Assembly (NCBI GenBank): GCA_021787535.1
Contig: JAJYLR010000001.1
Coordinates: forward strand, 383,687-447,686
Direction: 5' to 3'
Origin: a bacterium
GTDB lineage: Bacteria > Patescibacteriota > CPR2 > UBA1875 > JAJYID01
DNA length: 64,000 nt
Shown here: piece by piece, positions 1 to 64,000 of the stretch
Position numbering within the stretch: the stretch's first letter is position 1
How the letters are laid out: every line of letters begins with the position of its first letter
Translations under genes and position numbers: made by a program
The notes under the pieces: generated by a model
What the model was told of the DNA's origin: nothing
Databases searched by the model: none
Seen by the model: the letters and a program-made list of their open reading frames with translations, nothing else

Positions 1-66
1 AAGCAGTTTTCAGAAGAACTGAAGAAAAGGCATGCTGAGATAGATAAAATCTTAGAGGAAAGTTAA
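1..66 (+). CDS. 3' end of an upstream CDS (…KQFSEELKKRHAEIDKILEES*), partial
   Basis: Open frame from the window edge to a TAA stop at 64-66. It is followed by a family-A palindromic element. Confidence 0.3.
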   Translation, partial: KQFSEELKKRHAEIDKILEES

Positions 67-91
67 AATAATTAGGGTTTTGATTCTGGAC

Positions 92-113
92 AAGCCAGAA
101 TGACTTGTTTAGG
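92..113. repeat. Family-A palindromic element in reverse orientation ('gattctggacaagccagaatgac')
   Basis: Reverse complement of 'gtcattctggcttgtccagaatc', which is also found at 41801 and 63862. Hairpin ATTCTGG/CCAGAAT. Confidence 0.7.
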
Positions 114-128
114 ATTGTATGAATTAAT

Positions 129-950
129 ATGGCAAAAGCTGAAAATACAATTGAAGTAAAAAATCTCACTAAAAAGTTTAAAAAGTTTACGGCGGTGGAT
201 TCTATTTCCTTTAATGTGGAAAAGGGAGAAATATTTGGATTTCTAGGCCCGAACGGCGCCGGTAAATCCACGACCATTCGCATGCTTACGACTCTTCTGA
301 CTCCGACTTCCGGAACGGCGACCGTGGAAGGTTATGACATTAAAAAAGACCAAAACGAGGTGAGGCGGCACATCGGACTTGTGGCAGAAAAAATCATTCT
401 CTATAACCACCTCAGCGCTATGGAAAATCTGGAGTTTTTTGGCAAACTCAATCATTTGTCAAAGGATGTTATCAGAGAACGTTCAGAGGGCTGGATCAAA
501 AGGCTTGGTATGGAAGACTGGAAAGATGCGCAGGCAAGCACTTACTCGACGGGAATGAAACAGCGTATAAATATTGTTCGGGCGCTACTGACTGAGCCGG
601 ATATTCTCTTTCTTGATGAGCCGACTCTCGGACTTGACCCGCAAACGACTTTTATGATCAGAACCTTTATTCAAGAATTAAACGAGAAGGGAATTACCAT
701 AATTTTGACAACTCACGACATGATAGAAGCGGAGGCATTATCTGATCGGGTGGCGATCATTGACCACGGGGAAATTCAGGCGATTGATACTGTCGAAAAC
801 CTAAAGAAAAAAGTTAAGGATAAGAAAAACCCAACACTTGAGGACGTATTCCTGCAGGTGACGGGACTTGATATTCGCGACAAAAAGGAGAAATCAAAAG
901 GACAAGCTGGCCCGCCGTGGAGAGGCGGAGGTCAGAACAGAGTGAGGTAG
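129..950 (+). CDS. ABC transporter ATP-binding protein (ABC-2 type)
   Basis: Walker A GPNGAGKST, ABC signature YSTGMKQR, Walker B ILFLDEPT. Confidence 0.9.
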   Translation: MAKAENTIEVKNLTKKFKKFTAVDSISFNVEKGEIFGFLGPNGAGKSTTIRMLTTLLTPTSGTATVEGYDIKKDQNEVRRHIGLVAEKIILYNHLSAMENLEFFGKLNHLSKDVIRERSEGWIKRLGMEDWKDAQASTYSTGMKQRINIVRALLTEPDILFLDEPTLGLDPQTTFMIRTFIQELNEKGITIILTTHDMIEAEALSDRVAIIDHGEIQAIDTVENLKKKVKDKKNPTLEDVFLQVTGLDIRDKKEKSKGQAGPPWRGGGQNRVR

Positions 951-1000
951 GTTAGGTGACTAGGTAATTAGGTAAAAAGGTAAATAGGATAGGAATTGTA
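945..1000. repeat. TAGGT/TTAGGTAA short-motif array ('aggtaggttaggtgactaggtaattaggtaaaaaggtaaataggatagga')
   Basis: At least 5 TAGGT units in 55 nt, directly upstream of the permease start. A related array occurs at 11433-11500. Confidence 0.4.
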
Positions 1001-1002
1001 AG

Positions 1003-2187
1003 ATGAAACATGTTTTAAGCGATTTATGGCAAATAACTAAAAAGGATCTTCTTGAATTTGCTCGAGATAGGATTCGCCTGATTACCTTTATTATCATGCC
1101 TATTTTCATGATGGTGCTGACCGGTTTCATTTTTCCAAGCCAGACATCTGTGAAAAATGTGCCCATCGGTGTTGTAAATGAAAACGGACAGACGGGCGGC
1201 CAGCTGATTCAGATAATTAAAAACTTGGAAGTTACTAAAGGTAGCAAGGTCTTTGAAACAAAAACTTATGGCAGTCTTGATGCGATAAAAGATGGAATTA
1301 AAAAACAGGAAATTAACGGCGGTATTTATATTCCGGCGGAATTTTCCAAGGATATCAGCACAAATAAACAGGCGCAAGTAACTATAGTTGAGGATCAGTC
1401 TAACCCTCAAATCTCAGGGATAGCTACACAAACGCTAACCAATATCGTTCAGGGCTTCGGAAAAGAGATAGGTAAACAAAAGGTAGGCATTTTAGTCGCG
1501 AAAACCGGAGCTAGGGGTCCGGATGCCGGAGCGCTGGTGACTCCTATTACATCTAAACTCGAGGGCATTTTGCCGGGTTCAACCAACTATTTTGAGTTTG
1601 TCGCTCCGGGGATTATGGCAATGGTTGTAATGACTGCGGTCTTAACTGGTCTAGCCGCTTCTGTTTCCAGAGAAAGAGAACAGGGGACGCTCGATGGTAT
1701 TTTAATTTCTCCGATCAGCCGGCTGGCAATAATCCTTGGAAAAGCCATGTCGCAGTCTATTCGCGGGCTGGCTCAGGGCGCGATAGTTCTTCTTCTGGCA
1801 ATATTTCTTTTCGGTGTAACTATTAATGGAAGTATCTTGCTTGTGGCTCTGCTGCTACTTCTTGGGATATTTTCCTTTGTTGGACTTGGAATCTTAGTCA
1901 GTGCATCAGCGGCTGAACAAGAAACGGCAACTCAGCTTCTTTTCATGTTTCAGTTTCCGATGCTTTTCCTCTCTGGTGCCTTCTTTCCAATACAGCAAAT
2001 GCCGAAAGCAATGCAAGACATAGCCCATCTCTTGCCGCTGACATATGCCATCGAAGCTCTCAGAAAAGTTATAATCCTTGGGGCCGGCGTATCATCTGTC
2101 ACTGGCGAGCTTATAATTCTGACTGTTTTCGGAGCGGTCACTTTAGCTATAGCTGTACCGCTTTTCAGAAAAATGATCACGAGGTAG
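1003..2187 (+). CDS. ABC-2 family transporter permease
   Basis: Multi-TM protein immediately downstream of the ABC ATPase, with typical ABC-2 permease topology. Confidence 0.75.
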   Translation: MKHVLSDLWQITKKDLLEFARDRIRLITFIIMPIFMMVLTGFIFPSQTSVKNVPIGVVNENGQTGGQLIQIIKNLEVTKGSKVFETKTYGSLDAIKDGIKKQEINGGIYIPAEFSKDISTNKQAQVTIVEDQSNPQISGIATQTLTNIVQGFGKEIGKQKVGILVAKTGARGPDAGALVTPITSKLEGILPGSTNYFEFVAPGIMAMVVMTAVLTGLAASVSREREQGTLDGILISPISRLAIILGKAMSQSIRGLAQGAIVLLLAIFLFGVTINGSILLVALLLLLGIFSFVGLGILVSASAAEQETATQLLFMFQFPMLFLSGAFFPIQQMPKAMQDIAHLLPLTYAIEALRKVIILGAGVSSVTGELIILTVFGAVTLAIAVPLFRKMITR

Positions 2188-2229
2188 GTTTTACCGATTA
2201 TAAAGAAAAATCTTTACATAAGAATAATT

Positions 2230-2575
2230 TTAATTTAAACTGATATTAAGTAAGGAATGTGGGCTAAGCAACTAAGGAGGTGAAACCTTATTATGAAGAC
2301 TGTATTCCTGAAACTAGCTCTCGCGGCGGCTAACGCGAGAAGCAGTCGGCTCGACGATGGCGAAGTATCTTGTTGCGAGTCTGACGGTGTAACTGGAGAG
2401 TCGGCGTGCTTCGGCGCCAGACTCCAGGGAACAACTTCGCAGATTTCACAGGTGCTTTAATCGCTGCTAGGCACAGTACAACGTTTTACCGAAAATCCAA
2501 AATTAGGTAATCCTCTGGATTTTCATGCGTTGTTGTTCCCGGTAAACCCCTAAGGGTGGCTCTTCGAGCCACCCT
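2230..2575 (+). other. GC-rich structured island: candidate ncRNA of unknown class, or a 57-aa Cys-containing sORF
   Basis: GC about 55-60% against about 38% in the flanks. Several hairpins are present. There is a long-range pairing between ggaacaacttcgca (2428) and tgcgttgttgttcc (2526). It ends in a 9-bp stem with a UUCG tetraloop, 'gggtggctcTTCGgagccaccc' (2554-2574). Confidence 0.3.
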
Positions 2576-2593
2576 ATTCTTATGCAGGTAAAT

Positions 2594-2630
2594 GGACAAA
2601 AGAAAAATGGGACCCGAGCGGGTCCCATTT
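2594..2630 (-). terminator. Intrinsic terminator for the DCD gene
   Basis: Hairpin 'aaatgggacccgagcgggtcccattt' followed on the minus strand by a U-run (ttttcttttg). Confidence 0.6.
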
Positions 2631-2650
2631 TGACCTTGCGAGAACGGCAT

Positions 2651-3814
2651 TCAGTTCATGTTCCACTTGGTACTTATGAACTGTTTTGCGGTACGAGGTC
2701 CTGCCTGAAGGTGGTAGTTATTGCCGGCATCTCCATATACAACCGGTGGGATTTCGGTCATGTAGAAGTATTCCATACAGCACACCGGAGAACCATGCCA
2801 CAGAAGGATATCCTCGTGTGGAATGATCTCGAGAACGGCAGGCGTACCCAGTACTTTGTGATGGATGGGATTACAACCCCAGCCCGGATCGAAGAATCCG
2901 GCATAGTGGGAGCGAAATTCGCCAATTCCGCTGTTGTAATCAACCATTTCACAGCAGAGGTATGGCGGAACGGCCACAGCTTCGTTTGTCGAGAGAATAT
3001 AGAATCCTCCCTTTGAGAGCGGAATGAACCCTTCTTTCGAGGGCTTGACTTCTTCAAAGAAGTCTTCCAGAGGCACATTCTTGCTTGCATAACTAAGGCA
3101 GTGCTGGCTGGAGTCCTTAGCTTTCAAGACCGCCGGTTTATCTTCCTCGACATTTTTGAGATTGGCAGTCAGTACTAAGGATGAACCGGTCATCTTTAGG
3201 TTTTTTGACAGGATCTTCCGGCCTTTCAGGTCAAAGACCAAACCATGCTTTTTATGCTCCATTTCCAGCTGATGCGGGGCAAGCCGGCAGTCAGACATTC
3301 TGCCATTGGCAAACCTGACTTGGTTGAAGGTTTGGCCTGCTTTAATCCTGATAGGATAAGAGTTCGCCTTAATTATATTATAAGTCGGACCCTTATAGCC
3401 GGCAGGTATCGAGTCAAACTCCGGGTGGCAGTTGCATACCAGCCGTACCTGCAGATTATTCCTTCCGGAAGTACTTTTTGGATTGGCTCGTCCGCTAAAA
3501 TATTCACCTAGATCCAACACTTCTTCGTTTGGTACAAGATAGGGAACACCGGTTTCGAGGACAAATCCTTCATCCGTGAGAGGCCGGCGGTAGAAGTTTG
3601 CCTTATCACACATCTTACGGGCAAAGTCTGCAATATCATCCATTTCAGGACTGAAAATCCCAGGCAGGCGAATCATTTCACCTTGTCCGAGGCGCAGATC
3701 GATACTGCCCGGCTGGATGTTACCTTCCGGAATTTTTACTTTTGAGGTAATCATTCCGGAGCTGATCATACTCTTTATGTCCTGGCTTGGCAGGACTCCA
3801 ATCGTATTTCTCAT
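2651..3814 (-). CDS. dCTP deaminase-like protein, long DCD-family form
   Basis: N-terminus 'PSQDIK…GSIDLRLG' matches the Dcd/dUTPase beta-fold signature. 387 aa, as in the long DCD family. Confidence 0.6.
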   Translation of the reverse strand: MRNTIGVLPSQDIKSMISSGMITSKVKIPEGNIQPGSIDLRLGQGEMIRLPGIFSPEMDDIADFARKMCDKANFYRRPLTDEGFVLETGVPYLVPNEEVLDLGEYFSGRANPKSTSGRNNLQVRLVCNCHPEFDSIPAGYKGPTYNIIKANSYPIRIKAGQTFNQVRFANGRMSDCRLAPHQLEMEHKKHGLVFDLKGRKILSKNLKMTGSSLVLTANLKNVEEDKPAVLKAKDSSQHCLSYASKNVPLEDFFEEVKPSKEGFIPLSKGGFYILSTNEAVAVPPYLCCEMVDYNSGIGEFRSHYAGFFDPGWGCNPIHHKVLGTPAVLEIIPHEDILLWHGSPVCCMEYFYMTEIPPVVYGDAGNNYHLQAGPRTAKQFISTKWNMN

Positions 3815-3960
3815 CTTGAAATCCTCCGTTTCGTAGGTCGTTTTTTCAAAAGGGCGTTACAAAAAGAGGGCATGCAAACTCAGACCCTCGCAAATATGTG
3901 TAATGTAAAAGTAGTTTAACTGAAAAAAAGTGTTTTGTAAAGACGGCTAACTTTAATATA

Positions 3961-5025
3961 TTATAGATTTTCCAGGGCTTTTTGCTGGGAAGCTTTTTGG
4001 AGTGCTGAAATTATATCATCGAGCTTGCCGTTCATGATTTCCGGCAGATTATGGGCGGTAAAGCTAATTCTGTGATCTGTGACGCGATCTTGGGGATAGT
4101 TGTAAGTGCGGATTTTCTCACTGCGATCTCCGGAACCGATCTGAGATTTGCGTAAGTCACTTCTTTTCCTAGCTTCTTCATCTTGTTTTTGAGCGAGAAG
4201 GCGGGATCTTAAAATACTCATGGCTTTATCCTTGTTTTTCAGCTGAGATTTCTCGTCTTGGCATGAAACCACCATTCCGCTTGGAATATGGGTAATTCTC
4301 ACTGCTGAATCTGTAGTATTTACGCTTTGTCCGCCGGGCCCTGATGAGCGGAAAACATCTACGCGAATATCGCCTGGAGCTATTTCAATATCCACTTCTT
4401 CTGCTTCTGGCATGACGGCGACAGTGGCAGCTGAGGTATGGATGCGCCCTTGAGATTCTGTTTCCGGCACCCTCTGAACCCTATGGACACCGCTTTCGAA
4501 CTTTAAATATCTATAAACCTCATCACCTTCGATTTTGGCGATCATTTCTTTAATGCCTTCGATCCCCGTAACATTTGAGGACATTACCGAAATCTTCCAG
4601 CCCCGGCGCTCGGCATATCGGCAGTACATCCTGAAAAGGTCTCCAGCAAAAAGAGCCGCTTCATCTCCGCCGGTACCGGCCCTGATTTCCAAAATCACAT
4701 TTTTCACGTCATTCGGATCTTTTGGTATGAGCAGAGTTTCCAGCTCTTTTTCCGCTTTTTCCAGATGGCCCTCGGTGTCAATGATCTCATCGGCAAAAAA
4801 ATCCCGCATTTCCTGGTTATCTTCCTTTTCAAGCATATCGCGGGAAGCTCTGATGTCATTTTCCAAATTTTTAACTTTTTCAAAGGCTGCGATAATCTCT
4901 TTCAGTTCCCCATGTTTTTTGGAAATTTCTTTTAGTTTTTCAGGATTAGAAACAATGTCAGGGGAGGCGAGCTCTTTCTCCAGATGTGCAAATTCTTTTT
5001 TGTATGAATCGTATTTTTCTAACAT
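3961..5025 (-). CDS. prfA: Peptide chain release factor 1
   Basis: GGQ motif (SGPGGQSVNTTDS), 'RVQRVPETESQGRIHTSAATVAVMPE' (the PxT tripeptide reads PET), and C-terminal conservation. Confidence 0.9.
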   Translation of the reverse strand: MLEKYDSYKKEFAHLEKELASPDIVSNPEKLKEISKKHGELKEIIAAFEKVKNLENDIRASRDMLEKEDNQEMRDFFADEIIDTEGHLEKAEKELETLLIPKDPNDVKNVILEIRAGTGGDEAALFAGDLFRMYCRYAERRGWKISVMSSNVTGIEGIKEMIAKIEGDEVYRYLKFESGVHRVQRVPETESQGRIHTSAATVAVMPEAEEVDIEIAPGDIRVDVFRSSGPGGQSVNTTDSAVRITHIPSGMVVSCQDEKSQLKNKDKAMSILRSRLLAQKQDEEARKRSDLRKSQIGSGDRSEKIRTYNYPQDRVTDHRISFTAHNLPEIMNGKLDDIISALQKASQQKALENL

Positions 5026-5042
5026 AATACTTTCCTAGTTTC

Positions 5043-5065
5043 GTCACTGCGGCCTGTCCAGAATC
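5043..5065. repeat. Degenerate family-A element ('gtcactgcggcctgtccagaatc')
   Basis: 19 of 23 nt identical to the family-A consensus. The palindrome is lost. Confidence 0.5.
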
Positions 5066-5078
5066 TTATTTTATTTTA

Positions 5079-5104
5079 GATTCCCGCCTCCGCGGGAATG
5101 ACAG
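5079..5104. repeat. Family-B palindromic element in reverse orientation ('gattcccgcctccgcgggaatgacag')
   Basis: Reverse complement of 'ctgtcattcccgcggaggcgggaatc'. Stem ATTCCCGC/GCGGGAAT. Confidence 0.7.
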
Positions 5105-5184
5105 TTAAAGTAAACGATTTCTCTAGCATAGATACAATTATAGCGCTTCTAGGATAACCAAAACAGCGCTATAGTTCCAAATAT

Positions 5185-5544
5185 TTAATTTTCAGCTTGA
5201 GTATTTTCTTCTTTTTCAGACTTAACATCGACAGTTTCTTCAGAGAGCTCTTCTTTGATTTCTTCCATTTTCTCATCGAGTTTAGTTGTGTCGACCGGCT
5301 GTTTCTCTTTCTTAATCTTTGGTTTCTGAGCAGCTTTCAATTTTTCAGCCGCTTCCATTTTTGCCTTAAATTTATCAACCCGGCCGGCGGTATCAACCAG
5401 TTTTTGTTTCCCTGTAAAGAAGGGATGACAAGCGCTGCAGATTTCCACTGTCAAATCACCCACGGTATTCATGGTTTCTATCACGTTGCCGCAACCGCAG
5501 GTAACGCGCGCTTTTTTGTATTCCGGATGAATTCCTTTTTTCAT
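5185..5544 (-). CDS. rpmE: 50S ribosomal protein L31 with a Lys/Glu-rich C-terminal extension
   Basis: MKKGIHPEY… with CxC…CxxCHPF zinc-ribbon motifs, plus a charged tail of about 45 aa. Confidence 0.85.
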
Positions 5545-5643
5545 AACAGGTAGATTATAACAATTGATAATGATTTTATCAAGGATTTGTTGATGAATTA
5601 CCTATAATTTGTGTTTGTACAATAAGGATATTAAAATGAAAAT

Positions 5644-5808
5644 ATGGATAAGAAAGTTATAATGCTTGGAATGTTGGTTGGTTCAGCGGTAGGCAGCTTT
5701 GTACCGCTTCTCTGGGGAGGGAATTTGCTTTCATTTAGTTCTATAATCTTTACAGTAATCGGCGGGATTTTCGGTATCTGGAGCGCCTATAAACTTGCAA
5801 ATTTATAA
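5644..5808 (+). CDS. Small hydrophobic protein, 54 aa, two predicted TM segments (hypothetical sORF)
   Basis: ATG to TAA open frame MDKKVIMLGMLVGSAVGSFVPLLWGG…IFGIWSAYKLANL. It lies in the intergenic gap and the RBS is weak. Confidence 0.3.
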   Translation: MDKKVIMLGMLVGSAVGSFVPLLWGGNLLSFSSIIFTVIGGIFGIWSAYKLANL

Positions 5809-5982
5809 TGGCTTCTCGGGAGTATTGGATTGCAAAAAAGACTCAAATCTGATATACTTTTCAAGATTACAAAAATATTAAAACGCACGTCTTTTGATAC
5901 TCTGGCTTCTCCCATTTTGGGTTTTTGGAGTAGATGATAAAGGCGGAGGTTCGGCAAACGCCGGAGAAAAGGAGAAAAAAAA

Positions 5983-6798
5983 ATGGCAGAAGTATCAATG
6001 CAGGAACTCTTTGAAGCAGGGGCGCATTTCGGACACCAGACGCAGAGATGGAATCCGAAGATGGCTCCTTATATTTTTACCCAAAAAAACAAAGTTCATA
6101 TTATCGACCTTGCGCAAACAGTCGAAAAACTGAGTGATGCAAAGAAGTTTATAGAACAAACCGTATCGAAAGGCGGTAAAATACTCTTTGTGGGCACAAA
6201 AAAACAAGCCCAAAGTATAATCAAAGAAGAAGCTGAAAAATGCGGTATGCCGTATGTTTCAGAGAGATGGCTTGGCGGAATGCTGACAAATTTCCAGACT
6301 ATAGCTTCCAGAACTAAGTATATGAAGGACCTTAAAGCGAAGCTTGAGGAAAACACTGAGATGACAAAAAAAGAAAAACTGAAGGGTGAGGAGGAATTAA
6401 AGAAACTGGAGAGTAATCTTGGTGGAATTATGGATCTAACCCGAGTGCCTGATGCGCTTTTTGTGGTAGATATTTCCAAAGAGATGACAGCAGTCAAAGA
6501 AGCAAAAAAAATAGGTCTGCCTATCGTGGCCATTGTTGATACCAATGTAAATCCGGAACTTGTTGATTACCCTATTCCGGCAAATGATGATGCAGTAAAG
6601 GCCATAAAACTAGTTTGTTCCTTTGTTTCAGGCGTTGTTCAGAATACTCCAGTAAAGTTAAAGGAGGAAACACCAGTCAAGGCCGAGATTAAGATAAAAG
6701 AAGAAAAAGGCGAAGAAATTGCAGCAGAGAAAGTCGAAGAAAAAGATAAGGAATTTTTAAGCAAAGAAAAAAAGAAAGAGGAAAAAGGAGGAAAATGA
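5983..6798 (+). CDS. rpsB: 30S ribosomal protein S2 with a Lys/Glu-rich C-terminal extension
   Basis: MAEVSMQELFEAGAHFGHQTQRWNPKM…; ends in a TGA stop. Confidence 0.95.
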   Translation: MAEVSMQELFEAGAHFGHQTQRWNPKMAPYIFTQKNKVHIIDLAQTVEKLSDAKKFIEQTVSKGGKILFVGTKKQAQSIIKEEAEKCGMPYVSERWLGGMLTNFQTIASRTKYMKDLKAKLEENTEMTKKEKLKGEEELKKLESNLGGIMDLTRVPDALFVVDISKEMTAVKEAKKIGLPIVAIVDTNVNPELVDYPIPANDDAVKAIKLVCSFVSGVVQNTPVKLKEETPVKAEIKIKEEKGEEIAAEKVEEKDKEFLSKEKKKEEKGGK

Positions 6799-7391
6799 TG
6801 GCGGCAATTAGCGCGAAAGACGTTCAGAACTTAAGAAAAATCTGCGGTGCGCCGATGATGGATTGCAAGAAGGCACTCGAAGAATCAAAAGGCGATGTCG
6901 ATAAAGCTGTTGAAATTTTAAGAAAAAAAGGCGCGGCAACGGCTGCCAAAAGAGCCGAACGCGAAGCTAAAGAAGGAATAATTGCATCTTATATACACGG
7001 CAACAAGATTGGTGTTTTAGTGGAAGTAAATTCAGAGACTGACTTTGTGGCCAGAAGCGGCGATTTCCAGAACTTTGCCCGCGATGTGGCTATGCATGTT
7101 GCTGCTGCAAATCCTGAATATCTTCTTCCTGAAGATGTGCCGGCAAAAGTTCTAGAAAAAGAAAAGGAAATTGAACTTGAGAAGCTAAAAAAAGACGGAA
7201 AGCCGGCCAATATCCTAGATAAAATCTGGGAAGGCAAGAAAGAAAAATTTTTCAGTGAAAATTGCCTTATGAAACAGGCATTTGTTAAAAATCCTGATCT
7301 CACTATTGAAGAATTGTTAGCAGAGACGATCGGAAAAATCGGCGAAAAGATAGAGATTAGAAGATTTTGCCGATTTGAAGTGGGAAAATAA
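6795..7391 (+). CDS. tsf: Elongation factor Ts (short form)
   Basis: N-terminal UBA-like 'ISAKDVQNLRKICGAPMMDCKKAL', located after rpsB. Confidence 0.9.
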   Translation: MMAAISAKDVQNLRKICGAPMMDCKKALEESKGDVDKAVEILRKKGAATAAKRAEREAKEGIIASYIHGNKIGVLVEVNSETDFVARSGDFQNFARDVAMHVAAANPEYLLPEDVPAKVLEKEKEIELEKLKKDGKPANILDKIWEGKKEKFFSENCLMKQAFVKNPDLTIEELLAETIGKIGEKIEIRRFCRFEVGK

Positions 7392-7426
7392 AGCAGTATA
7401 CGATATAAAGAAGGAGGAACAACAAT

Positions 7427-7984
7427 ATGATACAGGAACTTATAAAGGGAGCTGAGCCAAAGTTTCAAAAGGCAATTGAAATACTCGAAGAAGAGCTTGC
7501 TGCTCTTCATACCGGCAGAGCAAGCGTGTCTTTAGTCGATGATATTCAGGTAGATGTTTATGGCGCAAAAAATCCTATTAAAGCTGTAGCTACCATTACT
7601 ATCCCTGAGCCAAGATCTATCCTTATTCAACCATGGGATCAAGCAAATTTGTCCCGGATTGAAAGTGCGATCAGAGAATCTGATCTAAAATTAAATCCGG
7701 TTAACACCGGCGAAAACTTAAGAATTAATCTTCCCGAACTTACTGAGGAAAGGCGAAAAGAATTCGTGAAGATTGCACATGAGAAGGCAGAAAATGCACG
7801 GATTGCCGTGCGAAATATCAGAGGTGACATACTAAATCATATTAAAAAGGCAAAGTCAGACGGAGCAATAGGTGAGGATGATATGTATTACGGGGAAAAT
7901 GAACTGCAAAAGGTAGTAGATAAATATAATGCGCAAATTGAAGAAATCCTTTCCGGTAAAGAAAAAGACTTGTTAACTATTTAA
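7427..7984 (+). CDS. frr: Ribosome recycling factor
   Basis: 185 aa with the typical RRF sequence pattern. It follows tsf directly with no pyrH between them. Confidence 0.9.
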   Translation: MIQELIKGAEPKFQKAIEILEEELAALHTGRASVSLVDDIQVDVYGAKNPIKAVATITIPEPRSILIQPWDQANLSRIESAIRESDLKLNPVNTGENLRINLPELTEERRKEFVKIAHEKAENARIAVRNIRGDILNHIKKAKSDGAIGEDDMYYGENELQKVVDKYNAQIEEILSGKEKDLLTI

Positions 7985-8003
7985 ATTGAAAAGGAATAAA
8001 TAA

Positions 8004-9125
8004 ATGGCCCTTTTTATATCAATCATAGGATTTCTCTTTGCCATCTTTTTAATTATCACTATTCACGAGTTTGGCCATTTTGTTTCAGCAAAAGCGAGCG
8101 GTGTCAGAGTAGATGAGTTTGCTTTTGGCTTTCCTCCCAATATTTGGAAAAAGAAAATCGGGGAAACTACTTATGCTATAAATATTGTTCTCCTTGGAGG
8201 ATTTGTCAAACTTTATGGTGAAGACGGCAAAGATGATAATGACCCGCGCAGTTTTGCCTCAAAACCGTTATATACCAAGCTTTTAATCTTTGCAGCCGGG
8301 GTATTCATGAACTTTGTGCTTGCCTACTTTATCATATTTGGAAGTTATTTGGTGGGCACCCAGCCGATTATTCCCGGAATGGCCGATCAAAAAGGTGTGA
8401 ATAATAACATGCGCGCCATAGTTACGACAGTTGAGAAAGGTACGCCGGCTGAAAAGCAAGGCCTGCAAAAGGGCGACATTATAGAGGAAGTTGACGGCAT
8501 TAAAGTCAATGACAGTACAACCATTGTTCAGTATCTCGAGGAAAAGGCGGCGAAAAATAAGAATGTAACTGTCAATGCGGAGGTAAGTAGAAACGGTAAA
8601 ATTTTTAATAAAACTTTCTCAACTTATCTTTTTAAGGAAAATGTGGGCGGAAAAACCCAGGAAGTGCCGAGAATTGGGGTAGTTTTAGAGACAAACGGGA
8701 AAGTTTCAGCGCCGTTTTTTACAGCTATGAAAGCATCTTTTTTAGAAGTTGGAACATTTATCTATGAATATACAACGATGTTTTTCCAAGTCATCGGTAG
8801 CGCATTGATACATTTTAAAGCGCCTGAAGGTATTGCTGGTCCCATTGGCGTATATATTCTTACGAGTAATGCTGCACAATCCGGTTTCTCTATTTTTATT
8901 CAGTGGGTTGCCATACTCTCGATAGCCGTTGGTATTATAAATATCTTGCCGGTTCCCGGTTTGGATGGCGGCCAGATTCTCGTTGCTCTGATAGAATCCT
9001 CAGTTCGAAGAAAATTCACAGCTAAAGTTAAAGGCATCATCCAGTTTGCCGGGCTCGGTTTTGTGATTGTTTTGTATATTGCTCTAACCTTTAAAGATTT
9101 CTTTACTTTTGGTATTATCAAGTAG
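8004..9125 (+). CDS. rseP: RIP zinc metalloprotease (site-2 protease, RseP family)
   Basis: HEFGHF zinc motif, a PDZ-like middle region, and a C-terminal LDGG motif. Confidence 0.85.
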   Translation: MALFISIIGFLFAIFLIITIHEFGHFVSAKASGVRVDEFAFGFPPNIWKKKIGETTYAINIVLLGGFVKLYGEDGKDDNDPRSFASKPLYTKLLIFAAGVFMNFVLAYFIIFGSYLVGTQPIIPGMADQKGVNNNMRAIVTTVEKGTPAEKQGLQKGDIIEEVDGIKVNDSTTIVQYLEEKAAKNKNVTVNAEVSRNGKIFNKTFSTYLFKENVGGKTQEVPRIGVVLETNGKVSAPFFTAMKASFLEVGTFIYEYTTMFFQVIGSALIHFKAPEGIAGPIGVYILTSNAAQSGFSIFIQWVAILSIAVGIINILPVPGLDGGQILVALIESSVRRKFTAKVKGIIQFAGLGFVIVLYIALTFKDFFTFGIIK

Positions 9126-9144
9126 CCCTAAATAAGAATTTAAA

Positions 9145-10389
9145 ATGAAACTAAGTAAACTTTTTTCCAAGACAACGAAAAACATTTCAAAGAAAGCTGA
9201 AAGCAAAAATCATGAGCTTTTAGTTCGGGCCGGATATGTGGATCAGCTAATGGCCGGTGTCTATACATATTTGCCGCTAGGGAAAAAGGTACTCGAAAAA
9301 ATTGAGGATATTATTCGCGAAGAAATGATTGAGATCGGCGGCCAGGAGATTTTAATGCCAGCGCTCACGCCTTATGAAAACTGGCAGAAAACAGGCAGAT
9401 GGGATACTATGGACGATCTTTACCGTTTTACAAGCTATTATTCTAAAAATAAAGTGGCACTCGGCGGTACTCATGAGGAAGTGGTAACACCTCTGGCTAA
9501 AAAATATATCCTATCTTACAAAGATTTGCCAAAGTATGTTTTTCAAATTCAAACAAAATTTAGAGATGAGAAAAGGCCAAAGTCAGGAATATTGCGAGGC
9601 AGAGAATTTAGAATGAAAGATTTGTATTCATTTCATACTGATGAGCAAGATTTGAATAAATATTATGACAAGGTTATTAAAGCTTATGAAAAAATTTTCA
9701 AAAGGTTTGGTTTGGGCGATAAAACATATCTTACATTTGCGTCTGGCGGAACATTTTCCAAATTCTCGCATGAATTTCAAACAGAGTCTCCAGTGGGCGA
9801 AGATACGATCTTTGTTTGCAGAAGATGTAAAATGGGTATAAATAAAGAAATCATCCTAACCCAGAAGGAGTGCCCGAAATGCGGTAAAACTGATCTTGAG
9901 GAAACTCGGGCAATAGAGGTTGCTAATATTTTCAAACTTAAAGATAAATTCACTAAACCTTTTAAGGCGATATATCTAGATAAAAAAGGCAAAGAAAATA
10001 CTGTGCTTATGGGATGTTATGGGATTGGGCCGTCAAGGATTATGGGAACTATAGTTGAAGTGCTGTCTGATGAAAAAGGTATTGTGTGGCCAAAAGAAGT
10101 TGCCCCATATCAGATTCATCTTATCAATCTCAAGGAAAGCGAGGAGGCAGAAAGGATCTATAATAAACTGCAGGCAGCCGGCTTCGATATTTTGTGGGAT
10201 GATAGAGATGAGTCGGCTGGTATTAAATTTCAAGACGCTGATTTACTCGGAATACCATTAAGGGTAGTGATTACTGAAAAATCTTTGAAATCCGGCGGTT
10301 ATGAGCTAAAAGTAAGAAACAGAACAAAGATTGAAATCTTAAATGAAAAAAATTTAATTAAAAAAGTAAAAGATTATTATGCTAAATAG
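9145..10389 (+). CDS. proS: Prolyl-tRNA synthetase: short form without the editing (INS) domain, with a CxxC…CxxC insertion
   Basis: N-terminus 'LVRAGYVDQLMAGVYTYLPLG' and class II motifs. Only 414 aa. Carries 'CRRCKMG…CPKCGK'. Confidence 0.8.
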   Translation: MKLSKLFSKTTKNISKKAESKNHELLVRAGYVDQLMAGVYTYLPLGKKVLEKIEDIIREEMIEIGGQEILMPALTPYENWQKTGRWDTMDDLYRFTSYYSKNKVALGGTHEEVVTPLAKKYILSYKDLPKYVFQIQTKFRDEKRPKSGILRGREFRMKDLYSFHTDEQDLNKYYDKVIKAYEKIFKRFGLGDKTYLTFASGGTFSKFSHEFQTESPVGEDTIFVCRRCKMGINKEIILTQKECPKCGKTDLEETRAIEVANIFKLKDKFTKPFKAIYLDKKGKENTVLMGCYGIGPSRIMGTIVEVLSDEKGIVWPKEVAPYQIHLINLKESEEAERIYNKLQAAGFDILWDDRDESAGIKFQDADLLGIPLRVVITEKSLKSGGYELKVRNRTKIEILNEKNLIKKVKDYYAK

Positions 10390-11434
10390 GATATTCGGAC
10401 ATTTTTCACATGACGTAGGAATAGACCTGGGGACGGCTAATACACTAGTCTATGTTAGAGGTAAAGGAATAGTAATTAATGAGCCCTCTGTTGTAGCGCT
10501 CAACAAGAAAACCAAGCAGATTCTGGCTATTGGCGATGAAGCAAAAAAAATGGTCGGGAGAACTCCCGCCAATATTGTGGCGACTCGTCCTTTGGTTGAC
10601 GGAGTAGTCAGCGACTTTGAGATTACCGAGCAAATGCTTAAATACTTCATTGATAAGGTGCATAAAGAGAGTTTTTCGCTTTTCCCGAGGCCGAGAGTGG
10701 TAGTTGGTATTCCTTCAGGGGTTACCGAAGTAGAAAAAAGGGCGGTAGAAGATGCATCTATCAATGCGGGAGCTAGGCAGTCATTTCTGATCGAGGAACC
10801 AATGGCGGCGGCGATTGGCGCCCGGCTTCCTGTGCAAGAGCCGGCAGGTTCCATGATTGTTGATATCGGCGGCGGAACAACCGAGGTAGCAGTGATTTCT
10901 CTTGGCGGAATCGTAGCTTCCAGGTCGCTTCGAATTGCCGGTGACGAGTTAAACGAAGATATTATCCAGTTTGCCCGCGACGAATATAATCTCCTATTAG
11001 GTGAAAGGACAGCCGAAGAGATTAAAATTGCGATTGGCAGCGCCTATCCGAGCGATCAGAAACTAGAGGCGACTATGAGAGGACGTGATTTAGTAACGGG
11101 ACTCCCAAAGTCGATTACCATTACTAGCGACCAAGTAAGAAAAGCTATTCAGAAATCCATCGGCCAGATAGTTGATGCGGTTAAAATGACAGTCGAAGAA
11201 ACTCCTCCTGAACTTGTGGCTGATATTATGGATCGGGGCATCATTTTGGCCGGTGGCGGCGGACTGCTTCGTGGTCTCGATAAGCTTTTGACATTAAATA
11301 CAAAGATCCCGGTGCACATCGCAGATGATCCGCTCACAAGTGTGGTGAGAGGTACAGGTTTAGTGCTTGAAGATATTGAATCTTTGAAGGATGTTCTGGT
11401 TACAACACAGTATGAAAAATCACCCAAAGTCTAA
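10379..11434 (+). CDS. mreB: Rod shape-determining protein MreB
   Basis: Actin-like ATPase motifs GIDLGTANTLVYV and DIGGGTTEVAV. Confidence 0.95.
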   Translation: MLNRIFGHFSHDVGIDLGTANTLVYVRGKGIVINEPSVVALNKKTKQILAIGDEAKKMVGRTPANIVATRPLVDGVVSDFEITEQMLKYFIDKVHKESFSLFPRPRVVVGIPSGVTEVEKRAVEDASINAGARQSFLIEEPMAAAIGARLPVQEPAGSMIVDIGGGTTEVAVISLGGIVASRSLRIAGDELNEDIIQFARDEYNLLLGERTAEEIKIAIGSAYPSDQKLEATMRGRDLVTGLPKSITITSDQVRKAIQKSIGQIVDAVKMTVEETPPELVADIMDRGIILAGGGGLLRGLDKLLTLNTKIPVHIADDPLTSVVRGTGLVLEDIESLKDVLVTTQYEKSPKV

Positions 11435-11500
11435 TAGGTGCTTAGAGATTAGGTAACTAGGAAAACCTAATTAACTAATTAACTAAGTTCCTAACCTATG
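11433..11500. repeat. TTAGGTAA / tandem TTAACTAA motif array upstream of mreC
   Basis: 'taggtgcttagagattaggtaactagg…cctaattaactaattaactaagttcctaacc'. Confidence 0.35.
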
Positions 11501-12289
11501 AAGAAGATTTCTTTCTTAATATTTTTTAGCATCCTGATCATTATTTTTGCCTTGCTCTTTTTTAGATCCAAGGGGTCTTTTTCAAGTGTGGATTCAGGTA
11601 TCACGGAAATTTTTCAGCCCGTGGGAGTAGTTTTTACAAACGCTTCGGGCGGAATTAAAGACTTCTTTACTAACCTTGCTAATATTGGCAACCTAGAGAA
11701 AGAAAACAAACAGCTGCGTCTCAAGGTTAATGATTTGGAGTCTAAGAATGCAAGAATGGCTGCGGATATCGGAGAGAACGAGTCTCTCAAAAGAGCATTG
11801 GGTTTTAAAGAAAACAGCGGATTTCAAACTATTGCAGCTAGTATTACTTTCTTTGATCCTACAAATGCCAGGGAAAGCATTATGATTGATAAAGGAACAA
11901 AAGATGGCATAAAGCCAGGTATGGCTGCTACAAGCGAAGGTTTTTTAATAGGCAGAGTTACGCAAGTTTATGGCGACTCTTCCCAGATTTTGCTTATCAG
12001 CGATCCGCTATCTGATGTTCCCGCACTCATCCCGGATATCAGCGCCGATGGTTTGGTTCAGGGGCAGATTGGCATGGGTATTACTATGAACCAAATTCAG
12101 CAAGATGCTAATCTCCAGGCGGGCCAAAATGTAGTAACATCAGGTCTCGGAGGTAGCTATCCTAAAGGGATTTTGATAGGGAAAATAGAGAATATTACGA
12201 AAAAAAATAATTCTATTTTCCAGTCAGCTTCCGTAAGAACACAAATAGATTTCAATGCTCTTGAACGAGTTCAAGTTATAATAAACTGA
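11498..12289 (+). CDS. mreC: Rod shape-determining protein MreC
   Basis: N-terminal TM segment, then a coiled coil and the MreC beta-domain. Sits between mreB and mreD. Confidence 0.8.
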   Translation: MKKISFLIFFSILIIIFALLFFRSKGSFSSVDSGITEIFQPVGVVFTNASGGIKDFFTNLANIGNLEKENKQLRLKVNDLESKNARMAADIGENESLKRALGFKENSGFQTIAASITFFDPTNARESIMIDKGTKDGIKPGMAATSEGFLIGRVTQVYGDSSQILLISDPLSDVPALIPDISADGLVQGQIGMGITMNQIQQDANLQAGQNVVTSGLGGSYPKGILIGKIENITKKNNSIFQSASVRTQIDFNALERVQVIIN

Positions 12290-12358
12290 AAAAATTATAA
12301 ACCGAACGCTGAAAAAACAATGAATTGAATTTTTAAAAATGAAACTTAGGAATTAGCT

Positions 12359-12853
12359 GTGGCCATACTTTTAGACATTTTAATTTTTATTGCAACTTTG
12401 CTTCTTCAAACATCTCTCCTTGCTCGTTTCCATATTTTGGGTTTCACGCCCAATCTCATGTTAATTTTAGTTATTACTTTTGTTTTTTATAAAAAAGCGT
12501 ACGAAGCGTATATTTTTGCTTTTTTGGCAGGCCTGGTCTTAGATACCTTATCGGCTGGCCCCTTTGGTTTGCATGTAATAATTTATCTGCTTATTGTTTT
12601 TGCCGGTACAGTGATTTTAAATGAAGATCAAACCAAGCTCTCAAAGCTTTTTTCTATGGTATTTGCAACAGCCGCGGCCTCAGTATTTTATATGGCGCTT
12701 TGGTTTTATTTATCATATTCGAGCGGCAGTTTTACTGCGTCCGGTTTTTTGTTTGCTATCGGACAAATAACCGCCACCATCATCTTTTTTGCGATATTTA
12801 TGCCATTTCTTAAACGATTTTTCCTATGGCAAAAGAGGATAGAAAGGGCTTGA
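12359..12853 (+). CDS. mreD: Rod shape-determining protein MreD (polytopic membrane protein)
   Basis: GTG start. Hydrophobic 164-aa protein between mreC and the PBP2 gene. Confidence 0.6.
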   Translation: MAILLDILIFIATLLLQTSLLARFHILGFTPNLMLILVITFVFYKKAYEAYIFAFLAGLVLDTLSAGPFGLHVIIYLLIVFAGTVILNEDQTKLSKLFSMVFATAAASVFYMALWFYLSYSSGSFTASGFLFAIGQITATIIFFAIFMPFLKRFFLWQKRIERA

Positions 12854-12854
12854 T

Positions 12855-14798
12855 ATGGCTAAACAAAGAAAAGATATATTTAAAAAGCTGGTAGGTCTGG
12901 AAGGCGGCCACAAAAAATGGCGCTTAGGCGAATCTAAAACTAAAGAAAGTGAGAAGTGGATTTTTCACATACTTTCAGCCGACAGAGAAGCTCCTAAGAT
13001 TGAGAGTGAGAGACGGTTTAAACCATTTATTGCCATAGGCATAATTTGTTTCTTGCTTTTTGGCATCATGCTTATACGCGCCGCATCTCTACAGATCATT
13101 CAAGGCAACAAACAGAGAGTTTTGGCTGAAGAAAACAGAAATCGCGGCAGTGTAATTCGAGCTCCCAGAGGAGTAGTTTATGATAGAAATCATGCGGAAC
13201 TGGTCAAAAATACCCCCAACTACGATGCCACTATTTTGCCCAGCGAGCTGCCCAAGAATAAGAATGCCAGAGAAAGTGTTATTAAAAACGCGGCAAATGC
13301 CCTCGGTATTCCAGCCCAGGACATCGAAGCAAAAGTTGAGGCAAAGGGTTTAAGCTATACCGAACCGATACTCTTAAAAGAAAATGTCTCGAGAAATGAT
13401 GCATTTATTATTATGTCAAAGGGTTTAAAAGGCATTGATGTGCCTATTAATCCGATCAGAGACTATCTTGACGGCGGTTTGCTTGCTCATGTGCTTGGTT
13501 ATGTCGGCAGGATTAGCGAAGACGAACTGAAAGATAATGGAGGTGAGGGTTATCGGCTTACGGATTATATAGGCAAAACCGGTTTGGAAAAATCTTATGA
13601 GAATGTCTTGAGAGGCAAAGATGGAAGCCAGAGATATGAAGTTGATTCCAAAGGAAATGTTGTGAAATATCTAGGCGAACAAGAACCTCAACTTGGCAAT
13701 AGTTTGGTTTTGTCGATTGATTTTGGGCTTGAACAGAAACTTGCAGATTCCATGAAAAATGAAATGTCTAAAGTACATGCTACAAAAGCTACGGCTATCG
13801 CGATGAATCCTCAAAATGGTGAAATTCTGGCTTACGTGGATATCCCAACCTATGATAATAATCTCTTTTCAAAAGGAATTTCTGCTGCAGACTATTCCAA
13901 ACTTTTGAATAATCCTGATCATCCGTTGCTCGCGAGAGGTATCTCTGGCGAATATCCTTCCGGTTCAGTAATCAAACCATTTATGGCAGCAGGGGCGCTT
14001 CAGCAAGGCACCATTACAGAAAATACGACCGTCAACTCAACCGGCGGCATCAAAGTCGGCGACTGGTTTTTTCCTGACTGGAAAGCGGGCGGGCATGGCA
14101 TTACGAATGTTACAAAAGCTATTGCGGAATCTGTAAATACTTTCTTTTATGCTATTGCCGGCGGATATGGCAATATTCAAGGTTTAGGTCCAGAACTAAT
14201 CAAACATTACCTTGACCTTTTTGGTTTTGATAAACCTACAGGCGTCGATATCGGCGGGGAAAGCAGAGGCAATATTCCTACACCTGAATGGAAGGAAAAA
14301 GTGGAAAATGAATCCTGGTATCTCGGAGACACTTACCATATGGGAATAGGCCAAGGGGATTTGCTTGTGACACCGCTTCAGATATCAAATGCGACATGCG
14401 CTATTGCAAACGGCGGGACGCTTTATGAACCTCACTTTGTAGATCAGGTTATAAATGAGAATAATCAGGTGATTGATACTAAAAAACCAAAGGTTTTAAA
14501 TCAGAATTTTATTGATCCAAAAAATATTGATATTGTTAGACGCGGAATGAGGCAAACCGTTACAAGCGGAAGCGGAAAACAGCTGCAGAATGAACCGGTA
14601 GCCGTTGCGGGCAAAACCGGTACTGCACAGTTCGGCCCGAATAACTCAAAAGAGCATGGCTGGTTTACATCATTTGCGCCATTTGATAATCCGACCTTTG
14701 AACTGACTATTCTAGTTGAAGGATCTGGGGGCGGGGACGTTACCGCCGAACCGATAGCAAAAGAAGTCTATCAGTGGTATTTCGGAGGACGCAAGTAA
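12855..14798 (+). CDS. mrdA: Penicillin-binding protein 2 (elongasome transpeptidase)
   Basis: N-terminal TM segment. Motifs SGSVIKP (SxxK), SxN and KTGT. Lies in the mre operon. Confidence 0.9.
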   Translation: MAKQRKDIFKKLVGLEGGHKKWRLGESKTKESEKWIFHILSADREAPKIESERRFKPFIAIGIICFLLFGIMLIRAASLQIIQGNKQRVLAEENRNRGSVIRAPRGVVYDRNHAELVKNTPNYDATILPSELPKNKNARESVIKNAANALGIPAQDIEAKVEAKGLSYTEPILLKENVSRNDAFIIMSKGLKGIDVPINPIRDYLDGGLLAHVLGYVGRISEDELKDNGGEGYRLTDYIGKTGLEKSYENVLRGKDGSQRYEVDSKGNVVKYLGEQEPQLGNSLVLSIDFGLEQKLADSMKNEMSKVHATKATAIAMNPQNGEILAYVDIPTYDNNLFSKGISAADYSKLLNNPDHPLLARGISGEYPSGSVIKPFMAAGALQQGTITENTTVNSTGGIKVGDWFFPDWKAGGHGITNVTKAIAESVNTFFYAIAGGYGNIQGLGPELIKHYLDLFGFDKPTGVDIGGESRGNIPTPEWKEKVENESWYLGDTYHMGIGQGDLLVTPLQISNATCAIANGGTLYEPHFVDQVINENNQVIDTKKPKVLNQNFIDPKNIDIVRRGMRQTVTSGSGKQLQNEPVAVAGKTGTAQFGPNNSKEHGWFTSFAPFDNPTFELTILVEGSGGGDVTAEPIAKEVYQWYFGGRK

Positions 14799-14938
14799 AA
14801 AACTTGTAATGTTTTAAATATTTAAATATAGTAGTCTTACGGATTTAAAAAGCAAGGAGGGTCGTTTTTCGAAGCGAGCTTTTTTTATCTGTAAAAACGT
14901 ACCTTGGCACTATTAAATATTTTACTCAAGGAGTTGAA

Positions 14939-15577
14939 ATGTCCGAAAAAGGAAGTTTCATTGTTCTTGAAGGAATTGACGGGTCGGGGAAATCTACCCA
15001 AATAGATTATCTTGTTCCGCGGCTTACGTTTTTGCGCAGAAGTGTTGTAAAAACAAGAGAGCCGTATGACGAACCGGAAAATGAAGTTGGATTTCGGATT
15101 CGGCAGATTTTACTTGGAGAAGAAGAAAATCCCGGTTATTCCGAACTGCAACAAATGTTTGTTGCCGCGCGCAAGTGGCATCTGGAAAATATAGTTATTC
15201 CGGCTGTTAACGGCGGAAAGCTGGTGCTCTGCGATAGATATACAGCAAGTACTTACGCTTATCACCGGTCAAAAGGCGGCCATTTCGATGATGTTTGGGC
15301 ATGGCATTGTGAGTGTAATTACCCGGCCGATGTTACTGTTTTGGTTCGGGTTTCTGCTGAAGAGGCCGCAAGAAGAATGGTTCTTGCAGAAAGAAAAGAA
15401 GAGCTCTTTGATAAGAAGGAGAGCTTAATAGCTATTCACGGCGCATATGAAGAGCTGCTTAAAACTGGTGATGAGTATGTTCCGGATTTCAGATTTGCAG
15501 ACGGAGAACAAAATCCGGAAAAAGTTAGCGAGGATATTATGAAGATCCTTCGTGAATACATTCCGGACCTATGGTAA
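14939..15577 (+). CDS. tmk: Thymidylate kinase
   Basis: P-loop FIVLEGIDGSGKSTQ and a DRY motif (CDRYTAS). Confidence 0.9.
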   Translation: MSEKGSFIVLEGIDGSGKSTQIDYLVPRLTFLRRSVVKTREPYDEPENEVGFRIRQILLGEEENPGYSELQQMFVAARKWHLENIVIPAVNGGKLVLCDRYTASTYAYHRSKGGHFDDVWAWHCECNYPADVTVLVRVSAEEAARRMVLAERKEELFDKKESLIAIHGAYEELLKTGDEYVPDFRFADGEQNPEKVSEDIMKILREYIPDLW

Positions 15578-15589
15578 AAGGAGAAGAGT

Positions 15590-16393
15590 ATGTATCTTGA
15601 TTCGCTTGAAAAAATGAATCCTGAGGAGCGGGAAAAGGTAATTCGAGAAAGAAACGAAATGCTGCCGATAACGATCAATGCAACCGATCTGGATGATGCT
15701 TGGTTCCAGGTTATAAACTGCATAATGCGGTATGGCCATTACTACGGTATTCAGCGCGGAAGCTATGAGGGTTCCGGAAGAATAGAACTGGATAGTAGTA
15801 CTATTAACATCATAGATCCCGGCTCGGGTCCTTTGGTTCCGCATATGCCCGATAGTCTTGGTATACCGGCGCCATGTGAGGAAGATTATGTCAGAGAGCA
15901 GTATTTCCCGCAGTATCTTTTCGGGAATATTAAGTCGGGCAACGAACAGTATACTTATGGCGAGAGGATTAACCAGCCGATTTCGGATGAACATCTCGGA
16001 GAAACCATGACTCAGTTGGAGTGGGCGATAAAAATGCTCAGAGATACTCCGCAAACTAACCAAGCAACGATCGAGATCGCTTGCCCGGAAGATATCACGG
16101 CGCGAGACCCTGAGAGCCATCACCCCGATCCGCCCTGCCTGCGGCTTCTTGACTTCAGGGTACGGTATGGAAAACTTCACGTTTTTCCCTACTTTCGTTC
16201 ATGGGATGCATGGAGCGGCTTCCCTGCTAATCTCGGAGGGATTGAACTTCTTAAACAGTATATGGCAGATGAGATTGGTATAGAGAATGGGTCAATCTTT
16301 GCGTTTAGCAAAGGTTTGCATATATACAACCATGTTGAAAAAGCTGTCCGCATCCGTTTACACATGGATGAAAGGGAAGAAGCTAATACATAG
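15590..16393 (+). CDS. Thymidylate synthase (ThyA) fold protein, divergent
   Basis: 'PPCLRLLDF' aligns with the ThyA 'PPCH.FFQF' (Cys nucleophile). 'YFRSWDAWSGFPANL' aligns with 'YQRS.DVFLGLPFNI'. Immediately downstream of tmk. Confidence 0.55.
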   Translation: MYLDSLEKMNPEEREKVIRERNEMLPITINATDLDDAWFQVINCIMRYGHYYGIQRGSYEGSGRIELDSSTINIIDPGSGPLVPHMPDSLGIPAPCEEDYVREQYFPQYLFGNIKSGNEQYTYGERINQPISDEHLGETMTQLEWAIKMLRDTPQTNQATIEIACPEDITARDPESHHPDPPCLRLLDFRVRYGKLHVFPYFRSWDAWSGFPANLGGIELLKQYMADEIGIENGSIFAFSKGLHIYNHVEKAVRIRLHMDEREEANT

Positions 16394-16463
16394 TGCCAAA
16401 GATGTTGGTGGGGGCTTGCCTAAATATTGGGCAGGTCCCCACTGGGACAATTTTATAAAAAGA

Positions 16464-16492
16464 TTGACCAATTTTTTAATATTTGTTAAAAT
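16464..16492 (+). promoter_or_regulatory. Sigma70-type promoter (TTGACC, 17 nt spacer, TAAAAT) with a hairpin leader upstream of rplJ
   Basis: Seen directly. Downstream is 'gtagcagcgaaagcttaatttgctac', a hairpin that may be the L10 leader. Confidence 0.55.
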
Positions 16493-16609
16493 GTTAATTA
16501 GCCAAAGACAGTAGCAGCGAAAGCTTAATTTGCTACCGAGGTAAAGATTTAGATAATTTTTATTCATCTTTGGTTTGTCCAAAGATTTTTAATTTATAGG
16601 AAATAAAGT

Positions 16610-17137
16610 ATGGCAATTACAAGAAAGAAAAAAGAAGATTTAGTCGAGGAGTTTGCCGAAAGATTGAGAGAGTCGAAGGCGGCGGTTTTTACCGACTACA
16701 AGGGCTTGACGGTTGAGGAAATCAACGAGGTCCGAAACTCGCTCAGAGAAAAGGGAATTGAGTTTAAGGTTATCAAAAACACTTTATTTGGGTTAGCCGT
16801 AAAGGAGGCGAAGCTCGATGTAAATCCCGACGATTTGGCGGGCCACCCGGTTGCGGTAGCTTTTGGTTACGAAGATGAAGTTGCACCTGCGAAAGTGGTT
16901 TTCAACTTTGCAAAAGATCATGAGTCCTTAGAAATAATTGGCGGTATTCTAGAGGGGAAAAATATTGATGCTGTGAGCGTGAAAAACTTAGCGCAAATGC
17001 CATCCAGAGAAGAGCTGCTCGCAAAAATGATCGGATCCATGAATGCGCCTATTTCAAACTTTGTAGGTGTTATGCACGCAAATTTTAGAAATGTAGTTTA
17101 TGTATTAAATGCGATTAAAGAGCAAAAGGAAACTTAG
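16610..17137 (+). CDS. rplJ: 50S ribosomal protein L10
   Basis: MAITRKKKEDLVEEF…; 175 aa; followed by rplL. Confidence 0.9.
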   Translation: MAITRKKKEDLVEEFAERLRESKAAVFTDYKGLTVEEINEVRNSLREKGIEFKVIKNTLFGLAVKEAKLDVNPDDLAGHPVAVAFGYEDEVAPAKVVFNFAKDHESLEIIGGILEGKNIDAVSVKNLAQMPSREELLAKMIGSMNAPISNFVGVMHANFRNVVYVLNAIKEQKET

Positions 17138-17142
17138 CCCCC

Positions 17143-17168
17143 TGTCATTCCCGCGCAGGCGGGAATCT
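17143..17168. repeat. Family-B palindromic element ('ctgtcattcccgcgcaggcgggaatc')
   Basis: 8-bp stem ATTCCCGC/GCGGGAAT with loop GCAG, 6 nt after the rplJ stop. Confidence 0.7.
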
Positions 17169-17223
17169 ATAAGATAAGTAATTATTATTAAAAATTTAAA
17201 GTAATTAAAAAAGGAGAATAAAA

Positions 17224-17778
17224 ATGGCAGAAGAAGATGTAAAACAAGATGATACCCAAGAAGAAAAAGCTGAGGAAGTAAAAGAAGAAACTCCTGCGGC
17301 TGAAGAAAAAACAGAGGAAACGCCCAAAGAGGAGCCAAAAGCCGAGGAAAAGCCGGCTGAGGAGCCCAAAAAAGAGAAAAAAGAAGTAGAGGTGCCTAAA
17401 AAGTTTAAAGATCTCGTCAAAACTATCGAGGATATGAGCGTGCTTGAAATGGCAGAACTCGTAAAGGTTCTTGAAGAAAAGTTCGGTGTATCCGCAGCAG
17501 CTCCTGTAGCAGTTGCCGCTGCCCCGGCAGCAGGCGGTGCCGCAGCCGAGGAAACAGAAGAAAAGTCAGCTTACACTGTAGTTTTGACCGCTGCAGGATC
17601 AAATAAAATCGGCGCCATCAAGGCAGTCCGAGAGATCAACCAAGAACTTGGCTTAAAGGAAGCAAAAGATCTGGTAGACAATGCTCCAAAGACAGTTGCT
17701 GAAAACCTTAAGCCGGAAGATGCAAATGCTGCGAAAGAAAAACTTGAAGCAGCCGGCGCAACAGTTGAACTAAAATAG
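17224..17778 (+). CDS. rplL: 50S ribosomal protein L7/L12 with an N-terminal Glu/Lys/Pro-rich extension of about 58 aa
   Basis: Core '[30 protein letters not shown]…' aligns with the L12 N-terminal domain and hinge. The upstream ATG has a strong AAGGAG RBS. Confidence 0.85.
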
Positions 17779-17799
17779 TTTTTAACTTAAAACTTGGAT

Positions 17800-17834
17800 A
17801 AAGAGAGTACAAAATTTGCTCTCTTTATTTTTAT
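17800..17834 (+). terminator. Intrinsic terminator after rplL
   Basis: 'aaagagagtacaaaatttgctctcttt' followed by 'atttttat'. Confidence 0.6.
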
Positions 17835-17908
17835 ATTAGTTTATGCTATAATATAAAAAGGGTGTACATTTTTAAAAAATCGAGAATTCTTCTAAGGAGT
17901 GATTTCTA

Positions 17909-18703
17909 GTGCAAAGAATAGTTACGGCTGTAATAGGTTTGGCCATCATTATTCTATCACTGTTGGTCTCTGTACTTTGGGATTTGGCAGTTTGTATCGC
18001 CTTTATGATCGTTGCCAAAGAAGTTGGGATGATTCTAAAGAAAATAGGCCTTAAAGTGTCGCCTTTTTTTATGATGTTGACGGTGCCATGTTACATTCTT
18101 CCGGCTGTTTTTCTTCCTTTTCATACCACATTGGCAATCGGCACTACAGCTACCCTATTGCTTTACCTAATTGCTATAAGCGGCCTTGAAACAGGTTTTT
18201 CTGCCCAACTTCTTTTGGGTTTTGTTGTGGCAGCTATCTACCCTGCAGTTTTAGCAACTTTCCTGGTAGAAATGCGCTTTCAGAATACATCACTTTTGAT
18301 TTTTATGATGGCAATTGTATTCATTGGAGATGCGGCAGCACTCTATACTGGGCGTTATCTGACAAAGCGGGGTAAAGCGCATAAAATACCTAGGAAGTTA
18401 GGAGAACTAACAAGTCCGAATAAAACCTTTGAAGGTTTTGGCGCCGGACTGGTTGTCGCCGGAGTCATTATGCCGATTATATGTTACAAAATCGGCTTAA
18501 TCAACTTCTCTCCAGGCAAAGTAATCCTTATCGCCTTAGCTTTTTCAATATCCGGTATGCTTGGTGACCTTTTTGAGTCCTTCTTAAAAAGGAAAGCCGG
18601 AGTTAAAGACTCAGGGACCATCTTGCCCGGACATGGAGGAATGCTAGATCGATTTGATGCATTGCTCTTTGCTGCAGTTATCGGATGGATTTTGTTAGTT
18701 TAA
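17909..18703 (+). CDS. cdsA: Phosphatidate cytidylyltransferase
   Basis: C-terminal signature 'GDLFESFLKRKAGVKDSGTILPGHGGMLDRFDA'. GTG start with an AAGGAG RBS. Confidence 0.85.
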   Translation: MQRIVTAVIGLAIIILSLLVSVLWDLAVCIAFMIVAKEVGMILKKIGLKVSPFFMMLTVPCYILPAVFLPFHTTLAIGTTATLLLYLIAISGLETGFSAQLLLGFVVAAIYPAVLATFLVEMRFQNTSLLIFMMAIVFIGDAAALYTGRYLTKRGKAHKIPRKLGELTSPNKTFEGFGAGLVVAGVIMPIICYKIGLINFSPGKVILIALAFSISGMLGDLFESFLKRKAGVKDSGTILPGHGGMLDRFDALLFAAVIGWILLV

Positions 18704-18763
18704 ACAAGTGCAAAAGGGCCACTCTCTTAAGAGAGTGGCCCTAATCGTTTCCTTGTCTTACCA

Positions 18764-19450
18764 TTAGCTTATAGCATGAGTTATTTTCTTGATCATTACT
18801 ACCATCCAGCCGAAGGGACTCATCAGAATCCTTGTTGCACTTTGGATGGGGAATAAATCCCTTTTCCAAAGAACGATAGCAATTTTTAAACCATCTCGAG
18901 TATAAAAATAACTGGAGATTAGTGAAAAAACAAATGCTGTGATAATGATAGGACTGAGGGCAGGGATCTGAATTTCCTGAAAATTGATTCTAAAAAAGAA
19001 ATAAACTATTATCGCGATCATTTGCAGTGCTGTAGAACACTTGCCGACGCGATTTACATTGTTTATTCCCTTGATTTTTTCCAGGATAAATGATTCGCCA
19101 GATCTTTGTGCTATTCGATGAAGATATTTAAATCCTTGGCTTAGAAAAATATTTCTAAATATAATTGCCAAAAACAATATCTCTATAGCAACTGGTAATC
19201 CTCCAAAAATAATGAGGTAGATATAAATAAGTCCGATACTGAGAGCGTCAACTATCGGATCCCATTTCTTTCCCCACTCACTTTCGGTTTTGAATTTCCT
19301 TGCCAATCTGCCATCCAGGTCTGTCAGAAAACTGAAAAGTAAACAGATAAGCCCTATAGTAGGGATGTCCAGTAACTCAAAACTTATGCCGCAGAGGCAA
19401 AGGGGAACACGCAAAAAAGTTAAAATATTTGGAAGATTTCTTCTGACCAT
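18764..19450 (-). CDS. CDP-alcohol phosphatidyltransferase family protein (PgsA-like)
   Basis: 'DLDGRLARKFKTESEWGKKWDPIVD' matches D-x2-DG-x2-AR…G-x3-D-x3-D. Internal start MVRRNLPN has an AGGAGGTG RBS 7 nt upstream, so I prefer it over the 19546 start. Confidence 0.75.
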   Translation of the reverse strand: MVRRNLPNILTFLRVPLCLCGISFELLDIPTIGLICLLFSFLTDLDGRLARKFKTESEWGKKWDPIVDALSIGLIYIYLIIFGGLPVAIEILFLAIIFRNIFLSQGFKYLHRIAQRSGESFILEKIKGINNVNRVGKCSTALQMIAIIVYFFFRINFQEIQIPALSPIIITAFVFSLISSYFYTRDGLKIAIVLWKRDLFPIQSATRILMSPFGWMVVMIKKITHAIS

Positions 19451-19531
19451 CAGTCTCACCTCCTGTGTCAATGAACACCTTTGAGTCTCTATATTATATA
19501 TAAAGATCCGAAAATTAGCTATAATAAAGCA

Positions 19532-20680
19532 ATGAAGAAATTTCAATTTGAATTAAAAAATGAAGACGGGAATGCTAGGGTTGGTAAAATCACTACGGCG
19601 CATGGAGAGATAGAGACCCCTGTCTTTATGCCGGTTGGAACTCGGGGTTCAATCAAGACTGCTTCTCCCGATGAAGTGGCAGACCTTGGCGCGCAAATCA
19701 TCCTTGGAAATACCTACCATCTTTATTTGCGACCCGGTACGGATATTATTAAAAAGCATGGTGGACTTCATAAGTTTATGCAGTGGAAAGGGCCGATTCT
19801 GACAGATTCCGGCGGTTTTCAAGTCTTTTCCCTTGGTTTTGGTTCTAAAAACAGAAAAAATGAGCGGTTGGTAAAAATTAAAGAAGACGGTGTCGAGTTT
19901 CGTTCGCATATCGACGGTTCCAAACACTTCTTTACACCTGAAAATGTAATTCAAATGCAGAAAGAAATCGGCGCAGATATTATGATGGCATTTGATGAAT
20001 GCGCGCCGGCGGATGCAGACTATGATTATGCGCGTGAGGCAATGGAGAGAACTCACAGATGGGCCGACGAGTGTATAGCTGCCAATCAAAAAATTAAATC
20101 ATTATATGGTTATGATCAGGCGCTTTTTGGTATTGTGCAAGGAGTAATTTACAAAGATTTAAGAATTGAGTCAGCAAAGTTCATGGTCAGCCGCGACTTC
20201 GACGGTATTGCCATCGGCGGGCTCGCAGTCGGTGAGAGCGAAAAAGCAAGAAATGAAATGCTTGAGACTGTTATGCCTTATCTGCCAAAGGATAAACCCA
20301 GATATTTAATGGGAGTGGGTTTCCCTCAAGATATTCTGAACGCAGTTGAATGTGGGATAGACATGTTTGACTGCGTTTTACCGACACGGCTGGCAAGAAA
20401 CGGAACCCTTTGGACATATCAAGGGAAAATCAATCTTTTAAATACCAAATACTCTTGTGATTTGGATCCGATCGAGAAAAACTGCGATTGTTACGCTTGC
20501 CAAAATTTTTCCCGATCATATGTCGCTCATTTAATAAAAGAGGGGGAAATTTTAGGGATTCGTTTAACTACTATCCATAATTTACGTTTTATGATGAGAT
20601 TTATGCGTGACATTAGAAACTCTATTTCGGAAGGCAATTTTGACGGGTTTAAAAATAAATTTATCAGGAATTTTCTCTAA
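19532..20680 (+). CDS. tgt: Queuine tRNA-ribosyltransferase
   Basis: 'TPVFMPVGTRGS…LTDSGGFQ…', a zinc site 'CDCYAC', and a TIM-barrel TGT pattern. Start is probably MKKFQF (19532) rather than 19481. Confidence 0.85.
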   Translation: MKKFQFELKNEDGNARVGKITTAHGEIETPVFMPVGTRGSIKTASPDEVADLGAQIILGNTYHLYLRPGTDIIKKHGGLHKFMQWKGPILTDSGGFQVFSLGFGSKNRKNERLVKIKEDGVEFRSHIDGSKHFFTPENVIQMQKEIGADIMMAFDECAPADADYDYAREAMERTHRWADECIAANQKIKSLYGYDQALFGIVQGVIYKDLRIESAKFMVSRDFDGIAIGGLAVGESEKARNEMLETVMPYLPKDKPRYLMGVGFPQDILNAVECGIDMFDCVLPTRLARNGTLWTYQGKINLLNTKYSCDLDPIEKNCDCYACQNFSRSYVAHLIKEGEILGIRLTTIHNLRFMMRFMRDIRNSISEGNFDGFKNKFIRNFL

Positions 20681-20769
20681 AAAGTAGCAGAAAGACTTAA
20701 ATTGTGCTACAATTGTACATTGGTTGGAAAATATTTTCCTGAAACTTGACAATAGAAAGCAGGTGAGTA

Positions 20770-22452
20770 ATGAAAAGGGCCTTAGTCTTAGGCGGTGGAG
20801 CAATGTATGGTGCCTATGATCTAGGCGCCTTGAAAGTCTTCACTAAAGAAGGGATTGTTTTTAATACTGTATATGCTGGTTCATCAGGTGTTTTCCTTGC
20901 TGGATATTATGCTTCTGGGCAGATTATGGATTTCGAAAAGATATGGCTCGGGAGTTCTGTTAGAAAAATAATGAAGCTCTCGAATATCCTCAAGATAAAA
21001 AGAGTTATGACTTTAGACCCGATTATCGATGAAATCATAAACGGGAATCATTGCCTTAACCTAGAGGCAATGCTAGCGTCAGAAGTTGAACTTGTGTTCT
21101 CTCTCACGGAATACCCTACAGGAAACGCTCTCACGGTTTACCCAAAGGACTGGCCAGACTTGATATATAAGATTATGGAAGCTTCAGCTGCTCTATATCC
21201 TTTTGTATCTCCGGTCGAAATTAAAGAAAAAAAATATATAGATGGGACTCTGAGTATCCCAGTTCTTCTATCAAGAGCTCTTGAAGACGGACATGACGAG
21301 GTGGTTCTTCTTCAAAATAAACCGCTCAAGAGAGGGGATTATGACAAATTCTGGTCTTTATCTTCTTATCTCTCACCAATTTTCTCGGAAGGTATTGAGA
21401 ATCTGATCAGGACTTATCCTGAAAGAAGAGATCGAGAACTTGACCTAAGAAGTAAAGCACAGTTGCTTTGTCCTAATTCCAGACTCCCTCTCAAACATTT
21501 TCTCGATACAGATTTAATACGGCTAGAAAGAAGCATGAGAATTGGTAGTCGAGATGCTCGATTTTTCATCAAGGAAGAAATTCCTCCGTTCAGAAAAAAG
21601 ATGAAAATTAACAAGAGGTATATTCGTAAAATCAAAAAGGAATTTTATGGATATATTCTCGGCAATAAAACAAGGAGGAAGAAATATCGCGGATACTACA
21701 GAGCACTGAGAAGCTACAAGTTCATCTCACTTAGTTTCAAAAGAGGCAATCTTATAGAGCTGTTTAATATCGCTATGAGATTATCAGATGATATTGCTGA
21801 CGGAGACTTAAGATTGCCTAAGGGTTATGCTACTTCAGCAGATTTTCTGGAAGAAAAGATTGCCTTCCTCGATGATCTGAGTGATCCTAGGGACAAAATT
21901 GAGGTACTGTTAGTATATTGCCATCAAATAGCTCTCAGTCTTGGTTTTGATATAATCGAGGAAGCCAGACAAATCCTTACCTCTCTTTTGTTTGATGCCA
22001 AAAGAAGGGAATCCTCTGAAGTTTTTCCTGATAAGATATTGCATGAAAACTTTCATAGGCTGGATATTGAGGGTGCTATTAGTGGCACGGTTAAAATTAT
22101 GAAAGGAGAAAAGGACCTAATACCGAAAGTTATTCCGCTTGGCTACGCAAGTAGAATCTACTACAATCTCAGAGATTACGAAGATGACATCGCGGCGGGA
22201 TTAATAAATATCTCAGCTGAAGACTGTGAACGTCTCGGGATTCCCATGGATTCCACTAAACTAAACGATCGCTTTACCAAATCAGTGAGAGTCTGGTTTG
22301 AAGAACAGGCAATCCTTGGTCTTAACTTGATAGAGGATTATAAAACGCGCATGAAGGGAGAAAAGCTCTCTAGAACCGTTCGCATTTCCTTAAATGGTTT
22401 TGAGGTGAAAGCAGGATCGTACCTTAAAAAAGTCTTAGAGGGTTCTTTGTGA
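20770..22452 (+). CDS. Fusion protein: N-terminal patatin-like phospholipase plus C-terminal squalene/phytoene-synthase-like domain
   Basis: Patatin motifs GGGAMYG, AGSSG (A/GxSxG) and DGT. C-terminal 'AMRLSDDIADGD' (DDxxD) and 'YYNLRDYEDDIAAG…SAEDCERLGI' (NxxRDxxxD…G) match the SQS_PSY motifs. Confidence 0.6.
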   Translation: MKRALVLGGGAMYGAYDLGALKVFTKEGIVFNTVYAGSSGVFLAGYYASGQIMDFEKIWLGSSVRKIMKLSNILKIKRVMTLDPIIDEIINGNHCLNLEAMLASEVELVFSLTEYPTGNALTVYPKDWPDLIYKIMEASAALYPFVSPVEIKEKKYIDGTLSIPVLLSRALEDGHDEVVLLQNKPLKRGDYDKFWSLSSYLSPIFSEGIENLIRTYPERRDRELDLRSKAQLLCPNSRLPLKHFLDTDLIRLERSMRIGSRDARFFIKEEIPPFRKKMKINKRYIRKIKKEFYGYILGNKTRRKKYRGYYRALRSYKFISLSFKRGNLIELFNIAMRLSDDIADGDLRLPKGYATSADFLEEKIAFLDDLSDPRDKIEVLLVYCHQIALSLGFDIIEEARQILTSLLFDAKRRESSEVFPDKILHENFHRLDIEGAISGTVKIMKGEKDLIPKVIPLGYASRIYYNLRDYEDDIAAGLINISAEDCERLGIPMDSTKLNDRFTKSVRVWFEEQAILGLNLIEDYKTRMKGEKLSRTVRISLNGFEVKAGSYLKKVLEGSL

Positions 22453-22477
22453 GGAGGCACAGAGAACCCTATTTTTA

Positions 22478-22507
22478 TTGACAAGCATATTAGGTTTCAG
22501 CTAATAT
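22478..22507 (+). promoter_or_regulatory. Sigma70-type promoter (TTGACA, 18 nt spacer, TAATAT)
   Basis: Seen directly, upstream of the 22574 ORF. Confidence 0.5.
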
Positions 22508-22573
22508 GAAAACATAAAATCCTTCTACTTTAAAGCTATGAATGGCAGACAAAAATAAAAAGGAAAAATAAAA

Positions 22574-23530
22574 ATGAAAGAGGATAAAAGGATAAAACAA
22601 ATACAAAAATTGCTCGATGTCGCCGAAGGCAACCTGCATTCAGCCAGAAATTTATTTTTAGATATTTTAGGAGAAGATAAGACAGGTAGGGTCGATCATA
22701 AAGAGTCGGCTCGCGACCTGTCTATTTCAGACGAAGGGAAAATAATAGAAGGCATCTTCGACGGAGAGCAGATGATGTCACCAGATGGTAAAAAATATCC
22801 AGTACCTGCAAACTACGCTTCGAAATCGAAGCTTGTCGAGGGTGATACTTTGAAGCTCACAATTGCCGAAAATGGCTCTCTTCTTTACAAACAGATCAAA
22901 CCGGTAGAGCGAAAAAACCTAATTGGAAGCTTGGTATATGAAAATGGCAGCTACTCAGTCCTCGCAGAAGGGAAGAAATATCATATTCTTTTTGCCTCTG
23001 TTACTTATTATAAGGGTGAACAGGGAAATCAAGCTTCTATCATAGTGCCGGCTGATCAACCAAGTACTTGGGCTGCGCTGGATTCCATTATTCACGATCA
23101 TCATAAGAGTATGGAAAATCCAAAAAAAGACAAACAGTCGGAGGGAAAGGCAGAAAAGGGAGTTAAAGAAAAGGAAGAGGCAGATCAGTTAGAGTTGCCG
23201 GAAGAAAATAAAGAAATTTTAGAAGAGGTTAAGGAAAGATATTTAGATGATAAAACCCAACCTAAAGAATCCAAAGATGGAGGTCATAATTTAGAAAGTC
23301 CAGAAAAGGCAGGGGGCGAGAAAGATATTGAGTCCAAGCAAGAGAATATAAAAACTCAAACACCTAAAAAAACAGTTAGTGAACCAGCTGATGAACATCT
23401 AAGTATTAAAAGTAATCCTTCCCCTTTTCTCGAGGAGAAAAGGGATGATGAAATAGAGGAGAAGAACTCTTTAGGTGAAGATTCCCCAAACGATTCTAAT
23501 CCTGAAAATGTCAGAGAATTAGAGATTTAG
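22574..23530 (+). CDS. Hypothetical protein with an acidic, probably disordered, C-terminal half
   Basis: No recognisable motifs. Lys/Glu/Asp-rich tail. Confidence 0.5.
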   Translation: MKEDKRIKQIQKLLDVAEGNLHSARNLFLDILGEDKTGRVDHKESARDLSISDEGKIIEGIFDGEQMMSPDGKKYPVPANYASKSKLVEGDTLKLTIAENGSLLYKQIKPVERKNLIGSLVYENGSYSVLAEGKKYHILFASVTYYKGEQGNQASIIVPADQPSTWAALDSIIHDHHKSMENPKKDKQSEGKAEKGVKEKEEADQLELPEENKEILEEVKERYLDDKTQPKESKDGGHNLESPEKAGGEKDIESKQENIKTQTPKKTVSEPADEHLSIKSNPSPFLEEKRDDEIEEKNSLGEDSPNDSNPENVRELEI

Positions 23531-24303
23531 TGAGTTTCTATACCTCTAATCTTTATATCTGATTTGTAAATTTCAGATTTAATATTTTCGTTGTATAAAT
23601 TAAGCATGTCTTTATTTTGTATAATTTTCGAGCTTTCAGGGTAATTACTTTTTAAAATTTCTTTAAATTCTTCGCCTGCACCCTTTAAGTTTATAAATTC
23701 AAACCAGTAGAAGTCAGCGTGATCCTTTGTGTCTTTCATAACTTTATCTAAATCAAATACATCAGGAATTATTGGACTGACAAAAGCGTAAGTTCTAATG
23801 CCTGATTTTTTTAATTTTTTCATTGCTTCGACTCTTTTAATATTTTCGGGTGAATTCGGTTCGAAAAGCTGCTGATCCTTTCCTTGAAATGAGTTAATGG
23901 TAAAGCCCACTTCAATATTTTTAAATTGCTTCAATAAATCCAAGTCTCTTAAGACCAAATCCGACTTCGTTAAGATAGAAAGATCCGTATTTTTATCCAG
24001 ATTTTCCAGGACTTTTCTTGTCAGCTTGAGTTCCTTTTCAGCTGGCTGATATGCATCGCTCACAGAACTCATAAATACTTTTCCGGAAATCTTCCTGCCC
24101 CTCACTAGATCTGGCGCATTTATTTTCGCTTCTATCCACGTACCCCAGTTACCGTATCCTTTCCATCTTGATATAAATTTGGCATAGCAATATGTGCAGC
24201 CATGAGAACATCCGACATACTGGTTTATAACGTAATCAGCTCCCGGCAGATTTGTCTTTGTAAAGATCTCTTTGGCTTTTGTTTTGATGATTTTTTGTTT
24301 CAT
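23527..24303 (-). CDS. Radical SAM protein of the spore-photoproduct-lyase-like (SplB/COG1533) family
   Basis: 'INQYVGCSHGCTYCYAKF' is the CxxxCxxC cluster in the xGCxHxCxYCY context. Confidence 0.65.
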   Translation of the reverse strand: MKQKIIKTKAKEIFTKTNLPGADYVINQYVGCSHGCTYCYAKFISRWKGYGNWGTWIEAKINAPDLVRGRKISGKVFMSSVSDAYQPAEKELKLTRKVLENLDKNTDLSILTKSDLVLRDLDLLKQFKNIEVGFTINSFQGKDQQLFEPNSPENIKRVEAMKKLKKSGIRTYAFVSPIIPDVFDLDKVMKDTKDHADFYWFEFINLKGAGEEFKEILKSNYPESSKIIQNKDMLNLYNENIKSEIYKSDIKIRGIETH

Positions 24304-24465
24304 AGTTTTAATTTACATGGTTTTTAGGAAAATAAAAGTATACAAAATCCTTTGTCCACAGAAAAATCTGATTTATGAACATCTAAGCCACACAAATCGC
24401 CCTTAAACTTGATGAAAATAAGGTTTATACTGTATTTACTTTAGAACAAAAGAAAGGATTTTATC

Positions 24466-25953
24466 TTGGCAAGAGTGGCGCTATATAGAAAATACAGGCC
24501 GCAAAACTTCAATGAGGTTTTGGGTCAGGTATCAGCTATGAAGATATTGGAAAATGCCGTTAAATCTTCAAGTTTTTCGCATGCTTATATTTTCTGCGGA
24601 CCAAGGGGCATCGGCAAAACTTCGGTGGCGAGGATTATGGCAAAAGCGGTCAACTGCAAAAACCCAAAAGATGGTAATCCCTGCAATCAATGTGAAGCTT
24701 GTAAATCAATAAGCGAGCAGACAGCTCTGGATATTATAGAAATCGATGCGGCATCAAACCGCGGAATTGACGAGATCCGGGATCTGCGGGAAAAAGTTAA
24801 GTTTTCTCCAAGCGAACTCAAATATAAAGTTTTTATTATTGACGAAGTGCATATGCTGACAAAAGAGGCCTTTAATGCGCTTCTAAAGACACTGGAAGAG
24901 CCGCCGGAACATGCGCTTTTTATCATGGCTACAACTGAGATACATAAAATACCGGCAACAGTTATCTCCAGATGCCAGAGATTCGATTTTCAGAGAATAT
25001 CTAATGCTGAGCTCACAAAGGGATTGGCCGATATCGCCAAAAAAGAGGAAATAAAGGTAGACAGCGAGGCGATTTCGGTAATAGCTAAGGCAAGCGAAGG
25101 CGGTTTTCGCGACGCGATTTCTATTCTTGACCAGATTTCCGCACACACAAATCAAAGTAAAAAAATAGAAAAAGACGATGTATTTGACCTGTTTGGACTA
25201 GTTGGCAATGATAAAGTAGACAAACTTATAAATATGATTGAAGCCGGTAAGAAAAAGAAATCACTAGAGTTTTTATCAGAACTTTTAGAGCAAGGAGCAG
25301 ATATTGGACAGCTAACAAAAGGATTGCTGGTTCAGTATCAGAATTCCATGAAAAAAGAATTGAACGATAAGGAAAAACTATCAAAGTGTGTTAGTGCGAT
25401 CGAGATATTAAGCGACACAAACAAAAGCTTTAAACATGCTCTGTATCCGCAACTATCGCTTGAAGTTGCTGTTTTAAAAATAATTGATATTTTCGGCGAA
25501 GATTCCTCTAAAGCCATCCGTAGGGAAAACGATGATAATAGTGAAGAAAAGACAGAAAAAATAAGTAATAAACCCGAGAAACAAAAAAGCAATCATAAAA
25601 AAAATAATCCCGATTTGAAATGGGAAGAAGTGCTCTGCGAAATTAAATCCAAAAACAACTCGATTCACGCTTTTGTCAAAGAGTCTGATCCGGTGATAAG
25701 AGGCGAGGAAATCCATCTTATTTTCCCTTACAAATTTCATAAAGAAAGAATTGAGGACAGAAAAAATAAAAAGATAGTCGAGGAGGCGATCGCCAAGGTC
25801 AGCGGCCAGACTTATAATATTATCTGCAAGATTGGAGACATAAAAAATAAACCGGAGCCGGAGCAAGAAATCAGTGAAAAGAATTCCGCCGAAGAAGACA
25901 AAGATACAAATATTAATGAGATTCTCGACGTTTTAGGGGGAGAACTTATCTAG
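24466..25953 (+). CDS. dnaX: DNA polymerase III subunit gamma/tau
   Basis: AAA+ 'GPRGIGKTS', a zinc module CNQCEAC, and an SRC motif. Confidence 0.9.
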   Translation: MARVALYRKYRPQNFNEVLGQVSAMKILENAVKSSSFSHAYIFCGPRGIGKTSVARIMAKAVNCKNPKDGNPCNQCEACKSISEQTALDIIEIDAASNRGIDEIRDLREKVKFSPSELKYKVFIIDEVHMLTKEAFNALLKTLEEPPEHALFIMATTEIHKIPATVISRCQRFDFQRISNAELTKGLADIAKKEEIKVDSEAISVIAKASEGGFRDAISILDQISAHTNQSKKIEKDDVFDLFGLVGNDKVDKLINMIEAGKKKKSLEFLSELLEQGADIGQLTKGLLVQYQNSMKKELNDKEKLSKCVSAIEILSDTNKSFKHALYPQLSLEVAVLKIIDIFGEDSSKAIRRENDDNSEEKTEKISNKPEKQKSNHKKNNPDLKWEEVLCEIKSKNNSIHAFVKESDPVIRGEEIHLIFPYKFHKERIEDRKNKKIVEEAIAKVSGQTYNIICKIGDIKNKPEPEQEISEKNSAEEDKDTNINEILDVLGGELI

Positions 25954-25993
25954 ATATTTTTAAAAAATTAGAGGAGGGGTAGGAGAATTAAAA

Positions 25994-27334
25994 ATGGCTG
26001 AAGAAATCAAAGGACGAAAACCGCCTCAAAATGAAGAAGCGGAAGTGTCAGTTCTGGGTTCGATACTGCTGGAAAAAGACGCAATTATTAAAGTTGCGGA
26101 CATCATTATGCCTGAAGATTTTTATAATGATGCGCATAAGCTAATCTACACAAGCATGCTAGAGCTTTTTGAGCGCCATCAGCCGATTGATCTTGTAACT
26201 TTAACGAATAAACTGCGCGAAAAAAAGATTTTAGATTCAGTCGGCGGAGCAGCTTATATTTCCGATCTTGTAAACTCCGTACCCTCGGCAGCAAATATCG
26301 TTCATTATGCAAAGATTATTGCCGATAAAGCGCTTCTTCGAAAGCTGATAGAATCGTCAAATGACATTACAAACCTTGCATATGAAGAAAAGGAAGAGAC
26401 TTCCAGAGTTTTAGATAAGGCAGAACAAAAAATCTTTAAAGTCGCAGAGAAGCATCTGAAAGGCAAATTTATTGCGATCAAAAGCATTTTGGAGGAATCT
26501 TTTGAAAGAATTGATGAACTTCACAAAGATAAAGACAAGCTTCGCGGCGTGCCCACTGGCTTTAAAGAACTTGATAATATTTTAGCGGGACTTCAGCCAA
26601 GCGATCTGATTATCCTCGCCGCCAGGCCTTCGGTCGGTAAAACATCGTTAGCTTTAAATATTGCCCAGCATGTTGCTCGAAAAGAAGGTATTGCAACCGC
26701 TCTCTTCTCATTAGAAATGTCTAAGGAGCAGTTAGTTGATCGGCTGCTTGCCTCAGAGGCAAAAGTTGACAGCTGGAAACTTCGTACCGGTAATCTCGAT
26801 GATGATGATTTTCCAAAAATTGGTCGGGCGATGGCTGCGCTATCTGAAGCTCCTTTCTTTATTGATGACTCCCCGCTTATTAATGTTCTGGAAATGCGTA
26901 CTAAAGCCAGACGGCTGCAAGCGGAGAAGGGGCTTGGGCTTGTAATTGTTGATTATCTTCAACTAATGCAAGGCGGAAACAGTGAAAATAGAGTCCAGGA
27001 AATTTCAGAAATTTCAAGGTCCTTAAAAGGATTGGCCCGTGAACTTTCAGTGCCAATTATAGCGCTATCTCAGCTATCTAGAGCGGTAGAAGCACGTCCG
27101 GATAAAAGACCAATACTTTCAGATCTCAGAGAATCGGGCTCTATCGAACAGGATGCAGACGTTGTGATGTTCATTTATAGAGATGAACTCTATAATCCAG
27201 AAACAGAGAAAAAAGGAGTTTCGGAGATTATTATCAGAAAACACAGAAACGGTCCTATCGGCAGCGTTGATCTCTTTTTCCATCAAGAGCAAACAGCTTT
27301 TAGGAGTTTGGACAAAAAACACCCGGTTCAATAA
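25994..27334 (+). CDS. dnaB: Replicative DNA helicase DnaB
   Basis: N-terminal 'PPQNEEAEVSVLGSILL' and Walker A 'ARPSVGKTS'. RecA-like C-terminal domain. Confidence 0.95.
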   Translation: MAEEIKGRKPPQNEEAEVSVLGSILLEKDAIIKVADIIMPEDFYNDAHKLIYTSMLELFERHQPIDLVTLTNKLREKKILDSVGGAAYISDLVNSVPSAANIVHYAKIIADKALLRKLIESSNDITNLAYEEKEETSRVLDKAEQKIFKVAEKHLKGKFIAIKSILEESFERIDELHKDKDKLRGVPTGFKELDNILAGLQPSDLIILAARPSVGKTSLALNIAQHVARKEGIATALFSLEMSKEQLVDRLLASEAKVDSWKLRTGNLDDDDFPKIGRAMAALSEAPFFIDDSPLINVLEMRTKARRLQAEKGLGLVIVDYLQLMQGGNSENRVQEISEISRSLKGLARELSVPIIALSQLSRAVEARPDKRPILSDLRESGSIEQDADVVMFIYRDELYNPETEKKGVSEIIIRKHRNGPIGSVDLFFHQEQTAFRSLDKKHPVQ

Positions 27335-27344
27335 ATAAGAAATA

Positions 27345-27375
27345 CAAAAACCCCGGATTTTCCGGGGTTTTGTTT
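27345..27375. terminator. Bidirectional intrinsic terminator between dnaB and the convergent sigma factor gene
   Basis: 'aaaaaccccggattttccggggttttgtttt'. Confidence 0.7.
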
Positions 27376-27392
27376 TATCACATCAAAAATCT

Positions 27393-28079
27393 TTAGAAAA
27401 CCTCCCTAGCTTTTAAATGCAAGTCTACCTTCCGCTTGATACGCTGCAGGGCATTATCAACGCTTTTTGTGTCACTGTCATAACCTCTTGCTTTTAATTC
27501 CCCACTGATTTGCTCATATGATAACCCTTCGAGATAAAAGTTAAGAGAAATCATTTCCAGATCAGAAAGTAGTACGGCAAACATGGCGTTTAAGGCATCA
27601 ACTTCTTCTTTTACAATAACCTGGCTATCCGGCTCATTCACAGATGAACCAGGTAAAATACCTTCTAAACTACAATCATTTTCATCTGTTGCAGATGAAC
27701 GATAAAGAGAGAGATAGTTATTTAAGAAGCTATGTTTTCCCCGCGAAGCAGTTTTCACTGCAGTAATAATCTGCCGAGTAACACAAAGTTCAGCAAAGCT
27801 TCTAAAAGAAGCTTCTCTATCACAGCGATAATCTTTGATGGCTTTGTATAAACCAACCATACCTTCCTGAACCAGGTCTTCATTTTCTCCACCGGCTATA
27901 AAGTAGCTTGAGGCCTTCAGTTTGATAAAGCCCAAGTATTTTTCAATAAGGCGAGTTATAGCTTCTTCGCTTCCCATCCTAGAAAGCTCAATCAACTTCA
28001 GATCTTCCTCTTGTGATTTGCTGCTAACTGAGGATATTTCGCGTTTGACAACCATAACCCTCCTTTCTTTTTCAGACAT
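27393..28079 (-). CDS. RNA polymerase sigma factor, sigma-70 family (SigH-like, regions 2 and 4)
   Basis: Region 2 'DLVQEGMVGLYKAIKDY' and a region-4 HTH 'LSYEQISGELKARGYDSDTKSVDNALQRIKRK'. Confidence 0.75.
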   Translation of the reverse strand: MSEKERRVMVVKREISSVSSKSQEEDLKLIELSRMGSEEAITRLIEKYLGFIKLKASSYFIAGGENEDLVQEGMVGLYKAIKDYRCDREASFRSFAELCVTRQIITAVKTASRGKHSFLNNYLSLYRSSATDENDCSLEGILPGSSVNEPDSQVIVKEEVDALNAMFAVLLSDLEMISLNFYLEGLSYEQISGELKARGYDSDTKSVDNALQRIKRKVDLHLKAREVF

Positions 28080-28183
28080 GATGCAATATAAAGATCAAGG
28101 TACTAAATATAAATTACCATAAGCATCTTTCAAAAACAATAAATATGGTCTTATACGTTTGCTATTGATAAGGTAAAGAGACC

Positions 28184-28212
28184 TTGAGAAAACATAAATT
28201 GAATGGTATAAT
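28184..28212 (+). promoter_or_regulatory. Consensus sigma70 promoter (TTGAGA, 17 nt spacer, TATAAT)
   Basis: Seen directly, about 65 nt upstream of the 28277 sigma factor gene. Confidence 0.6.
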
Positions 28213-28276
28213 AACAGTGCAAAATATGGCAGATTTTGGGTTCTTTAAAAAAATTCAAAACACTTAAGGAGGCGGG

Positions 28277-29191
28277 ATGAGCTGTACAAAAAAAGAAATA
28301 GAAGGGATGCTTATATCTGCTTTCAAAAATTATGGCAGTGAAGAAGCCTTTGAACGGCTGGTAGAGAGCTATACCCCGCTAGTTTATGCTCTGGCCAGAA
28401 AATTTCAAGGAAGAGGTATTGCTTATGATGAGCTGGTACAGGTGGGTAATGTCGGATTAGTGAAAGCGATTCAGCGATTTGACCAAAATCGGGGCGTCTT
28501 ACTATCAACATTCATTACTCCCAATGTCATCGGTGAGATCAAGCGCTATTTCCGGGATCATGGCAAAACGATTCGAGTAAACAGGGGACTTAGAGAGCTG
28601 CAAGTAAAATTATTAGAAGCTCAAGCGGAGTTTACTGCGCGAATGCATCGTGATCCGACCATTCAGGAACTTGTTGAGCTGATCGAAATGCCTTTTGAAG
28701 AAGTCGCCGTTGCTCTAGCAGCGCAAACCGATACGCAAACTGTTTCACTCGATCAATCTTATTCAGATGATGAGGAAATTTCGTTTTCTAATACTGTTGG
28801 CCGTGAAGATCCCGTCTTTAGCCAGATAGAATGCAGAATGATGCTTGAATCTATGATGGCCAAACTTGATGAGAGAATGCGTAATATTCTATATCAACGT
28901 TTTTTCCTCGACATGTCACAAACGGAGATTGCTGAGATAATCGGAGTCTCTCAGATGCATGTGTCTCGCCTGATTAGAAGAGCTTTGTGGCTGATGTCTG
29001 AAGACGCGACTCTCAAGGTCCTTGATGTTTTGGATGAAAAGGGAGCAATGTCGCGAGACGCTATTATGAATGCCACCGGGCTCAACGGCGGCTTTGACGC
29101 TGCTATAATTAAACTCCTTAAGAAAGGGAAAATCGAAATTATCCGCAGAGGAAAATACCGCGGAATGGATGTCTTTGATTTAAAGAAATAA
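28277..29191 (+). CDS. RNA polymerase sigma factor, group 3 (SigB/SigF/FliA-like), with a C-terminal extension of about 60 aa
   Basis: Region 2 'YDELVQVGNVGLVKAIQRFD', regions 3 and 4 'MSQTEIAEIIGVSQMHVSRLIRRAL', then an extra winged-helix-like tail. Confidence 0.75.
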   Translation: MSCTKKEIEGMLISAFKNYGSEEAFERLVESYTPLVYALARKFQGRGIAYDELVQVGNVGLVKAIQRFDQNRGVLLSTFITPNVIGEIKRYFRDHGKTIRVNRGLRELQVKLLEAQAEFTARMHRDPTIQELVELIEMPFEEVAVALAAQTDTQTVSLDQSYSDDEEISFSNTVGREDPVFSQIECRMMLESMMAKLDERMRNILYQRFFLDMSQTEIAEIIGVSQMHVSRLIRRALWLMSEDATLKVLDVLDEKGAMSRDAIMNATGLNGGFDAAIIKLLKKGKIEIIRRGKYRGMDVFDLKK

Positions 29192-29225
29192 AGAGGCCAG
29201 CATCAGGCATGGCCTCTTTTTCTTT
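29192..29225 (+). terminator. Intrinsic terminator after the sigma factor gene
   Basis: 'agaggccagcatcaggcatggcctct' followed by 'ttttcttt'. Confidence 0.65.
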
Positions 29226-29310
29226 GAGTGAAAATCCTTGTGCCATAACAATAAATATGGTATCCTGAATATTAATGTTGCAACTTTGAAAATTCACTCG
29301 AAAGGAGGGA

Positions 29311-30051
29311 ATGGGTATGTTTTGTCCGCCAAACTGCGAGACTGCAGAAGCAATCGCGGTTGTTAAGTTCATTATCGAACTGATAGTCCAGCGAAAATCA
29401 CAAGAAATTTCTTGCGAAGCGGCGGAGCAAGAAATAGTTGCACGAGCTTCAGAAAAGGAAATTAAGGCGATGCTCGAGGATATGAAACTACCTCATTCCT
29501 TTTTTTATCGAGCATGGCAGTCTGGGACCAATATCTTAAATGAAAACAGATATCTCAAAGCTGATATTCAAAAAGATAAAACGCGAGTATTGAAAATCAA
29601 CTATGATATATTCAAACGTCTGTCCTTAGGAGTAGAGTTTACTTATCCTCTCCAAAGGGCCTTAAAAGGAAAACTTCCAAAAGGCCGCGAAGAACTTAAG
29701 AAATATTTTCACTATAAAGATGTGGCAAATATTCCAAAACAAAAGCTGCCATTGCCGCTTGCAATGGTACTTCGTCCAAAACAGCCGCCCCGGCAAAAAA
29801 CTCGTATTTCCAAAAAACCCAATTATGAACAACGAGTTAGCGAATTCATTGAGAGCTTTGGAATACGCGGATGTTATCGGAGTAACATCTCCGGGAAATT
29901 CAGAAAACTCAACCAGGAAGGTGATCTGAGAATAATACTTATTACTCTTCAAAAAGAAGAGAAGATAACACTCAAAAGAAGGGGCCCAGAACCAAAATCC
30001 GATGTCTTTGTTGCAACAAAGCACATTCATCAAATAGCAAGGAGGCAGTGA
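29311..30051 (+). CDS. Hypothetical basic protein
   Basis: 246-aa ORF with no recognisable domain. Confidence 0.5.
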   Translation: MGMFCPPNCETAEAIAVVKFIIELIVQRKSQEISCEAAEQEIVARASEKEIKAMLEDMKLPHSFFYRAWQSGTNILNENRYLKADIQKDKTRVLKINYDIFKRLSLGVEFTYPLQRALKGKLPKGREELKKYFHYKDVANIPKQKLPLPLAMVLRPKQPPRQKTRISKKPNYEQRVSEFIESFGIRGCYRSNISGKFRKLNQEGDLRIILITLQKEEKITLKRRGPEPKSDVFVATKHIHQIARRQ

Positions 30052-30077
30052 ATTTGTAAAACTGCCTCCTTTATTTT
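30040..30077 (+). terminator. Terminator-like hairpin overlapping the stop codon
   Basis: 'aggaggcagtgaatttgtaaaactgcctcct' followed by 'ttatttt'. Confidence 0.5.
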
Positions 30078-30109
30078 CACAAAATAAACATTTGCTTTTT
30101 TTGTGAAAA
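30074..30109. promoter_or_regulatory. 10-bp inverted repeat ttttcacaaa/tttgtgaaaa with a 16-nt spacer: candidate operator overlapping a putative promoter
   Basis: Perfect inverted repeat seen upstream of the 30198 ORF. Confidence 0.35.
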
Positions 30110-30197
30110 TATGATATATTTGCTGATATTTGGAGGGAGCAGCTTGAAAAATCCCTTCATTTTTCATTAGGACTCAAGATTTTACTCAATTACTTTA

Positions 30198-31520
30198 GTG
30201 AAAGGGGTAGAAATGGCATTTATGATTAGGGATGATCTTGCAGGAGATGCCCTCATCCATCATGGGAAAAGACTTACTGAAGAAGAAATTAAGGGATATA
30301 TGACCGATGAGCAAACCGGCAAGCTAAGCAATGACGAAGCAGACGCTTCATTTGCTTTGGCAGTGAAGAGAAGAATAATCGAAAAAGCTGCAGTCAGGGA
30401 AACGGACAAAGAAGGAAACTCTGTCTTCGAATACGATTTTCCGGAAAATATTACAGATGAGGAACGGGAGAAAACGGTACAGGCAGAGCAAAAAGTGGCG
30501 GAAAAATCTAAAGAATCAAGCACAACCCCCCCCGAAACACAAATTGCATCAGGAGGTGCGCAGGTGGCTGCTCAGGAAGACAAATCAAAGGGCCCGGTGA
30601 TGCTCCTTCTGACAATTCAGAAGCTTTCACCGGACAACACACTGCTCGAAAGAGATATGATTGTCGATGCTCTGGTCGAGAATAGGCAGACGATGGGCTG
30701 GTCAAAGAAAGAAGCCCGTACTAAAGCCGGTGTACTGGTCAATAATAATGTCACTAATAAAAAGCTGACCAAAACGGCAACCGGAATGATCAAGATCACG
30801 GTAAAGGGACTTGATTATCTTAAAGAAAAACTGGCCGAAAATCCCGAATATGCCAACTTGGCAAGCGCATCGGTCAAGAGAACAGCGGAAAAAAAGAAAA
30901 GGTCCAAGCCCAGCACAGGCAAGAGTGTCAACATTGAAGCTAAGGCCGAGGAATTTCCTCAGGTAGTCAAGAACCTCATGCCTGAATATGACGATGGGGA
31001 AGTACCTTCGGGAGCTATCAAGGAAGCCCTGGGACTCGCAGATGCCGCTCCCTATGTCTGGAATAGTGTAAGAGACGCTGCCTTCAAGAAAAATAAAGGG
31101 CTGAGCCAACACGATAAGGGTCCGCGAACAAGATATTCTATCTCAGAGGCCAAGAATGTACCCAAACAAAACAGTCAGGGCTCTGAAGAAGGAGAAGGGT
31201 CGAGACAGTACGTCCCAAATAAAAAAGCAGAAAAACCTCATTTCCCCGGTGCAAGAGTCGTTGGTGCCGGAGAGGTACTAATCAGCGGCGTAAATATCGA
31301 TGTCCTTCTTGATGAGGATTTCAAACCCCTGGTCGTCGCTCGACAAGGTATTATCTCCGCTGATTCGCTGGATGAATGTACGATCGCATTCAGAATTACC
31401 AGTCGGGAAAATCCGGATGAAAGCGCCGAAGTTGATCTTATCTTTGGCGGAGAAGATTCCATCCCCGGCAATTACCACACACCGGAAGGTGTCGTACTTA
31501 AGGAACGTCCTGTGGAATAA
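30198..31520 (+). CDS. Hypothetical protein, about 48-50% GC
   Basis: 440 aa with no recognisable motif and locally elevated GC. Confidence 0.5.
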   Translation: MKGVEMAFMIRDDLAGDALIHHGKRLTEEEIKGYMTDEQTGKLSNDEADASFALAVKRRIIEKAAVRETDKEGNSVFEYDFPENITDEEREKTVQAEQKVAEKSKESSTTPPETQIASGGAQVAAQEDKSKGPVMLLLTIQKLSPDNTLLERDMIVDALVENRQTMGWSKKEARTKAGVLVNNNVTNKKLTKTATGMIKITVKGLDYLKEKLAENPEYANLASASVKRTAEKKKRSKPSTGKSVNIEAKAEEFPQVVKNLMPEYDDGEVPSGAIKEALGLADAAPYVWNSVRDAAFKKNKGLSQHDKGPRTRYSISEAKNVPKQNSQGSEEGEGSRQYVPNKKAEKPHFPGARVVGAGEVLISGVNIDVLLDEDFKPLVVARQGIISADSLDECTIAFRITSRENPDESAEVDLIFGGEDSIPGNYHTPEGVVLKERPVE

Positions 31521-31541
31521 TCTCACTGCACAGTGAGACAA

Positions 31542-31568
31542 GCCCCCGCAATAACGGGGGCTTTTTCT
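31542..31568 (+). terminator. Intrinsic terminator
   Basis: 'gcccccgcaataacgggggc' followed by 'tttttct'. Preceded by the palindrome tctcactgcacagtgaga. Confidence 0.7.
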
Positions 31569-31623
31569 ATTGTTTACACTTATGATTTTTGATATTATGA
31601 TTGCAGTAATGAAGGAGTTTCAA

Positions 31624-32265
31624 ATGGACACAGTAAAAAAAGATTATTTAGCATCAATTATCATTGGAGCTGTAGCAGCTGTTTTATCAGTGATCATGGT
31701 TAACAACCTCGGCTTTCAAAGCTTAAAGGTCTATATGTTGGCAGCTCTAATCTTACTAATCATGCCTCCTGCCGGCATCTTAGTAGCCCGTTTAATCGGC
31801 AGGAAATCTCACAGTTTATATCAGTTTATAAAATTCGCAGAAACCGGCGGACTCAATACTTTTGTAGATCTCGGGATTTTAAATCTGCTCATCTTAATGA
31901 CCGGTCTTTCGGGTGGCATTTTTTATTCGATTTTTAAAGGAACTTCCTTTACTGTCGCCGTCATCAACTCTTATTTTTGGAATAAACATTGGGTTTTTGA
32001 ATCTCATATTAAAGGAGGGGTTAGGCAAGAAAAAGAGTTTGCCAAGTTTGTCACTGTAAGCGTCGGCGGATTTTTGGTCAATGTGCTGGTAGCCAGCGCC
32101 ATAGTTTTCTTTGGCAAAAGCGCCATTAATTTAACTCCAAAACTTATGGCTAATCTCGGAGCGGCAATTGCCTTTATTGTGACTATGATGTGGAATTTCT
32201 TCGGTTATAAACTAATAGTTTTCGTGCGGCCCAAAAGCGCGGCTGCCGGTGCCGCCGCCGAGTAG
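31624..32265 (+). CDS. GtrA-family membrane protein (polyprenyl-phosphate-sugar translocation)
   Basis: 'FIKFAETGGLNTFVDLGILNLL…SYFWNKHWVF' matches the GtrA signature. The internal start has a GAAGGAG RBS. Confidence 0.65.
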   Translation: MDTVKKDYLASIIIGAVAAVLSVIMVNNLGFQSLKVYMLAALILLIMPPAGILVARLIGRKSHSLYQFIKFAETGGLNTFVDLGILNLLILMTGLSGGIFYSIFKGTSFTVAVINSYFWNKHWVFESHIKGGVRQEKEFAKFVTVSVGGFLVNVLVASAIVFFGKSAINLTPKLMANLGAAIAFIVTMMWNFFGYKLIVFVRPKSAAAGAAAE

Positions 32266-32277
32266 AGTAAAATCTTC

Positions 32278-33828
32278 ATGAAAATGAAAATACCCTCTAA
32301 GCTCAAGGGAATAAATAAAAAGAAAGGGAGCGAAAAGGTTGCTCTTCAGCCGAAGGTCTCCGGTCGGAATACTCAAAATATTACAGTTTTTGCGCGGGAT
32401 TTTGCTTTAAAAACTAAAGGTTTGATTTTAAAACCTTCTTATTTATGGGCGATTTTAGTTTTTGCCTTTTTAACGCGGCTCTACAATATAGGTAATTTAG
32501 GAATAAACGAAAACGAACTCAAAAATGTCGATCGCATTTTTGCCATGTCAAATATCGGCAATTTCCTTAACCAAAATGTTTCCACAAATCTCTACTACTT
32601 GCTGCAAAACATTTGGGGTAGATTTTTTGGATTCTCGATTACTAATATGCGGATTTTCTCAGTACTGCTGTCAGTCTTGGGATTATACTTGTTTTTTAAA
32701 TTTACCGAAGAGTGGTTTAATAGGCGTTTAGCATATATAGCCACTTTTCTCCTCTCGATTTCCAGCTATCACATCCTTCTTTCCAGGAATATTTCCCATG
32801 AAGTGCTTTATTTTGCGCTTGTAATTTTTGCTTTTCACACACTCACACTTGCTTATAGGCGAAAAAGCAGGTTTTATTTTGCATTATCCGGATTTTTATT
32901 TGGACTGGCATTCTATGCCAGCGAAATAACTTTTGCTCTAGCTCTTCTTTTTGCCATCGCTTTGATTTATTTTTATAAAAAAAACAGCCGGTTCTTTACA
33001 TCATTCGTGAAAGAAAAAATCATTGCTGTTTCGGCTGGTTTTTTGACGATTTTGCCATTCTTGTATGCAGCCGGTAAAAACCCAAATATTTTCCTATCTC
33101 ATTTCACACTGGGAATTAACATGGTTTTAAACAATATCAATCTTTTCTTCTCATCGCTTATTTTAAGCGCGCCGAGAGGATACGAATATACGGTTTCAAC
33201 CGATAAAGTTTTCGATCCTTTCGTACTGCTGACATTTCTTTTAGGTTCTGTGTATGCGTGCATAAAAATCAAAAGGCGCAAATTTTATTTTCTCGTATCC
33301 TGGTTTTTTCTTTTAACTCTTATTATGATATGCGAGAAGGAATTTTCATTAGGCGGTTTTATTTATATCTTACCGGTCATTTTTATCTTGTCGGCTAGAA
33401 TTCAGACCTACGTACTTGATAAATGGTTTAAAACATTCCCATTCAACAGATTTGCGCGCATTACGGCTATAGCGGGGATTGGCTTTATGTTTGCCTTATC
33501 GCTTACCTATAATTACCGCAAAGTTTTTGCGGCCTGGCAGAAATATCCCGAAAGAAACTTTGTTTATAACTCAGCCATATCTCAAACAGATTTTGGTAAG
33601 AATACAGTTTTTCTTTACAAAACAGGTCTAGATAGGCCGGCTTTGGAATCAATTTTGAAAAATGGGGGAGAAAATAACCTCAAAGATATTAGTGACGTAT
33701 CATCTCTAAAAGGCAAATTTAATTTACTGACTTCCCCTCAGGCAGTTTCTAATGTAAGATTGAAACTGAAAGATAAAAAATTTCAAATAACAAGCGGACA
33801 TGACATTGTCCTTATGAAGGGAGAGTAA
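32278..33828 (+). CDS. Membrane glycosyltransferase, GT39/83 (PMT/ArnT-like, PMT_2)
   Basis: About 11 TM segments, an aromatic-rich N-terminal half, and a C-terminal soluble domain. Confidence 0.55.
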   Translation: MKMKIPSKLKGINKKKGSEKVALQPKVSGRNTQNITVFARDFALKTKGLILKPSYLWAILVFAFLTRLYNIGNLGINENELKNVDRIFAMSNIGNFLNQNVSTNLYYLLQNIWGRFFGFSITNMRIFSVLLSVLGLYLFFKFTEEWFNRRLAYIATFLLSISSYHILLSRNISHEVLYFALVIFAFHTLTLAYRRKSRFYFALSGFLFGLAFYASEITFALALLFAIALIYFYKKNSRFFTSFVKEKIIAVSAGFLTILPFLYAAGKNPNIFLSHFTLGINMVLNNINLFFSSLILSAPRGYEYTVSTDKVFDPFVLLTFLLGSVYACIKIKRRKFYFLVSWFFLLTLIMICEKEFSLGGFIYILPVIFILSARIQTYVLDKWFKTFPFNRFARITAIAGIGFMFALSLTYNYRKVFAAWQKYPERNFVYNSAISQTDFGKNTVFLYKTGLDRPALESILKNGGENNLKDISDVSSLKGKFNLLTSPQAVSNVRLKLKDKKFQITSGHDIVLMKGE

Positions 33829-33831
33829 AAG

Positions 33832-34680
33832 ATGTCGGATAATATTTATTTATCAGTTATAATTCCTTGCAAAAACCAAGCGGACAGAGTAAAGAAAACT
33901 TTAAATGATATTCTGGAACATTCTCGGCAGCTTCGATTTGATACTGAGGTGGTTTTTGTTGACGGAGACTCTACTGATGGCAGCGCGGAAGTGGCTGAGA
34001 GTTTTAAAGGTGAAATGAAACATCTCCAAATTCTACATGAACAAGATTTGGAGATTGGCCCGCATTTTACAGGCAAAGGCGCCGCAGTGAAATGCGGCAT
34101 GGCGCATGCGAAGGGAAAGATTAAGATGTTTATGGATGCTGACTCCTCCACACCCTTTAAAGAGATAGATAAAATACTGCCATATTTTGATAAAGGTTAT
34201 GATGTGGTGATGGGCTCCAGATATACAGCCAAACCATTGCCGGCAACAAATAGCACCTTTCAAGCTTTTGTACATGCAGTGAAGGAGGTTTTTGAAGTTT
34301 TGATTTACGGCCATTCTAAAAGCAATACAACAATCAAAAAACAGGGGCGCCTCAGACAGCTTATTTCCCGCGGGGGAAATCTTGCATTTGTGGTCTTACT
34401 CGGCCAGAGTTTTGCCGACACCAGATGCGGATTTAAGGCCTATACCAAAGAAGCGGCAAAGAAGTTGTTCGATATGCAGACTTTGCCGGGCTTTGGCTTT
34501 GACACAGAAATTCTGGTGATTGCAAAAAAATATAATCTTAAAATTATTGAAGTACCGGTTCACTGGTATGATGATGCTGAAGACACTAATATTACTATAG
34601 GAAATTCGCTCAAAACCTTCCTGGAGATATTTAAAATAAGATGGAATAGTTTAAGTGGCAAATACTCACCCTCAAAATAA
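33832..34680 (+). CDS. GT2 polyprenol-phosphate glycosyltransferase (DPM1/GtrB-like)
   Basis: 'LSVIIPCKNQ', a DxD motif 'FMDADSS', and a GT-A fold pattern. Confidence 0.75.
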   Translation: MSDNIYLSVIIPCKNQADRVKKTLNDILEHSRQLRFDTEVVFVDGDSTDGSAEVAESFKGEMKHLQILHEQDLEIGPHFTGKGAAVKCGMAHAKGKIKMFMDADSSTPFKEIDKILPYFDKGYDVVMGSRYTAKPLPATNSTFQAFVHAVKEVFEVLIYGHSKSNTTIKKQGRLRQLISRGGNLAFVVLLGQSFADTRCGFKAYTKEAAKKLFDMQTLPGFGFDTEILVIAKKYNLKIIEVPVHWYDDAEDTNITIGNSLKTFLEIFKIRWNSLSGKYSPSK

Positions 34681-35107
34681 AGGTCAAAATCTTGTTAAGC
34701 TGTTTTTAGCATTTTTAGTTTTGATTTTGGTTTTTGTTTTTTTCAACGACTCAGCGTATAATCTAATCAAGCAAAAGCTTATTAAAAACGGCGATAAGTA
34801 CGCGGAAATATACGCTTACGCTAAGTCAAAGCCAGACAGTGAAAATAAATATTTTATACTACAGGGCAATGATTTATCAAAAATCTTTTTAAAGAATGAG
34901 GTTAAAACAATAGATGAAAATCACTTAAGCAATATAAACTGTTCTCAAGGTGAAACGCTTTTGATTTACGAAAAACCCAGCCAAAAAATTGATGCTTTCG
35001 TGAAAAAAGAGAACGGAAATGAGGTGATCCTCAACCAGGGTACAAAAATAGAGTTTTTCGCGGCAAATATCAAAGGGTCGCCGGGTTCATGTAAAGTAGG
35101 AGGGTGA
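34655..35107 (+). CDS. Hypothetical membrane-anchored protein
   Basis: N-terminal TM segment (LVKLFLAFLVLILVFVFF) with a short ectodomain. Confidence 0.45.
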   Translation: MANTHPQNKGQNLVKLFLAFLVLILVFVFFNDSAYNLIKQKLIKNGDKYAEIYAYAKSKPDSENKYFILQGNDLSKIFLKNEVKTIDENHLSNINCSQGETLLIYEKPSQKIDAFVKKENGNEVILNQGTKIEFFAANIKGSPGSCKVGG

Positions 35108-36822
35108 TAACAATGAAAGTTTTAAAATTAAAGGTTCATAAAAAATCTGTTTCCACTATAAAAAAGAAGCAAGAGTTTAAACTAGAAAAATCTGGGCTTA
35201 GAGGTTTACCCAAACAAGAAGCCATGGCATCTGCGTCCGTTTCTGATTTCAAGTTAAAACTCCAAAAAATTACAGAAATCGTCTCGAAAAACAAATTTAT
35301 TCATGAAAACTGGCTGCTGATCTTAATTCTTTTAGCGGCAACATTTTTTAGATTTTATAAACTGGATGTTTTGCCACCCGGTCTTCACCCAGATGAAGCC
35401 GCAAACGGCCTTGATATTATAAGCATGTTTGACGCGCATAAATTCGCAGCTATCTATGATACAAACGGTCCCAGAGAAGCTCTTTTTTTCTATCTGCAGG
35501 CAATACCGGTCTGGATCGGCCATGTCTTTAATATTGCCGCCATCAACTTCACGCCTCTATCCTTAAGAATTGCGCCGGCAATCATCGGAGTTTTCACAGT
35601 TTGGGGACTTTATCTTCTCGGCAAAGAGTTATTTAACAAAAACGTTGGAATTTTTGCTGCTGCCGCTCTGGCTGTAAGCGCCTGGCATATTCAATTTTCA
35701 AGAAATGGCTTTCGAGCCATTATGGCGCCCTTAGCTTTGGTATTTCTTTTTTATTTTATTATTCGCGCCTTAAGAAATGGACGACTCCGGGATTATTTGG
35801 GCGCCGGCGTATCTTTAGCTCTTGGGTTTTATACTTACTTATCTTTCAGGGTTACTCCGCTGGTTTTATTTGCAATCTTAGTTTATATATTTTTTACCAA
35901 TCGCGGATTTTTCCGAAAAAATTTCAAAAAAATCGGTTATCTTATCACCGCTGCAATAGTTGTCATGGTACCGCTACTCATTCATTTTGCGCACGTCCCG
36001 GCAGATTTGGCAGCCCGCTCTTCAACCAGTATTTTCAATCCGGCTACCAACGGCGGCAGCGCAATCGGCGCATTTGTTTCTAATATTGTGAAAACTGCCG
36101 GTATGTTTAACTTTTCTGGCGATCAAAATTTCAGGCAGAATGTGGCCGGCGAGCCAATGCTTGATGTTTTTATCGGAATTTTGATGTGGGTTGGGGTCAT
36201 CATTAGCCTGATAAGATTCAAAAAACTCGAATATTTTCTGCTTTCGATCTGGTTTATTGTGCTTTCGATTCCAGAGCTTTTAACTTCGGATGGCATTCCT
36301 CACGCCCTTCGAATGGTTGGAGTTATTCCGGTTGTCTTCTTGTGGGCGGCTCTGGGCCTTGACTGGGTTTTAAACAGAGTCAGGCAGCTTAAACCTGCTC
36401 AAACTCTTTACATTGGCACGGCTCTGGTCCTGATTATCTCCGGATCAGCCGGTTTCTATAAATATTTTGTAAAGTTCCCAAGCTATGCCGAAGCAGGAGA
36501 TGCTTATGCAGAAGATATGGTGCAGATGGCCTATGATATCAATGCTCAGCCAAAGGGTGAGAAAATTATCTTAATCGCAGGCGAATACGGCTCAAAGACA
36601 ATTCAGTTTATCACCTACCCCGCAAAACCGGATATTGAAAGATTGGAAGTCAGCGACATAAAAGGTTTGAAACTGCCGGCAGATCATTATAAAATTTACA
36701 TTGAAAAGGATTGGAAGGACGATGTCCTAAAGGAGCTTAGAAAAATCGGGTTTAAAAGGGCGCTAACTGAAGTACCATCGCCCAGAGATCAAAGAATACT
36801 TTACTACGAATATAGTAAATAA
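35104..36822 (+). CDS. Membrane glycosyltransferase, GT39 (PMT/ArnT-like)
   Basis: Loop-1 'LPPGLHPDEAANG' (DE motif), many TM segments, and a C-terminal soluble domain. Confidence 0.7.
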   Translation: MITMKVLKLKVHKKSVSTIKKKQEFKLEKSGLRGLPKQEAMASASVSDFKLKLQKITEIVSKNKFIHENWLLILILLAATFFRFYKLDVLPPGLHPDEAANGLDIISMFDAHKFAAIYDTNGPREALFFYLQAIPVWIGHVFNIAAINFTPLSLRIAPAIIGVFTVWGLYLLGKELFNKNVGIFAAAALAVSAWHIQFSRNGFRAIMAPLALVFLFYFIIRALRNGRLRDYLGAGVSLALGFYTYLSFRVTPLVLFAILVYIFFTNRGFFRKNFKKIGYLITAAIVVMVPLLIHFAHVPADLAARSSTSIFNPATNGGSAIGAFVSNIVKTAGMFNFSGDQNFRQNVAGEPMLDVFIGILMWVGVIISLIRFKKLEYFLLSIWFIVLSIPELLTSDGIPHALRMVGVIPVVFLWAALGLDWVLNRVRQLKPAQTLYIGTALVLIISGSAGFYKYFVKFPSYAEAGDAYAEDMVQMAYDINAQPKGEKIILIAGEYGSKTIQFITYPAKPDIERLEVSDIKGLKLPADHYKIYIEKDWKDDVLKELRKIGFKRALTEVPSPRDQRILYYEYSK

Positions 36823-36864
36823 CCGTGGCTCTGAGCGCTCAACCCCCAAATATTAAAAACTAAA

Positions 36865-38391
36865 ATGGAAAATCAAAAATCAAAATTAAAACATATATTT
36901 AGCGTCCCAACCGATAAGCTCTGGGTTTATCCGATGCTTTTTGGTGTCGTCGCCGCACTTTACAAAATTACAGCCTCAAGCATCTGGCACGATGAAGGCT
37001 ATACTTTGTGGCTGATCCGTTATAACCCCATTCAAATTATAGAGAGAACGGCTCGCGACGTACATCCGCCGCTTTATTACCTCTTAGCTAAAGGATGGAC
37101 GCTTTTATTCGGACGCTCTGAACTCGGGATTCGTTCATTGTCTGCAGTTTTTTTTATCGGTATTATTTATTTTGCATATAAAATTGTAGAAAGACTCTTT
37201 GATCGCAAAGCCGCTTTCTGGGCATCAATGTTTGTGGCATTATCGCCTTTTATGGTGCGCTTTGCTCAAGAATCCAGAATGTATGGTATGGTTGCTTTTC
37301 TGACGACACTCGGCACTTATTTTTTGGTTCGATATTTTAAAGACAAAGATCAAAAATCTCTTATATATTATGCCTTGGCCATGGCGGCAGCCGTCTACAC
37401 CCAGTATTACGCATTTTTTATAGTGGTGGTTCATTGGATTATAGTCGCCGTCATCACCCCAGGATTTTTCCGCTTCAAATGGTCTGATTCTATTAAAAAA
37501 CACTTGGGAATCTTTAATTTCAAATGGCTGGCAGCCGGACTCGCACCTATAATACTTTTTCTTCCCTGGGCTCCGGTTGCTTACAAACAAGTCACAAGAG
37601 TGAGCACGAGCTATTGGATTCGTCCCGAGTGGATTACCATTAAAACTATCCCAAACAGTATCACGGAATTTTTGATTTACATGCACTTGGACGGCCCGGC
37701 ATCCAGCCAGCTTCTGCTTGGCGTATTGTATTGGCTTTTGATTTTAGTTTTAGTCGGTGCCGGTTTTGTTCTATTAGCCAAGAAAAATTACAGGAGAAAA
37801 GTTGGAGCATTCTTGCTTTACGGTTATTTGCCAATGGTTTTGGTTTTCATCCTTTCGAAGATCAGGACACCGGTTTACCAGGACAGATACTTCCCATTCT
37901 CTGCTGTAGCTATTTTAGCGCTTTGGGGTATTGGGATTGCGGCAGTGAAAAATAAAACTATTAGAATAGCAGTAGGAGCAATAGCCATTATTGTTTTAAT
38001 TGGCGGCAATTTTGAAATGCATGCTGCTACCAACCACCAAATGAAAGCCCTGTCAGAAGCGGTAAAGAAACAAATGAAACCCGGTGATATTGTGCTTTCA
38101 GGCGAGCTCTATACATTTCTGGACGGATCATATTATTTCGGAGATAAAAATATCAGATTAATCTCAAATCCTGTCGACGGCTATGGTGAAAGTTCGCTTT
38201 TTTATGACCAGCAGGGCAGCTATGTGGTATCGCAGAACGAAGAATTGGCTCTTAGCGCTAGTCATAGAATCTTTATCATTGGCAAGACCGGTGATAAGCC
38301 GTATTTTTCAAATTGTTTGGTAAACAAAAAAAGCAAAGTTATTTATGAAGAAAACAACGATGATGGTCTCAAGGCAGTACTGTATGAATGA
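36865..38391 (+). CDS. Membrane glycosyltransferase, GT39 (PMT/ArnT-like)
   Basis: 'SSIWHDEGYTLW' DE motif and multi-TM topology. Confidence 0.7.
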   Translation: MENQKSKLKHIFSVPTDKLWVYPMLFGVVAALYKITASSIWHDEGYTLWLIRYNPIQIIERTARDVHPPLYYLLAKGWTLLFGRSELGIRSLSAVFFIGIIYFAYKIVERLFDRKAAFWASMFVALSPFMVRFAQESRMYGMVAFLTTLGTYFLVRYFKDKDQKSLIYYALAMAAAVYTQYYAFFIVVVHWIIVAVITPGFFRFKWSDSIKKHLGIFNFKWLAAGLAPIILFLPWAPVAYKQVTRVSTSYWIRPEWITIKTIPNSITEFLIYMHLDGPASSQLLLGVLYWLLILVLVGAGFVLLAKKNYRRKVGAFLLYGYLPMVLVFILSKIRTPVYQDRYFPFSAVAILALWGIGIAAVKNKTIRIAVGAIAIIVLIGGNFEMHAATNHQMKALSEAVKKQMKPGDIVLSGELYTFLDGSYYFGDKNIRLISNPVDGYGESSLFYDQQGSYVVSQNEELALSASHRIFIIGKTGDKPYFSNCLVNKKSKVIYEENNDDGLKAVLYE

Positions 38392-38430
38392 CCAATTACC
38401 AATATCCAATGACCAATCAAATTCCAATTA
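38391..38430. repeat. CCAAT x5 short-motif array ('ccaattaccaatatccaatgaccaatcaaattccaattag')
   Basis: Seen directly after the GT39 gene stop. Confidence 0.35.
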
Positions 38431-38564
38431 GTAATTTAGAAATTCTCCCATTTATTGGAAATTGGGACTTGAAAATTGAAAATTTGGCGTACTAAATTAC
38501 GCTTTATCTTAAGTCAAAAGAATGTTATCCTAAAAAAAGATTTAACTTAAAAAGGAGATTAGAT

Positions 38565-38855
38565 ATGGCTATGTTTGGAAAAGCCAAGGAGCAATATGAG
38601 TTTGTCAAAAAGGCGCGTGAGATACAAAAGAAGCTGCGGGCTGAGATCGTCGAGGGCGCATCGGGCAATGTCACGGTTAAAATGAACGGTGAAATGAAAG
38701 TACAGTCAGTTAGTATTGACGCCGAAACAATCGATGATGTCGGCCAGCTTGAGCGCGATGTACAGTCAGCTGTAGAAAGCGCTACTGAAAAAGCCCAAAA
38801 AATCGCCCAAAATATGATGAAAGATGTTATGGGCGGCGGCGGAATGCCATTTTAA
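38565..38855 (+). CDS. ybaB: YbaB/EbfC nucleoid-associated protein
   Basis: 96 aa with the typical YbaB pattern. Precedes recR. Confidence 0.8.
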   Translation: MAMFGKAKEQYEFVKKAREIQKKLRAEIVEGASGNVTVKMNGEMKVQSVSIDAETIDDVGQLERDVQSAVESATEKAQKIAQNMMKDVMGGGGMPF

Positions 38856-38866
38856 CCATCCCAGCC

Positions 38867-38892
38867 CTGTCCTTCCCGCGAAAGCGGGAATC
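38867..38892. repeat. Family-B palindromic element ('ctgtccttcccgcgaaagcgggaatc')
   Basis: Stem TTCCCGC/GCGGGAA with loop GAAA, 12 nt after the ybaB stop. Confidence 0.65.
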
Positions 38893-38944
38893 CAGACAAT
38901 TAACGATTTAGATTTCCGACCAAGTCGGGAATGGTATATATGAT

Positions 38945-39544
38945 ATGAAAATAATTCCACAAAATGTTCAAAACCTTATAGATGAATTTTCGCGACTCCC
39001 CGGTATCGGGCCGAAAACGGCCGAGCGGCTAACTTTTTATTTGCTTCGAAGTTCTGAAAAAGACTTAAATTCTTTGGGTAATGCGGTTTTAGATTTAAAA
39101 AAAGACTTAAAAACCTGTTCGATCTGTTCAAATATCGCGGAAAACGATCCATGTTATATTTGTGATGATTCACAGCGTGAAAATACCTGTATCTGCGTTG
39201 TCGAAGAGCCGCTTGATGTGGTAGCCATCGAAAAAACAGGTAAATTCCAAGGTCTATATCATGTTCTTGGCGGGGTGATCTCACCGATTGAGGGAGTAGG
39301 CCCTGAAGATCTTTTTATCAAAGAATTAGTCCAGAGAACCAAGTCAGGTGAAATTGAAGAGATTATTTTAGCAACGAACCCAAGTATCGAGGGTGAAGCA
39401 ACTGCTTTATATATTCAAAAGCTACTAGCTCCTCTAAACATTAAGATCACCCGCATAGCCCGAGGGCTTCCCGTCGGAGGAGATCTCGAATATGCTGACG
39501 AGGTAACATTATCTAGAGCGATAGAAGGAAGGTTGGATTATTAA
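38945..39544 (+). CDS. recR: Recombination protein RecR
   Basis: HhH 'LPGIGPKTAERL', a C4 zinc finger, and a Toprim domain. Confidence 0.9.
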   Translation: MKIIPQNVQNLIDEFSRLPGIGPKTAERLTFYLLRSSEKDLNSLGNAVLDLKKDLKTCSICSNIAENDPCYICDDSQRENTCICVVEEPLDVVAIEKTGKFQGLYHVLGGVISPIEGVGPEDLFIKELVQRTKSGEIEEIILATNPSIEGEATALYIQKLLAPLNIKITRIARGLPVGGDLEYADEVTLSRAIEGRLDY

Positions 39545-39545
39545 A

Positions 39546-39992
39546 ATGGAAATTTTATTAAAATACACTTACCTTCTCGAGCCAAAAGAAGTTGAGCAAG
39601 AACTCGAAAATCTTTGGAAAAGATATGAAGAAATTTTAGCAAAACCTACCTGGGAAAATTTGAACGAAGCCCGTGCAATACTATATCTGGTCGGTATAAT
39701 TTATCTCGAGCAAATTGCGCCGGATGCAATAGAAAGAAGACTCCATTTACTTAAAAAACCTATCACTATTTTACAATTTTTCACGATTATCGATTCCAGA
39801 TCAGAAAAACTGAATGAATATAGGAAAGATCGATTGTTTAGAGATCTTGAAAAATTCTACCTGATTCTAAAGAAAAATAAGAACAGATTTGTCGGCGGGA
39901 AGCACTACATGAACGAGGAAAAATTTATTAACCTTTATAATAAATATAATCCAGATCAAGAACTCAAAATCAGAGCAAAAGGTAGATACTAA
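39546..39992 (+). CDS. Hypothetical protein
   Basis: 148-aa ORF with no motif. Confidence 0.45.
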   Translation: MEILLKYTYLLEPKEVEQELENLWKRYEEILAKPTWENLNEARAILYLVGIIYLEQIAPDAIERRLHLLKKPITILQFFTIIDSRSEKLNEYRKDRLFRDLEKFYLILKKNKNRFVGGKHYMNEEKFINLYNKYNPDQELKIRAKGRY

Positions 39993-40040
39993 AACCTTCC
40001 ATTTTAGGCCCGAAGAAGCTAAAATATAAGCGTTTTATTT

Positions 40041-41801
40041 TTGAGGTGGTTTATGAAAGATTTATGGAGAATATTTAAGTTAGCTTCCGCAAAGAAAAAA
40101 CTGACTGTACTGATATTTCTTACAGCAATACTCCAAATGATAGTGGAGGCGCTTTTTCCTATTTCCTTAAAGCTAATTTTTGACCTCCTGCAAAACCAGT
40201 TCCGAACCGGTTCCACGCATATCAACTTTAATATTTTCATTTTACTTATCGGCTTTTATGCATTTCTTGTGATTATACAGATCTTAACACGTCTCTGGGA
40301 CGCTTACTATGAATCAAAATGGTGGATAGAAACTAGAAATATAGTCTCCCTGAAAATTTTTCATCACTTAGAAAATCTATCTATATCGTTTTGGGAAAAA
40401 ACTTCTACCGGAAAAATAGTGGAAAAAATCGCAGGCGGAGTAAATGATATGCAAGGCATTATGGAAGACGTCTTACAGGAAATCTTCCCGCAATTTATAT
40501 ATATCATCTTCGCACTAGTGGTTTTAATGTGGGTCAGCTGGATCTTTGGATTGATAATCCTAGTGGGAGTACCTATTTTCGTCATTACAAGTATTAAGTT
40601 TACCAAACCTCTGAATACTCTTCAAGATGAGGTAAGAGATGAGTTTGAGAAAGCTGGGAAAGTCAGAGTTGAAACGTTCACTAATATTAAAACTGTCAAA
40701 TCCTTTGCAACAGAACTCAGACATGCGCGTGAACTGCAAAAAGCATTGGAGAAATCTAAAAGCAAGGCATTAAAACGAATGAAACTTTATGTGAGAATGA
40801 ATATCATCAGATTTGGTATTATGAACGGATCAAGGATCGCAATGCTTACAGTCGGCGTTTACTGGGTATCTCAGGGGAAAATTACTGTAGGTACTTTAGT
40901 GATGATCTGGAGTTATATCACCGGTATTTACTCGCCGCTTTGGACTCTAAGCAGAATCTACGATCGTATACAGCAAGATTTAAGAAGTATAAGAAGGATT
41001 TTTGAGATATTAGATACCGTACCGGAAATTCAGGACATGAAAGGCGCATATAATTTAGAAAAAATAAAAGGAAGCATCAAACTTGAAGATTTAAAATTTA
41101 GGTATAAAAACCGTAATGTTATAAATGGTATTGACCTTGAAATCCCAGAGGGAAAAGTTATGGCTGTGGTTGGCAAAAGCGGTGTTGGGAAATCCACATT
41201 AGTAAAATTACTTTTAAGGTTCTATGATCCTCAGGAAGGTAAAATCTTAGTTGATGGATATGATATTAAGGACGTTACTCAAAAATCGTTGCGCGAAAAC
41301 ATCGGTGTGGTTTTGCAAGACACAGCGATATTTAACGATACTGCATACAACAATATTGCCTATGCTAATCCTAAAACCAGCAAGAATGAAGTTCTAAAGG
41401 CCGCAAAAACTGCCCATGCACATGATTTTGTCAAGAATCTTCCGGAAGGATATGATACTATTGTTGGTGAAAGAGGAGTAAAGCTGTCTGGCGGCGAACA
41501 GCAGAGAATAAATATTGCCCGTGCAATTCTGAAAAATCCTCCTATTCTGATCCTAGATGAAGCCACATCTCATCTTGATTCAGAAAGCGAAAAACTAATA
41601 CAAGATGCTCTGTGGAAACTGATCAAAGGCAGAACATCTATCATTATTGCCCATCGGCTCTCAACCATCATGAAGGCGGATTTAATAGTAGTACTCGATA
41701 AGGGTAAAATAGCAGAAATAGGCACACATGACGAACTAGTGAGACACGAGGGAATATATAATAAGCTGTTTAAAATCCAGTCGGGAAGTTATTTAAAATA
41801 G
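40041..41801 (+). CDS. ABC transporter permease/ATPase fusion (MsbA-like exporter)
   Basis: N-terminal 6-TM domain plus a nucleotide-binding domain with GKSGVGKST, LSGGEQQR and ILILDEATS. Confidence 0.9.
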   Translation: MRWFMKDLWRIFKLASAKKKLTVLIFLTAILQMIVEALFPISLKLIFDLLQNQFRTGSTHINFNIFILLIGFYAFLVIIQILTRLWDAYYESKWWIETRNIVSLKIFHHLENLSISFWEKTSTGKIVEKIAGGVNDMQGIMEDVLQEIFPQFIYIIFALVVLMWVSWIFGLIILVGVPIFVITSIKFTKPLNTLQDEVRDEFEKAGKVRVETFTNIKTVKSFATELRHARELQKALEKSKSKALKRMKLYVRMNIIRFGIMNGSRIAMLTVGVYWVSQGKITVGTLVMIWSYITGIYSPLWTLSRIYDRIQQDLRSIRRIFEILDTVPEIQDMKGAYNLEKIKGSIKLEDLKFRYKNRNVINGIDLEIPEGKVMAVVGKSGVGKSTLVKLLLRFYDPQEGKILVDGYDIKDVTQKSLRENIGVVLQDTAIFNDTAYNNIAYANPKTSKNEVLKAAKTAHAHDFVKNLPEGYDTIVGERGVKLSGGEQQRINIARAILKNPPILILDEATSHLDSESEKLIQDALWKLIKGRTSIIIAHRLSTIMKADLIVVLDKGKIAEIGTHDELVRHEGIYNKLFKIQSGSYLK

Positions 41802-41823
41802 TCATTCTGGCTTGTCCAGAATC
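41801..41823. repeat. Family-A palindromic element ('gtcattctggcttgtccagaatc')
   Basis: Overlaps the ABC gene stop codon. Stem ATTCTGG/CCAGAAT with loop CTTGT. Confidence 0.7.
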
Positions 41824-41834
41824 AAAGACAAACA

Positions 41835-43190
41835 ATGAGTCTAAAGCTATACAACACATTAACTCGTAAAAAAGAGAAGTTCGAATCGCTTCATGATAAA
41901 GAAGTCGGCATCTATACCTGCGGCCCCACGGTGTATAACTACGCGCATATCGGCAATATGCGAGCTTATATTTTTGCTGACATCTTGGTGCGTTACCTAA
42001 AATATTCGGGCTACACAGTTAAACATGTGATGAATATTACAGATGTCGGACATCTAACCTCGGATAGTGACACAGGCGAAGATAAGGTTGAAAAGGAGGC
42101 AAAACTTGAGCGGAAAACGGCTTGGGAAGTAGCTAAAAAGTATGAAAAAGCATTCTTTGAGGATGAAAAAGCGTTGAACATCAAGAGGCCGGATACCGTT
42201 GTTAAGGCGACAGATCTGATTCAGGACCAAATTGGCTTTATTAAAAAACTGGAAGAAAAAGGATTTACCTACAAACTTGATGACGGCATTTATTTTGATA
42301 CCTCAAAGCTTGATGATTATGGAAAATTAGCCCGACTTGATGTCGAGGGTTTGAGAGCAGGCGAAAGAGTAGTTATAAAAGGAAAGAAACACAAAACCGA
42401 CTTTGCTCTTTGGAAATTCTCGCCAAAAGACAAAAAAAGAGACATGGAGTGGGATTCGCCATGGGGTAAGGGCTTTCCCGGCTGGCATATCGAGTGTTCT
42501 GCTATAGGCCTTAAATATCTGGGCGAACAGTTTGATATTCATACGGGTGGCATAGATCACATTCCCGTACATCACACAAATGAAATCGCACAAGGCGAGG
42601 CACTGACGGGGAAGATACCGGCAAAAATCTGGATGCATAGCGAGTTTTTGCGAATTGGTGACTCAAAAATGGCCAAATCCGAAGGCAATATTGTTCGTGT
42701 AACAGATTTAGGCGTTGAACCTCTTGCATACCGAATGCTGGTTTTGCAATCACATTATCGTGATCCTTTGAATTTTACAGATAAGTCAGTCAGAGCAGCG
42801 AATACAGCGCTTAAAAACCTAAGGAATGATATTTTAGAATTAAAGAAGTTTGATAAGGCGGCTGCTGATATCTATCAGTTTCAAGATGCGATGAATGATG
42901 ATCTAAATACTGCCAAAGCCTTGGCGTCAATATATTCCTTGATAAAAGAAGCAAAGAAGAACAGGCAAAATACAACTCAAGATATACTAGATTTAGATAA
43001 GCGGGTTTTGGGGCTTGATTTAGAGAGAGAAGAAAGCATTCCTGAAAATGTTCAAGAATTAGCCGAAGATAGGGAAAAAGCGAGGAAGGAAAAAAATTGG
43101 GCAGAGTCCGATAGAATACGCGATGAAATTGGAAAACTAGGTTTCATGGTTGAAGATACTGAAGAGGGTTCAAGGATTACAAAAAAGTAA
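41835..43190 (+). CDS. cysS: Cysteinyl-tRNA synthetase
   Basis: HIGN (HIGH motif) and KMAKSEGN (KMSKS motif). Confidence 0.95.
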   Translation: MSLKLYNTLTRKKEKFESLHDKEVGIYTCGPTVYNYAHIGNMRAYIFADILVRYLKYSGYTVKHVMNITDVGHLTSDSDTGEDKVEKEAKLERKTAWEVAKKYEKAFFEDEKALNIKRPDTVVKATDLIQDQIGFIKKLEEKGFTYKLDDGIYFDTSKLDDYGKLARLDVEGLRAGERVVIKGKKHKTDFALWKFSPKDKKRDMEWDSPWGKGFPGWHIECSAIGLKYLGEQFDIHTGGIDHIPVHHTNEIAQGEALTGKIPAKIWMHSEFLRIGDSKMAKSEGNIVRVTDLGVEPLAYRMLVLQSHYRDPLNFTDKSVRAANTALKNLRNDILELKKFDKAAADIYQFQDAMNDDLNTAKALASIYSLIKEAKKNRQNTTQDILDLDKRVLGLDLEREESIPENVQELAEDREKARKEKNWAESDRIRDEIGKLGFMVEDTEEGSRITKK

Positions 43191-44067
43191 CATGACCCAA
43201 AACGACATAGAATCAATAATCCGAACTAAAGATAAGATTCTGGCAGTATATCCTTTTTTAACGAGGAAGGAAAAGGATACTTTTATTAATCTTGCCGAAA
43301 AAGAGATGAGTCAAGCAAAGGAAGCCAAGAAAACAGTAAGGGGACTTCTAGAACTCTTGAATAATCCTCATGCCGAAATTATCGAATATAAGGTTTATGG
43401 CAAAGATTTCAAAAAAAAGTTTATAACAGAGATGTCTCCATCTTTTCGAATTAACGATCGCGTACTTTTTATAAAAATTCCCTCTTGGTCAACTATGCTT
43501 AGCGGGATAGACGAAAAGTTAAAGGATTATTGTTTCAAGAATATTGAAAAATATGATGGTATTATTATTGATGTCAGAGAAAATCAAGGAGGGAGTTCGA
43601 GTATTGCCCATGGTTTTGCGGGGATTTTTTTCAAGAAAAGTGTAATTTATGGAAAATTCACCAGAGTTGGCTCAAAAGGAAATCTCAAAACTAGCGCTGA
43701 TAAACTAAATCCTGACAAAAATATTTATATTGAAAAACCCATTGTGATTTTAATATCTAATAGGTGCTTTAGCTCAAACGAACTCTTTTTAGCGCCATTT
43801 AAGGTGTCAAAGAGGGCGATCTTAATTGGTGAGCCTACGCGGGGAGGCAGTGCAAATCCAGTGATGGAAGTTATTGAACCCCAAAAAGGTGCTAAGTTTG
43901 GAGCTCGTATTCCAACATATAGATTCTTCTTGAAAGGAGAAAAGGAGCCAATCGAAAAGACTAAAATTCATCCGGATATTATCTATAAAAAGAAGGATAT
44001 TGAAGAATTTGCTAAAGGATATCTCAAGAAAGAGATTATAGTTAAAACCGGCACTAAACCATTATGA
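43150..44067 (+). CDS. Peptidase S41-like protein
   Basis: 'IIIDVRENQGGSS' and 'IGEPTRGGS' match the S41 motifs. The true start may be 43192 (MTQND…). Confidence 0.55.
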   Translation: MKILKRVQGLQKSNMTQNDIESIIRTKDKILAVYPFLTRKEKDTFINLAEKEMSQAKEAKKTVRGLLELLNNPHAEIIEYKVYGKDFKKKFITEMSPSFRINDRVLFIKIPSWSTMLSGIDEKLKDYCFKNIEKYDGIIIDVRENQGGSSSIAHGFAGIFFKKSVIYGKFTRVGSKGNLKTSADKLNPDKNIYIEKPIVILISNRCFSSNELFLAPFKVSKRAILIGEPTRGGSANPVMEVIEPQKGAKFGARIPTYRFFLKGEKEPIEKTKIHPDIIYKKKDIEEFAKGYLKKEIIVKTGTKPL

Positions 44068-45029
44068 GTAAGTTTAGTTGGAATAAACTCAATAAACCTT
44101 TTTTTGTAATGGCGCCGATGGATGGGATTACTTCATCTCCTTTTCGGCGGGTGGTGAAAAGGTGCGGCGCAGATGTGGTCTTCTCTGAAATGATTGCGGC
44201 GGAAGCGGTTTATTATAAATCAAAGAAAACGCTTGCCATGATGAACTTTCATGAAGAGGAACGTCCCTATATTGTCCAAATTTTCGGCAAAGATACAGAG
44301 AAGATGGTGGGAGCGGTGCAGTATATCGAAAAGGAAGTTAAACCCGACGGCATAGACATAAACATGGGTTGTCCGGCCAAGAAAGTTGTCTCCGGCGGAC
44401 GCGGATCGGCGCTTTTGCTCGATCCTGAAAAAGCGGTCGAAATAGTCAGAACTGTGCGAAGTGCCACAAAGCTGCCTTTATCAGTTAAAACTCGCATCGG
44501 TTGGGAAAAGTTTAATATCCAGCCGCTTGTCAAAGAGTTCGAGAATGCTGGCATTGATGCGCTGACAATTCATGGCAGGACAAAGACGCAAGGTTTTGCC
44601 GGAGAGCCGGACTTAGATGCACTTAAGGAAATTAAGAAATTAGTCAAAATACCTGTTATCGGAAATGGGGGAATTAACTCGGTGGAAGATGCGCAAAAAA
44701 TGCTCAGCTTCACCGGCTGCGATGGCATAATGGTCGCCCGCGGCGCCCTCGGAAATCCCTGGATATTTAAGTCATTACATTTTCTTCGTCATTCTGGCTC
44801 AGTCCAGAATCTTGACTACAAACCCAACTTTGAAGAAATACGAAATCTAGCCCTTTTGCACCTGCAAATGAATATTGAGGAGTTTGGCCCCAAAAAAGGC
44901 ATTTTTGACATGCGAAAACATTACGGCTGGTATTTCAAGGGCTTTCCCGGTGCTAGCGAACTGCGCAAAAAACTTGTTCTTGCTGAAACAAAGAATGAGA
45001 TAAGATCGATCATAGAAAAAATGGGGTAA
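44064..45029 (+). CDS. tRNA-dihydrouridine synthase
   Basis: 'MAPMDGITSSPFRR', a catalytic 'NMGCP', and a TIM barrel. Contains an in-frame family-A element at 44789-44812. Confidence 0.85.
   Translation: MSKFSWNKLNKPFFVMAPMDGITSSPFRRVVKRCGADVVFSEMIAAEAVYYKSKKTLAMMNFHEEERPYIVQIFGKDTEKMVGAVQYIEKEVKPDGIDINMGCPAKKVVSGGRGSALLLDPEKAVEIVRTVRSATKLPLSVKTRIGWEKFNIQPLVKEFENAGIDALTIHGRTKTQGFAGEPDLDALKEIKKLVKIPVIGNGGINSVEDAQKMLSFTGCDGIMVARGALGNPWIFKSLHFLRHSGSVQNLDYKPNFEEIRNLALLHLQMNIEEFGPKKGIFDMRKHYGWYFKGFPGASELRKKLVLAETKNEIRSIIEKMG
44789..44812. repeat. Family-A-like palindrome inside the dus CDS ('gtcattctggctcagtccagaatc'), encoding RHSGSVQNL
   Basis: 21 of 24 nt match the intergenic family-A elements and the hairpin is preserved. 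Confidence 0.5.
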
Positions 45030-45056
45030 ACCTGCATTACCCCATTTTAGGTTCTT

Positions 45057-45362
45057 TTATACTATGGCGTATTCGAGGGGCGTCACTTGCTCAAGCGCGT
45101 CAAGTTCCGCCTGGACATCTTTCTGGCTTGTTACACCTAAAACTGCATCCGGCGCAAAAACTTTTCTAGTGCCGTTTTTGGCCCGAATCATTACTGAACC
45201 ATCACCGCCTTTTAAGCTTACACTTTTGACAGGAAAAATCATTTTGACAACTCTCGGCGTTTCAACGACCCTCTTATTTGCAGCTCTCATCTTGACCTTC
45301 TGCGGAATGCTGGTACCTCCTCTTAATCTCACCTCAATATGCGCTGCATCGATTTGCGCCAT
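45057..45362 (-). CDS. Hypothetical small protein (102 aa from MAQIDAAH…)
   Basis: AAGGGGGTGA RBS 4 nt upstream of the internal ATG. The overlapping plus-strand ORF is low-complexity. Confidence 0.45.
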   Translation of the reverse strand: MAQIDAAHIEVRLRGGTSIPQKVKMRAANKRVVETPRVVKMIFPVKSVSLKGGDGSVMIRAKNGTRKVFAPDAVLGVTSQKDVQAELDALEQVTPLEYAIV

Positions 45363-45642
45363 AAAATCACCCCTTCTGATATTATGGCTTGATAAAAAGA
45401 ACCTTTTAATAATATTGTAACTGTTAATCAATAATGGTCAAGGTTATATTTGATAAATTTAAGTCAATAAGATCGAAAGCTACCAAAGGAAGTTTGTTTT
45501 AAAATCTGCATCCGCATACCGCAAATTATAAAATCCGCTTATACTCAATCTTGAGCAACGGGGTTAAAAATGGTAAAATATTACGGTCGATCAGAGATCG
45601 TCTAACGGTAGGACGACAGGCGGCGCCTGTCCCGCATAATGC

Positions 45643-45716
45643 TCCCGGGTCGGCTAATGGTAGGCCGCAAGGTTCTGGCCCTTGTAATCTTGGTTCGAGT
45701 CCAAGCCCGGGAGCCA
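45643..45716 (+). tRNA. tRNA-Gln (anticodon CUG), CCA encoded
   Basis: Cloverleaf folded by hand: acceptor tcccggg/cccggga with U1:A72, AC stem caagg/ccttg with loop ttCTGgc, T-arm cttgg-ttcgagt-ccaag, discriminator G, CCA. Confidence 0.75.
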
Positions 45717-45996
45717 CATAGTGCGAGGTGCAAGTCCTGATTTCCGAGCCAAAATATGTAAATCAATCTCTTTGAATTGAGAGCTGAGGTCTATACCTAA
45801 GCTTTATAGATGATATAGAAATTATGGAAAGTAAAGAGAAGAAAATTATACCATATAAAAAAGCCCTAGCCATTTTTATATGGTGGATTGTATTTTTGTT
45901 AATCGGCGGATATTTTTTATATATCAAGATACTTAAACCATACATAGTCGGCAGACCCTATATCATTAAAGTTGAAAAGCCAAGCAAGTAAAGTAA

Positions 45997-47454
45997 CTAA
46001 TATCCAAGAATTCCTATTTTTTTGATTTGTTTCCTAATCTCAGTGCGATCAACATTCACATATTTTCTATCATATTCCTCTGCGGTCATAGATTGCCCAT
46101 CCCTTAAAGCAAGTACGGGAAAACCTAAAACCATCCTCATGAACTTTATATCAGAGTAAAAAAAGTTTTCTCCTTTTAAAATAATTTGACGATCTTGAAT
46201 TTCGTATTTTACATTTAAGTTTAAAGTATTTATCAGTTTCTTTATTTCTTTAGCATTTGGTTTTCTAAAAGATTTATCGTGGCACTTTGCCTTCTGTTCT
46301 TTTGGACAGGATGAGGAGCAATAATATTCCTTCCTGACCCATTGCGTATTATAGTCGGCTTCTTTAAAAAGATAACTGATTGCACATGAAGTTTTTTTAA
46401 AATACGGTATCTTCGCACCTTGAAGCATACTATCAACTCGTGCGCGCGTATCCGCAGGCATTTGTTTTAGAGAATCATGAATGTTGAGACCGATATCATA
46501 TGACGGATCAACATAGAGTCCTTTTTTAGCCATATATTCAACTGTGTTGATATCAAGTTTAACCGAAGATCTGACTATGCAATCAAAATAATTTTCACCA
46601 AGTTCTATAATTCTCTTCACTGTTTTCTTATTATCGTTTACATCCTTTATAATCGGCCGAAAGTATAGAACTTTTTTTAGTTTGGAATTTTTGAGATTTT
46701 TCATTGTTGCTAATCTCCGATCATTGATCACATTTTCATATTTCTTAGGCAGACAAGAAAAGGTGACAAATATAACCAGACGAATATATTTATAGCTTTC
46801 AAGTTTCTTTATTAAATTTTTTGATAAATATTCTTTAGTGATAAGCCCGACAACATTTGAGATTTTCATTTTCTCCAAACCGTCTAAAATCTCAAATGTT
46901 GTTTCTGTAACCCCTGTCTGAAAAGGGTCAGTGGCACTATTGTGAATAGCTAAGGGGACGCGAGGGTGATAATATTTATGTCTTTTGAGCGCTTTAAGAA
47001 TTGTTTGAGGATTATATATTTGCTTGGGAATAAACTTGTCCTTTATATCCCAACCATGTTTATAACAATAAACACAATTATTTCTACAACCAGCGATAGC
47101 ATTGATCGATAGAAAATTTTTCGCTAAAACTATAGGTTCCAAAGTAACTTTTCTGTTTTTTGAATCCCTTTGACTCTCTCTTTTCCTATATTTTTGCAAA
47201 CTTCTTTCGAGCTCATTTTTTAAATCAATATCATATATGTTTGCCAAACTAATCATAGAATAGAAAGCATCACCCAATTCCCTTGCAAGATCAGGATTAT
47301 AGATATGCTTTCTTTTACCATAGTTGGTCAGTTCTAAAACTTCTTTTGCGACCTCACCGACTTCGCTTGCTAAGTCCAGACAACAAAGTTCCGGTGTCGA
47401 GACAAGATTAAGTGCTCTTTGTACTTTTTGTACATTTTCCTGCAGAGTCTTCAT
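45997..47454 (-). CDS. MazG-like NTP pyrophosphohydrolase domain fused to an SplB-like radical SAM domain
   Basis: N-terminus 'EVGEVAKEV…ELGDAFYSMISLANIYDIDL' (MazG E-x2-E…E-x2-D), then 'AIAGCRNNCVYCY' (CxxxCxxC), and a C-terminal 'CSSSCPKEQKAKCHDKS'. Confidence 0.6.
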   Translation of the reverse strand: MKTLQENVQKVQRALNLVSTPELCCLDLASEVGEVAKEVLELTNYGKRKHIYNPDLARELGDAFYSMISLANIYDIDLKNELERSLQKYRKRESQRDSKNRKVTLEPIVLAKNFLSINAIAGCRNNCVYCYKHGWDIKDKFIPKQIYNPQTILKALKRHKYYHPRVPLAIHNSATDPFQTGVTETTFEILDGLEKMKISNVVGLITKEYLSKNLIKKLESYKYIRLVIFVTFSCLPKKYENVINDRRLATMKNLKNSKLKKVLYFRPIIKDVNDNKKTVKRIIELGENYFDCIVRSSVKLDINTVEYMAKKGLYVDPSYDIGLNIHDSLKQMPADTRARVDSMLQGAKIPYFKKTSCAISYLFKEADYNTQWVRKEYYCSSSCPKEQKAKCHDKSFRKPNAKEIKKLINTLNLNVKYEIQDRQIILKGENFFYSDIKFMRMVLGFPVLALRDGQSMTAEEYDRKYVNVDRTEIRKQIKKIGILGY

Positions 47455-47540
47455 TTTTTCTCCTTATTTAAAAAACATCCATTGCCATCATAGACTTTCA
47501 TTTGAATGGATGTAAAAAAGTAAATTTTGAAATCTACTTT

Positions 47541-48188
47541 TTAATAATAGTTACATTCGCAGGGAGTTTTATGGCAAATATAACAACCATCTTGAAATAA
47601 CCAGAGAAAATCATCAGCCAGGTCTCTCGCTAGAGAATTATAAACACGCAAAAAAATTACAAAAAAGTCAGAGGTACCTTTTTCTATCTCATTAAAATAT
47701 TTCTTTTCTTTCTCCCGTAAAAACTTTCTATAAAAATAGTGAAGATTGTCATTTCGACGAATGAGCAATAGATTTAAGTCTCCCGTAATTTCATTAGGAT
47801 AGATTTTACTTATCATTTCTTGCCATTTTCCTAAATTTTTTGGCTTCATAGAACCAGGACGGCCTGTTTTTACTGTCTTAATTCCTTCTTCTGCTCGGCA
47901 GATACATGGAATACTGCCACAGAACGGACATTTGTATGAATACCTTTTCCAAGTCATTTTTTCTAGATCAAGATGATAGCGATTGGTAAGAGCCAAAAAC
48001 CACGCAAGTGATATAACGAGATTCTTATAAATTGTTTTTTCATCTTGGTCTTGAAACGACTTTAAATATTCAAGCAGAAACTTTTTGCCATAAAAAAGTA
48101 TGTCCTCGACATTATACAATCTATCGTCAGGGATCCCGTATATGTCCAATATGGTATCTTGAGAAACTTGGATCGTGAACTCGCGCAT
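47541..48188 (-). CDS. Hypothetical protein with two degenerate MazG-like helical halves, each ending in C-x2-C-x3-PC-x-C
   Basis: CPFCGSIPCIC and CYICHKTPCEC. 'LVISLAWFLALTNRYHLDLEK' resembles the MazG helix. Confidence 0.5.
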   Translation of the reverse strand: MREFTIQVSQDTILDIYGIPDDRLYNVEDILFYGKKFLLEYLKSFQDQDEKTIYKNLVISLAWFLALTNRYHLDLEKMTWKRYSYKCPFCGSIPCICRAEEGIKTVKTGRPGSMKPKNLGKWQEMISKIYPNEITGDLNLLLIRRNDNLHYFYRKFLREKEKKYFNEIEKGTSDFFVIFLRVYNSLARDLADDFLWLFQDGCYICHKTPCECNYY

Positions 48189-48322
48189 ACTTTTAACATA
48201 TCGTATAAACTGACATTTTCCAACCCAAAAACCTTGTAACTGAACACAAAAAGGAATATCCTAATGTTAGCCCAGCTTTGAGCAATAAGCTTATGGACGG
48301 GAAGAAGGGAGGTGATTAAAAG

Positions 48323-48505
48323 ATGAAAGAACTCGCAAAATACGCGGATTATCTTTTTGTTTTATCTTTCCTTGGCATAGTTTTGGCAGCATACGGAGCA
48401 TTTACCGGCAGCGATCTTTGGCTAGGATCAACTCAGTGGCTGCTTGTGTCAATCGGCATGGTAGTGTATGCGCTTTATATTAAAACAAAAGCAACCGCTA
48501 AGTAA
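48323..48505 (+). CDS. Small membrane protein (60 aa, 2 TM)
   Basis: Hydrophobic ORF with a GGAGG RBS. Confidence 0.4.
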   Translation: MKELAKYADYLFVLSFLGIVLAAYGAFTGSDLWLGSTQWLLVSIGMVVYALYIKTKATAK

Positions 48506-48566
48506 TAGAAATTATCTTGATTAAAAAAGAGAGCTCTAAAAGTGCATGAGTTCTCTTTTATTTAGA

Positions 48567-49514
48567 TTAGGTTGCAATATCCTGATAAGATAGTGTCCAA
48601 AATGCAGAAATTATAGCGCTAATAAAACCGCTAGCCAGAAATATAGCCGCAAAAAAGGCGCAAACGGCCAAAACGGCAAAAATGATACCCGCTATCGGCG
48701 CCATGATGAAAAAAAGCAAACCGACAAGGAAAAGAACTAATGCCGCTAAAAGCAGAATAATCAAAAGGACAGTGCCTCCCACTAACCCTATGCCGACCGT
48801 AATCAGCCAAACCAGCAAAGTTTCTTTCTTTTTTTCCTTTATTACGCTCACTGAGCTTTTAACGGACTCAATAATCTTTTTTTCATGAAGCGCGATAAAT
48901 CTGAGCGCATACTCGAATATGATACCGGCAAATACTGAGATGGCAATTGCCGGAAGAATGATCAGAAAAATATAGAGAATGAAAAGCGCTTTAAAATGCC
49001 AAAATACTAATGCAGGCGAAACTAAAACCACAATAACTGCTAAAACAACTAAGGAGATTAGCAAGGACAAACCAAGCACTTTCCAGAACTTATGCAGACC
49101 AAACTTGAGCGCCTGACCAAAGGAACTTTGCCTGCCTTCTGCGATCTCGATCACTGAAAAAACCAATCCTGCCTTCGACATTATTGAAAGGATAACCAAA
49201 GCAAGAAAAACCAGGAGGAGAGCTATAGCAATTATTAAGATAAAAAACCAATGATCCTTGCACCAATTAAGTATATTTGTAATAAATAAATTCCCGTCAA
49301 ACGGCCTAGGTGTGTGACCGGCCGCATTAGTGCTGTTATTGATTTTTTGCTGAAAAAGACCGTTAAGATTAGTGCCATAATTAAAAGAGGTGAAGCTGCT
49401 GCCGGCTAAAAATCCTAAAACCCAAAGATATTTATTCCTCCTGACAATTTTAAAACTCTTTTTTAGATTTTCTACATATTGAACTGTATTGTGATTTTCC
49501 TGACCCTTTGCCAT
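48567..49514 (-). CDS. Hypothetical polytopic membrane protein
   Basis: 315 aa with at least 6 TM segments and no motif. Confidence 0.5.
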   Translation of the reverse strand: MAKGQENHNTVQYVENLKKSFKIVRRNKYLWVLGFLAGSSFTSFNYGTNLNGLFQQKINNSTNAAGHTPRPFDGNLFITNILNWCKDHWFFILIIAIALLLVFLALVILSIMSKAGLVFSVIEIAEGRQSSFGQALKFGLHKFWKVLGLSLLISLVVLAVIVVLVSPALVFWHFKALFILYIFLIILPAIAISVFAGIIFEYALRFIALHEKKIIESVKSSVSVIKEKKKETLLVWLITVGIGLVGGTVLLIILLLAALVLFLVGLLFFIMAPIAGIIFAVLAVCAFFAAIFLASGFISAIISAFWTLSYQDIAT

Positions 49515-49661
49515 TTCTTTCTCCTGCTACCAGATTAAACCTTATTTTTTGCTTTGTAAATATTCATTTTCCCGGATTGCGGCTTTAGCTTAGAACAGAT
49601 TAAGACGGCATTGAAAAAAGACTTTTCATGGGAATTTCGTTTATGTTAAAATATAAGTGAA

Positions 49662-51722
49662 ATGGCTGAACAAATTGAAAATCATACTTTGAGCACAGTC
49701 CTGGCAATACTGGCGGCAATATTTACATGTATTGCAATTTTTACTCTTGAGATATCTGTTTCGCTTAAAAACTTAAATATTTTGGTATCAGGCAATAAAG
49801 CTCTAGCTCTATCCGCTCTTATTTTTTTGGGTACCTTTCTTGTTATAGAATCTCTTTCCAGATACCTGGTACCTATAAAAAAAGCTGTTCCCTTCGGGAG
49901 GAGAATAGGAGCAGCAGGCCTGATTTTTGTATTGCTGCATGTCTTATCAGTAACGCTTGTCTTAAACCAAACATTTCCTTTGAGCTGGTTCTCGCAGCAT
50001 GCTGCAGCTATCATACCTGCAACTGGCGCTCTTTGTATTTTAATCTTTTTGTTTTTGGGCTTTACCAAAACAATTGCCGGCAAACTTGGAGAGAAAAGAT
50101 CGCTATATATTCAGATTTTAGGTTATCTAGCGCTTGCCTTGATAGCCATTCATACATTTATGATTATGAAACCGTCATATGGGGATATCGGCAAAACCAT
50201 ACTTAACAGTTTTCACCAGCTTGACTTTATATTCATTGCGGCTTTTCTGGCGATGATTTTAGCGCTTAGAATTTTTACCTTCTTTATCAATAAAAAACTT
50301 TCACTGCAAGCTAAGATTATTGTGCATACATTTCTGTTTTTTACTGTTAGCGCTGTGATTATTGGCGCATATATCATTATCTCCGACTTAGGAAGCCATA
50401 AAGAAGAGGCCTTTCATCATAATCATCATATGTTGAGTTATGTTCTTTCCGAACTTCAAAATCCAGCGGTAAAAATGAGCGATATCTACAATATTACCGA
50501 TAACCTAACAAACTCAGCATCGGGTGTACCTACAATTTTCTTTATCGATAACAATAAAGAAATCATCCACTATCCAGGCAAAACTAAGGAAGGCACTCCA
50601 TACGCATTTTTTAATACCGCGAAAACAACAAGCGACAATATGGGCTGGGAGTCTGAACATAAAGAAAACGGAGACACCGTACTGGATACCATAGTAGAAG
50701 TCCCGCAAGGCGGATATGTAGTAGCGTCAACTGATTTCACGAAATCAGAAATGGGGCATTTTGATTCAGAAATTCTTCTCTCATCATTTCTGATAGTATT
50801 TGTGACCTTAGTGACGGCTGTCATGACAGTTTTATTCACCCGTTATAATATCTTATCGCCCCTTAAAAAAATTACTACCGCATCGAAGAAAATTGCCGAG
50901 GGTAACTTGGATACAAAAATTGATATAAAAAGCAAAGATGAATTTGCTGTACTTGCTGAAGACTTAAATAATATGGGGGAAAAAATAAAAGCCCAAATTA
51001 ACGACCTAATGAAAATGGACAAGCTTAAAAATGAGTTTATCGCCATAGCATCGCATAATTTAAGGACTCCACTAACTACGCTTCGAGGTTATCTTGACCT
51101 TTTCGAAACGAGCGGCAAACTTACTCCAAAACAAAAAACAAATCTTGAGAAAGCCCAGCATAGCGCTACTTCTTTAGTTTCTCTTGTTGAAGGACTTGTA
51201 AATATTACTTCTCTTGAGACAGCCGGGCTTAAGATCGAAAAAGATACCGTGGATCTCAAAAGCTTAATAGAAAACGTGATTGAGGAAGTTGGCCCGAAAG
51301 CCAAAGGGAAAGATGTAACGATCAAAAATCAGCTAGGAGAAGAAGAAATCTTAACCATTGGAGATAAGGCAAAACTCAAACAGGCCTTCCTGGCAGTTTT
51401 TGAAAACGCTATAAAATTCAACAAAAAAGGCGGAGATATCACAGTTGAAAAAATTATTGATGATACTAAACAACCGCTCATTGGGAGGCGGGAAATGATT
51501 ATCACAATTAAAGATACTGGTATTGGTATAGCGAAAAATGAACGGGAAAACGTATTTCAAAAGTTTAACCGCGGTACAAGCACTTACACGTACGAATATG
51601 AAGGGGTGGGACTGGGACTATATCTCGCACGACTGATCATCCAAGCTCACAGAGGAAGAATATGGTTTGAAAGCGAAGAGGGTAAGGGTACTATATTTTA
51701 TATTTCGCTGACCGAAAAATAG
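49662..51722 (+). CDS. Sensor histidine kinase (multi-TM sensor, HAMP, HisKA, HATPase_c)
   Basis: H-box 'IASHNLRTPL', and N, G1 and G2 boxes in the C-terminus. Confidence 0.85.
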   Translation: MAEQIENHTLSTVLAILAAIFTCIAIFTLEISVSLKNLNILVSGNKALALSALIFLGTFLVIESLSRYLVPIKKAVPFGRRIGAAGLIFVLLHVLSVTLVLNQTFPLSWFSQHAAAIIPATGALCILIFLFLGFTKTIAGKLGEKRSLYIQILGYLALALIAIHTFMIMKPSYGDIGKTILNSFHQLDFIFIAAFLAMILALRIFTFFINKKLSLQAKIIVHTFLFFTVSAVIIGAYIIISDLGSHKEEAFHHNHHMLSYVLSELQNPAVKMSDIYNITDNLTNSASGVPTIFFIDNNKEIIHYPGKTKEGTPYAFFNTAKTTSDNMGWESEHKENGDTVLDTIVEVPQGGYVVASTDFTKSEMGHFDSEILLSSFLIVFVTLVTAVMTVLFTRYNILSPLKKITTASKKIAEGNLDTKIDIKSKDEFAVLAEDLNNMGEKIKAQINDLMKMDKLKNEFIAIASHNLRTPLTTLRGYLDLFETSGKLTPKQKTNLEKAQHSATSLVSLVEGLVNITSLETAGLKIEKDTVDLKSLIENVIEEVGPKAKGKDVTIKNQLGEEEILTIGDKAKLKQAFLAVFENAIKFNKKGGDITVEKIIDDTKQPLIGRREMIITIKDTGIGIAKNERENVFQKFNRGTSTYTYEYEGVGLGLYLARLIIQAHRGRIWFESEEGKGTIFYISLTEK

Positions 51723-51892
51723 TATTTTTGAATTTCTGATTTAGAAAAAGTTTGAATACATAGAAATGGAATCTATTGTTTTCCTAAACCAATATAGTTT
51801 ATGTGAATCGCTGAATATCAAATCACTTGACTAAATTAAAGTAGTTTATCAAAAAGCTCAAACCCATTTACGCCCACCCGCGAAAAATCTTC

Positions 51893-51922
51893 TTGACATA
51901 GGGTGTGATTTTAGAGTATACT
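51893..51922 (+). promoter_or_regulatory. Sigma70-type promoter (TTGACA, 18 nt spacer, TATACT)
   Basis: Seen directly. It would drive the structured element at 51937-52024. Confidence 0.5.
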
Positions 51923-51936
51923 TTTGCTCGTTAAAT

Positions 51937-52024
51937 CTCAGGGGCCGTCGGATTGATATGAGAAGTAAACAGCGTGATTACGTTGAAGAAGTTAAATCAT
52001 AGACTTCCGGCGGTCCCCTGAAGA
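51937..52024 (+). other. 88-nt element closed by a long imperfect inverted repeat (tctcaggggccgtcgga … tccggcggtcccctgaaga): candidate sRNA or structured 5' leader
   Basis: About 14 bp of long-range pairing enclosing about 55 nt, just downstream of the promoter and about 250 nt upstream of PBP1A. Confidence 0.3.
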
Positions 52025-52279
52025 TTTGTACCTTAAGATTTAATATTTTAGTTGCCATCGATTTCATCATTGAAAAACATTGAACTGTACTGCAAACTAA
52101 CTAAAATAAGATCATAAAGGCCTCAAATCCATGCAAATCACAATAAGCAGAATATTCGAGGTCTTTTTTATTTTTTATACTTCAGAAATATTTTCGTAAT
52201 TTTTATTATTAACAAATGCTGCTATTGATATTAGAATTGATACGTAGGAATAATTTTTATTTAAAAATCTCTGGAAATA

Positions 52280-54427
52280 ATGGAAGAAAAAGAAGAAAGA
52301 AAAAGCCGGGTCAGGCATCTAAAAACGGGGGCGTTTTTTAAATATTCTAAAGACGTGTCAATGAAAGCTTTAAAAATATTCGGCAAATCAGCGGCGATTT
52401 TCGCGCTTATTATCTTTTTGGCCGGCAGTTTTTTTATGATAGGCACGTATTTTAAATATGCAAATGACTTTCAAAACGCCAAGCCAAAATCCGGGGGAAC
52501 GCAAGCAATTTTCTATGATAAGGACGGAAACGTTATTTATGAGGGTTACGGAACTTCTGATCCTGATTATGTTTCGCTTGATAAAATACCGGATGTTGTC
52601 AAAAAAGCGACGCTTGCAGCAGAAGATAAGGATTTCTACCATCATGGCGCAATAGATTTGCAAGGTATAGGAAGAGCGGCTTTCAGGAATATACAAGCCA
52701 GCCACAAACGCGGTTTAGCTAAGATGACTGATCTTTTTGACGCCAGCGATTATTCCCAGGGCGGCTCAACTATTACCCAGCAGCTTGTCAAAAATAGATA
52801 CCTTAAAGATGAAAAAAGTTTCGGCAGGAAGCTAAAAGAAATTGTCTATTCATACGAGCTGGAAAAAAAGATGACAAAAGATCAGATTTTGGAACAATAC
52901 TTAAACAGTATTTATTACGGGGAACAAGCCCTTGGTATTAAAAACGCAGCTAAAATATATTTCGGCAAGGACTTGAAAAATCTCGACCTTGCTGAAGCTA
53001 GTATGCTGGCAGGTTTGCCGGCTGCTCCAAGCAAATACGATCCCATTAACGGCGACTACGAAACAAGCAAGAAGAGACAGGAGTATGTTCTGCAGCAAAT
53101 GTATGAGGCAAAGGAAATCTCTCTAGACGAGGCAAAAAAGGCGGCAAATGAACCTTTATCATTTAACGGTCAAAAACATTTTGTTGATAAATATCCTTAT
53201 TTTGTGCAATATGTCAAACAACAGCTAATTGATTTGTATGGTTTTGATTATGTTGAAACGGGGGGGTTAAAAGTCTATACAACCCTGGATTCGGCAAAGC
53301 AGGATTTAGCTGAAACAACAGCTAAAAAATACGTGGATCAGTTTAGATACGCCCATGTCGGCAATGCCGCGGCCGTCATTTTAGACAATAAAAATGACAA
53401 TATCTTGGCTATGGTCGGCGGAGTAGATTGGGATAAAAGCAAGGTTAATGTTGCCGATTCGCCCCGGCAACCTGGATCGTCTTTTAAGCCCATAGTTTAT
53501 GCGACAGGTTTCAAAGAGGGTTACTCTCCATTTACCAAGCTGCTTGACCAGCCCATCAACTTTGGCGGGATTCCTCCTTATACACCCCATGATTTTGATG
53601 GAAGATTTAGAGGCAATGTCACAGCAAGGACAGCACTTTCTAATTCGCTCAATGTTCCGACGGTAGAGATGACTGAGCTTGCCGGTGTCAATCAGGTTAT
53701 CACTACAGCAAAAGACCTTGGCATTAGTACAATAGACAATGATCCCCAAAAGTATGGCTTATCCATCGGTTTGGGAAGCGCAGAGGTAAAGCTTACAGAT
53801 TTGGCAGGTGCGTACGCTGCTCTTGGGAATGGCGGGCAGAGAACTCTGATGTCAGGCATTTCCAAGGTTCTTGACAATACTAACCAAGAGATTTACAAGG
53901 TTGACCGGCAGGAAAAAACCGTAATGGATCCGCGTATCGCCTATATGGTTACCAGTATTTTATCTGATACAAAAGCCAGACAGAAGGTATTCGGCGCCGG
54001 CAATAAACTGGAAATAAAGGGGCATACTGTTGCCGCAAAAACAGGAACGACAGAAAACTTTACCGACTCCTGGACTATGGGTTATAATCCTGATTTTACC
54101 GTCGGAGTTTGGATGGGTAACAATGACCATAGCAAGATGGGTCAGATAAGCGGGATAGAAGGAGCAGCTTATGTCTGGCATGACATTTTCGAGGGGATAC
54201 TCGCGAACCAGCCCGATATCGCATTTCAAAAACCGCAAGGTTTAAGCGAGGCATGGGTTAATCCATATACATTCTCAAAGGCGCCAAGGAGCGGCCCCCC
54301 ATATGTAATTGAATATTTTCTGCCCGGCAAAGAACCGGCTGCAAAACCGGATTTTTCATACCTCAATATTTTCACTCACAAAGGTCAATACTATAAAACA
54401 AACGATAAAGCATCAGCCGGACAGTAA
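52280..54427 (+). CDS. Class A penicillin-binding protein (PBP1A; GT51 transglycosylase plus transpeptidase)
   Basis: GT51 motifs 'EDKDFYHHGAID' and 'GGSTITQQL'. Transpeptidase motifs SSFKP, SLN and KTGT. Confidence 0.9.
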   Translation: MEEKEERKSRVRHLKTGAFFKYSKDVSMKALKIFGKSAAIFALIIFLAGSFFMIGTYFKYANDFQNAKPKSGGTQAIFYDKDGNVIYEGYGTSDPDYVSLDKIPDVVKKATLAAEDKDFYHHGAIDLQGIGRAAFRNIQASHKRGLAKMTDLFDASDYSQGGSTITQQLVKNRYLKDEKSFGRKLKEIVYSYELEKKMTKDQILEQYLNSIYYGEQALGIKNAAKIYFGKDLKNLDLAEASMLAGLPAAPSKYDPINGDYETSKKRQEYVLQQMYEAKEISLDEAKKAANEPLSFNGQKHFVDKYPYFVQYVKQQLIDLYGFDYVETGGLKVYTTLDSAKQDLAETTAKKYVDQFRYAHVGNAAAVILDNKNDNILAMVGGVDWDKSKVNVADSPRQPGSSFKPIVYATGFKEGYSPFTKLLDQPINFGGIPPYTPHDFDGRFRGNVTARTALSNSLNVPTVEMTELAGVNQVITTAKDLGISTIDNDPQKYGLSIGLGSAEVKLTDLAGAYAALGNGGQRTLMSGISKVLDNTNQEIYKVDRQEKTVMDPRIAYMVTSILSDTKARQKVFGAGNKLEIKGHTVAAKTGTTENFTDSWTMGYNPDFTVGVWMGNNDHSKMGQISGIEGAAYVWHDIFEGILANQPDIAFQKPQGLSEAWVNPYTFSKAPRSGPPYVIEYFLPGKEPAAKPDFSYLNIFTHKGQYYKTNDKASAGQ

Positions 54428-54590
54428 TATCCGGATCTCTCTTTGTGAAATAACAGTTCTGTTTTGTTTCTCATAAAGAAGTTTGCCGTATATCTCATTG
54501 TTAATTCTTACAAAAAAAGGACAATGAAAAAACTTTTTTTAGTCTAACTTGACAATGCGGTTAGCCCTTTAAGATATTATCCTTAAACTC

Positions 54591-56798
54591 ATGTTACTAG
54601 AAAAGACAGGAGGGCACTTGCTTGAGCAAAAAAACAGAGCCCAGGCAAAACCGGATATGCAAGAGTTCTTTTTTAATTTGGCTCAGTTTAATTTTTCTCT
54701 GAAAAATATTAATGAATCCGTCGCCAAACTCAAGAAGCTTATCATAAAATATACCGGAGCTTCCGGCGCAACACTGATGTTTTTAGACAAATACGGATAT
54801 CTTTGGAAAGCCGGAGAAAAAACGACGTTTTCGTTCAAAGTCGGAGTGGGCATTGCCGGGAAGGCAGCGTCAGCCAAAAAGATATTATATGTTCAAGATA
54901 TAATGCATGATGAGCGCTATAAAGTATTGAATAAAAAAGTATCGGCTTCTATGGTATCGATACCTATTATTAAAAATGGGCAGGTCCTCGGAGTTTTGAA
55001 TCTCACTTATTCAAAAACATCAAGGAAAAATTTTCCGCCGGAAAAAGTCTTGCTGAAAATCTTTGCTGAAAAATTAAAAACAATCTTGGAGAATATAATC
55101 CAGCTGCACCTCGTGAGTATAGAAAGAAACGAATTAAAAACACGCAAAGATATAAACAGGATCATGGAGAAGGAAGAGCCGCTCAAAAAGAAACTTGGAG
55201 AAATCAGAAGAAAAATTATCGCTTTCACAAACGTGGAAGACGCTGGGTTCTTATTTACAGATCCTGAAAGCTTGCATTCTATCCAAGCTGCACATAAAAT
55301 TACCGGCAAAAAATTTCAAGAAATCCAGTTGGCAAATGAGCTGGCCGAATTTTTCAAGTCTAAAAAATATAAAAGCCATCATGGCTTTTTTGATGTCTCA
55401 GCAAACCATGCGGCGCACATAAGAGACAGCAAAGCATTTGCAACCGCTTATCCTATTTTCTCAAATAACCGGCTTAACGGCTTTATCTTAGTCGAAGATA
55501 ACATTAAAAATATAGATAACCTTTCCACCCAAGAGAAAAACCTCATCCGGCTAACCTCAATGAGAATAGGCAAATACCTCGACAGGGAACATTTTTCAAA
55601 AAAAATTATAGAAGAAAAAGAAAGATGGCGCCTTATATTCCATAATGTGAATGATGGGATTATTTTGATATCGCAAGATAAAAAAATCATAGAAGCTAAT
55701 CCGAAAGCGCAGGAAATTTTAGGATCAAAAAAGCAAAGCTTAACAAACCAAAACCTCTTCTCACTTTTTAAGATTATTCACTCAAACATCACTTCAGAAA
55801 CGCTTTCTTCAATTAAAAATATCAGTCATTTCAAAAGAGCTAGCGAGTATGAACTTGAGAAAAAAATAGACCGGTTTTTTAAGCTAGGACAAAATATTAG
55901 GCCCAAGGAATACTATATAGAAACGAAAAATGGCAGATTTTGGATAGCTTTCAGCATGAACACGGCTCTCAGGCGATGGGAAGAAGCTGTGTTCGGGGTA
56001 GTCCACATCAGAGACATTACAAAGAGAAAAGAGCTGGAACAAGACAAAAATGAGTTTATGTCTATGGTATCACATGAGCTGAGAACTCCTCTCTCCGCCA
56101 TGAAAGGATTCCTTTCAATGATACTGGCTAACGATTATGGAGAGTTAAATGAACAACAAGTAAGATCTCTCTCCAGAATCGCAGAGAGCAACTCGCGAAT
56201 GGTCTGCCTTGTAGAAGATATTTTAGATGTTTCCAGGATCGAACTAGGCAGAGTGAACTTTAGAAAAGAAGCAGTAAATGTCTCAGAACTTGTACATAAT
56301 ATTGTTCAGGATTTGGATTTAAAAATTAAGGAGAAAAAAATAAAGGTCAAAATCTCAAACAATACGGTAAAGATACCGTCCAAAGAGAGAGCGGCTAAAG
56401 CGCCTGCAGATCATGGACGCCAACTGGATATTTATGCTTTTGCCGATCGCGATAGAATGGCTCAAATTATGCAAAACCTTATTGATAACGCCATAAAGTA
56501 TACTTTTCAAGCAGGAAATCTTGAGATTAAAATACAAGCATCCGGAAAATTTGCTGAGATCAAAATCATTGACGACGGCGTAGGTATTTCAAAAGAAGAC
56601 CAAGGCAAACTCTTCCAACGATTTTCAAGAATACATAATCCTCTTAGCATTCAGGCGGGAGGAACCGGTCTGGGATTATATATCACCAAGAAGTTAGTCC
56701 TGGCGCAAAAAGGTAAAATCGAGGTTAAAAGCGCGCCTGGTAAAGGCACGGCTTTTTCAGTAAAAATACCTATAGCAAAACAACTGCCTTTGATTTAG
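54591..56798 (+). CDS. Cytoplasmic multi-sensor histidine kinase (GAF, PAS, HisKA, HATPase_c)
   Basis: H-box 'VSHELRTPL' and G boxes 'GGTGLGLYI'. No TM segment. Confidence 0.8.
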   Translation: MLLEKTGGHLLEQKNRAQAKPDMQEFFFNLAQFNFSLKNINESVAKLKKLIIKYTGASGATLMFLDKYGYLWKAGEKTTFSFKVGVGIAGKAASAKKILYVQDIMHDERYKVLNKKVSASMVSIPIIKNGQVLGVLNLTYSKTSRKNFPPEKVLLKIFAEKLKTILENIIQLHLVSIERNELKTRKDINRIMEKEEPLKKKLGEIRRKIIAFTNVEDAGFLFTDPESLHSIQAAHKITGKKFQEIQLANELAEFFKSKKYKSHHGFFDVSANHAAHIRDSKAFATAYPIFSNNRLNGFILVEDNIKNIDNLSTQEKNLIRLTSMRIGKYLDREHFSKKIIEEKERWRLIFHNVNDGIILISQDKKIIEANPKAQEILGSKKQSLTNQNLFSLFKIIHSNITSETLSSIKNISHFKRASEYELEKKIDRFFKLGQNIRPKEYYIETKNGRFWIAFSMNTALRRWEEAVFGVVHIRDITKRKELEQDKNEFMSMVSHELRTPLSAMKGFLSMILANDYGELNEQQVRSLSRIAESNSRMVCLVEDILDVSRIELGRVNFRKEAVNVSELVHNIVQDLDLKIKEKKIKVKISNNTVKIPSKERAAKAPADHGRQLDIYAFADRDRMAQIMQNLIDNAIKYTFQAGNLEIKIQASGKFAEIKIIDDGVGISKEDQGKLFQRFSRIHNPLSIQAGGTGLGLYITKKLVLAQKGKIEVKSAPGKGTAFSVKIPIAKQLPLI

Positions 56799-56868
56799 AA
56801 TTTAATTTATTAAAATATTAAAACCTCAGGTAGACAGGTTTTAATGAGAAAAAGAGAAGGAGAAAAGA

Positions 56869-57255
56869 ATGAAACAATGTATCCTCATTGTAGAAGATGA
56901 TAACATCTTACAGGAAATGTACTCAGAAAAGTTTGAAATGGGCGGATTTCAAGTCCTAAAGGCCTCAACAGGCAAAGAAGGCCTTGAAGTGTTAGAGAAA
57001 AAAAGCCCAAACCTTATTCTCCTTGATATTTTAATGCCGGACATGAACGGACTCGAGATGTTGAAAGAGATGAAAAAAGATAGGCAGTATCGCAATATTC
57101 CGGTGATTTTACTCACAAACCTCGGCGAATCAAAGATAGATATGGATCAGGAGCTCTCCTTTGCTCTCGGCATCAATGATTATTTGATCAAAACAAAACA
57201 TACTCCAGACGATGTTCTAAGGAAAGTGAAGCAAGTTTTAAAAATCAAGGTGTAG
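56869..57255 (+). CDS. Stand-alone response regulator receiver domain (CheY-like)
   Basis: 'ILIVEDD…LLDILMPDMNG' with Asp pocket residues. Confidence 0.85.
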   Translation: MKQCILIVEDDNILQEMYSEKFEMGGFQVLKASTGKEGLEVLEKKSPNLILLDILMPDMNGLEMLKEMKKDRQYRNIPVILLTNLGESKIDMDQELSFALGINDYLIKTKHTPDDVLRKVKQVLKIKV

Positions 57256-57256
57256 A

Positions 57257-58042
57257 TTGTCGTCAATTGCTCAAAAAAACTATTCAGTTCAAGGCATTGT
57301 TATTCATCGGCGCAATTTTCTGGAAGCTGACAGAATTCTCAAGATTTTTACTAAAGAGAAAGGTATTATATCTTGCACAGTCAGGGGCGCCCGAAAAAGC
57401 ACCTCCAAACTGGCCGGCTCTAGCGAACTCTTTGTATTTGGGACTTTTTACCTTGCTAAAGGCAAGAAGTTAGATGTTCTAACGGGCGGCAAACCAAAAA
57501 CATTTTTCCTGAAAAATCCCAAGGATCTGTCAAAAATTTCAGATTTTTTCTTGATAAGCGAGGTGATAGCAAAAATGATGCCTGGTAGCGTACCAAATCC
57601 AAAGCTTTTTCATGAAATGCTGCGCGCATTTGAAGTCTTGGATAGTAAGAAATCGACCGGCGCAGCTTATGAATTTATATATAAAACTTTCACGATCTTA
57701 GGATACGGCCTTATTTTAGAGTATTGCGCCGGGTGCTCGCGCGCTCTATCTAAACAAGATGAGATCTATTTGGACTTTACTGCAGGAGGAGTATTATGCA
57801 AGGAATGCGCCAAGTACAAGGGTAATCAGATATCTGAAAATTGCTATAAACTGCTCAAATATATTAGCATCCATGATATAAACAAGTACTCGCTAGTGCA
57901 ATTAGATGAGAATTTATTGAAAGAGTTGTCAAAGACAGTTAACGATTACTTAAATTTTATTTATCAAAAAGAGATGAACTCCGCCGTATTTTCCCGGCAT
58001 ATTAGGGAATTGCAAAAAAAACCGGGAAGCGGTACAATCTAA
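57257..58042 (+). CDS. recO: DNA repair protein RecO
   Basis: N-terminal OB fold 'VQGIVIHRRNFLEADRIL' and a zinc finger 'CAGC…CKEC'. Confidence 0.8.
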   Translation: MSSIAQKNYSVQGIVIHRRNFLEADRILKIFTKEKGIISCTVRGARKSTSKLAGSSELFVFGTFYLAKGKKLDVLTGGKPKTFFLKNPKDLSKISDFFLISEVIAKMMPGSVPNPKLFHEMLRAFEVLDSKKSTGAAYEFIYKTFTILGYGLILEYCAGCSRALSKQDEIYLDFTAGGVLCKECAKYKGNQISENCYKLLKYISIHDINKYSLVQLDENLLKELSKTVNDYLNFIYQKEMNSAVFSRHIRELQKKPGSGTI

Positions 58043-58045
58043 GCT

Positions 58046-58291
58046 ATGGCCAAGGTAAAAAAGACGCAAAAGAACGATCCAGAAGAAGACCGGATTGACT
58101 GTGAGAGTATGAACGACAAAGAGATAGAGGAATGGGTTGCCACAACAGGCAAGGTTCTCGTCGTGCTTGAAAGCGAGAATAAAGAAGTCTACAAACGCAT
58201 TTATAATGATTTTATTTTGGATTTGCAGCAATTAAGGCAGGTGGGCCGCATTACAGATGAAGATTGCAAAGACATCCTGGAGAATATATGA
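58046..58291 (+). CDS. Hypothetical small acidic protein
   Basis: 81 aa. Its stop overlaps the glyQS start (ATGA). Confidence 0.4.
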   Translation: MAKVKKTQKNDPEEDRIDCESMNDKEIEEWVATTGKVLVVLESENKEVYKRIYNDFILDLQQLRQVGRITDEDCKDILENI

Positions 58292-59673
58292 AAAAAGAGA
58301 AAAATGATTTAATGGAAAAGATAGTATCGCTCGCAAAAAGGCGCGGTTTTGTTTACCTATCCTCTGAAATATATGGAGGTTTTGCTTCCATTTACGATTA
58401 CGGTCCTTATGGCGTAGAACTTGCGAACAATATCAAAGATTTCTGGTGGAAGGAAATGGTTCAGTTAAGGGAAGATATCGTCGGACTAGATAGTGCGATC
58501 TTTATGAACCCGCGCATTTGGGAAGCTTCGGGACATGTAGCCGGCTTTTCAGATCCTCTGACTGAGTGCAAAAACTGCCATGCCAGATTTCGGATGGATC
58601 ATCTGCTTGAAGAGATTAAAGTCCAAGCAGATGAGAAAATGACAGAAGATGAAATTAATAAGATTTTTAAAGAAAATATTGAAAAAATCGCCTGCCCGTC
58701 TTGCGGAAAAAAGGATTTTGCTGAGGGTCGCAAGTTTAATCTGCTAGTAAAATCAAACCTTGGCAATATCACAGATAACCCAAGTGAAAACCCTGCGTAC
58801 CTACGCGGAGAAACCTGCCAGGGAATTTACGTAAATTTTAAAAACGTTCTCGATTCTGTAAGAGTGAAAATTCCATTTGGCATAGCCCAAATCGGCAAAG
58901 CTTTTCGAAATGAAATCACAGCCCGCCAGTTTATTTTCAGAACAAGAGAATTTGAACAGATGGAAATGCAGTATTTTCTTGACCCTGAAGATGAGATGAA
59001 AGAATATGAAAAGCTGAAAAAGGCAAGGTGGGATTATTATCTGAAATTAGGATTAAATGAAAAAAATCTCAAATGGCATAAACATGAGAAACTCGTTTTC
59101 TATGCAAAGGCAGCATACGATATTGAGTATAGATTTCCTTTTGGCTTCGGCGAGCTTGAAGGGGTACATGCGCGGGGAGACTATGACTTAAGCCAGCATG
59201 CAAAATTTTCAGGTAAAGATCTCTCATATACAGAGCCGAAAACAGGCAAGAAATTTATCCCTCATATTATCGAATCTTCGGTCGGAGTAGGACGAACAGT
59301 TTTAGCAGTTCTCACTGAAGCGTATATGGAAGAAAAAATTGATGGCGGAGAGCGTGTTGTCATGAAATTTCCGAAAAACTTGGCGCCTATCAAGATAGCT
59401 GTATTCCCGCTCCTTAGAAATAAACCTGAGCTGGTGAAATATGCACAAGAAATTTTTAACGATTTGAAAGAAGATTTTATGTGTGAGTTTGATGATAACG
59501 GCAATATCGGCAAACGATATAGAAGGCAAGATGAGATCGGTACGCCATACTGTGTAACGGTTGATTTTGATACCTTAGAAGAAGATACCGCAACAATCCG
59601 CGATAGAGATACTATGGAACAAAAAAGGATTAAAATTACCGATCTTAAAAGGTTTTTTGTGAATAATCTCTAA
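58288..59673 (+). CDS. glyQS: Glycyl-tRNA synthetase (alpha2 type)
   Basis: 'GFVYLSSEIYGGFASIYDYGPYG' and class II motifs. Start at MKKEKND… overlaps the upstream stop. Confidence 0.9.
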   Translation: MKKEKNDLMEKIVSLAKRRGFVYLSSEIYGGFASIYDYGPYGVELANNIKDFWWKEMVQLREDIVGLDSAIFMNPRIWEASGHVAGFSDPLTECKNCHARFRMDHLLEEIKVQADEKMTEDEINKIFKENIEKIACPSCGKKDFAEGRKFNLLVKSNLGNITDNPSENPAYLRGETCQGIYVNFKNVLDSVRVKIPFGIAQIGKAFRNEITARQFIFRTREFEQMEMQYFLDPEDEMKEYEKLKKARWDYYLKLGLNEKNLKWHKHEKLVFYAKAAYDIEYRFPFGFGELEGVHARGDYDLSQHAKFSGKDLSYTEPKTGKKFIPHIIESSVGVGRTVLAVLTEAYMEEKIDGGERVVMKFPKNLAPIKIAVFPLLRNKPELVKYAQEIFNDLKEDFMCEFDDNGNIGKRYRRQDEIGTPYCVTVDFDTLEEDTATIRDRDTMEQKRIKITDLKRFFVNNL

Positions 59674-59682
59674 AAAATATCA

Positions 59683-59711
59683 TTGACAAATAAATCCTCA
59701 AAAGCTATAAT
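59683..59711 (+). promoter_or_regulatory. Consensus sigma70 promoter (TTGACA, 17 nt spacer, TATAAT) upstream of greA
   Basis: Seen directly. Confidence 0.6.
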
Positions 59712-59796
59712 CTTACAGCATGTTATTTATGCAATATTTGATCTGGTCTTGCACTAAGGCTTATTTTTTTCTCTCTATTTAAAGGAAAGGAACGAA

Positions 59797-60264
59797 ATGG
59801 AAAAAGAAATCTATATCTCTCGAGAAGGTCTGGAAAAACTAACAAAAGAACTCAAAGAACTCAAAACAGTCAGAAAAAAGGAAGTGGCTATAAGAATTAA
59901 AAGAGCTAAAGAGTTTGGTGATTTAAGTGAAAACAGCGAATATGATGACGCCAAAAATGAACAAGCGTTTATTGAGGGTAGGATTTCGGAAATAGAGAAT
60001 ATTTTAAAAAATGCAAAAATTATTGAAGAAGTTGCCTGTAAAACTACAGATGAGGTTTGTGTCGGACATACAGTATTTGTTGACTTTGCTAAAGGCGAGG
60101 CAAAATTCAAAATCGTAGGTTCATATGAAGCCGATCCTGAAATGGGACTTATTTCAAATGAATCTCCCATAGGCAAGGCACTCTTAGGCAAGAAAAAGGG
60201 CGATGAGGTAACAGTACAAGTCCCAGCCGGTGAATTGAAATATAAAGTCAAAAACATTAAATAA
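59797..60264 (+). CDS. greA: Transcription elongation factor GreA
   Basis: N-terminal coiled coil plus an FKBP-like C-terminal domain. 155 aa. Confidence 0.9.
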   Translation: MEKEIYISREGLEKLTKELKELKTVRKKEVAIRIKRAKEFGDLSENSEYDDAKNEQAFIEGRISEIENILKNAKIIEEVACKTTDEVCVGHTVFVDFAKGEAKFKIVGSYEADPEMGLISNESPIGKALLGKKKGDEVTVQVPAGELKYKVKNIK

Positions 60265-60283
60265 TTTCTTTAGAATTTGATTA

Positions 60284-60316
60284 AGTCTCTCGGAAAGCTC
60301 GAGAGACTTTTTGTTT
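60284..60316 (+). terminator. Intrinsic terminator after greA
   Basis: 'gtctctcggaaagctcgagagac' followed by 'tttttgtttt'. Confidence 0.75.
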
Positions 60317-60360
60317 TCTAAATACTGCTTTTAAGTTATAATTTATTTTAAGGAGAAAAA

Positions 60361-61818
60361 ATGGCAGAAGATATTTTTATTAAACAAAGAAAAGAAAATC
60401 TAAAGAAATTGGTGGAGGCCGGCATTGATCCTTATCCTGCAAAGGGAGAAAGGACAAACTATGCCACCGACATTAAAAAAGATTATAAAAAACTCGAAGG
60501 CAAGGAAACCACAGTTTCGGGACGCCTTATGGTCAAGCGCGGCCATGGAAAGATTCTCTTTGCAAATATTCAGGATGTATCCGGCCAAACCCAGCTTTTC
60601 TTTCGCTATGATAATTTAGAAAAAACATATAATCTTTTAAAATATGTCGACAGTGGCGACTTCATCCAAGCAACCGGAAAAGTTTTTAAAACCAAGGCCG
60701 GGGAAGAATCCGTGGAAGTAACTGGCTGGAAGTTTTTATCCAAGGCAATGAAACCGTTACCGGAAAAATGGCACGGCTTAAAAGATGTTGAAACCCGCTA
60801 TAGAAAAAGATATCTGGACTTTCTGACAAATGAAGAATCAAGAGACAAAATACGCACCAAAGCAAAGATTATAAAATTTATTAGAGATTTTCTTACCGAA
60901 AACGGATTTGAGGAAGTCTATACACCTTATCTCGAACTGACGCCTTCCGGCGCAGCGGCAAAGCCTTTTAAAACACACTTAAATGCTTACAACATGGATA
61001 TGTATATGAGAATCTGTATCGGTGAGCTCTGGCAGAAAATGATGATAGTCGGCGGATTTGAGAAGACATTTGAAATAGGCCGGGCTTTTAGAAATGAAGG
61101 GGTCGATAAAGCGCACAACCCTGAGTTTATGATGTGCGAGTTTTATTGGGCGTATGCGGATTATAAAGATCTTATGAAACTGCTGGAGAAAATGATACCC
61201 GAACTAGTAAAGAAAATTACAGGGAGTTATGAAATTACATATCAAGGCAAAAAACTGAACTTCAAACCGCCATTTACCGTTATTACTTTCAGAAATCTAA
61301 TGAAAAAATATGCTGATATTGATATTGATGATTTTCCGACACGAGAAGATTTGGCTAAAGAACTTGGAAAGAGAAAATTTAAAGTTGACCCAAAGGCGGG
61401 AAGAGGCAAACTAATCGATGATTATTACAAAGAGATAGCAAGGCCTAAGCTTGTTCAGCCGACATTTCTGATCGACCAGCCGCTGGATGTATCACCACTC
61501 GCAAAAAGATCCACGGAAAATCAGGACACAGTACAACAGGTTCAGCTTCTCGTTTGGGGTGAGGAAATCTGCAAAGGATATTCTGAGTTAAACAATCCAG
61601 AAGATCAAAGAGAAAGATTTGTTGAACAAAAGAAACTTCTCCAAAAAGGCGATGAAGAAGCGATGCGAGCTGACGAACACTTTGTTGAAGCTATGGAATA
61701 CGGCATGCCGCCCGTCGCCGGCAATGGCATAGGCATAGAACGGCTTGCAACACTTCTCACTGACTCGCCCGTTATGCGCGAAATTATCACTTTCCCGATC
61801 ATGAAGCCGGAAAAATAA
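60361..61818 (+). CDS. lysS: Lysyl-tRNA synthetase (class II)
   Basis: N-terminal OB anticodon-binding domain and class II motifs (…FRNEG…, …GIGIERL…). Confidence 0.95.
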   Translation: MAEDIFIKQRKENLKKLVEAGIDPYPAKGERTNYATDIKKDYKKLEGKETTVSGRLMVKRGHGKILFANIQDVSGQTQLFFRYDNLEKTYNLLKYVDSGDFIQATGKVFKTKAGEESVEVTGWKFLSKAMKPLPEKWHGLKDVETRYRKRYLDFLTNEESRDKIRTKAKIIKFIRDFLTENGFEEVYTPYLELTPSGAAAKPFKTHLNAYNMDMYMRICIGELWQKMMIVGGFEKTFEIGRAFRNEGVDKAHNPEFMMCEFYWAYADYKDLMKLLEKMIPELVKKITGSYEITYQGKKLNFKPPFTVITFRNLMKKYADIDIDDFPTREDLAKELGKRKFKVDPKAGRGKLIDDYYKEIARPKLVQPTFLIDQPLDVSPLAKRSTENQDTVQQVQLLVWGEEICKGYSELNNPEDQRERFVEQKKLLQKGDEEAMRADEHFVEAMEYGMPPVAGNGIGIERLATLLTDSPVMREIITFPIMKPEK

Positions 61819-61821
61819 TTC

Positions 61822-62259
61822 ATGAAACAAGAAACATCTATAATTCTGTGTGTACGGGAAGATAAAATTCTTCTTGGTATGAAAAAACGAGGACATGGAG
61901 CAGGATATTGGAATGGTTTCGGCGGAAAAAAATTGCCAAATGAAACAATCTTAGAATCTGCACTCAGAGAAATTAAAGAAGAAGCCGATATTACCCCTCA
62001 AGACATGATACAAATCGGCACCCTAGAGTTTACAAATTTTATTACTCATATTTTTACTTTCTCAGAATTTAAAGGCAAACCTGTGGAGACAGAAGAAATG
62101 AAACCGCAATGGTTTGATATCAAAAATATTCCTTATAGCCAAATGTGGGAGAGTGACAAGATCTGGCTGCCACTTGTCCTGGATGGGAAAAAATTTAAGG
62201 GAAAATTTTTTTTTGACGGTGACAGAATGGTTGACTATAATTTAGAAATCATTTCTTAA
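61822..62259 (+). CDS. NUDIX hydrolase (MutT-like)
   Basis: Nudix box 'GGKKLPNETILESALREIKEEADI'. Confidence 0.8.
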   Translation: MKQETSIILCVREDKILLGMKKRGHGAGYWNGFGGKKLPNETILESALREIKEEADITPQDMIQIGTLEFTNFITHIFTFSEFKGKPVETEEMKPQWFDIKNIPYSQMWESDKIWLPLVLDGKKFKGKFFFDGDRMVDYNLEIIS

Positions 62260-62460
62260 TAAAACTCAAGCATAAAATAACCAAAATACTAGCATTTTAT
62301 TTGGTTATTTATACTAATGAAAACCTAAAGCACCAGGCATATATTATATTTGACGCCAGCAAGACGAGGGCATACCTTCCCAAACACTCCCAGTGAGTGA
62401 GTCTGGAGTTCAAGGAAGCCTAGAAGAAGGCTTCCTAGTATATATCCTTACAGAGCAGAA

Positions 62461-62490
62461 AATGGCGGCTTTTCCGTAGCCGCCATTTCT
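62461..62490 (+). terminator. Strong hairpin (aaatggcggct…agccgccattt), terminator-like
   Basis: 11-bp stem. Preceded by two further hairpins at 62385-62436. Confidence 0.5.
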
Positions 62491-62505
62491 TAATCAGAAA
62501 GTACC

Positions 62506-62534
62506 TTGGATTTTCGCCTCGGATAATATATAAT
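62506..62534 (+). promoter_or_regulatory. Sigma70 promoter (TTGGAT, 17 nt spacer, TATAAT) placed to give a leaderless serS mRNA
   Basis: The -10 element ends 6 nt before the serS ATG. Confidence 0.5.
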
Positions 62535-62540
62535 CTCTTT

Positions 62541-63848
62541 ATGATCGATATTAACTATATTCGGAAAAATCCTGATGAAATAAAGAAAAATAACAAACAT
62601 CGAGGCGTAAATGTCGATCTCGATAAATTTTTGGATTTGGATAAAAAAAGATCTGAGCTGATCAAACAAGTTGACGCTTTGAGAGCGCAGAAAAAGCAAC
62701 CTAAAGGCAAACCAACTCCTGAAGAACTAAAGGAACTAAAGAAGATTAAGGAAAATGAAGAAAAACTTGCAAAAGAGCTTGGAAAAATCGAAAAGGAATA
62801 TAGAAAAACCTATCTTCAGATCCCAAACCTGACTCATCCCGATGTACCGATTGGCAAAGACGATAGTGAGAATGTGGTTTTAAGAAAAGTGGGGGATATC
62901 CCCAAACTCGGCTTCACACCTAAAGATCACTTGGAACTTGGGGAAACACTCGACTTGATTGATATGTCTCATGCCGCAAAAATAACCGGTGCCAGATTTT
63001 TCTATTTAAAAAATGAACTGGTACTTCTTGAATATGCCCTTTTACAGCTCGTGTTTGAAACTCTGACAAATGAGGAGACTCTGAAAAAGATCGCAAAAGA
63101 TGCAAACCTGAAAGTATCGACCAAACCGTTTACCCCTATACTTCCGCCGGATATGATTAAACCTAAATATCTTGAGGCAATGGGACGGCTCGAACCAAAA
63201 GAAGATAAGTTTTACACTCAAAAAGACGATCTCTATCTTGTCGGTAGTGCCGAACATACTATTGGGGCAATGCACGCCGGAGAAACACTTGATGAAAAAG
63301 ACCTGCCACTCAGATATATCGGATTTTCAACAGCTTTCAGACGGGAGGCCGGTTCCTATGGCAAAGATACCAGAGGGATAATCCGGGTTCACCAGTTTGA
63401 CAAATCAGAAATTGTCTCTTTTACAACTCCTGAGAATGGAGAGACTGAACAGAATTTTATAATCGCAATTCAGGAATATTTGATGCAAAAAATAGGCATT
63501 CCATATCAGGCAGTGGCTATTTGCACCGGCGACATGGGGGACCCGGATTTTCGGCAAGTTGACCTGGAAGCTTGGATACCAACGCAAGGAAAATATCGGG
63601 AAACTAATACTTCTGACTACAACAGCGACTACCAGGCCAGAAGGTTAAATATTAAAGTCAGAAAAACCGACGGCAAAACTGAATTCACACATATGAATGA
63701 TGCGACAGCTTTTGCCGGCCGGCCGATGGTTGCCATTTTGGAAAACTACCAGCAAAAAGACGGGTCGGTAAAAATCCCAGTAGTGTTACAGAAATATATG
63801 TTTGGTTTAAAAGAAATAAAGAGACAGAGGTACAAAACAATAGAATAA
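62541..63848 (+). CDS. serS: Seryl-tRNA synthetase
   Basis: N-terminal coiled coil and class II core (…FRRE…, …GSALA…). 435 aa. Confidence 0.95.
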   Translation: MIDINYIRKNPDEIKKNNKHRGVNVDLDKFLDLDKKRSELIKQVDALRAQKKQPKGKPTPEELKELKKIKENEEKLAKELGKIEKEYRKTYLQIPNLTHPDVPIGKDDSENVVLRKVGDIPKLGFTPKDHLELGETLDLIDMSHAAKITGARFFYLKNELVLLEYALLQLVFETLTNEETLKKIAKDANLKVSTKPFTPILPPDMIKPKYLEAMGRLEPKEDKFYTQKDDLYLVGSAEHTIGAMHAGETLDEKDLPLRYIGFSTAFRREAGSYGKDTRGIIRVHQFDKSEIVSFTTPENGETEQNFIIAIQEYLMQKIGIPYQAVAICTGDMGDPDFRQVDLEAWIPTQGKYRETNTSDYNSDYQARRLNIKVRKTDGKTEFTHMNDATAFAGRPMVAILENYQQKDGSVKIPVVLQKYMFGLKEIKRQRYKTIE

Positions 63849-63861
63849 CAAAAAAATATTT

Positions 63862-63884
63862 GTCATTCTGGCTTGTCCAGAATC
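63862..63884. repeat. Family-A palindromic element ('gtcattctggcttgtccagaatc')
   Basis: Identical to the 41801 copy, 14 nt after the serS stop. Confidence 0.7.
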
Positions 63885-63936
63885 CAAATCTTATTAAATA
63901 GATTCCGGATCAAGTCCGGCAGTGAAGGAGAGAAAA

Positions 63937-64000
63937 ATGCAGATAGATATTCGCGGAGTTGAAACTGAGTTAACAGATGATGTTAAAAAGTATGCTGCAG
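63937..64000 (+). CDS. hpf: Ribosome hibernation-promoting factor, 5' partial
   Basis: 'MQIDIRGVETELTDDVKKYA' resembles HPF/RaiA 'MQLNITG.N.E.T..L…'. GAAGGAG RBS. Confidence 0.55.
   Translation, partial: MQIDIRGVETELTDDVKKYAA

What the first reader, a model, noticed from the sequence alone, without database searches (positions are those of the whole stretch)
2230..2575. GC-rich structured island of about 340 nt between the ABC-2 permease and the DCD gene: unclassified ncRNA candidate or small Cys-rich secreted-peptide gene
Seen in the sequence. This is a sharp GC spike, about 55-60% against about 38% background. It holds multiple stable hairpins, for example ctcgcg-gcggctaa-cgcgag and ggagagtcggcg…cgccagactcc.

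There is a long-range pairing of ggaacaacttcgca (2428) with tgcgttgttgttcc (2526), 12 of 14 bp. The region ends in a 9-bp stem capped by a UUCG tetraloop (2554-2574).

It also contains an AAGGAGGTGA-led 57-codon ORF. The product is MKTVFLKLALAAANA|RSSRLDDGEVSCCESDGVTGESACFGARLQGTTSQISQVL, signal-peptide-like with an AxA site and 4 Cys.

I could not match it to tmRNA, RNase P or SRP RNA. It may be a novel structured RNA or a horizontally acquired small peptide gene.
Basis: partly seen in the sequence, partly recalled or inferred. Interest (0 to 1): 0.55.

Follow-up and report, generated by a model that had tools for sequence, protein, structure and literature searches.

The report
Conserved structured RNA with small ORF
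The GC-rich island is a self-contained small gene in a tiny-genome (Patescibacteria-like) bacterium, and its roughly 330-nt RNA keeps the same set of helices in two diverged relatives while the 55-residue peptide it could encode is not conserved, so it is a new lineage-restricted structured RNA rather than a Cys-rich peptide gene or a known RNA family.

Summary

No Rfam family, tRNA or tmRNA model, Pfam or NCBIfam model, or protein database entry matches. The only peptide relative found is one 60-aa ORF in a related contig.

Two related contigs (DCD 80% and 74% identical) carry the same cassette, but on the other side of the DCD gene. Shared features are:
- a TTTACA-17-TAnAnT promoter;
- a GGAGGTG ribosome-binding site followed by ATG;
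- helices P1, H1, H2 and H3;
- a long-range helix P5 (GGGAA.../...UUCCC);
- an intrinsic terminator.

All three transcripts fold better than shuffled controls (z -3.3, -5.0, -3.4). In a covariance-model alignment, 92% of pair cells are standard pairs and 20 of 55 pairs changed on both sides. None of 500 shuffles matched this, and slid controls gave about 40% pairing.

Peptide similarity is no better in the ORF frame than in other frames. One relative has its ATG out of frame. Even so, the homologous frame is stop-free in all three (p about 0.003-0.01).

Verdict: this is a new, narrowly distributed structured RNA gene that carries an sORF with a partly occluded start site. The fold is the selected feature, and the function is unknown. 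Only three sequences are available.

The parts
2202..2211 (+). A-rich upstream element AAAGAAAAAT. It is conserved upstream of the -35 in all three homologues and is the left copy of a 10-nt direct repeat that brackets the cassette.
   Evidence: Alignment A1 has invariant AAGAAAAA..TTTACA. Direct repeat D1 is at 2202-2211 and 2599-2608.
2213..2241 (+). Sigma-70-type promoter, TTTACA - 17 nt - TAAACT. The transcription start is inferred at about 2248-2250.
   Evidence: Promoter scan of the window. The equivalents are TTTACA-17-TAAATT in L002 and TTTACA-17-TAATAT in L003. The start site is inferred, not measured.
2253..2309 (+). P1: the 5' stem (2253-2265 paired with 2297-2309) encloses the SD hairpin and the AUG. 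Its 3' arm is codons 2-6 of the sORF.
   Evidence: MFE and centroid folds. It is helix 1/2: 12 pairs, 5 of them changed on both sides. RNAalifold recovers it independently.
2274..2283 (+). Shine-Dalgarno AAGGAGGTGA, partly paired in a small hairpin (GGAGG/CCUU, 2277-2289).
   Evidence: Sequence. It is conserved as GGAGGTG or GGGGGTG in L002 and L003. It is helix 3. The ensemble probability of the SD being unpaired is 0.49, 0.28 and 0.11 in the three RNAs.
2293..2460 (+). sORF of 55 aa: MKTVFLKLALAAANARSS...QISQVL. It runs through P1-3', H1, H2, H3 and the P5 5' strand and stops 31 nt into the P5 domain.
   Evidence: ORF list. The homologous frame is stop-free in all three homologues. The amino-acid sequence is not conserved beyond the nucleotide identity. 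GC1/2/3 is flat.
2317..2343 (+). H1 hairpin: 9 bp with an 8-nt loop.
   Evidence: It is helix 4: 9 pairs, 3 of them changed on both sides.
2345..2385 (+). H2: a long irregular hairpin. It is larger and branched in L002 and L003.
   Evidence: The base of the helix covaries (helix 5, 4 pairs changed on both sides).
2394..2426 (+). H3 hairpin, which ends immediately 5' of GGGAA.
   Evidence: It is helix 6: 12 pairs, 6 of them changed on both sides.
2427..2441 (+). P5 5' strand, GGGAACAACUUCGCA.
   Evidence: Inverted repeat I1. Pair probabilities are 0.73-0.81. Positions 6-8 covary among the three homologues.
2491..2524 (+). Hc hairpin (GAAAAUCCA...UGGAUUUUC) inside the P5 domain. It is the last hairpin before the P5 3' strand.
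   Evidence: The homologous stems are GAAAAG/CUUUUC in L003 and GGAAGG/CCUUUC in L002.
2526..2540 (+). P5 3' strand, UGCGUUGUUGUUCCC.
   Evidence: It lies 11-16 nt upstream of the terminator stem in all three homologues.
2553..2585 (+). Intrinsic terminator: a 10-bp stem with a UUC loop (2553-2575), then a T-rich tail.
   Evidence: Terminator scan of the window. Equivalent terminators are found in L002 and L003.
2599..2608 (+). Right copy of the direct repeat AAAGAAAAAT, which abuts the DCD/ABC bidirectional terminator (2604-2631).
   Evidence: L003 has TAAGAAAAAT directly before the equivalent terminator hairpin in its 'empty' ABC2-DCD spacer.

Best explanation
Positions 2202-2585 form an autonomous small gene with its own promoter and terminator. 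Its transcript is about 330 nt long and highly structured, and selection acts on the RNA fold rather than on the peptide sequence.

The conserved architecture is:
- P1, a 5' stem that encloses a partly paired Shine-Dalgarno sequence and the AUG, and whose 3' arm is codons 2-6;
- three consecutive hairpins, H1, H2 and H3;
- P5, a long-range helix (GGGAA.../...UUCCC) that closes a variable multi-hairpin domain containing the conserved hairpin Hc;
- an intrinsic terminator.

A 55-codon ORF starts in the P1 loop, runs through H1-H3 and the 5' strand of P5, and stops 22-31 nt inside the P5 domain in every homologue.

The most likely mode of action is that of a dual-function, translation-gated RNA. 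The folded RNA is the stable and probably functional species. P1 and the SD hairpin limit ribosome loading. When ribosomes do load, they read a short, fast-evolving peptide and unwind H1-H3 and P5.

Shown: the conserved promoter, SD, ATG and terminator; the conserved helices with compensatory changes; the lack of peptide conservation; and the open frame.

Inferred: that the region is transcribed, the position of the transcription start, that P1 gates initiation, that the ORF is translated, and any trans-acting role of the RNA.
For: Independent gene unit:
- The promoter TTTACA-17-TAnAnT and an intrinsic terminator are present in the window and in both homologues.
- The cassette sits in a different place relative to DCD in the window than in L002 and L003, so it is not a UTR of a neighbouring gene.

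Structure:
- Folding z-scores are -3.3, -5.0 and -3.4 for three sequences that are nearly unalignable in the core.
- The helices occur in the same order and at the same positions in all three.
- A covariance model built from the window sequence alone finds both homologues end to end as the top hit, with E = 9e-4 and 0.014.
- On that alignment, 91.7% of cells are paired and 20 of 55 pairs changed on both sides. No shuffle out of 500 reached this. Slid controls gave 38-44% paired and 1-5 such pairs.
- RNAalifold independently recovers P1, the SD hairpin, H1 and H3, with 21 of 42 pairs compensatory.
- P5 has pair probabilities of 0.7-1.0. It is unlikely by chance in each sequence (p = 0.009, 0.10, 0.049), and positions 6-8 covary (CG/UA/UA, AU/GC/GC, AU/AU/GC).
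- The GC content of the core is at the 99.7th percentile of an AT-rich window.

Ribosome engagement:
- A canonical SD 7-9 nt before an ATG is conserved.
- The homologous frame is stop-free in all three.
- The stop codon falls at the same structural place in all three.
- Positions +4 to +17 are mostly paired in two of the three.

The peptide is not the conserved feature:
- BLOSUM scores in the ORF frame are no better than in other frames (33 against 41), and the mature parts are not similar (p = 0.6-0.9).
- GC1/2/3 is flat in the window ORF.
- The ATG in L003 is +1 out of frame.
- No protein-family or database relatives exist beyond P0122.
Against: - Only three independent sequences are available, so covariation statistics are weak. 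R-scape-type significance cannot be reached.
- The pair counts were made on an alignment fitted to the structure, which biases them towards that structure.
- There are no expression data. Transcription, the 5' and 3' ends and translation are all inferred.
- No conserved unpaired motif that would indicate a ligand, protein or target was identified.
- Preservation of an open frame together with a conserved hydrophobic N-terminus is also what a fast-evolving secreted peptide gene would show.
- GC-rich sequences fold well in any case, although the dinucleotide shuffles control for this.
Confidence: 0.6

Rival explanations
1. It is an ordinary gene for a small, fast-evolving secreted peptide or lipoprotein. 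The conserved N-terminus is a signal peptide, the mature part is hypervariable, and the hairpins only stabilise the mRNA.
For: - A strong SD and ATG are conserved.
- The homologous frame is open in all three.
- The hydrophobic, Ala-rich N-terminus is conserved, and L002 has ...ATNA|C, which is lipobox-like.
- Gene callers called the ORF in two genomes (P0001, P0122).
Against: - Similarity in the ORF frame is no better than in other frames, and the mature parts are not similar.
- The Cys residues are not conserved.
- The ATG in L003 is out of frame with the conserved frame.
- GC1/2/3 is flat and unlike neighbouring genes.
- No relatives were found in 1.84 billion representatives searched with full HMMER.
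- The h-region is short and is interrupted by Lys in the window peptide.
- Helices inside the 'hypervariable' coding part are kept by compensatory changes, which is hard to reconcile with diversifying selection on the peptide.
Confidence: 0.2
2. It is a purely non-coding RNA. The SD and AUG serve only as a ribosome-binding 5' stabiliser or decoy, and the ORF is incidental.
For: - The fold, not the peptide, is conserved.
- L003 keeps all helices (z = -3.4) although the start of its frame is broken.
- From general knowledge rather than any test here: SD-like 5' stabilisers are known in Gram-positive bacteria, for example the Bacillus thuringiensis cryIIIA STAB-SD element, characterised in B. subtilis.
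Against: - The homologous frame is stop-free in all three, with the stop codon at the same structural position (p about 0.003-0.01).
- The ATG itself is conserved at canonical spacing from the SD.
Confidence: 0.15
3. It is a type I toxin-like mRNA: a small toxic peptide whose translation is held off by an SD/start-occluding fold, with an antisense RNA antitoxin.
For: - It is a highly structured sORF mRNA in which the start region lies inside a conserved stem.
- Its taxonomic range is narrow and its sequence evolves fast, which is typical of type I loci (general knowledge).
Against: - No transmembrane-grade hydrophobic segment is present: the maximum 19-residue Kyte-Doolittle mean is 0.47-1.16, below the usual 1.6 threshold.
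- No promoter-like site was found on the opposite strand across the cassette in the window or L002; the one in L003 (TTGGCA-17-TATTGT, 1362-1390 +) has no counterpart in the other two, so no conserved antisense promoter was seen.
- Long-range pairing between the SD and the 3' domain is no better than chance (p = 0.10-0.23).
- There is no PADLOC or Rfam-type match. The only hit is a chance BsrG hit on the wrong strand at E = 8.6.
Confidence: 0.04
4. It is a very divergent copy of a housekeeping RNA (tmRNA, RNase P RNA, SRP RNA or 6S RNA), or there is no function at all and it is a GC-rich remnant or mobile fragment.
For: - Its size and GC-richness resemble stable RNAs in AT-rich genomes.
- The cassette has moved and is bracketed by a 10-nt direct repeat.
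Against: - No Rfam match was found even at E up to 10 in any of the three homologues, and ARAGORN finds no tmRNA.
- There is no tRNA-like end, no RNase P conserved region CR-I (GGAAAGUCCGG-type motif) and no SRP domain IV motif in the sequence (read by eye).
- It is absent from the DCD loci of relatives with 46-61% DCD identity. A housekeeping RNA would be expected more widely, but only those loci could be searched.
- Compensatory changes and the conserved promoter argue against junk.
- It is single-copy in the 64 kb window.
Confidence: 0.03

Closest known systems
Dual-function (coding and structured) bacterial sRNAs, e.g. Staphylococcus RNAIII/hld, Bacillus SR1/SR1P, E. coli SgrS/SgrT
   Same: It is an independently transcribed RNA of a few hundred nucleotides with many conserved hairpins and an embedded small ORF that has its own SD. 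As in those RNAs, the RNA fold is conserved.
   Different: There is no sequence or covariance-model similarity. No target-pairing region was identified. Here the ORF spans most of the structured body rather than a separate module, and the peptide sequence is not conserved.
Type I toxin mRNAs (hok, fst/RNA I, aapA1, bsrG)
   Same: It is a structured sORF mRNA whose initiation region lies inside conserved pairing. It has a long-range helix, a narrow distribution and fast sequence turnover.
   Different: The peptide is not transmembrane-grade hydrophobic. No antisense partner was seen. The long-range helix P5 does not involve the 5' end or the SD.
Orphan structured ncRNA candidates found as GC-rich intergenic islands in AT-rich genomes (GC-IGR type discoveries; general knowledge)
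   Same: It is a GC-rich island in a long intergenic gap of an AT-rich genome, with its own promoter and terminator, covarying helices and no Rfam family.
   Different: It carries a canonical SD-ATG and a maintained open frame. Only three representatives are known, all from one narrow Patescibacteria-like lineage.
Small signal-peptide or lipoprotein genes (entericidin/OsmB-like small lipoproteins)
   Same: The product would be 55-60 aa with an N-terminal Ala/Leu-rich stretch. L002 has a Cys directly after ...TNA.
   Different: The Cys is absent from the window and L003 peptides. No family match was found. There is no amino-acid conservation in the mature part.

Membership tests
Rfam families (tmRNA, RNase P RNA, SRP RNA, 6S RNA, riboswitches, known sRNAs) | Covariance-model score at or above the family gathering threshold | tested here: not met
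   No hit in 2100-2750 at gathering thresholds. At E up to 10 there are only scattered sub-threshold hits of 13-21 bits to unrelated families, and none is shared among the three homologues.
tmRNA | A tRNA-like acceptor and T-arm domain plus a tag reading frame | tested here: not met
   ARAGORN finds only tRNA-Gln at 45643-45716 in the window. The RNA ends in an intrinsic terminator, not in a ...CCA acceptor.
Type I toxin-antitoxin toxin mRNA | A small peptide with a transmembrane-grade hydrophobic helix | tested here: not met
   The maximum 19-residue Kyte-Doolittle mean is 0.47 (window), 1.07 (L002) and 1.16 (L003), all below 1.6.
Type I toxin-antitoxin toxin mRNA | An overlapping or adjacent antisense RNA antitoxin | tested here: inconclusive
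   No promoter-like site on the opposite strand across the cassette in the window or L002; L003 has one (TTGGCA-17-TATTGT, 1362-1390 +) that the other two lack. Consensus scans cannot exclude a weak promoter.
Type I toxin-antitoxin toxin mRNA | A translation initiation region sequestered by conserved intramolecular pairing | tested here: met
   P1 pairs the 5' UTR with codons 2-6 and covaries. The SD is 11-49% unpaired in the ensemble.
Sec or lipoprotein signal-peptide small proteins | An n-h-c signal peptide with a cleavage site, predicted by a dedicated tool | not testable with these tools
   SignalP and LipoP are not available. By eye, the window h-region (TVFLKLALAAA) is short and contains Lys, and only L002 has a Cys after ...TNA.
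Sec or lipoprotein signal-peptide small proteins | Purifying selection on the amino-acid sequence, with similarity specific to the reading frame | tested here: not met
   The ORF-frame score (33) is no higher than the off-frame score (41). The mature parts give p = 0.6-0.9. The ATG in L003 is out of frame.
Conserved structured RNA (generic criterion) | Helices maintained by compensatory substitutions in diverged homologues, above controls | tested here: met
   20 of 55 pairs changed on both sides and 91.7% of cells are paired. No shuffle out of 500 reached this, and slid controls gave 1-5 pairs and about 40%. RNAalifold finds 21 of 42 pairs compensatory. P5 and Hc covary. The caveat is that there are only 3 sequences and the alignment was fitted to the model.
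Dual-function sRNA | Both the RNA and its peptide shown to be made and active | not testable with these tools
   This needs RNA-seq, Ribo-seq or mass spectrometry, and genetics.

The most novel reading that the evidence does not exclude
This is the founding member of a new class of 330-430-nt structured RNA, specific to one Patescibacteria-like lineage, that acts at the RNA level. In it, a conserved ribosome-binding site and a read-through ORF are part of the mechanism: translation remodels helices H1-H3 and P5 rather than making a conserved protein.
Probability: 0.3. Interest if true: 0.7.

Novelty: new variant of a known kind. Interest (0 to 1): 0.5.

Why it matters
Non-coding RNAs of candidate-phyla-radiation (Patescibacteria) bacteria are almost unexplored. 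In these genomes of about 0.6 Mb every retained element is likely to matter.

This cassette keeps its promoter, ribosome-binding site, open frame and six helices while nearly every nucleotide in the helices has changed. That makes it a clean case for asking whether selection acts on the RNA fold, on the act of translation, or on the peptide.

If it is confirmed, it adds a new RNA family to a lineage for which the literature searches here turned up no described lineage-specific structured RNA. It would also provide a covariance model with which to look for more members.

Tried and rejected
1. Known RNA families. Rfam at gathering and E-value thresholds on all three homologues, and ARAGORN, found nothing.

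2. Peptide homologues. A word-index search with the single peptide and with a 3-peptide alignment, and a full HMMER search of 1.84 billion representatives, found only P0001 and P0122 plus one weak hit (P0123, E 8.5e-4, a 21-residue stretch of a 412-aa protein). Pfam and NCBIfam gave no match.

3. More homologues of the cassette.
- The DCD-anchored scan of genome contigs found no relative.
- A promoter + GCTARG + SD pattern scan gave 11 hits in genome contigs, 8 in metagenome contigs and 0 in viral contigs. An nhmmer profile found the cassette in none of the 19 loci, and model R2 (run on the 8 metagenome loci) found none either, so they are chance matches.
- The DCD loci of relatives with 46-61% DCD identity (L004-L010, L030-L032) do not carry it, even with filters off.

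4. Phage origin. blastn against 50,697 phage records found no match.

5. Diversity-generating retroelement (DGR)-type variable/template repeat or a paralogue. There is no second copy in the 64 kb window.

6. Long-range SD:anti-SD pairing with the 3' domain. Pairings were seen by eye in all three, but they are no better than shuffles (p = 0.10-0.23), so the idea was dropped.

7. MITE-like mobile element. A 10-nt direct repeat and a 10-nt inverted repeat flank the unit. They are not adjacent to each other, and the inverted repeat is not clearly present in L002 or L003. Recombination at the AAGAAAAAT microhomology is the simpler account.

8. Structure-aware MAFFT (Q-INS-i and X-INS-i) is not installed, so Infernal alignments were used instead.

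9. Literature. Two full-text searches found no description of such an RNA in Patescibacteria or the CPR.

Full report
**Setting**

The window is AT-rich (39.5% GC) and bacterial. Its genes include RF1, L31, S2, an ABC ATPase with an ABC-2 permease, and a long-form dCTP deaminase (DCD). The closest named relative of the DCD protein is from a 'Patescibacteria group bacterium'. The source contig is 635,771 bp, which fits a candidate-phyla-radiation genome.

The finding lies in a 463-nt gap between the stop of the ABC-2 permease (2187, + strand) and the stop of DCD (2651, - strand).

**Observation check**

The reported hairpins are all present. So are the 12-of-14 long-range pairing (13 of 15 when extended to GGGAACAACTTCGCA/TGCGTTGTTGTTCCC), the terminal stem-loop and the AAGGAGGTGA-led ORF (2293-2460). 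The + strand folds better than dinucleotide shuffles (z = -3.3; the - strand gives -2.8).

- The reported range 2230-2575 is 48% GC. Only the core 2300-2450 reaches 56% (99.7th percentile). The neighbouring genes are 44-48% GC.
- The ORF is 55 aa and has 3 Cys.
- The terminator has a 10-bp stem with a UUC triloop, not a UUCG tetraloop.

**No known family**

- Rfam 15 gives nothing at gathering thresholds, and only scattered chance-level hits at E up to 10.
- ARAGORN finds no tmRNA.
- The peptide has no relative in 5.8 billion protein clusters apart from itself.
- It has no Pfam or NCBIfam match.

**Homologues**

Contigs that encode the closest DCD relatives were fetched. L002 has 80% DCD identity and L003 has 74%, and both keep the ABC-DCD-RF1 neighbourhood. 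Their ABC2-DCD spacer is only about 65 nt.

nhmmer found the homologous element on the other side of DCD, between RF1 and DCD. It keeps the same orientation relative to the neighbouring genes (L002 3829-3578, E = 1.8e-8; L003 1424-1179, E = 7e-7). The cassette and DCD have therefore swapped order:
- window: ABC> E> <DCD <RF1
- L002 and L003: ABC> <DCD E> <RF1

The RF1-DCD spacer in the window lacks the cassette cleanly.

In the window the cassette is bracketed by a 10-nt direct repeat, AAAGAAAAAT (2202-2211 and 2599-2608). The same motif precedes the cassette's -35 in L002 and L003. It also precedes the DCD/ABC terminator hairpin in the empty site of L003. This points to recombination at that microhomology.

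The element is therefore an autonomous unit and not a UTR of a neighbouring gene. It is also not a recent foreign acquisition.

**What is conserved in sequence**

The three copies share (alignment A1; scans):
- the A-rich upstream element;
- a TTTACA-17-TAnAnT promoter;
- GCTA(A/G)G;
- the SD (GGAGGTG or GGGGGTG) 7-9 nt before an ATG;
- about 45 nt after the ATG;
- a GGGAA(C/T) motif;
- an intrinsic terminator.

The 100-150 nt between these anchors are essentially unalignable.

**What is conserved in structure**

Each homologue folds far better than its shuffles (z = -5.0 for L002 and -3.4 for L003). The minimum-free-energy helices fall in the same order and at almost the same distances in all three:
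- P1, a 5' stem that encloses a small SD hairpin and the AUG;
- H1;
- H2;
- H3, which ends exactly at GGGAA;
- P5, formed by GGGAA... pairing with ...UUCCC 84-149 nt downstream;
- inside the P5 domain, a conserved last hairpin Hc;
- after a further 11-16 nt, the terminator.

A covariance model built only from the window sequence and its own fold (R1) finds L002 and L003 end to end as the best hit in each locus (E = 9e-4 and 0.014).

On the resulting alignment:
- 91.7% of pair cells are standard pairs.
- 20 of 55 pairs have changes on both sides.
- None of 500 column shuffles reaches these values.
- Sliding the partner by 1-3 columns drops pairing to 38-44% and compensatory pairs to 1-5.

RNAalifold run on the same alignment predicts P1, the SD hairpin, H1, the base of H2 and H3 on its own, with 21 of 42 pairs compensatory.

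P5 has ensemble pair probabilities of 0.7-1.0. Runs of this length are improbable by chance (p = 0.009, 0.10, 0.049). The helix covaries at positions 6, 7 and 8 (CG/UA/UA, AU/GC/GC, AU/AU/GC). Hc covaries as well.

Two caveats apply. There are only three sequences, and the alignment was fitted to the model.

**Coding or not**

For translation:
- The canonical SD and ATG are conserved.
- The homologous reading frame is free of stops in all three copies, whereas the other frames carry 1-4 stops.
- The stop codon lies 22-31 nt after the start of P5 in every copy.

Against a conserved protein:
- BLOSUM local scores in the ORF frame (window against L002: 33) do not beat an off-frame comparison (41).
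- The 'mature' parts are not similar (p = 0.62 and 0.90 against the window peptide, 0.046 for L002 against L003).
- The Cys residues are not conserved.
- GC1/2/3 of the window ORF is flat (0.57/0.52/0.54), against about 0.52/0.35/0.45 for neighbouring genes.
- In L003 the SD-proximal ATG is +1 out of frame with the conserved frame and opens an unrelated 39-codon ORF.
- A profile of the two called peptides, searched by full HMMER against 1.84 billion representatives, finds nothing else credible.
- None of the peptides has a transmembrane-grade hydrophobic stretch.

For comparison, DCD is 74-81% identical among the same genomes, while these peptides are 25-28% identical.

**Interpretation**

The selected feature is the RNA fold. 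The SD, the ATG and an open frame are also retained, so ribosomes probably engage the RNA.

P1 pairs the 5' UTR with codons 2-6. The SD is partly paired (probability unpaired 0.11-0.49), and positions +4 to +17 are mostly paired in two of the three RNAs. Initiation is therefore likely to be gated by structure.

I favour a structured, translation-gated sORF RNA of the dual-function type (confidence 0.6). The rivals are:
- a plain fast-evolving secreted-peptide gene (0.2);
- a purely non-coding RNA whose SD acts as a stabiliser (0.15);
- a type I toxin-like mRNA (0.04);
- a divergent housekeeping RNA, or junk (0.03).

A by-eye idea that the SD pairs with the 3' domain did not survive a shuffle test.

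**Distribution**

The cassette was found only in the window genome (L001 is the same sequence from a Logan assembly) and in L002 and L003.
- A 22-base promoter + GCTARG + SD pattern returned only chance hits in genome contigs and metagenome contigs, and none in viral contigs (checked).
- The DCD loci of more distant relatives (46-61% DCD identity) have a different gene order and no copy, even with filters off.
- No copy was found in phage records.
- No paralogue exists in the 64 kb window.
- Two literature searches found no description of such an RNA.

**Verdict**

This is a real, conserved and previously unclassified structured RNA gene that carries an sORF. It is lineage-restricted, its function is unknown, and it rests on three sequences. 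Its interest is moderate.

Noticed in passing
window 2202-2211 and 2599-2608; L002 about 3822-3832; L003 about 2760-2770 and 1403-1413: The 10-nt direct repeat AAAGAAAAAT brackets the cassette in the window. The same motif precedes the cassette's -35 in L002 and L003, and it precedes the DCD/ABC terminator hairpin in the empty ABC2-DCD spacer of L003. The cassette and DCD have swapped order between the genomes, probably by recombination at this microhomology.
   Followed up: partly
window 2217-2226 and 2575-2584: A perfect 10-nt inverted repeat, CATAAGAATA / TATTCTTATG, flanks the unit. The first arm lies in the promoter spacer, so it is not part of the RNA. It is not clearly present in L002 or L003 and may be a chance match in AT-rich DNA.
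   Followed up: partly
window 2604-2631: A perfect 13-bp palindrome (AAAATGGGACCCG/CGGGTCCCATTTT) with A/T tracts on both sides acts as a bidirectional terminator for DCD. Equivalent hairpins sit in the ABC2-DCD spacers of L002 and L003.
   Followed up: partly
window 16484-16600 and 45643-45716: There is an Rfam L10 leader (68.6 bits) and a tRNA-Gln(CTG). The tRNA is the GC maximum of the window. These are the only Rfam and ARAGORN hits in the 64 kb.
   Followed up: no
window 5185-5544 (-) and 5983-6798 (+): Ribosomal proteins L31 (119 aa) and S2 (271 aa) carry long Lys/Glu-rich C-terminal extensions. A 54-aa two-helix membrane-like ORF (5644-5808) sits just upstream of rpsB.
   Followed up: no
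L030 13327-14428 (GCA_041737595.1): About 1.1 kb between thyX and rplJ in a more distant relative has no called gene. This is longer than an L10 leader needs. Model R2 finds no copy of the cassette there.
   Followed up: partly
L003 1315-1330 (- strand): Relative to the window, L003 lacks one nucleotide just after the ATG (ATGGCAC against ATGAAGAC). This puts the ATG out of frame with the conserved ORF. It could be a real frameshift or an assembly error, and that cannot be decided without the reads.
   Followed up: partly
L002 8493-10165: In L002 a DNA-sulfur-modification-associated gene (PF27807) and an SMC-like ATPase lie about 1 kb beyond the ABC transporter (two small genes between). This looks like a defence-type neighbourhood. 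The corresponding stretch of the window genome lies beyond the window's start and could not be examined.
   Followed up: no

Follow-up and report, generated by a model that had tools for sequence, protein, structure and literature searches.

The 64-kb stretch analysed here (the window, positions 1–64,000) comes from a bacterium related to candidate division WS5; its RplJ is 87% identical to that of GCA_003598115.1, and one stretch of the window shares 74% DNA identity with a Patescibacteria MAG. Gene calling placed rplJ at 16610–17137, followed by rplL, and ybaB at 38565–38855, followed by recR, while on the minus strand rpmE (5185–5544) is followed by prfA. Scanning for the pattern ATTCCCGC-N4-GCGGGAAT with up to two mismatches returned exactly three matches in the window (5080–5099, 17147–17166, and 38872–38891), against 0.03 expected from shuffled sequence. 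The three palindromic copies that an earlier note on this DNA had placed at 17143, 38867, and 5079, and had named family B, are therefore present where they were reported.

The first copy (17143–17168, plus strand, TGTCATTCCCGCgcagGCGGGAATCT with flanks) lies in the rplJ–rplL spacer and begins 6 nt past the rplJ stop codon (17135–17137); its structure is TGTCATTCCCGC-gcag-GCGGGAATCT, with a score of 38.7 bits under our covariance model and a DNA hairpin of −8.9 kcal/mol (z −4.0). An identical copy is found in an independent short-read assembly of the same organism (Logan SRR13170411), whose contig ends right after it (L001, 2385–2419), as expected at a dispersed repeat. The second copy (5078–5104, minus strand, CTGTCATTCCCGCggagGCGGGAATCT with flanks) sits between rpmE and prfA, both on the minus strand, and has the structure CTGTCATTCCCGC-ggag-GCGGGAATCT (35.1 bits; DNA hairpin −8.9 kcal/mol, z −4.3). 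It is indeed downstream of rpmE, as had been noted, but at a distance of 80 nt rather than directly behind the stop codon. The third copy (38867–38895, plus strand, CTGTCCTTCCCGCgaaaGCGGGAATCCAG with flanks) occupies the ybaB–recR spacer, beginning 11 nt past the ybaB stop codon and ahead of recR; it reads CTGTCCTTCCCGC-gaaa-GCGGGAATCCAG and scores 30.5 bits. All three are in sense orientation relative to the flanking genes. The stems and variable loops (GCAG, GAAA, CTCC) were described correctly overall, except that CTCC is the plus-strand reading of GGAG and that the first stem base of the 38867 copy is C, not A, so that its outermost pair is broken.

A second family (A), GTCATTCTGG-N5/6-CCAGAATC with loops cttgt or ctcagt, is represented by four exact copies in the window, against 0.00 expected. 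The copy at 82–104 (GTCATTCTGG-cttgt-CCAGAATC, minus strand, 30.4 bits) is antisense to the flanking plus-strand genes; the remaining three are on the plus strand. Of these, the copy at 41801–41823 (31.1 bits) lies just ahead of cysS, its GTC overlapping the TAG stop codon (41799–41801) of an MsbA-like ABC transporter gene, the copy at 44788–44811 (loop ctcagt, 36.7 bits) is in frame within dusB, and the copy at 63862–63884 (38.9 bits) starts 13 nt past the serS stop codon. Run on the whole window, the covariance model recovered exactly seven strong copies (E 2e−7 to 2.5e−5) and two degenerate partners. The GTC before the palindrome and the C after it are kept in all seven (three B and four A); six of the seven are perfect hairpins with both flanks intact, and six are in sense orientation. 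Since the copies are scattered over 64 kb, CRISPR repeats or any other arrayed repeat were rejected.

Three of the seven copies form tail-to-tail doublets with a degenerate or truncated partner. The 5078–5104 copy is paired with a plus-strand half copy of family A at 5054–5065 (CTGTC/CAGAATC), which looks, from its sequence, like the product of a deletion between the two GTC repeats of GTCATTCTGGCTTGTCCAGAATC. The partner of the 38867–38895 copy (38910–38934) reads CCATTCCCGAC-ttg-GTCGGAAATCT on the minus strand and is a weak model match at 38908–38933 (13.6 bits, E 0.37), giving a doublet like those seen in many other genomes. The partner of the 63862–63884 copy (63900–63925) reads TCACTGCCGGA-cttga-TCCGGAATCT on the minus strand, with a weak match at 63905–63919 (compare GTCATGCCGGACTTGATCCGGCATCC in locus L009).

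One further hairpin in the window, ATCTTTGG-tttgt-CCAAAGAT at 16566–16586 upstream of rplJ, superficially resembles family A and was considered as a decayed copy; it is the terminal hairpin of an L10 leader (Rfam RF00557, 68.6 bits, 16484–16600). At the Rfam gathering score, this leader and one tRNA are the only matches in the window, and no family was called at the hairpins. Separately, cumulative GC skew climbs across the whole window (1–64000), so that the plus strand is probably the leading strand; the GTCAT strand is on the plus strand, that is, on the lagging-strand template, in five of the seven copies, a sample too small for a test.

Comparison with published repeats gave family B a name. 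The Neisseria transformation sequence (NTS), CGTCATTCCCGCGMAVGCGGGAATCYRG, contains the old dRS3 repeat (ATTCCC-N8-GGGAAT) and is bound and cut, only as ssDNA and on one strand only, by SsnA, a small single-domain GIY-YIG protein (cd10448) for which RNA and dsDNA are no substrates and which does not bind RNA; three bases ahead of the palindrome matter for cutting, and binding depends most strongly on the C right after it (Chenal et al., Nat Commun 2025, PMC11893778). According to the same study, related hairpins (Ssn-related motifs, SRMs) flank ssn genes across phyla, a variant with another stem (NTSvar) has its own nuclease, and Ssn homologs are present in 81% of the genomes that carry more than 200 SRMs, binding and cutting as ssDNA having been demonstrated for the Neisseria and Wolbachia proteins only (PMC11893778).

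Relative to the NTS consensus, the B copies carry two (17143), two (38868), and three (5076–5103) mismatches, with 0.00 matches expected; the mismatches affect the initial base (T in place of C), one or more bases at the end, a single loop position, and, at 38868, the first stem base (A>C). The dRS3 core is exact in the 5080 and 17147 copies and begins with CTTCCC in the 38872 copy. Shuffle expectations (0.03 for the B pattern, 0.00 for family A, and 0.00 for the NTS consensus) rule out a chance origin of the A and B copies. None of the three B copies falls within the NTS search rule of the published study (≤1 mismatch), and its degenerate SRM search string, HGTCWYN(0-2)YYVSBRHN(0-5)WNVSBRGN(0-2)RNCYNB, is matched by a single one of the seven window copies (17143; 0.09 expected), the other B copies failing by one flank base each and family A failing in the stem. 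The string being too narrow to collect the family, we built our own covariance model. By DNA folding, the window copies show one feature of SRMs, that of a 20–50-nt inverted repeat able to form an ssDNA hairpin.

With NTS, family B shares the GTCATTCCCGC-N4-GCGGGAATC core, GNAR-like loops, oriented GTC and C flanks, the hairpin itself, and, in other genomes, a position flanking small GIY-YIG genes. It differs in its host, a WS5/CPR-like uncultured bacterium rather than Neisseria, in its first base (T, not C), and in a 3′ tail that is CTA rather than CYRG in two copies. Family A shares with SRMs and NTSvar the architecture GTCAT-stem-loop-stem-ATC, a stem of its own, as in NTSvar, and an Ssn clade of its own; unlike published SRMs, it falls outside the degenerate string, and a full-text literature search found its 21-mer absent from the searchable papers. 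CPR bacteria are probably poorly covered by the RefSeq representative and reference genomes searched in PMC11893778. The hairpins after rplJ, ybaB, and rpmE are thus copies of the dispersed repeat described in 2025 and not gene-specific regulatory hairpins, which makes the original observation real but mostly explained already, and removes a false lead towards operon-specific regulation. The window copies, from a candidate-phylum genome, add members to a known family, and among them family A is a variant not described before.

As single-stranded DNA, the seven window copies fold at −5.2 to −8.9 kcal/mol (z −3.1 to −6.0), and at most three of 200 shuffles fold as well. Conservation of pairing was examined in copies from other genomes. 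Partner copies were picked solely by a 5-nt flank and by lying beside an anchor copy; 51% of them show, immediately past GTC, a perfect hairpin of 7 bp or longer, with 26 distinct stems, against 1.35% for control GTCA[TC] sites. Across 73 distinct hairpins, six of the seven stem pairs have changed on both sides and the outer A-T pair alone is invariant, although this set was chosen for pairing and hence shows diversity rather than significance. In 100 loci, the matches of the covariance model were 100% paired, with 26 double-change cells, a value reached by none of 500 shuffles; the alignment consists of the best 150 matches fitted to the model structure and so leans toward pairing. Although the search put no constraint on the position following the palindrome, 143 of 150 copies from other genomes have C there. 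Families A and B therefore belong together in a superfamily whose asymmetric flanks (GTC 5′, C 3′) are constant and whose stems vary with pairing kept; because the stems covary while the flanks stay fixed, the idea of one superfamily in which structure is selected was right.

A scan of one genome per species (185,579 species) for TGTCMTTCCCGC-N3-6-GCGGGAAT located the family B 24-mer in at least 120 stretches of species-representative genomes across many phyla, against a roughly estimated chance yield of about 9. The matches listed include Bacteroidota, Zixibacteria, Planctomycetota, Nitrospirota, Chloroflexota, many Proteobacteria, Rickettsia/Tisiphia, many CPR groups, and one Nanoarchaeota bin, several of them on multi-megabase chromosomes; the Rickettsia and Tisiphia genomes (L066, L087) carry true NTS copies. 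Oriented B copies elsewhere read TGTCATTCCCGC-GAAG/GAAA/GCAG/GTAG-GCGGGAAT-CCAG, often with a second, inverted copy 20–60 nt downstream whose stem is frequently different yet paired. The family A 23-mer was found in at least 120 metagenome contigs, where its usual tail-to-tail partner is GGATTCCCGACAAGCGGGAATGACA or a longer hairpin of the ATTCTGG type.

GIY-YIG ORFs (PF01541) of about 95 aa are present in 17 of 240 fetched loci. NTS copies lie on both sides of the gene in three of them (L017, L059, L073) and family A copies on both sides in another (L180), and in six of seven loci the 3′ end of the A-type gene is bordered by an inverted A copy. The A-linked proteins carry the motif YIMANxRPTLYTGVT and are 59–74% identical to each other, compared with 44–55% identity to the NTS-linked proteins; being closer to each other than to the NTS-linked ones, they indicate that the hairpin class goes with the nuclease clade. 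A database search using a profile of A-type Ssn gave 7,968 matches, the best 120 of which came mainly from CPR (Gottesman-, Levy-, Woyke-, and Howlettbacteria), and this predominantly CPR clade sets family A apart from the published SRMs. In one locus (L150, 12270–12734), the A-type ssn gene is split over two reading frames with extra hairpin copies inside it (12583–12648), and looks like a pseudogene hit by its own repeats.

The repeats resemble REP/BIME elements and REPINs, which share with them a dispersed intergenic distribution, singlets and frequent inverted doublets of short palindromes with an oriented head, and a linked single-copy gene flanked by the repeats. If the elements were of that kind, they would owe their mobility to an IS200/IS605-type Y1 transposase (RAYT) and would not be partners of Ssn. 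The typical REP head is GTAG/CTAC, and the head here is GTCAT. In the fetched loci, the gene that adjoins the copies and is flanked by them encodes a GIY-YIG rather than a Y1/HUH fold, in agreement with the genome-wide screen that linked such repeats with a GIY-YIG gene (PMC11893778). We therefore consider RAYT-driven mobility very improbable, even though the resemblance to REPINs was pointed out in that study itself.

The explanation we favour, and hold to be very probably correct, is that the elements are Ssn-related motifs, hairpin targets of small GIY-YIG nucleases, with family B of the NTS type and family A a sister type that differs in stem and loop. Every copy is a near-palindrome of 24–28 nt flanked asymmetrically by GTC (5′) and C (3′), whose GTCAT-reading strand, when single-stranded, would fold into a 7–8-bp hairpin. 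Such single-stranded DNA could arise on the lagging-strand template, within transcription bubbles, or when DNA enters the cell by transformation or conjugation. The hairpin shape and the flanks would together be recognised by Ssn, a small single-domain GIY-YIG nuclease, which would nick a few bases 5′ of the hairpin; as shape and flanks would be what is read, stems could differ so long as they are paired, and each stem and loop class would travel with its own Ssn clade. Cutting of ssDNA only and the roles of GTC and the 3′ C are taken from PMC11893778 and carried over by analogy to the window copies, on which Ssn would presumably act in this organism. Copies occur as singlets or as tail-to-tail doublets that resemble gene-less [SRM> ssn <SRM] units, and would accumulate where harm is small (short intergenic spacers and, occasionally, a tolerant protein linker) before decaying. 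On this account, selection most likely acts on a hairpin that a nuclease reads in ssDNA.

The earlier note had instead read the covarying stems as post-stop-codon hairpins selected in RNA or cruciform DNA; the structural constraint on the superfamily stands, and the RNA-level function at gene ends is not supported. Several features of the window could suggest hairpins that act in RNA (as terminators, attenuators, or 3′ stabilisers) and are kept by selection at gene ends: four of the seven copies begin within 13 nt of a stop codon, the predominance of the sense orientation could also be explained by a role at the RNA level, and the hairpins would fold in RNA too. A terminator scan of 1–20 kb, which covered three copies, called neither the 5080 nor the 17147 copy; the only call among the three was a weak one, obtained under a lenient rule, for the opposite-strand reading of the 82–104 copy. 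Directly after the stem, no B copy has a T-run (the tails are CTATAAGA, CTAAAATA, and CCAGACAA), whereas T-tailed, terminator-like hairpins are present elsewhere in the scanned region, for example at 2604–2631 and, after rplL, at 17796–17830. Intrinsic terminators were consequently rejected as the identity of the B copies.

Gene context in a larger sample also argues against an RNA-level role. Among 297 copies, 20.5% are inside crudely called long ORFs, which cover 81% of the DNA, and within 150 nt of the other copies there are 132 3′ and 121 5′ gene ends, with 76 sense and 56 antisense copies at the former. Neither 3′ ends nor the sense orientation is thus preferred. Nor would an RNA signal that evolved locally be expected to recur as an identical 24-mer across phyla, and SsnA does not bind RNA but acts on ssDNA (PMC11893778). 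One copy is within a coding sequence (dusB), the rplJ copy is inside the rplJ–rplL operon and missing in relatives with 93% and 88% RplJ identity, and L248, the closest relative, has no ybaB copy and a msbA–cysS copy that decayed without compensation. Taken together, these observations make selection for an RNA function at gene ends quite improbable; the link of the copies to stop codons is most likely incidental.

The orthologous sites bear on whether the repeats are mobile and on how they spread. The rplJ–rplL spacer measures 86 nt in the window and 35–36 nt in the two relatives with RplJ identities of 93% and 88% (L242 and L243), the difference being a block of about 50 nt that holds the 17143 copy. 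Similarly, the ybaB–recR spacer is 89 nt in the window and 18 nt in L248. Judged by these spacers, both copies, at rplJ and at ybaB, are insertions that the closest relatives lack, and this also speaks against a function tied to those genes. Upstream of cysS, the orthologous copy in L248 (8416–8440) has decayed to TAGTCCTTTTTGCTTAATAGGAATC, with pairing lost and no compensation. Conversely, L231 has a doublet in the mreC–mreD spacer, where the window has no copy, and a 12-nt spacer of the window is likewise empty at the site of two copies in L100. No target-site duplications were visible at the insertion junctions, the relatives being too diverged to tell. We argue from such presence and absence between relatives that the repeats are mobile.

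Decay of this sort raises the possibility, a variant of the Ssn explanation rather than an exclusive alternative, that the lineage lost its nuclease and that the window copies are inert and drifting. Motif scans, tblastn, and HMM searches found no ssn or other GIY-YIG gene in the 64-kb window, and none was found in the ~99 kb fetched from relatives, a difference from the Neisseria system. Nor does any of the best 120 A-type Ssn matches lie on a contig with the length of the source contig (635,771 bp). The degenerate partners at 38910–38934 and 63900–63925, the half copy at 5054–5065, the broken outer pair at 38867, and the decayed msbA–cysS copy in L248 are in keeping with drift. Yet the hairpins and their GTC and C flanks are perfect in six of the seven window copies, the frequency of Ssn homologs in genomes with more than 200 SRMs (PMC11893778) points the other way, and insertions that differ even between relatives with 93% RplJ identity suggest recent activity. 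Inert relics therefore seem unlikely, if less so than either an RNA function or RAYT-driven mobility.

In dusB, the family A copy (44788–44811) is in frame, encodes RHSGSVQNL, and lies in a linker after the motif NPWIF. The window gene is 24 nt longer than that of L248 (10001–10897), whose site is empty. An alignment of DusB homologs shows three states at this one position: empty in seven relatives, the closest one included (FKS[IL]K--xxKxYKP); family A in the homologs P0122 and P0124; and family B in P0127, where CHSRAGGNL is NTS read in frame. At the DNA level, the window and L247 (6327–6356) carry GTCATTCTGGCTCAGTCCAGAATC (family A), and L246 (2121–2150) carries GTCATTCCCGCGCAGGCGGGAATC (family B, NTS) at the same codon position. 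The two fillings differ at six of 12 inner bases, with two stem pairs changed on both sides. This could mean that the two families have a common target site or that one was exchanged for the other in situ.

Palindromic repeats within housekeeping genes have a precedent in the Rickettsia palindromic elements (RPEs), which Ogata and colleagues reportedly found in 2000 to be inserted in frame in genes. RPEs are 100–150 bp long, against 24 nt for the dusB insert, and are likewise tolerated in surface or linker segments. On a more tentative level, the Ssn/SRM units may constitute an active, uncharacterised mobile element of CPR-like bacteria that drops 24-nt hairpins into spacers and even in frame into genes, and whose resident hairpins can be overwritten by those of the other stem class. 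We regard this as possible though doubtful. If it held, the A and B states at dusB would imply copy-templated replacement begun by an Ssn nick, not stepwise compensatory mutation. The stem-class exchange at dusB and the insertion polymorphisms are the parts worth following up. Insertion, in-frame gene insertion, decay, and stem-class exchange at one orthologous site go beyond what was reported in PMC11893778, as do the extension of the Ssn/SRM system to a candidate-phylum (WS5/CPR-like) genome and the addition of a stem and loop variant, family A, that has its own nuclease clade and is missed by the published search string.

The same comparisons yielded some minor observations on gene content. 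A 148-aa ORF between recR and the ABC transporter gene (39546–39992) is absent from L247 and L248, where the corresponding spacers are 94 and 74 nt long. The L7/L12 protein of the window (17224–17778) has 184 aa, with an acidic, lysine-rich N-terminal extension of about 60 aa, and the gene is of similar length in L242 (184 aa) and L243 (189 aa). In the window, rplJ is preceded by tmk and thyA on the plus strand (14939–16393), and L242, the closest relative at this locus (RplJ 93%), has thyX (PF02511) and tmk on the minus strand (7535–9616), so that the type of thymidylate synthase differs between close relatives.

Follow-up and report, generated by a model that had tools for sequence, protein, structure and literature searches.

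A patatin-like phospholipase domain fused to a divergent squalene/phytoene synthase-like domain: a putative membrane-lipid remodelling enzyme of a candidate-phylum bacterium

Results

Gene and neighbourhood

The window analysed here is a 64-kb stretch of DNA from an uncultured, small-genome bacterium of the candidate phyla radiation (CPR). The organism was placed solely by the similarity of its CysRS to that of 'candidate division WS5'. At 20770..22452 on the plus strand it holds a complete open reading frame of 560 aa, with an ATG start and the stop codon included (ORF list). This position was given exactly in the first-pass annotation, and all of the motifs quoted there were found in the translated protein. 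A Shine-Dalgarno-like AGGTGA (20761..20766, +), read from the sequence, lies 3 nt 5' of the ATG, and a terminator scan detected an intrinsic-terminator-like hairpin (22439..22480, +) that overlaps the stop codon and has a 13-bp stem, with 6 G-C pairs, and a T-run. The composition of the gene is unremarkable. Neither a transmembrane segment nor a signal peptide was predicted over the whole 560 aa.

The gene is found in the order tgt, fusion gene, unknown gene, dnaX, dnaB, which is kept in two genomes; a short way upstream are genes for CdsA and a CDP-alcohol phosphatidyltransferase. The window also encodes MreB, MreC and PBP2, together with a block of GtrA, GT2 and three PMT_2 proteins. Since PBP2/MreBC, GtrA, GT2 and the three PMT_2 proteins depend on polyprenyl-phosphate carriers, the host needs such carriers; with these genes present, the earlier view that prenyl-diphosphate chemistry is unexpected in this organism is not supported. 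No isoprenoid-precursor genes were found within the 64-kb window.

The patatin-like domain

To the N-terminal part of the protein (residues 5-165; 20782..21264, +) the Pfam scan assigned the patatin profile PF01734 with E=4.3e-12 and 47.1 bits against a gathering cut-off of 27.7, a score far beyond chance. Weak matches were to PlpD (5fqu) and to the RssA profile, the latter scoring no more than 24 bits where the cut-off is 272. The predicted Gly-rich oxyanion-hole loop, GGGAMYG (residues 8-14; 20791..20811, +), aligned to SGGAARG of PlpD. The basic residue expected in G-G-x-[RK]-G is Tyr13 here, and the loop reads GGGGMYG in an ortholog of 55% identity. In the nucleophile elbow, A-G-S38-S-G (residues 36-40; 20875..20889, +), Ser38 aligned to the Ser of G-T-S-M-G in PlpD; the first Gly of G-x-S-x-G is replaced by Ala36, and by Thr in the ortholog, while G-S-S-G is invariant between the two. 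The candidate catalytic Asp lies in D158-G-T (residues 158-160; 21241..21249, +), which aligned to DGG of PlpD and sits in a Y-I-D-G that is invariant in the ortholog. All patatin motifs are thus kept in the ortholog alignment.

The protein shares with the PF01734 proteins PlpD, RssA and ExoU the aligned elbow Ser, the D-G-x catalytic Asp and a Gly-rich loop, the last with Tyr for the usual Arg/Lys. It is very divergent from bacterial patatins, with AGSSG for GxSxG, and in contrast to PlpD, RssA and ExoU it lacks a secretion or POTRA module and carries a C-terminal isoprenoid-synthase-like domain. These features identify the N-terminal half as a predicted patatin-type acyl hydrolase with Ser38 and Asp158 as its putative catalytic pair. 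In the full-length AlphaFold model most of residues 63-276 fall below a pLDDT of 50, because just three sequences cover this half. The same low confidence (pLDDT <50) applies to residues 166-280 (21265..21609, +), which comprise the remainder of the lipase and the inter-domain linker and include a conserved IGSRDARFFIK. The junction at residues 268-325 is very basic, with a calculated net charge of +19.

The squalene/phytoene synthase-like domain

Residues 281-558 (21610..22443, +) form a divergent all-alpha domain resembling the squalene synthase/phytoene synthase (SQS/PSY, Trans_IPPS_HH) proteins. In direct scans this resemblance was not detected: PF00494 gave no match at E<=10 to the whole fusion protein or to two C-terminal fragments of it, and the NCBIfam scans likewise returned no SQS/PSY match. 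In contrast, an HMM of its own family matched the C-terminal domain with E=3e-93, and PF00494 matched 75 of 88 family members (best 1.4e-12, several above the 26-bit cut-off), as the HpnD profile did 63 of the 88. Searched against the PDB, the family profile matched phytoene synthase (5iys, 4.4e-10), a CrtM-like protein (8is6, 1.7e-8) and HpnC (4hd1, 6e-6), with both Asp-rich motifs in register. The domain has a class I isoprenoid-synthase alpha-helical fold to which SQS/PSY structures are nearest, and its closest relatives by sequence and structure are HpnC, HpnD, CrtM, CrtB and SQS. Because the family-level evidence is positive, the missing Pfam and NCBIfam matches are not proof of absence. 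The refuting condition set in the first-pass annotation, the lack of any score with SQS_PSY profiles, thus holds literally for this sequence on its own but is overturned by the family-profile and structural comparisons. Membership of the C-terminal half in the squalene/phytoene synthase superfamily, as a strongly diverged representative, is established transitively, through the family profile, and structurally.

We examined the active-site motifs of the domain in these alignments, from which the CrtM residue numbers used here are taken. The first Asp-rich motif, M-R337-L-S-D340-D341-I-A-D344-G-D346 (residues 336-346; 21775..21807, +), is in register with R45, D48, D49 and D52 of CrtM; D344 is present in 88/88 family members, D340 in 87/88 and R337 in 83/88. 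The second, YYNLRDYEDDIAAG...NISAED (residues 464-485; 22159..22224, +), contains R468, D469, D473, N480 and E484 and aligned to R171, D172 and D176 of CrtM and to NILRDVGED of phytoene synthase. Here D469 is invariant (88/88), followed by N480 and E484 (both 85/88), D473 (82/88) and R468 (66/88). The two motifs are intact and correctly spaced as had been proposed, although D340 and D469 are 129 residues apart rather than about 140; this is very close to the distance of 124 that separates D48 from D172 in the CrtM of S. aureus. Between them lies a family-specific motif, F-D409-A-K-R412 (21991..22005, +), in which D409 and R412 are both found in 88/88 members. The putative Mg2+-binding Asp residues (D340/D344 and D469/D473) and the predicted diphosphate-anchoring R337 and R468 are thus kept.

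Other positions differ. Y129, Q165 and N168 of CrtM, catalytic-side residues that are conserved between PSY and CrtM (PMC13304436), align to N427, R462 and Y465, and the family has H/Y (majority H), R and Y there. At the position of CrtM Y41 the family has a near-invariant Tyr, for which the fusion clade has Asn333, and the conserved 'GR.Y' after the second motif is swapped for G-L-I-N. Since the equivalents of Y129/Q165/N168 and Y41 are replaced, the domain could be catalytically altered, or even inactive.

Compared with CrtM, CrtB/PSY, HpnC and HpnD (2zco, 5iys, 4hd1, 8is6), the domain has R-x-x-D-D-x-x-D and R-D-x-x-x-D in register and a recognisable 'A/G-G-T/S-[IV]-G' helix. However, identity is only 11-17%, the fusion protein lies below Pfam detection, and it has 'G..NI..ED' where those enzymes have 'GR.Y.P'. 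It also has the invariants of its own family (FDAxR, D432 and W509) and is lipase-fused, without an amino-oxidase partner gene. Similarity to the carbazole prenyltransferases CqsB4 and LvqB4 (7vwt, 7vws) was marginal (LvqB4, E=0.052). These and the FPP phosphatase YisP of B. subtilis (3we9) are SQS-like proteins but not head-to-head synthases, and they act in natural-product or biofilm contexts without a lipase fusion.

The fusion is genuine and rare

A chimeric assembly, or a frameshift joining two adjacent genes, might produce such a reading frame, and the exact protein is on record in its full context on one contig only, of 635,771 bp. The identical protein is, however, also present on an independent Logan assembly (L007). 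The ortholog (P0152/P0002, 55% identity) has the same continuous architecture with the motifs of both halves conserved, and it was recovered from JGI data and from at least three additional samples. The junction itself, IGSRDARFFIK..PP.R.K, is kept in the ortholog. Since an ortholog this diverged has the same architecture in independent samples, the fusion did not arise in assembly, and the artefact explanation is effectively refuted.

The PF01734 scan together with the family-profile and structural evidence therefore bears out the proposed fusion of a patatin-like domain with an SQS/PSY-superfamily domain. The architecture was also rightly called unusual, being extremely rare and patchy. A search of the literature for patatin-PSY fusions in nature returned only plant-engineering papers. 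In domain databases the architecture is invisible, because current annotation sees only 'patatin'.

The wider subfamily

An exhaustive HMMER search recovered 292 representatives of the SQS/PSY-like subfamily, mostly standalone proteins of 270-330 aa. The subfamily, with about 290 clusters, is uncharacterised and spans CPR bacteria, DPANN archaea and Bacteroidota. Because most members stand alone, the SQS/PSY-like domain has its own function. Other members are repeatedly fused, on either side, to a domain of ~230 aa, here called domain X, whose sole PDB similarities (48/48 matches) are to trans-polyprenyl-diphosphate synthases, at the second DDxxD motif. The hhalign comparison of domain X with the SQS-like family was not significant. 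These fusions (for example Peregrinibacteria L019, Peribacteria L024, P0033 and P0072) are likewise two-domain CPR proteins, of ~530-570 aa, and have the same SQS-like domain (E 1e-72 to 1e-95 with the family HMM), but their partner is of the isoprenoid type and not a patatin lipase. In Bacteroidota, the cultured Labilibacter and Carboxylicivirga included, the family gene shares a conserved operon with genes for an ABC exporter and for an ICMT/PEMT-Lgt fusion. Together, the domain-X fusions and this operon point to unrecognised isoprenoid chemistry.

Two candidates were considered and rejected. A 280-aa gene beside the Bacteroidota homologs was taken as a possible HpnC/HpnD-like paralog and showed no similarity to the family HMM. 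A 243-aa reading frame 12 bp upstream of the standalone homolog P0003 was considered as the other part of a split gene; it encodes a hydrophobic protein without patatin motifs.

The neighbourhoods of the standalone members were uninformative. Neighbourhood enrichment around the CPR and DPANN family genes revealed nothing recurrent, and a Rosetta-stone search of 27 other genomes found no patatin gene beside a standalone family member. Nothing besides the fusion itself links the lipase and SQS/PSY-like activities. Within the window we found no UppS, no second family copy and no domain X. Amino oxidases of the CrtI/CrtN/HpnE type are typical neighbours of head-to-head synthases (PMC7306690); none was found among the annotated window ORFs, or in 73 ORFs flanking about 20-25 other family genes.

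Discussion

The architecture and the homology of the two halves are, in our view, very probably as described, and the question is what the protein does. A genuine head-to-head synthase, tethered to a lipase and making dehydrosqualene, phytoene, presqualene diphosphate or hydroxysqualene from FPP or GGPP, would supply a membrane-rigidifying hydrocarbon. The closest relatives of the domain, HpnC, HpnD, CrtM, CrtB and SQS, are consistent with this, as are the intact Asp-rich motifs with their CrtM-like spacing and equivalents of R45 and R171, and the first motif is of the DDxxD type found in the HpnC/HpnD/CrtB/CrtM branch (PMC7306690). The canonical activity implied in the first-pass annotation is nevertheless at odds with N427, R462 and Y465 (H/Y, R and Y in the family) at the positions of CrtM Y129, Q165 and N168. 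G-L-I-N in place of 'GR.Y' and the lack of a CrtI/CrtN/HpnE-type partner, both in the window and around the family genes surveyed, also speak against it, and we consider it unlikely. The loss of several canonical catalytic-side residues, with Asn333 for the near-invariant Tyr in the fusion clade, might instead indicate a non-catalytic domain that binds lipid or polyprenyl diphosphates and serves to target or regulate the patatin half, for instance by activating the lipase at bactoprenyl-diphosphate-rich membranes. The high positive charge of the junction points to docking at the membrane, and to our knowledge no synthase activity has been demonstrated for other SQS_PSY-fold proteins such as NDUFAF6. 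Yet the metal-binding Asp residues, R412 and D409 show little or no variation among the 88 bacterial and archaeal members and are kept in both fusion orthologs, a pattern expected of an active site, and most family members stand alone. We regard this possibility as slightly less probable still than a head-to-head synthase.

Patatin domains are effectors in CBASS, as CapV is, and in other systems, and the rare, patchy architecture would also fit an anti-phage or inter-bacterial effector, in which a membrane-destroying patatin is paired with a C-terminal domain sensing a diphosphate-containing signal. However, PADLOC models gave no match at E<=0.01 to the fusion protein or its immediate partners, and adjacent cyclase, sensor or immunity genes are absent. 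The housekeeping neighbours tgt, dnaX and dnaB are in an order shared with a genome whose fusion protein is just 55% identical, which is atypical of mobile defence islands, and neither the unremarkable composition nor the lack of a signal peptide favours such a role. The earlier suggestion of a defence effector thus finds little footing here, and we think it improbable.

The fusion protein is most likely a membrane-lipid remodelling enzyme and is probably soluble and membrane-peripheral. The best explanation of the whole, with a probability of roughly 0.55, is a bifunctional lipid enzyme in which prenyl-diphosphate handling and deacylation are coupled in housekeeping remodelling. The C-terminal domain would bind and ionise a prenyl diphosphate, drawn from the FPP-type pool that may also supply bactoprenol synthesis. 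Its product is probably not squalene or phytoene, since the CrtM/PSY catalytic-side residues are replaced; the domain may instead pass the prenyl group to a different acceptor, go no further than a PSPP-like intermediate, or hydrolyse the diphosphate. By deacylating scavenged glycerolipids, the patatin half would yield a lysolipid and a fatty acid. In CPR bacteria lipid synthesis is missing and lysolipids are enriched, and phospholipase A activity can yield lysolipids (PMC7242380). The fusion may couple both steps at the membrane surface, in a role outside defence systems and outside the carotenoid and hopanoid pathways. This specific coupled mechanism is tentative, and we hold it well below the general assignment.

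More speculatively, the subfamily may represent a new transferase class that uses prenyl diphosphates to place an isoprenoid onto a non-isoprenoid lipid or thiol acceptor, with no head-to-head condensation. In the fusion protein, the lipase would act on lipids scavenged from a host and so provide the acceptor, which would be a fatty acid, a lysolipid or a glycerol backbone. We consider this a long shot; if true, organisms without de novo lipid synthesis would use one enzyme to make hybrid acyl/isoprenoid membrane lipids. The subfamily keeps its metal/diphosphate core intact, is altered on the catalytic side and is widely scattered. CPR bacteria and DPANN archaea presumably subsist on scavenged lipids, and the fusion protein is a concrete, expressible candidate for tailoring them.

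Results

The fusion gene is a 560-aa ORF with an ATG start at 20770..22452 (+). The first-pass annotation had described its product as a patatin-like phospholipase joined to a squalene/phytoene-synthase (SQS/PSY)-like domain, and the ORF and all of the quoted motifs were present as stated, namely GGGAMYG (residues 8-14), AGSSG (36-40), DGT (158-160), MRLSDDIADGD (336-346) and YYNLRDYEDDIAAG...NISAED (464-485). The two Asp-rich motifs had been placed about 140 aa apart; the measured distance from D340 to D469 is 129 residues, which is still an SQS/PSY-like spacing, close to that of S. aureus CrtM, where D48 and D172 are separated by 124 residues (alignment numbering). A Shine-Dalgarno-like AGGTGA is located 3 nt 5' of the ATG. 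The stop codon is overlapped by a terminator-like hairpin (13-bp stem) with a T-run, and the 90 bp separating tgt from the fusion gene yielded no promoter-like site, suggesting that the fusion gene ends a transcription unit, which may or may not be shared with tgt. The protein has no TM segment and no signal peptide, and its inter-domain junction has a net charge of +19, features compatible with peripheral attachment to anionic membranes.

Residues 5-165 matched Patatin (PF01734) in Pfam at E=4.3e-12, with 47.1 bits against a cut-off of 27.7 bits, confirming the proposed identity of the N-terminal half. The only NCBIfam similarity of this half was a weak one to RssA, and its PDB match was PlpD (5fqu). 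Aligned with PlpD, the fusion protein has Ser38 at the position of the nucleophile Ser and D158-G at that of the catalytic D-G-G, and its Gly-rich loop corresponds to SGGAARG. The fusion protein differs in having Tyr13 in place of the loop basic residue of the patatin pattern, and Ala rather than Gly in the first position of the nucleophile elbow. The predicted Ser/Asp dyad is intact. The patatin elements are kept in the ortholog P0152 (55% identity overall), which argues for selection maintaining what would be a working dyad.

Searched alone, the C-terminal half gave no Pfam or NCBIfam match even at E<=10. On that result the SQS/PSY assignment would fall by the criterion that the first-pass annotation itself had set, but the result was overturned by more sensitive evidence at the level of the family. 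Apart from the window protein itself, a word-indexed search of 5.8 billion clusters found only P0002, a fusion of the same two domains (54% identity), and P0003, whose 308 aa are the C-terminal domain alone, which shows this domain to be an independent module. When 1.84 billion representatives were searched exhaustively by HMMER with a three-sequence C-terminal profile, 292 proteins reached E<=1e-3, of which 100 reached E<=1e-30; most stand alone and have 270-330 aa. In an alignment of 88 members of this subfamily, 75 matched SQS_PSY (PF00494; best 1.4e-12), and several family members passed its 26-bit Pfam cut-off; NCBIfam matches were to HpnD (63/88), HpnC (45/88) and cyanobacterial CrtB (30/88). 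One member is already named "squalene/phytoene synthase family protein" by NCBI. The alignment profile matched phytoene synthase 5iys (E=4.4e-10), CrtM-like 8is6 (1.7e-8), HpnC 4hd1 (5.9e-6) and S. aureus CrtM (3e-4) in the PDB with both Asp-rich motifs in register, and residues 281-558 of the fusion protein matched the family HMM at E=3e-93. Because of these family-profile, PDB-profile and family-HMM matches, homology of the C-terminal half to the SQS/PSY (Trans_IPPS_HH) superfamily is well supported. This half has the SQS/PSY fold.

The active site was compared by alignment with CrtM and by column counts over the 88 members. In CrtM, D48 and D52 are metal ligands and R45, R171 and R265 are diphosphate anchors, while Y129, Q165 and N168 are catalytic-side residues common to PSY and CrtM (PMC13304436). 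R337, D340 and D344 of the fusion protein align with CrtM R45, D48 and D52 (83, 87 and 88 of 88), and R468, D469 and D473 with R171, D172 and D176 (66/88 plus 9 Lys, 88/88 and 82/88). The four PSY-like Asp residues are retained in 82-88 of the 88 members, and the predicted Asp/Arg metal and diphosphate core is intact. In contrast, Y129 is replaced by N427 (His in 44 members, Tyr in 25, Asn in 11), Q165 by R462 (Arg in 84/88) and N168 by Y465 (Tyr in 67/88), the Asn of "YNLRD" being one residue out of register with N168. The canonical "GR.Y.P" after motif 2 is "G..N-I..E-D" in the family (N480 and E484, each 85/88). Family-specific invariants are F-D409-A-x-R412 (88/88), D432 and W509, and a near-invariant family Tyr aligned to CrtM Y41 is Asn333 in the patatin-fused clade. 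Motif 1 is of the DDxxD form, which marks the HpnC/HpnD/CrtB/CrtM branch versus Sqs (PMC7306690) and groups the family with that branch. We read these residues as those of a diphosphate-ionising enzyme with second-substrate or product chemistry unlike that of canonical head-to-head synthases, and doubt that it has canonical synthase activity. Prenyl transfer or diphosphate hydrolysis on this scaffold has precedents in CqsB4/LvqB4 and YisP.

Among GTDB species representatives, the subfamily occurs in CPR (Patescibacteria, Peregrinibacteria, Peribacteria, Gracilibacteria, Paceibacterota), DPANN (Woesearchaeota) and Bacteroidota (Labilibacter, Carboxylicivirga, Flavobacteriaceae, Saprospiraceae, Cyclobacteriaceae, Muribaculaceae). 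The patatin fusion is confined to two 90%-identity clusters, that of the window protein (P0001) and P0002/P0152. No patatin gene was found near standalone family members in 27 other genomes and no gene recurred in the CPR/DPANN neighbourhoods, so the patatin fusion is lineage-specific. It is rare and conserved, a new domain architecture in a poorly known subfamily, both built from known families.

At least eight family members are fused to another partner of ~230 aa, here domain X, which is C-terminal in P0033, P0055, P0083, P0089 and the genes at L019:5806-7509 and L024:5968-7566 and N-terminal in P0072 and P0103; its hosts are Peregrinibacteria, Peribacteria and others. It has no Pfam family and carries the motifs YDxxTDW, DGLERG and LQIxDDxLDxExD..NC. 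Its 48 PDB similarities, each of them weak, were without exception to trans-polyprenyl diphosphate synthases and fell on the second DDxxD motif (best E=4.9e-4); this evidence is at the motif level only but consistently ties the subfamily to isoprenoid chemistry.

In five Bacteroidota genomes (contigs L008, L009, L011, L013 and L016), the SQS-like gene is first in a conserved operon (L008:5980-11007). Next come an unannotated ~280-aa gene, with 41% identity of the Labilibacter product to that of a Flavobacteriaceae, then genes for an ABC ATPase and an ABC-2 permease, and lastly one for a 620-640-aa fusion of a PEMT/ICMT-like methyltransferase to an Lgt-like diacylglyceryl transferase. In L017, a sixth genome, the operon lacks the two ABC genes. 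The operon, found in cultured and uncultured members, looks like an undescribed system for lipid or lipopeptide modification and export. On L008, the operon has a radical-SAM gene on its upstream side and a gene for an Orn/DAP decarboxylase on its downstream side. In at least two independent assemblies (L004:7257-7988, L005:1344-2075), a gene for a 243-aa hydrophobic protein is located 12 bp 5' of the P0003 gene; this protein has no Pfam match, is not patatin-like and may be an operon partner of P0003.

The gene content of the window is that of ordinary bacterial core sequence, with S2, RF, RseP, ProRS, MreB, MreC, PBP2, an L10 leader, CdsA, CDP-alcohol phosphatidyltransferase, TGT, DnaX, DnaB, sigma factors, RecR, CysRS, Dus, RecO and SerRS. 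Its parent contig measures 635,771 bp. The CysRS shares 73% identity with one from "candidate division WS5" and at most 60% with those of Patescibacteria and DPANN. At gathering score, Rfam found only the ribosomal protein L10 leader (16484-16600(+), 68.6 bits) and one tRNA (45643-45713(+)) in the 64 kb. Two genes upstream of the fusion, cdsA (17909-18703) is beside the divergent CDP-alcohol phosphatidyltransferase gene (pair 17909-19546). On the ortholog's contig, as in the window, tgt is followed by the fusion gene, a conserved unknown, dnaX and dnaB. The conserved unknown (22574-23530(+); L001:2735-3715 on the ortholog's contig) is preceded by a promoter-like TTGACA-18-TAATAT (22478-22507) and encodes a 318-aa protein with a globular N-terminal half, a long acidic low-complexity C-terminal tail and no Pfam or PADLOC match. 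Convergent with it is a gene (23527-24303(-)) for a 258-aa protein that contains CSHGCTYCY, a CxxxCxxC motif of the radical-SAM type, and for which PADLOC matches were weak only (candidate models PDC-M30B/PDC-M41B, E~1e-6). Farther away, a 485-aa protein (45997-47454(-)) is recognisable only in its N-terminal ~75 aa, a MazG pyrophosphohydrolase domain, the other ~390 aa being unannotated.

A defence role had been hinted at for the fusion. PADLOC gave no match for the fusion protein, and its context is housekeeping and non-defence, adjoining phospholipid head-group genes and conserved in order, all of which speaks against that role. Isoprenoid chemistry had likewise been considered unexpected in this organism. 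The 64-kb window yielded no ispA, uppS, idi or amino-oxidase gene. The uppS-cdsA pair is retained in the S2/RseP/ProRS cluster in many bacteria; here, two short ORFs separate S2 from RseP and ProRS downstream (5983-10389), and neither cdsA nor uppS lies between them. A dense envelope glycosylation block (30198-38391(+)) encodes a GtrA-like protein (31570-32265(+)), a GT2 (33832-34680(+)) and three paralogous PMT_2/ArnT-like glycosyltransferases (32278-33828, 35104-36822 and 36865-38391, all +); two ORFs without Pfam match lie ahead of these genes (29311-30051, 30198-31520). The glycosyltransferases of this block depend on polyprenyl-phosphate-linked sugars. Together with the peptidoglycan genes, the GtrA/GT2/PMT_2 genes (31570-38391) imply that the host would use polyprenyl-phosphate carriers, and prenyl diphosphates would thus not be foreign to it.

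Discussion

The domain identities and the rarity of the architecture proposed by the first-pass annotation stand, whereas its premise of unexpected isoprenoids and its defence hint are not supported. CPR bacteria do not synthesise lipids and are rich in lysolipids, which can arise through phospholipase A activity (PMC7242380). The patatin half may deacylate scavenged glycerolipids, and the C-terminal half may ionise a prenyl diphosphate, its reaction probably being other than classical squalene or phytoene synthesis. The fusion would bring both activities together at the membrane; the full-length model is poor in the N-terminal half and gives no reading of a shared surface. The fusion gives testable access to the ways in which ultrasmall, lipid-auxotrophic microbes tailor their lipids, and to an SQS/PSY superfamily branch that is uncharacterised.

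Follow-up and report, generated by a model that had tools for sequence, protein, structure and literature searches.

Dispersed hairpins in a Patescibacteria genome are probably Ssn-related repeats in a new sequence variant

The small palindromes dispersed through the 64-kb window (the whole stretch of Patescibacteria DNA that was analysed) are probably Ssn-related hairpin repeats, that is, members in a new sequence variant of the superfamily of Neisseria NTS/dRS3 and CGTC-tagged REPs, a reading to which we give a probability of roughly 70%. We placed them with the Ssn-related motifs, and not with RAYT-type REPs or terminators, because in other genomes hairpins of this kind bracket genes for full-length SsnA homologues and carry the same GTC and C determinants. 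SsnA, a member of the small GIY-YIG Ssn nucleases that were initially reported from Neisseria, is a characterised site-specific ssDNA nuclease that binds NTS hairpins (Chenal et al. 2025, Nat Commun, PMC11893778). An earlier sequence-only reading had rightly recognised a REP/MITE-like small dispersed repeat, and of the three functions it offered, that of a structure-specific nuclease target is backed by the bracketing of SsnA homologues.

The reference 23-mer, GTCATTCTGGCTTGTCCAGAATC, occurs three times in the 64-kb window without a mismatch, at 82-104 (minus strand), 41801-41823 and 63862-63884 (both plus strand), compared with no exact copy in 100 dinucleotide shuffles of the window. Folding as ssDNA confirmed the proposed 7-bp hairpin ATTCTGG/CCAGAAT, with the 5-nt loop CTTGT, at -5.2 kcal/mol (z = -3.7). 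The identity of the copies at 41801 and 63862, already pointed out in the sequence-only reading, was borne out together with their positions: the first G of the solo unit at 41801 is the final base of the TAG stop of the ABC exporter gene and the element ends 11 nt before the cysS ATG, and the copy at 63862 lies 14 nt past the serS stop. The reverse-oriented copy does exist, but it sits at 82-104 and not at 92-113, as a solo hairpin preceded by the stop codon (64-66) of a partial CDS and followed by an ABC ATPase gene with its ATG at 129. The copy described as degenerate at 5043-5065 (plus strand, GTCACTGCGGCCTGTCCAGAATC) retains 77% identity to the reference. The copy within dus is indeed in frame, with its position moved by one base from 44789-44812 to 44788-44811 (plus strand); this CTGG-stem unit has a 6-nt loop, CTCAGT, and reads RHSGSVQNL, and it lies in a variable-length linker (+10 aa relative to Woykebacteria Dus, +4 aa relative to T. 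maritima). The absence of a U-run behind the hairpins also held, as a T-run was looked for downstream of each forward copy of the 23-mer and none was found. An intrinsic (Rho-independent) terminator was rejected on these grounds, the sole consensus match being weak and on the minus strand (41822-41804). For the transcription attenuator offered in the sequence-only reading, which is likewise unsupported, the relevant observations are the absent U-run and the placement of the units within tight operons.

A search with the flanks alone (GTCATTC-N9-12-GAATC) returned six matches in the 64-kb window against 0.01 expected, adding CCGC-stem hairpins at 5079-5102 (minus strand) and 17144-17167 (plus strand), and allowing one mismatch also retrieved 38869-38892 (plus strand). 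The window holds five further hairpins with CCGC-type stems and the flanks GTC-ATTC...GAAT-C; decayed partner units lie at 38911-38935 and 63901-63925. The 'family A' that had been proposed as a family of its own is one stem variant of a superfamily that includes these CCGC-stem hairpins. Three sites are inverted doublets with their GTC tags pointing outward. At 5043-5102, between minus-strand rpmE and prfA, the decayed CTGG-type hairpin forms the left arm and is followed, after a 13-nt AT-rich spacer, by the right arm at 5079-5102 (GTCATTCCCGCGGAGGCGGGAATC, 8-bp stem, 4-nt loop). At 38869-38935, between ybaB and recR, a CCGC-stem hairpin with an altered tag (GTCCTTCCCGCGAAAGCGGGAATC) is separated by 18 nt from its decayed partner at 38911-38935 (minus strand; plus strand GATTTCCGACCAAGTCGGGAATGGT). 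At 63862-63925, past serS, the exact 23-mer is the left arm, and a 16-nt spacer leads to a decayed CCGG-stem partner at 63901-63925 (minus strand; plus strand GATTCCGGATCAAGTCCGGCAGTGA) that ends 12 nt before the next ATG. The solo CCGC-stem hairpin at 17144-17167 (GTCATTCCCGCGCAGGCGGGAATC) begins 6 nt past the rplJ stop, upstream of rplL, and equals the Neisseria NTS consensus core.

The ten units, at seven sites in 64 kb, are built alike: GTC as an unpaired tag on the 5' side, a palindrome of 7-8 bp opening with ATTC, a loop of 4-6 nt and an unpaired 3' C. GTC stands directly 5' of the palindrome in eight of the ten and is absent in the decayed partners at 38911 and 63901, and the unpaired C after ...GAAT is kept in all units that fit the flank pattern. 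Folding as ssDNA gave -5.2 to -8.9 kcal/mol with z of about -3 to -4. Decay affects four of the ten units, in the palindrome (5043, 38911 and 63901) or in the tag (38869). All nine intergenic units lie in short spacers of co-directional genes, and the six solo or lead units begin 0-82 nt past a stop codon.

A pan-genome motif search, which the sequence-only reading had proposed as a check, was run with the pattern GTCATTCTGG-N5-CCAGAATC in species-representative genomes (596 Gb) and found at least 119 stretches from several phyla; for comparison, about 0.02 exact 23-mers would be expected in 596 Gb at uniform composition. Hosts among the matches listed include Patescibacteria, Nitrospirota, Acidobacteriaceae, Rhodanobacteraceae, Bacteroidota and Ignavibacteriaceae, and 47 of the matches listed carry the identical CTTGT loop. 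Covariation was assessed on loci matched by their outer flanks alone, with the fetching stem excluded: the inner 3 bp were fully complementary in 34 of 42 units, against about 0.7 by chance, and comprised five stem types. Mixed CTGG + CCCG doublets resembling those of the window were present in 18 of 63 low-GC matches, and 52 of 65 copies across loci lie outside long ORFs. Among ten near-identical Woykebacteria contigs inspected for strain-level insertion polymorphism, the sole indel was a scaffold gap of Ns.

Clustering of the ORFs within 2 kb of the motif at the 119 listed loci revealed GIY-YIG as the sole motif-linked recurrent gene family. A GIY-YIG gene lies within 8 kb in only 3 of the 119 motif-first loci listed, as is expected for a high-copy repeat, most copies of which are far from any nuclease gene. 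In the motif-first loci L070, L078 and L104, hairpins with outward tags stand on both sides of a PF01541 GIY-YIG gene of about 96 aa, and the same bracketing was seen in seven of seven protein-first loci (L120, L130, L132, L143, L145, L147 and L149), the hairpin-gene-hairpin arrangement thus being present in all ten inspected loci, which are independent and each in another genome than that of the window. PF01541 was the only domain match of the bracketed proteins (86-110 aa); NCBIfam and PADLOC offered no useful family for them, and the nearest solved structures were UPF0213 proteins at only E = 0.003. The two cassette ends are unlike, with a long-loop hairpin on the 5' side and the 23-mer on the 3' side, where the exact 23-mer, read in reverse complement, encodes the ending ...ILDKPE* including the stop; 28 of 120 homologues end in this way. 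At locus L145 the flanking hairpins have CCCG stems (NTS-like), so that one protein family is linked to both stem types of the window. Within the 64-kb window itself, a signature regex, jackhmmer and a 120-sequence profile HMM (six frames, E <= 1) detected no ssn/GIY-YIG gene.

The assignment to the SsnA family was based on PF01541 and on homology to the gonococcal orthologue, the SsnA clade being cd10448. This orthologue, a 94-aa N. gonorrhoeae ORF with eight NTS cores within 1.5 kb, contains Y6, Y17 and E64, which were the targets of mutagenesis in the SsnA study (PMC11893778), and aligns over its full length with two candidate-phyla proteins, that of L070 (43% identity, E = 3e-27) and P0016 (52% identity, E = 2e-31). 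Across 120 homologues Y18, G20, R28, H32 and E65 are conserved in at least 97%, four of them in at least 99%; the positions matching SsnA Y17 and E64 reach at least 99%, and that of Y6 falls under the 90% cut-off. SsnA binds and cuts the forward ssDNA strand only, the most critical base for binding being the C right behind the palindrome, and cleavage depends most on the 3 nt upstream of the palindrome (PMC11893778); these are the positions that are invariant in the window units. Changing the palindrome sequence while keeping its structure abolished the activity of N. meningitidis SsnA (PMC11893778), so that one enzyme may not serve both stem types of the window. Among homologues with other motifs (NTSvar, Wolbachia), each enzyme cut the repeat that belongs to it, and forward-strand ssDNA cleavage upstream of the motif has been demonstrated for four proteobacterial homologues only (PMC11893778).

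Comparison with the NTS/SRM repeats and SsnA (PMC11893778) revealed agreement in the GTC tag, the AT-first palindrome and the 3' C, in the NTS core at 17144-17167, in the hairpin-gene-hairpin layout, with a gene for a single-domain GIY-YIG protein of about 95 aa in the middle, in the 43-52% identity of the proteins to the gonococcal orthologue, and in copies that are likewise dispersed and clustered near genes. However, the NTS/SRM stem is CCGC/GCGG, whereas the variant described here has a 7-bp CTGG/CCAG stem with a CTTGT loop. The published SRM search pattern, HGTCWYN(0-2)YYVSBRHN(0-5)WNVSBRGN(0-2)RNCYNB (PMC11893778), fits one of the ten window units, at 17143-17170, and all CTGG-stem units including 41801-41823 fail it. 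As this pattern was assembled by hand from 29 genomes of 4 phyla (PMC11893778), we regard it as a search tool and not as a definition. The set studied for NTS/SRM was mainly Pseudomonadati, whereas the hosts here are uncultured Patescibacteria, Nitrospirota and others; also in contrast to the known system, the cassettes have differing 5' and 3' ends, with the 23-mer supplying the last codons and stop of the gene, and mixed-stem inverted doublets are common.

The CGTC-tagged REPs, families CGTC-1 to CGTC-4 (Di Nocera et al. 2013, BMC Genomics, PMC3733652), consist of a CGTC or TGTC tag, an 8-9 bp stem starting with A-T and T-A, a loop of 4-5 nt and a short tail with the consensus CCA. The elements analysed here resemble them in the CGTC tag (often TGTC), the A-T/T-A stem start, the 4-5 nt loops and the short unpaired tail, and both occur as singletons and inverted dimers with some intragenic copies. 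CGTC-1 corresponds to dRS3 and fits the CCGC-stem units of the window (8-bp stem, 4-nt loop). The CTGG units share the tag (A/T/C-GTC), the AT-first stem and a 5-nt loop, but their stem measures 7 bp against 8-9 bp, and of the CCA tail the first C alone is conserved. The phyla concerned lie outside the five covered by Di Nocera et al., who found no dedicated enzyme for CGTC REPs (PMC3733652); it was not until 2025 that GIY-YIG was identified as the partner. A further parallel is IS608 of the IS200/IS605 group, in which a small gene is likewise bounded by subterminal hairpins that are recognised only in ssDNA and cleaved a few nt from the hairpin foot, as for Ssn. The enzyme fold differs, and both IS608 hairpins are read on the same strand, whereas the ends of the ssn cassette are inverted and thus read on opposite strands. 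IS200/IS605 elements are transposons, whereas transposition of the ssn cassette is hypothetical.

Since the window contains neither an ssn gene nor a transposase, we infer both the cutting of its sites by an Ssn nuclease and any effect of this on the cell; the cognate Ssn is probably encoded elsewhere in the same genome. In the mechanism we propose, the palindrome would fold into a hairpin once the DNA becomes single-stranded, for example in incoming transforming DNA or in replication and repair intermediates, and a nuclease of the Ssn family, small and with GIY-YIG as its single domain, would bind the hairpin plus the 3' C and cut the same strand a few nt upstream of the GTC tag, in forward orientation only. 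The CTGG-stem, CTTGT-loop 23-mer represents the 3' boundary unit of ssn cassettes in candidate-phyla bacteria, and the window copies would be solo units and gene-less inverted doublets of cassette ends, i.e. MITE-like derivatives lodged in the very short spacers that separate housekeeping genes and, in one case, in a protein linker that tolerates the insertion. For the cell, this may limit or pattern ssDNA recombination, spread the repeats, or both. A bolder version, which we consider possible although on balance unlikely, is that the ssn cassette, consisting of a long-loop CTGG hairpin, a 96-aa GIY-YIG gene and an inverted 23-mer, is an autonomous ssDNA-dependent mobile element with the GIY-YIG nuclease as its own 'transposase'. 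Such an element would have kept its 23-bp end constant while crossing between phyla (Patescibacteria, Nitrospirota, Bacteroidota, Gammaproteobacteria), and the mixed-stem doublets and solo hairpins of the window would be its non-autonomous MITEs.

Alternatively, the hairpins might be inert relics, footprints or MITE-like remnants of past ssn cassettes that no nuclease acts on now and that are merely tolerated in spacers. The lack of an ssn gene in the window and the decay of four of ten units would fit, as would the published finding that among genomes with more than 200 SRMs a homologue is present in 81% and missing in 19% (PMC11893778) and the suggestion of Di Nocera et al. that CGTC repeats may be nearing extinction (PMC3733652). 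We nevertheless regard this as rather improbable: three copies are identical across 23 nt in a genome of 39.5% GC, six units retain both flanks, GTC and C, the same exact 23-mer is maintained across phyla and the stems covary instead of decaying, which together point to ongoing constraint or recent spread. A main function at the RNA level, as for classical REPs (mRNA 3'-end protection, processing sites or weak read-through attenuation), would be compatible with Ssn-related repeats and agrees with the nine intergenic units in short co-directional spacers, the six that begin 0-82 nt past stops, the 52 of 65 copies outside long ORFs and the report that REPs are mostly downstream of coding regions and probably transcribed (PMC3733652). 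We give it little credence, as the hairpins have no U-run although the window does contain canonical hairpin-plus-T-run terminators (e.g. 45018-45048 and 27347-27371), no Rfam family covers them, and the bracketing of GIY-YIG genes would be left unexplained. In addition, it is hard to see what purpose the conserved, unpaired GTC and C flanks and the asymmetry between strands would serve in RNA, whereas they match the Ssn determinants on ssDNA, and the RNA counterpart of its motif is not bound by SsnA (PMC11893778), which likewise speaks against the RNA-binding-protein target envisaged in the sequence-only reading.

Classical REP/REPIN units moved by a RAYT (an IS200/IS605-type Y1 transposase), the partner that the sequence-only reading had suggested, share with our elements the short, dispersed, mostly intergenic palindromes with an unpaired tag, the inverted doublets as the probable mobile unit, and a single-copy gene with its own repeats on either side (the REPtron arrangement). 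Nevertheless, this origin appears very unlikely. RAYT-associated REPs are defined by a GTAG tag and an HUH Y1 transposase, whereas the tag here is GTC/CGTC; no Y1 transposase was present in the fully Pfam-scanned window or beside the motif in the loci, the gene between the hairpins is GIY-YIG in 10 of 10 inspected loci, and Di Nocera et al. saw no case of a RAYT between CGTC repeats (PMC3733652). A further alternative is attachment or target sites of a site-specific recombinase or phage, as for dRS3 with its Piv/IS110-type enzyme in filamentous-phage integration in Neisseria: dRS3 is a reported phage recombinase target (PMC11893778), and the unit at 17144 bears the dRS3 pattern ATTCCC-N8-GGGAAT. 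Recombinase, integrase and phage genes are absent from the window, no such gene recurs beside the motif in the loci, and the exact 23-mer was found on only three IMG/VR contigs, so that we hold this explanation to be scarcely credible.

Read as Ssn-related repeats, the elements would extend the Ssn nuclease/repeat system to genomes of candidate phyla (Patescibacteria) and of Nitrospirota, and as the CTGG variant is missed by the published SRM pattern, the system is more widespread than surveys relying on it show. For genome annotation, recurrent spurious ...ILDKPE peptide tails and small intergenic palindromes would be explained, and P0016 together with GTCATTCTGGCTTGTCCAGAATC represents a candidate enzyme/substrate pair for an ssDNA-cutting toolbox. 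If the mobile-cassette reading were true, the orphan 'CGTC' REP superfamily would gain its missing mobilising enzyme, and a new transposon class would be at hand. Dependence on DNA uptake is presumed for candidate-phyla bacteria, whose recombination could be shaped by a nuclease cutting incoming ssDNA at marks spread over the genome.

The palindromic elements dispersed over the window are Ssn-related hairpins, named for the single-domain GIY-YIG ssDNA nucleases Ssn. The 23-mer GTCATTCTGGCTTGTCCAGAATC occurs there in three perfect copies (0 mismatches), compared with 0 matches in 100 dinucleotide-preserving shuffles, which bears out the sequence-only reading of identical copies at 41801 and 63862 and a reverse copy near the start of the window. 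The first G of the copy at 41801-41823 is the last base of the TAG stop of an ABC exporter gene (PF00664 and PF00005 in Pfam), and its end lies 11 nt 5' of cysS; the copy at 63862-63884 starts 14 nt past the serS stop, and the minus-strand copy is located at 82-104, about 10 bases off the position 92-113 first assigned to it. A decayed CTGG-type copy at 5043-5065 was also correctly recognised and is 77% identical to the reference 23-mer, while the copy in frame within dus is a variant with a 6-nt loop at 44788-44811 rather than at 44789-44812. Folded as ssDNA, the ATTCTGG/CCAGAAT palindrome gave -5.2 kcal/mol (z = -3.7).

The hairpin family is broader than initially described. The outer-flank pattern GTCATTC-N9-12-GAATC has 6 matches in the window versus 0.01 expected, including hairpins with a different stem at 5079-5102 (GTCATTCCCGCGGAGGCGGGAATC, minus strand) and, 6 nt past rplJ, at 17144-17167 (GTCATTCCCGCGCAGGCGGGAATC), and a further different-stem hairpin at 38869-38892 (GTCCTTCCCGCGAAAGCGGGAATC) follows the pattern with one mismatch. 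Three inverted doublets with outward GTC tags and AT-rich spacers of 13-18 nt were found at 5043-5102 between rpmE and prfA, at 38869-38935 between ybaB and recR, and at 63862-63925 past serS. Altogether, the 64 kb hold 10 units at 7 sites, nine of them in very short spacers of co-directional housekeeping genes and one in frame within dus. A Pfam scan of the whole window identified housekeeping genes only. A 485-aa ORF (45997-47454, minus strand) unusually fuses an N-terminal MazG pyrophosphohydrolase domain to a weak radical-SAM match. The Rfam matches comprise nothing but a tRNA gene (45643-45713) and an L10 leader (16484-16600, 68.6 bits) upstream of rplJ, which places the hairpin at 17144, similar to the Neisseria repeat NTS, inside the autoregulated rplJL operon, between rplJ and rplL.

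The dus hairpin is located in the linker from the catalytic barrel to the helical domain, which in the window Dus exceeds the corresponding linker of one Woykebacteria Dus by 10 residues and that of T. maritima Dus by 4. As the forward unit reads without stop codons in all three frames, an in-frame insertion into dus is plausible, albeit not proven, as the origin of this copy. In some Woykebacteria assemblies, dus was called as two ORFs, at L120:19175-20216 (99+233 aa) and L128:13815-14778 (105+217 aa), and is intact in L127 (333 aa; L-numbers denote fetched stretches of other genomes); the split falls near codon 100, where a frameshift or a difference between strains could account for it, and has no connection with the place of the hairpin in the window gene.

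The motif extends beyond the loci first read, as at least 119 stretches of species-representative genomes carry GTCATTCTGG-N5-CCAGAATC. The matches split into two classes according to host GC content. Low-GC hosts (many Patescibacteria lineages, Nitrospirota/Thermodesulfovibrionia, some Gammaproteobacteria, Bacteroidota, Ignavibacteriaceae and Nitrospinota) share the loop CTTGT, and the identical 23-mer was present in 47 among the matches listed, the chance expectation by our own arithmetic being ~0.02 in 596 Gb at uniform composition. The high-GC class, from Acidobacteriaceae and Rhodanobacteraceae, has CGNAG loops and the conserved 3' extension TCCGTATTTG; this version, GTCATTCTGGCG(A/C/T)AGCCAGAATC plus the extension (L009, L011, L013-L015, L037, L039 and others, including Granulicella), has the appearance of a longer, composite repeat based on this hairpin, and L116:61-230 is a tandem array of four copies ~37 nt apart. 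Mixed inverted doublets of a CTGG hairpin with a CCCG-stem partner, typically GATTCCCGACAAGCGGGAATGAC, were observed in 18 of 63 low-GC matches among the matches listed, an arrangement shared with the window, whose positions 5040-5103 align with L016 at 81%. In a covariation test on units set by their outer flanks alone, leaving out the stem used for fetching, the inner 3 bp were fully complementary in 34 of 42 units representing five stem types; conservation lies in the hairpin, and its sequence varies. By a crude ORF definition, 52 of 65 copies lie outside long ORFs. The exact 23-mer was also present in three viral-collection contigs (L140-L142, IMG/VR), in whose fetched stretches no GIY-YIG gene of the ssn-type family was found.

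When ORFs near the motif were clustered, a single family proved to be linked to it, that of a small GIY-YIG protein (PF01541). In L070, its 96-codon gene is exactly bracketed by GTCATTCTGGCTTGGCCAGAATC and an inverted copy, with similar bracketing in L078 and L104. In a second sample, taken through GIY-YIG homologues independently of the motif, hairpins flanked the gene on both sides in 7/7 loci. The 5' end of these cassettes is usually a long-loop form, e.g. GTCATTCTGGTAAGCGAAGCGCAYCCAGAATC; the recurrent hairpin GTCATTCTGG-TAAGCGAAGCGCAY-CCAGAATC upstream of the GIY-YIG start (L120:9955-9986, L132:2962-2993 and 9882-9921, L143, L149) is distinct from the 3' 23-mer, so that the two ends of the cassette are not symmetric. 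Stem variants with compensating changes include ATCCTGG/CCAGGAT (L143) and ACTCTGG/CCAGAGT (L132, L149). The 3' end is the exact reverse complement of the 23-mer in L120, L130 and L143, where it encodes the last residues and stop (...ILDKPE-stop), an ending found in 28 of 120 homologues. In L145, the gene is instead flanked by CCCG-stem, NTS-like hairpins, hence both window stem types go with a single protein family; past one GIY-YIG gene, three such CCCG-stem hairpins (ctgGATTCCCGATAAAGNCCTTCGGGAATGACgaag) stand in tandem (L145:1792-1925), an arrangement reminiscent of the NTS clusters around Neisseria ssnA. The genomic context of the gene differs between lineages. Woykebacteria contigs share the order ybaB-recR...cysS...dus with the window (RecR 56%, CysS 50% identity) and carry the cassette directly past recR, where the window has none.

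The SsnA protein of N. meningitidis, 94 aa long with GIY-YIG as its single domain, binds the NTS repeat CGTCATTCCCGCGMAVGCGGGAATCYRG solely in forward-strand ssDNA, which it cuts a few nucleotides upstream of the repeat; binding hinges on the C that follows the palindrome and cutting on the three bases that precede it. Homologues whose motifs differ each cut the repeat that goes with them, and such motifs lie near 71% of ssn genes (Chenal et al. 2025, PMC11893778). The gonococcal orthologue, a 94-aa ORF with the residues mutated in that study (Y6, Y17, E64) and 8 NTS cores within 1.5 kb, was taken from NZ_CP119140.1:1881678-1883156 (L150), a PLSDB "plasmid" record that is actually an almost unannotated 2.17-Mb N. 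gonorrhoeae chromosome. Candidate-phyla proteins align with it from end to end, with identities of 43% (E = 3e-27) and 52% (E = 2e-31), and the catalytic constellation is conserved across 120 homologues. Within the units, the positions read by SsnA are the invariant ones, and the variable stretch shows stem covariation. The CGTC-tagged REPs, with a CGTC/TGTC tag, AT-first stems, 4-5 nt loops, dimers and intragenic copies, include CGTC-1 (= dRS3) and were noted to have no dedicated enzyme (Di Nocera et al. 2013, PMC3733652); they belong to the same superfamily as the window elements.

Several points count against the Ssn reading: the 64-kb window contains no ssn gene, and the CTGG stem fails the published search pattern for Ssn-related motifs, whose sole window match is 17143-17170. 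Moreover, stem sequence matters besides structure in Neisseria (PMC11893778), so that the two stem types may require either a pair of enzymes or a single one of relaxed specificity. A RAYT/IS200-like transposase, which the sequence-only reading proposed to look for elsewhere in the genome, was absent from the Pfam scan of the window, and both the tag and the GIY-YIG partner rule out RAYT-type REPs. A recombinase target finds no support; across the entire 64 kb, the scan detected no transposase, recombinase or GIY-YIG gene. Intrinsic terminators are ruled out by the missing U-run, as already recognised, and five perfect hairpins at gene ends with 10-12 bp stems and A-run/T-run flanks (2604-2631, 18715-18742, 27347-27371, 45018-45048, 62460-62488) look like canonical bidirectional terminators, indicating that the organism uses ordinary ones. 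The hairpins may have an added RNA-level role, or the copies may by now be inert relics.

Under the Ssn reading, an enzyme encoded elsewhere in the genome would bind and cut the hairpins in ssDNA, and solo units and gene-less doublets would derive from cassette ends. The ssn cassette is possibly a GIY-YIG-driven mobile element with hairpins as its ends; a groundwater study (PMC12455944), whose independent prediction is that a gene with a GIY-YIG domain passed horizontally from Patescibacteria into other bacteria, has no more than a loose bearing on this. Overall, the repeat is real, non-random and of a known kind, and its CTGG stem, CTTGT loop and mixed doublets make it a new sequence member, in host lineages that, judging by the literature searched, are new for the system.
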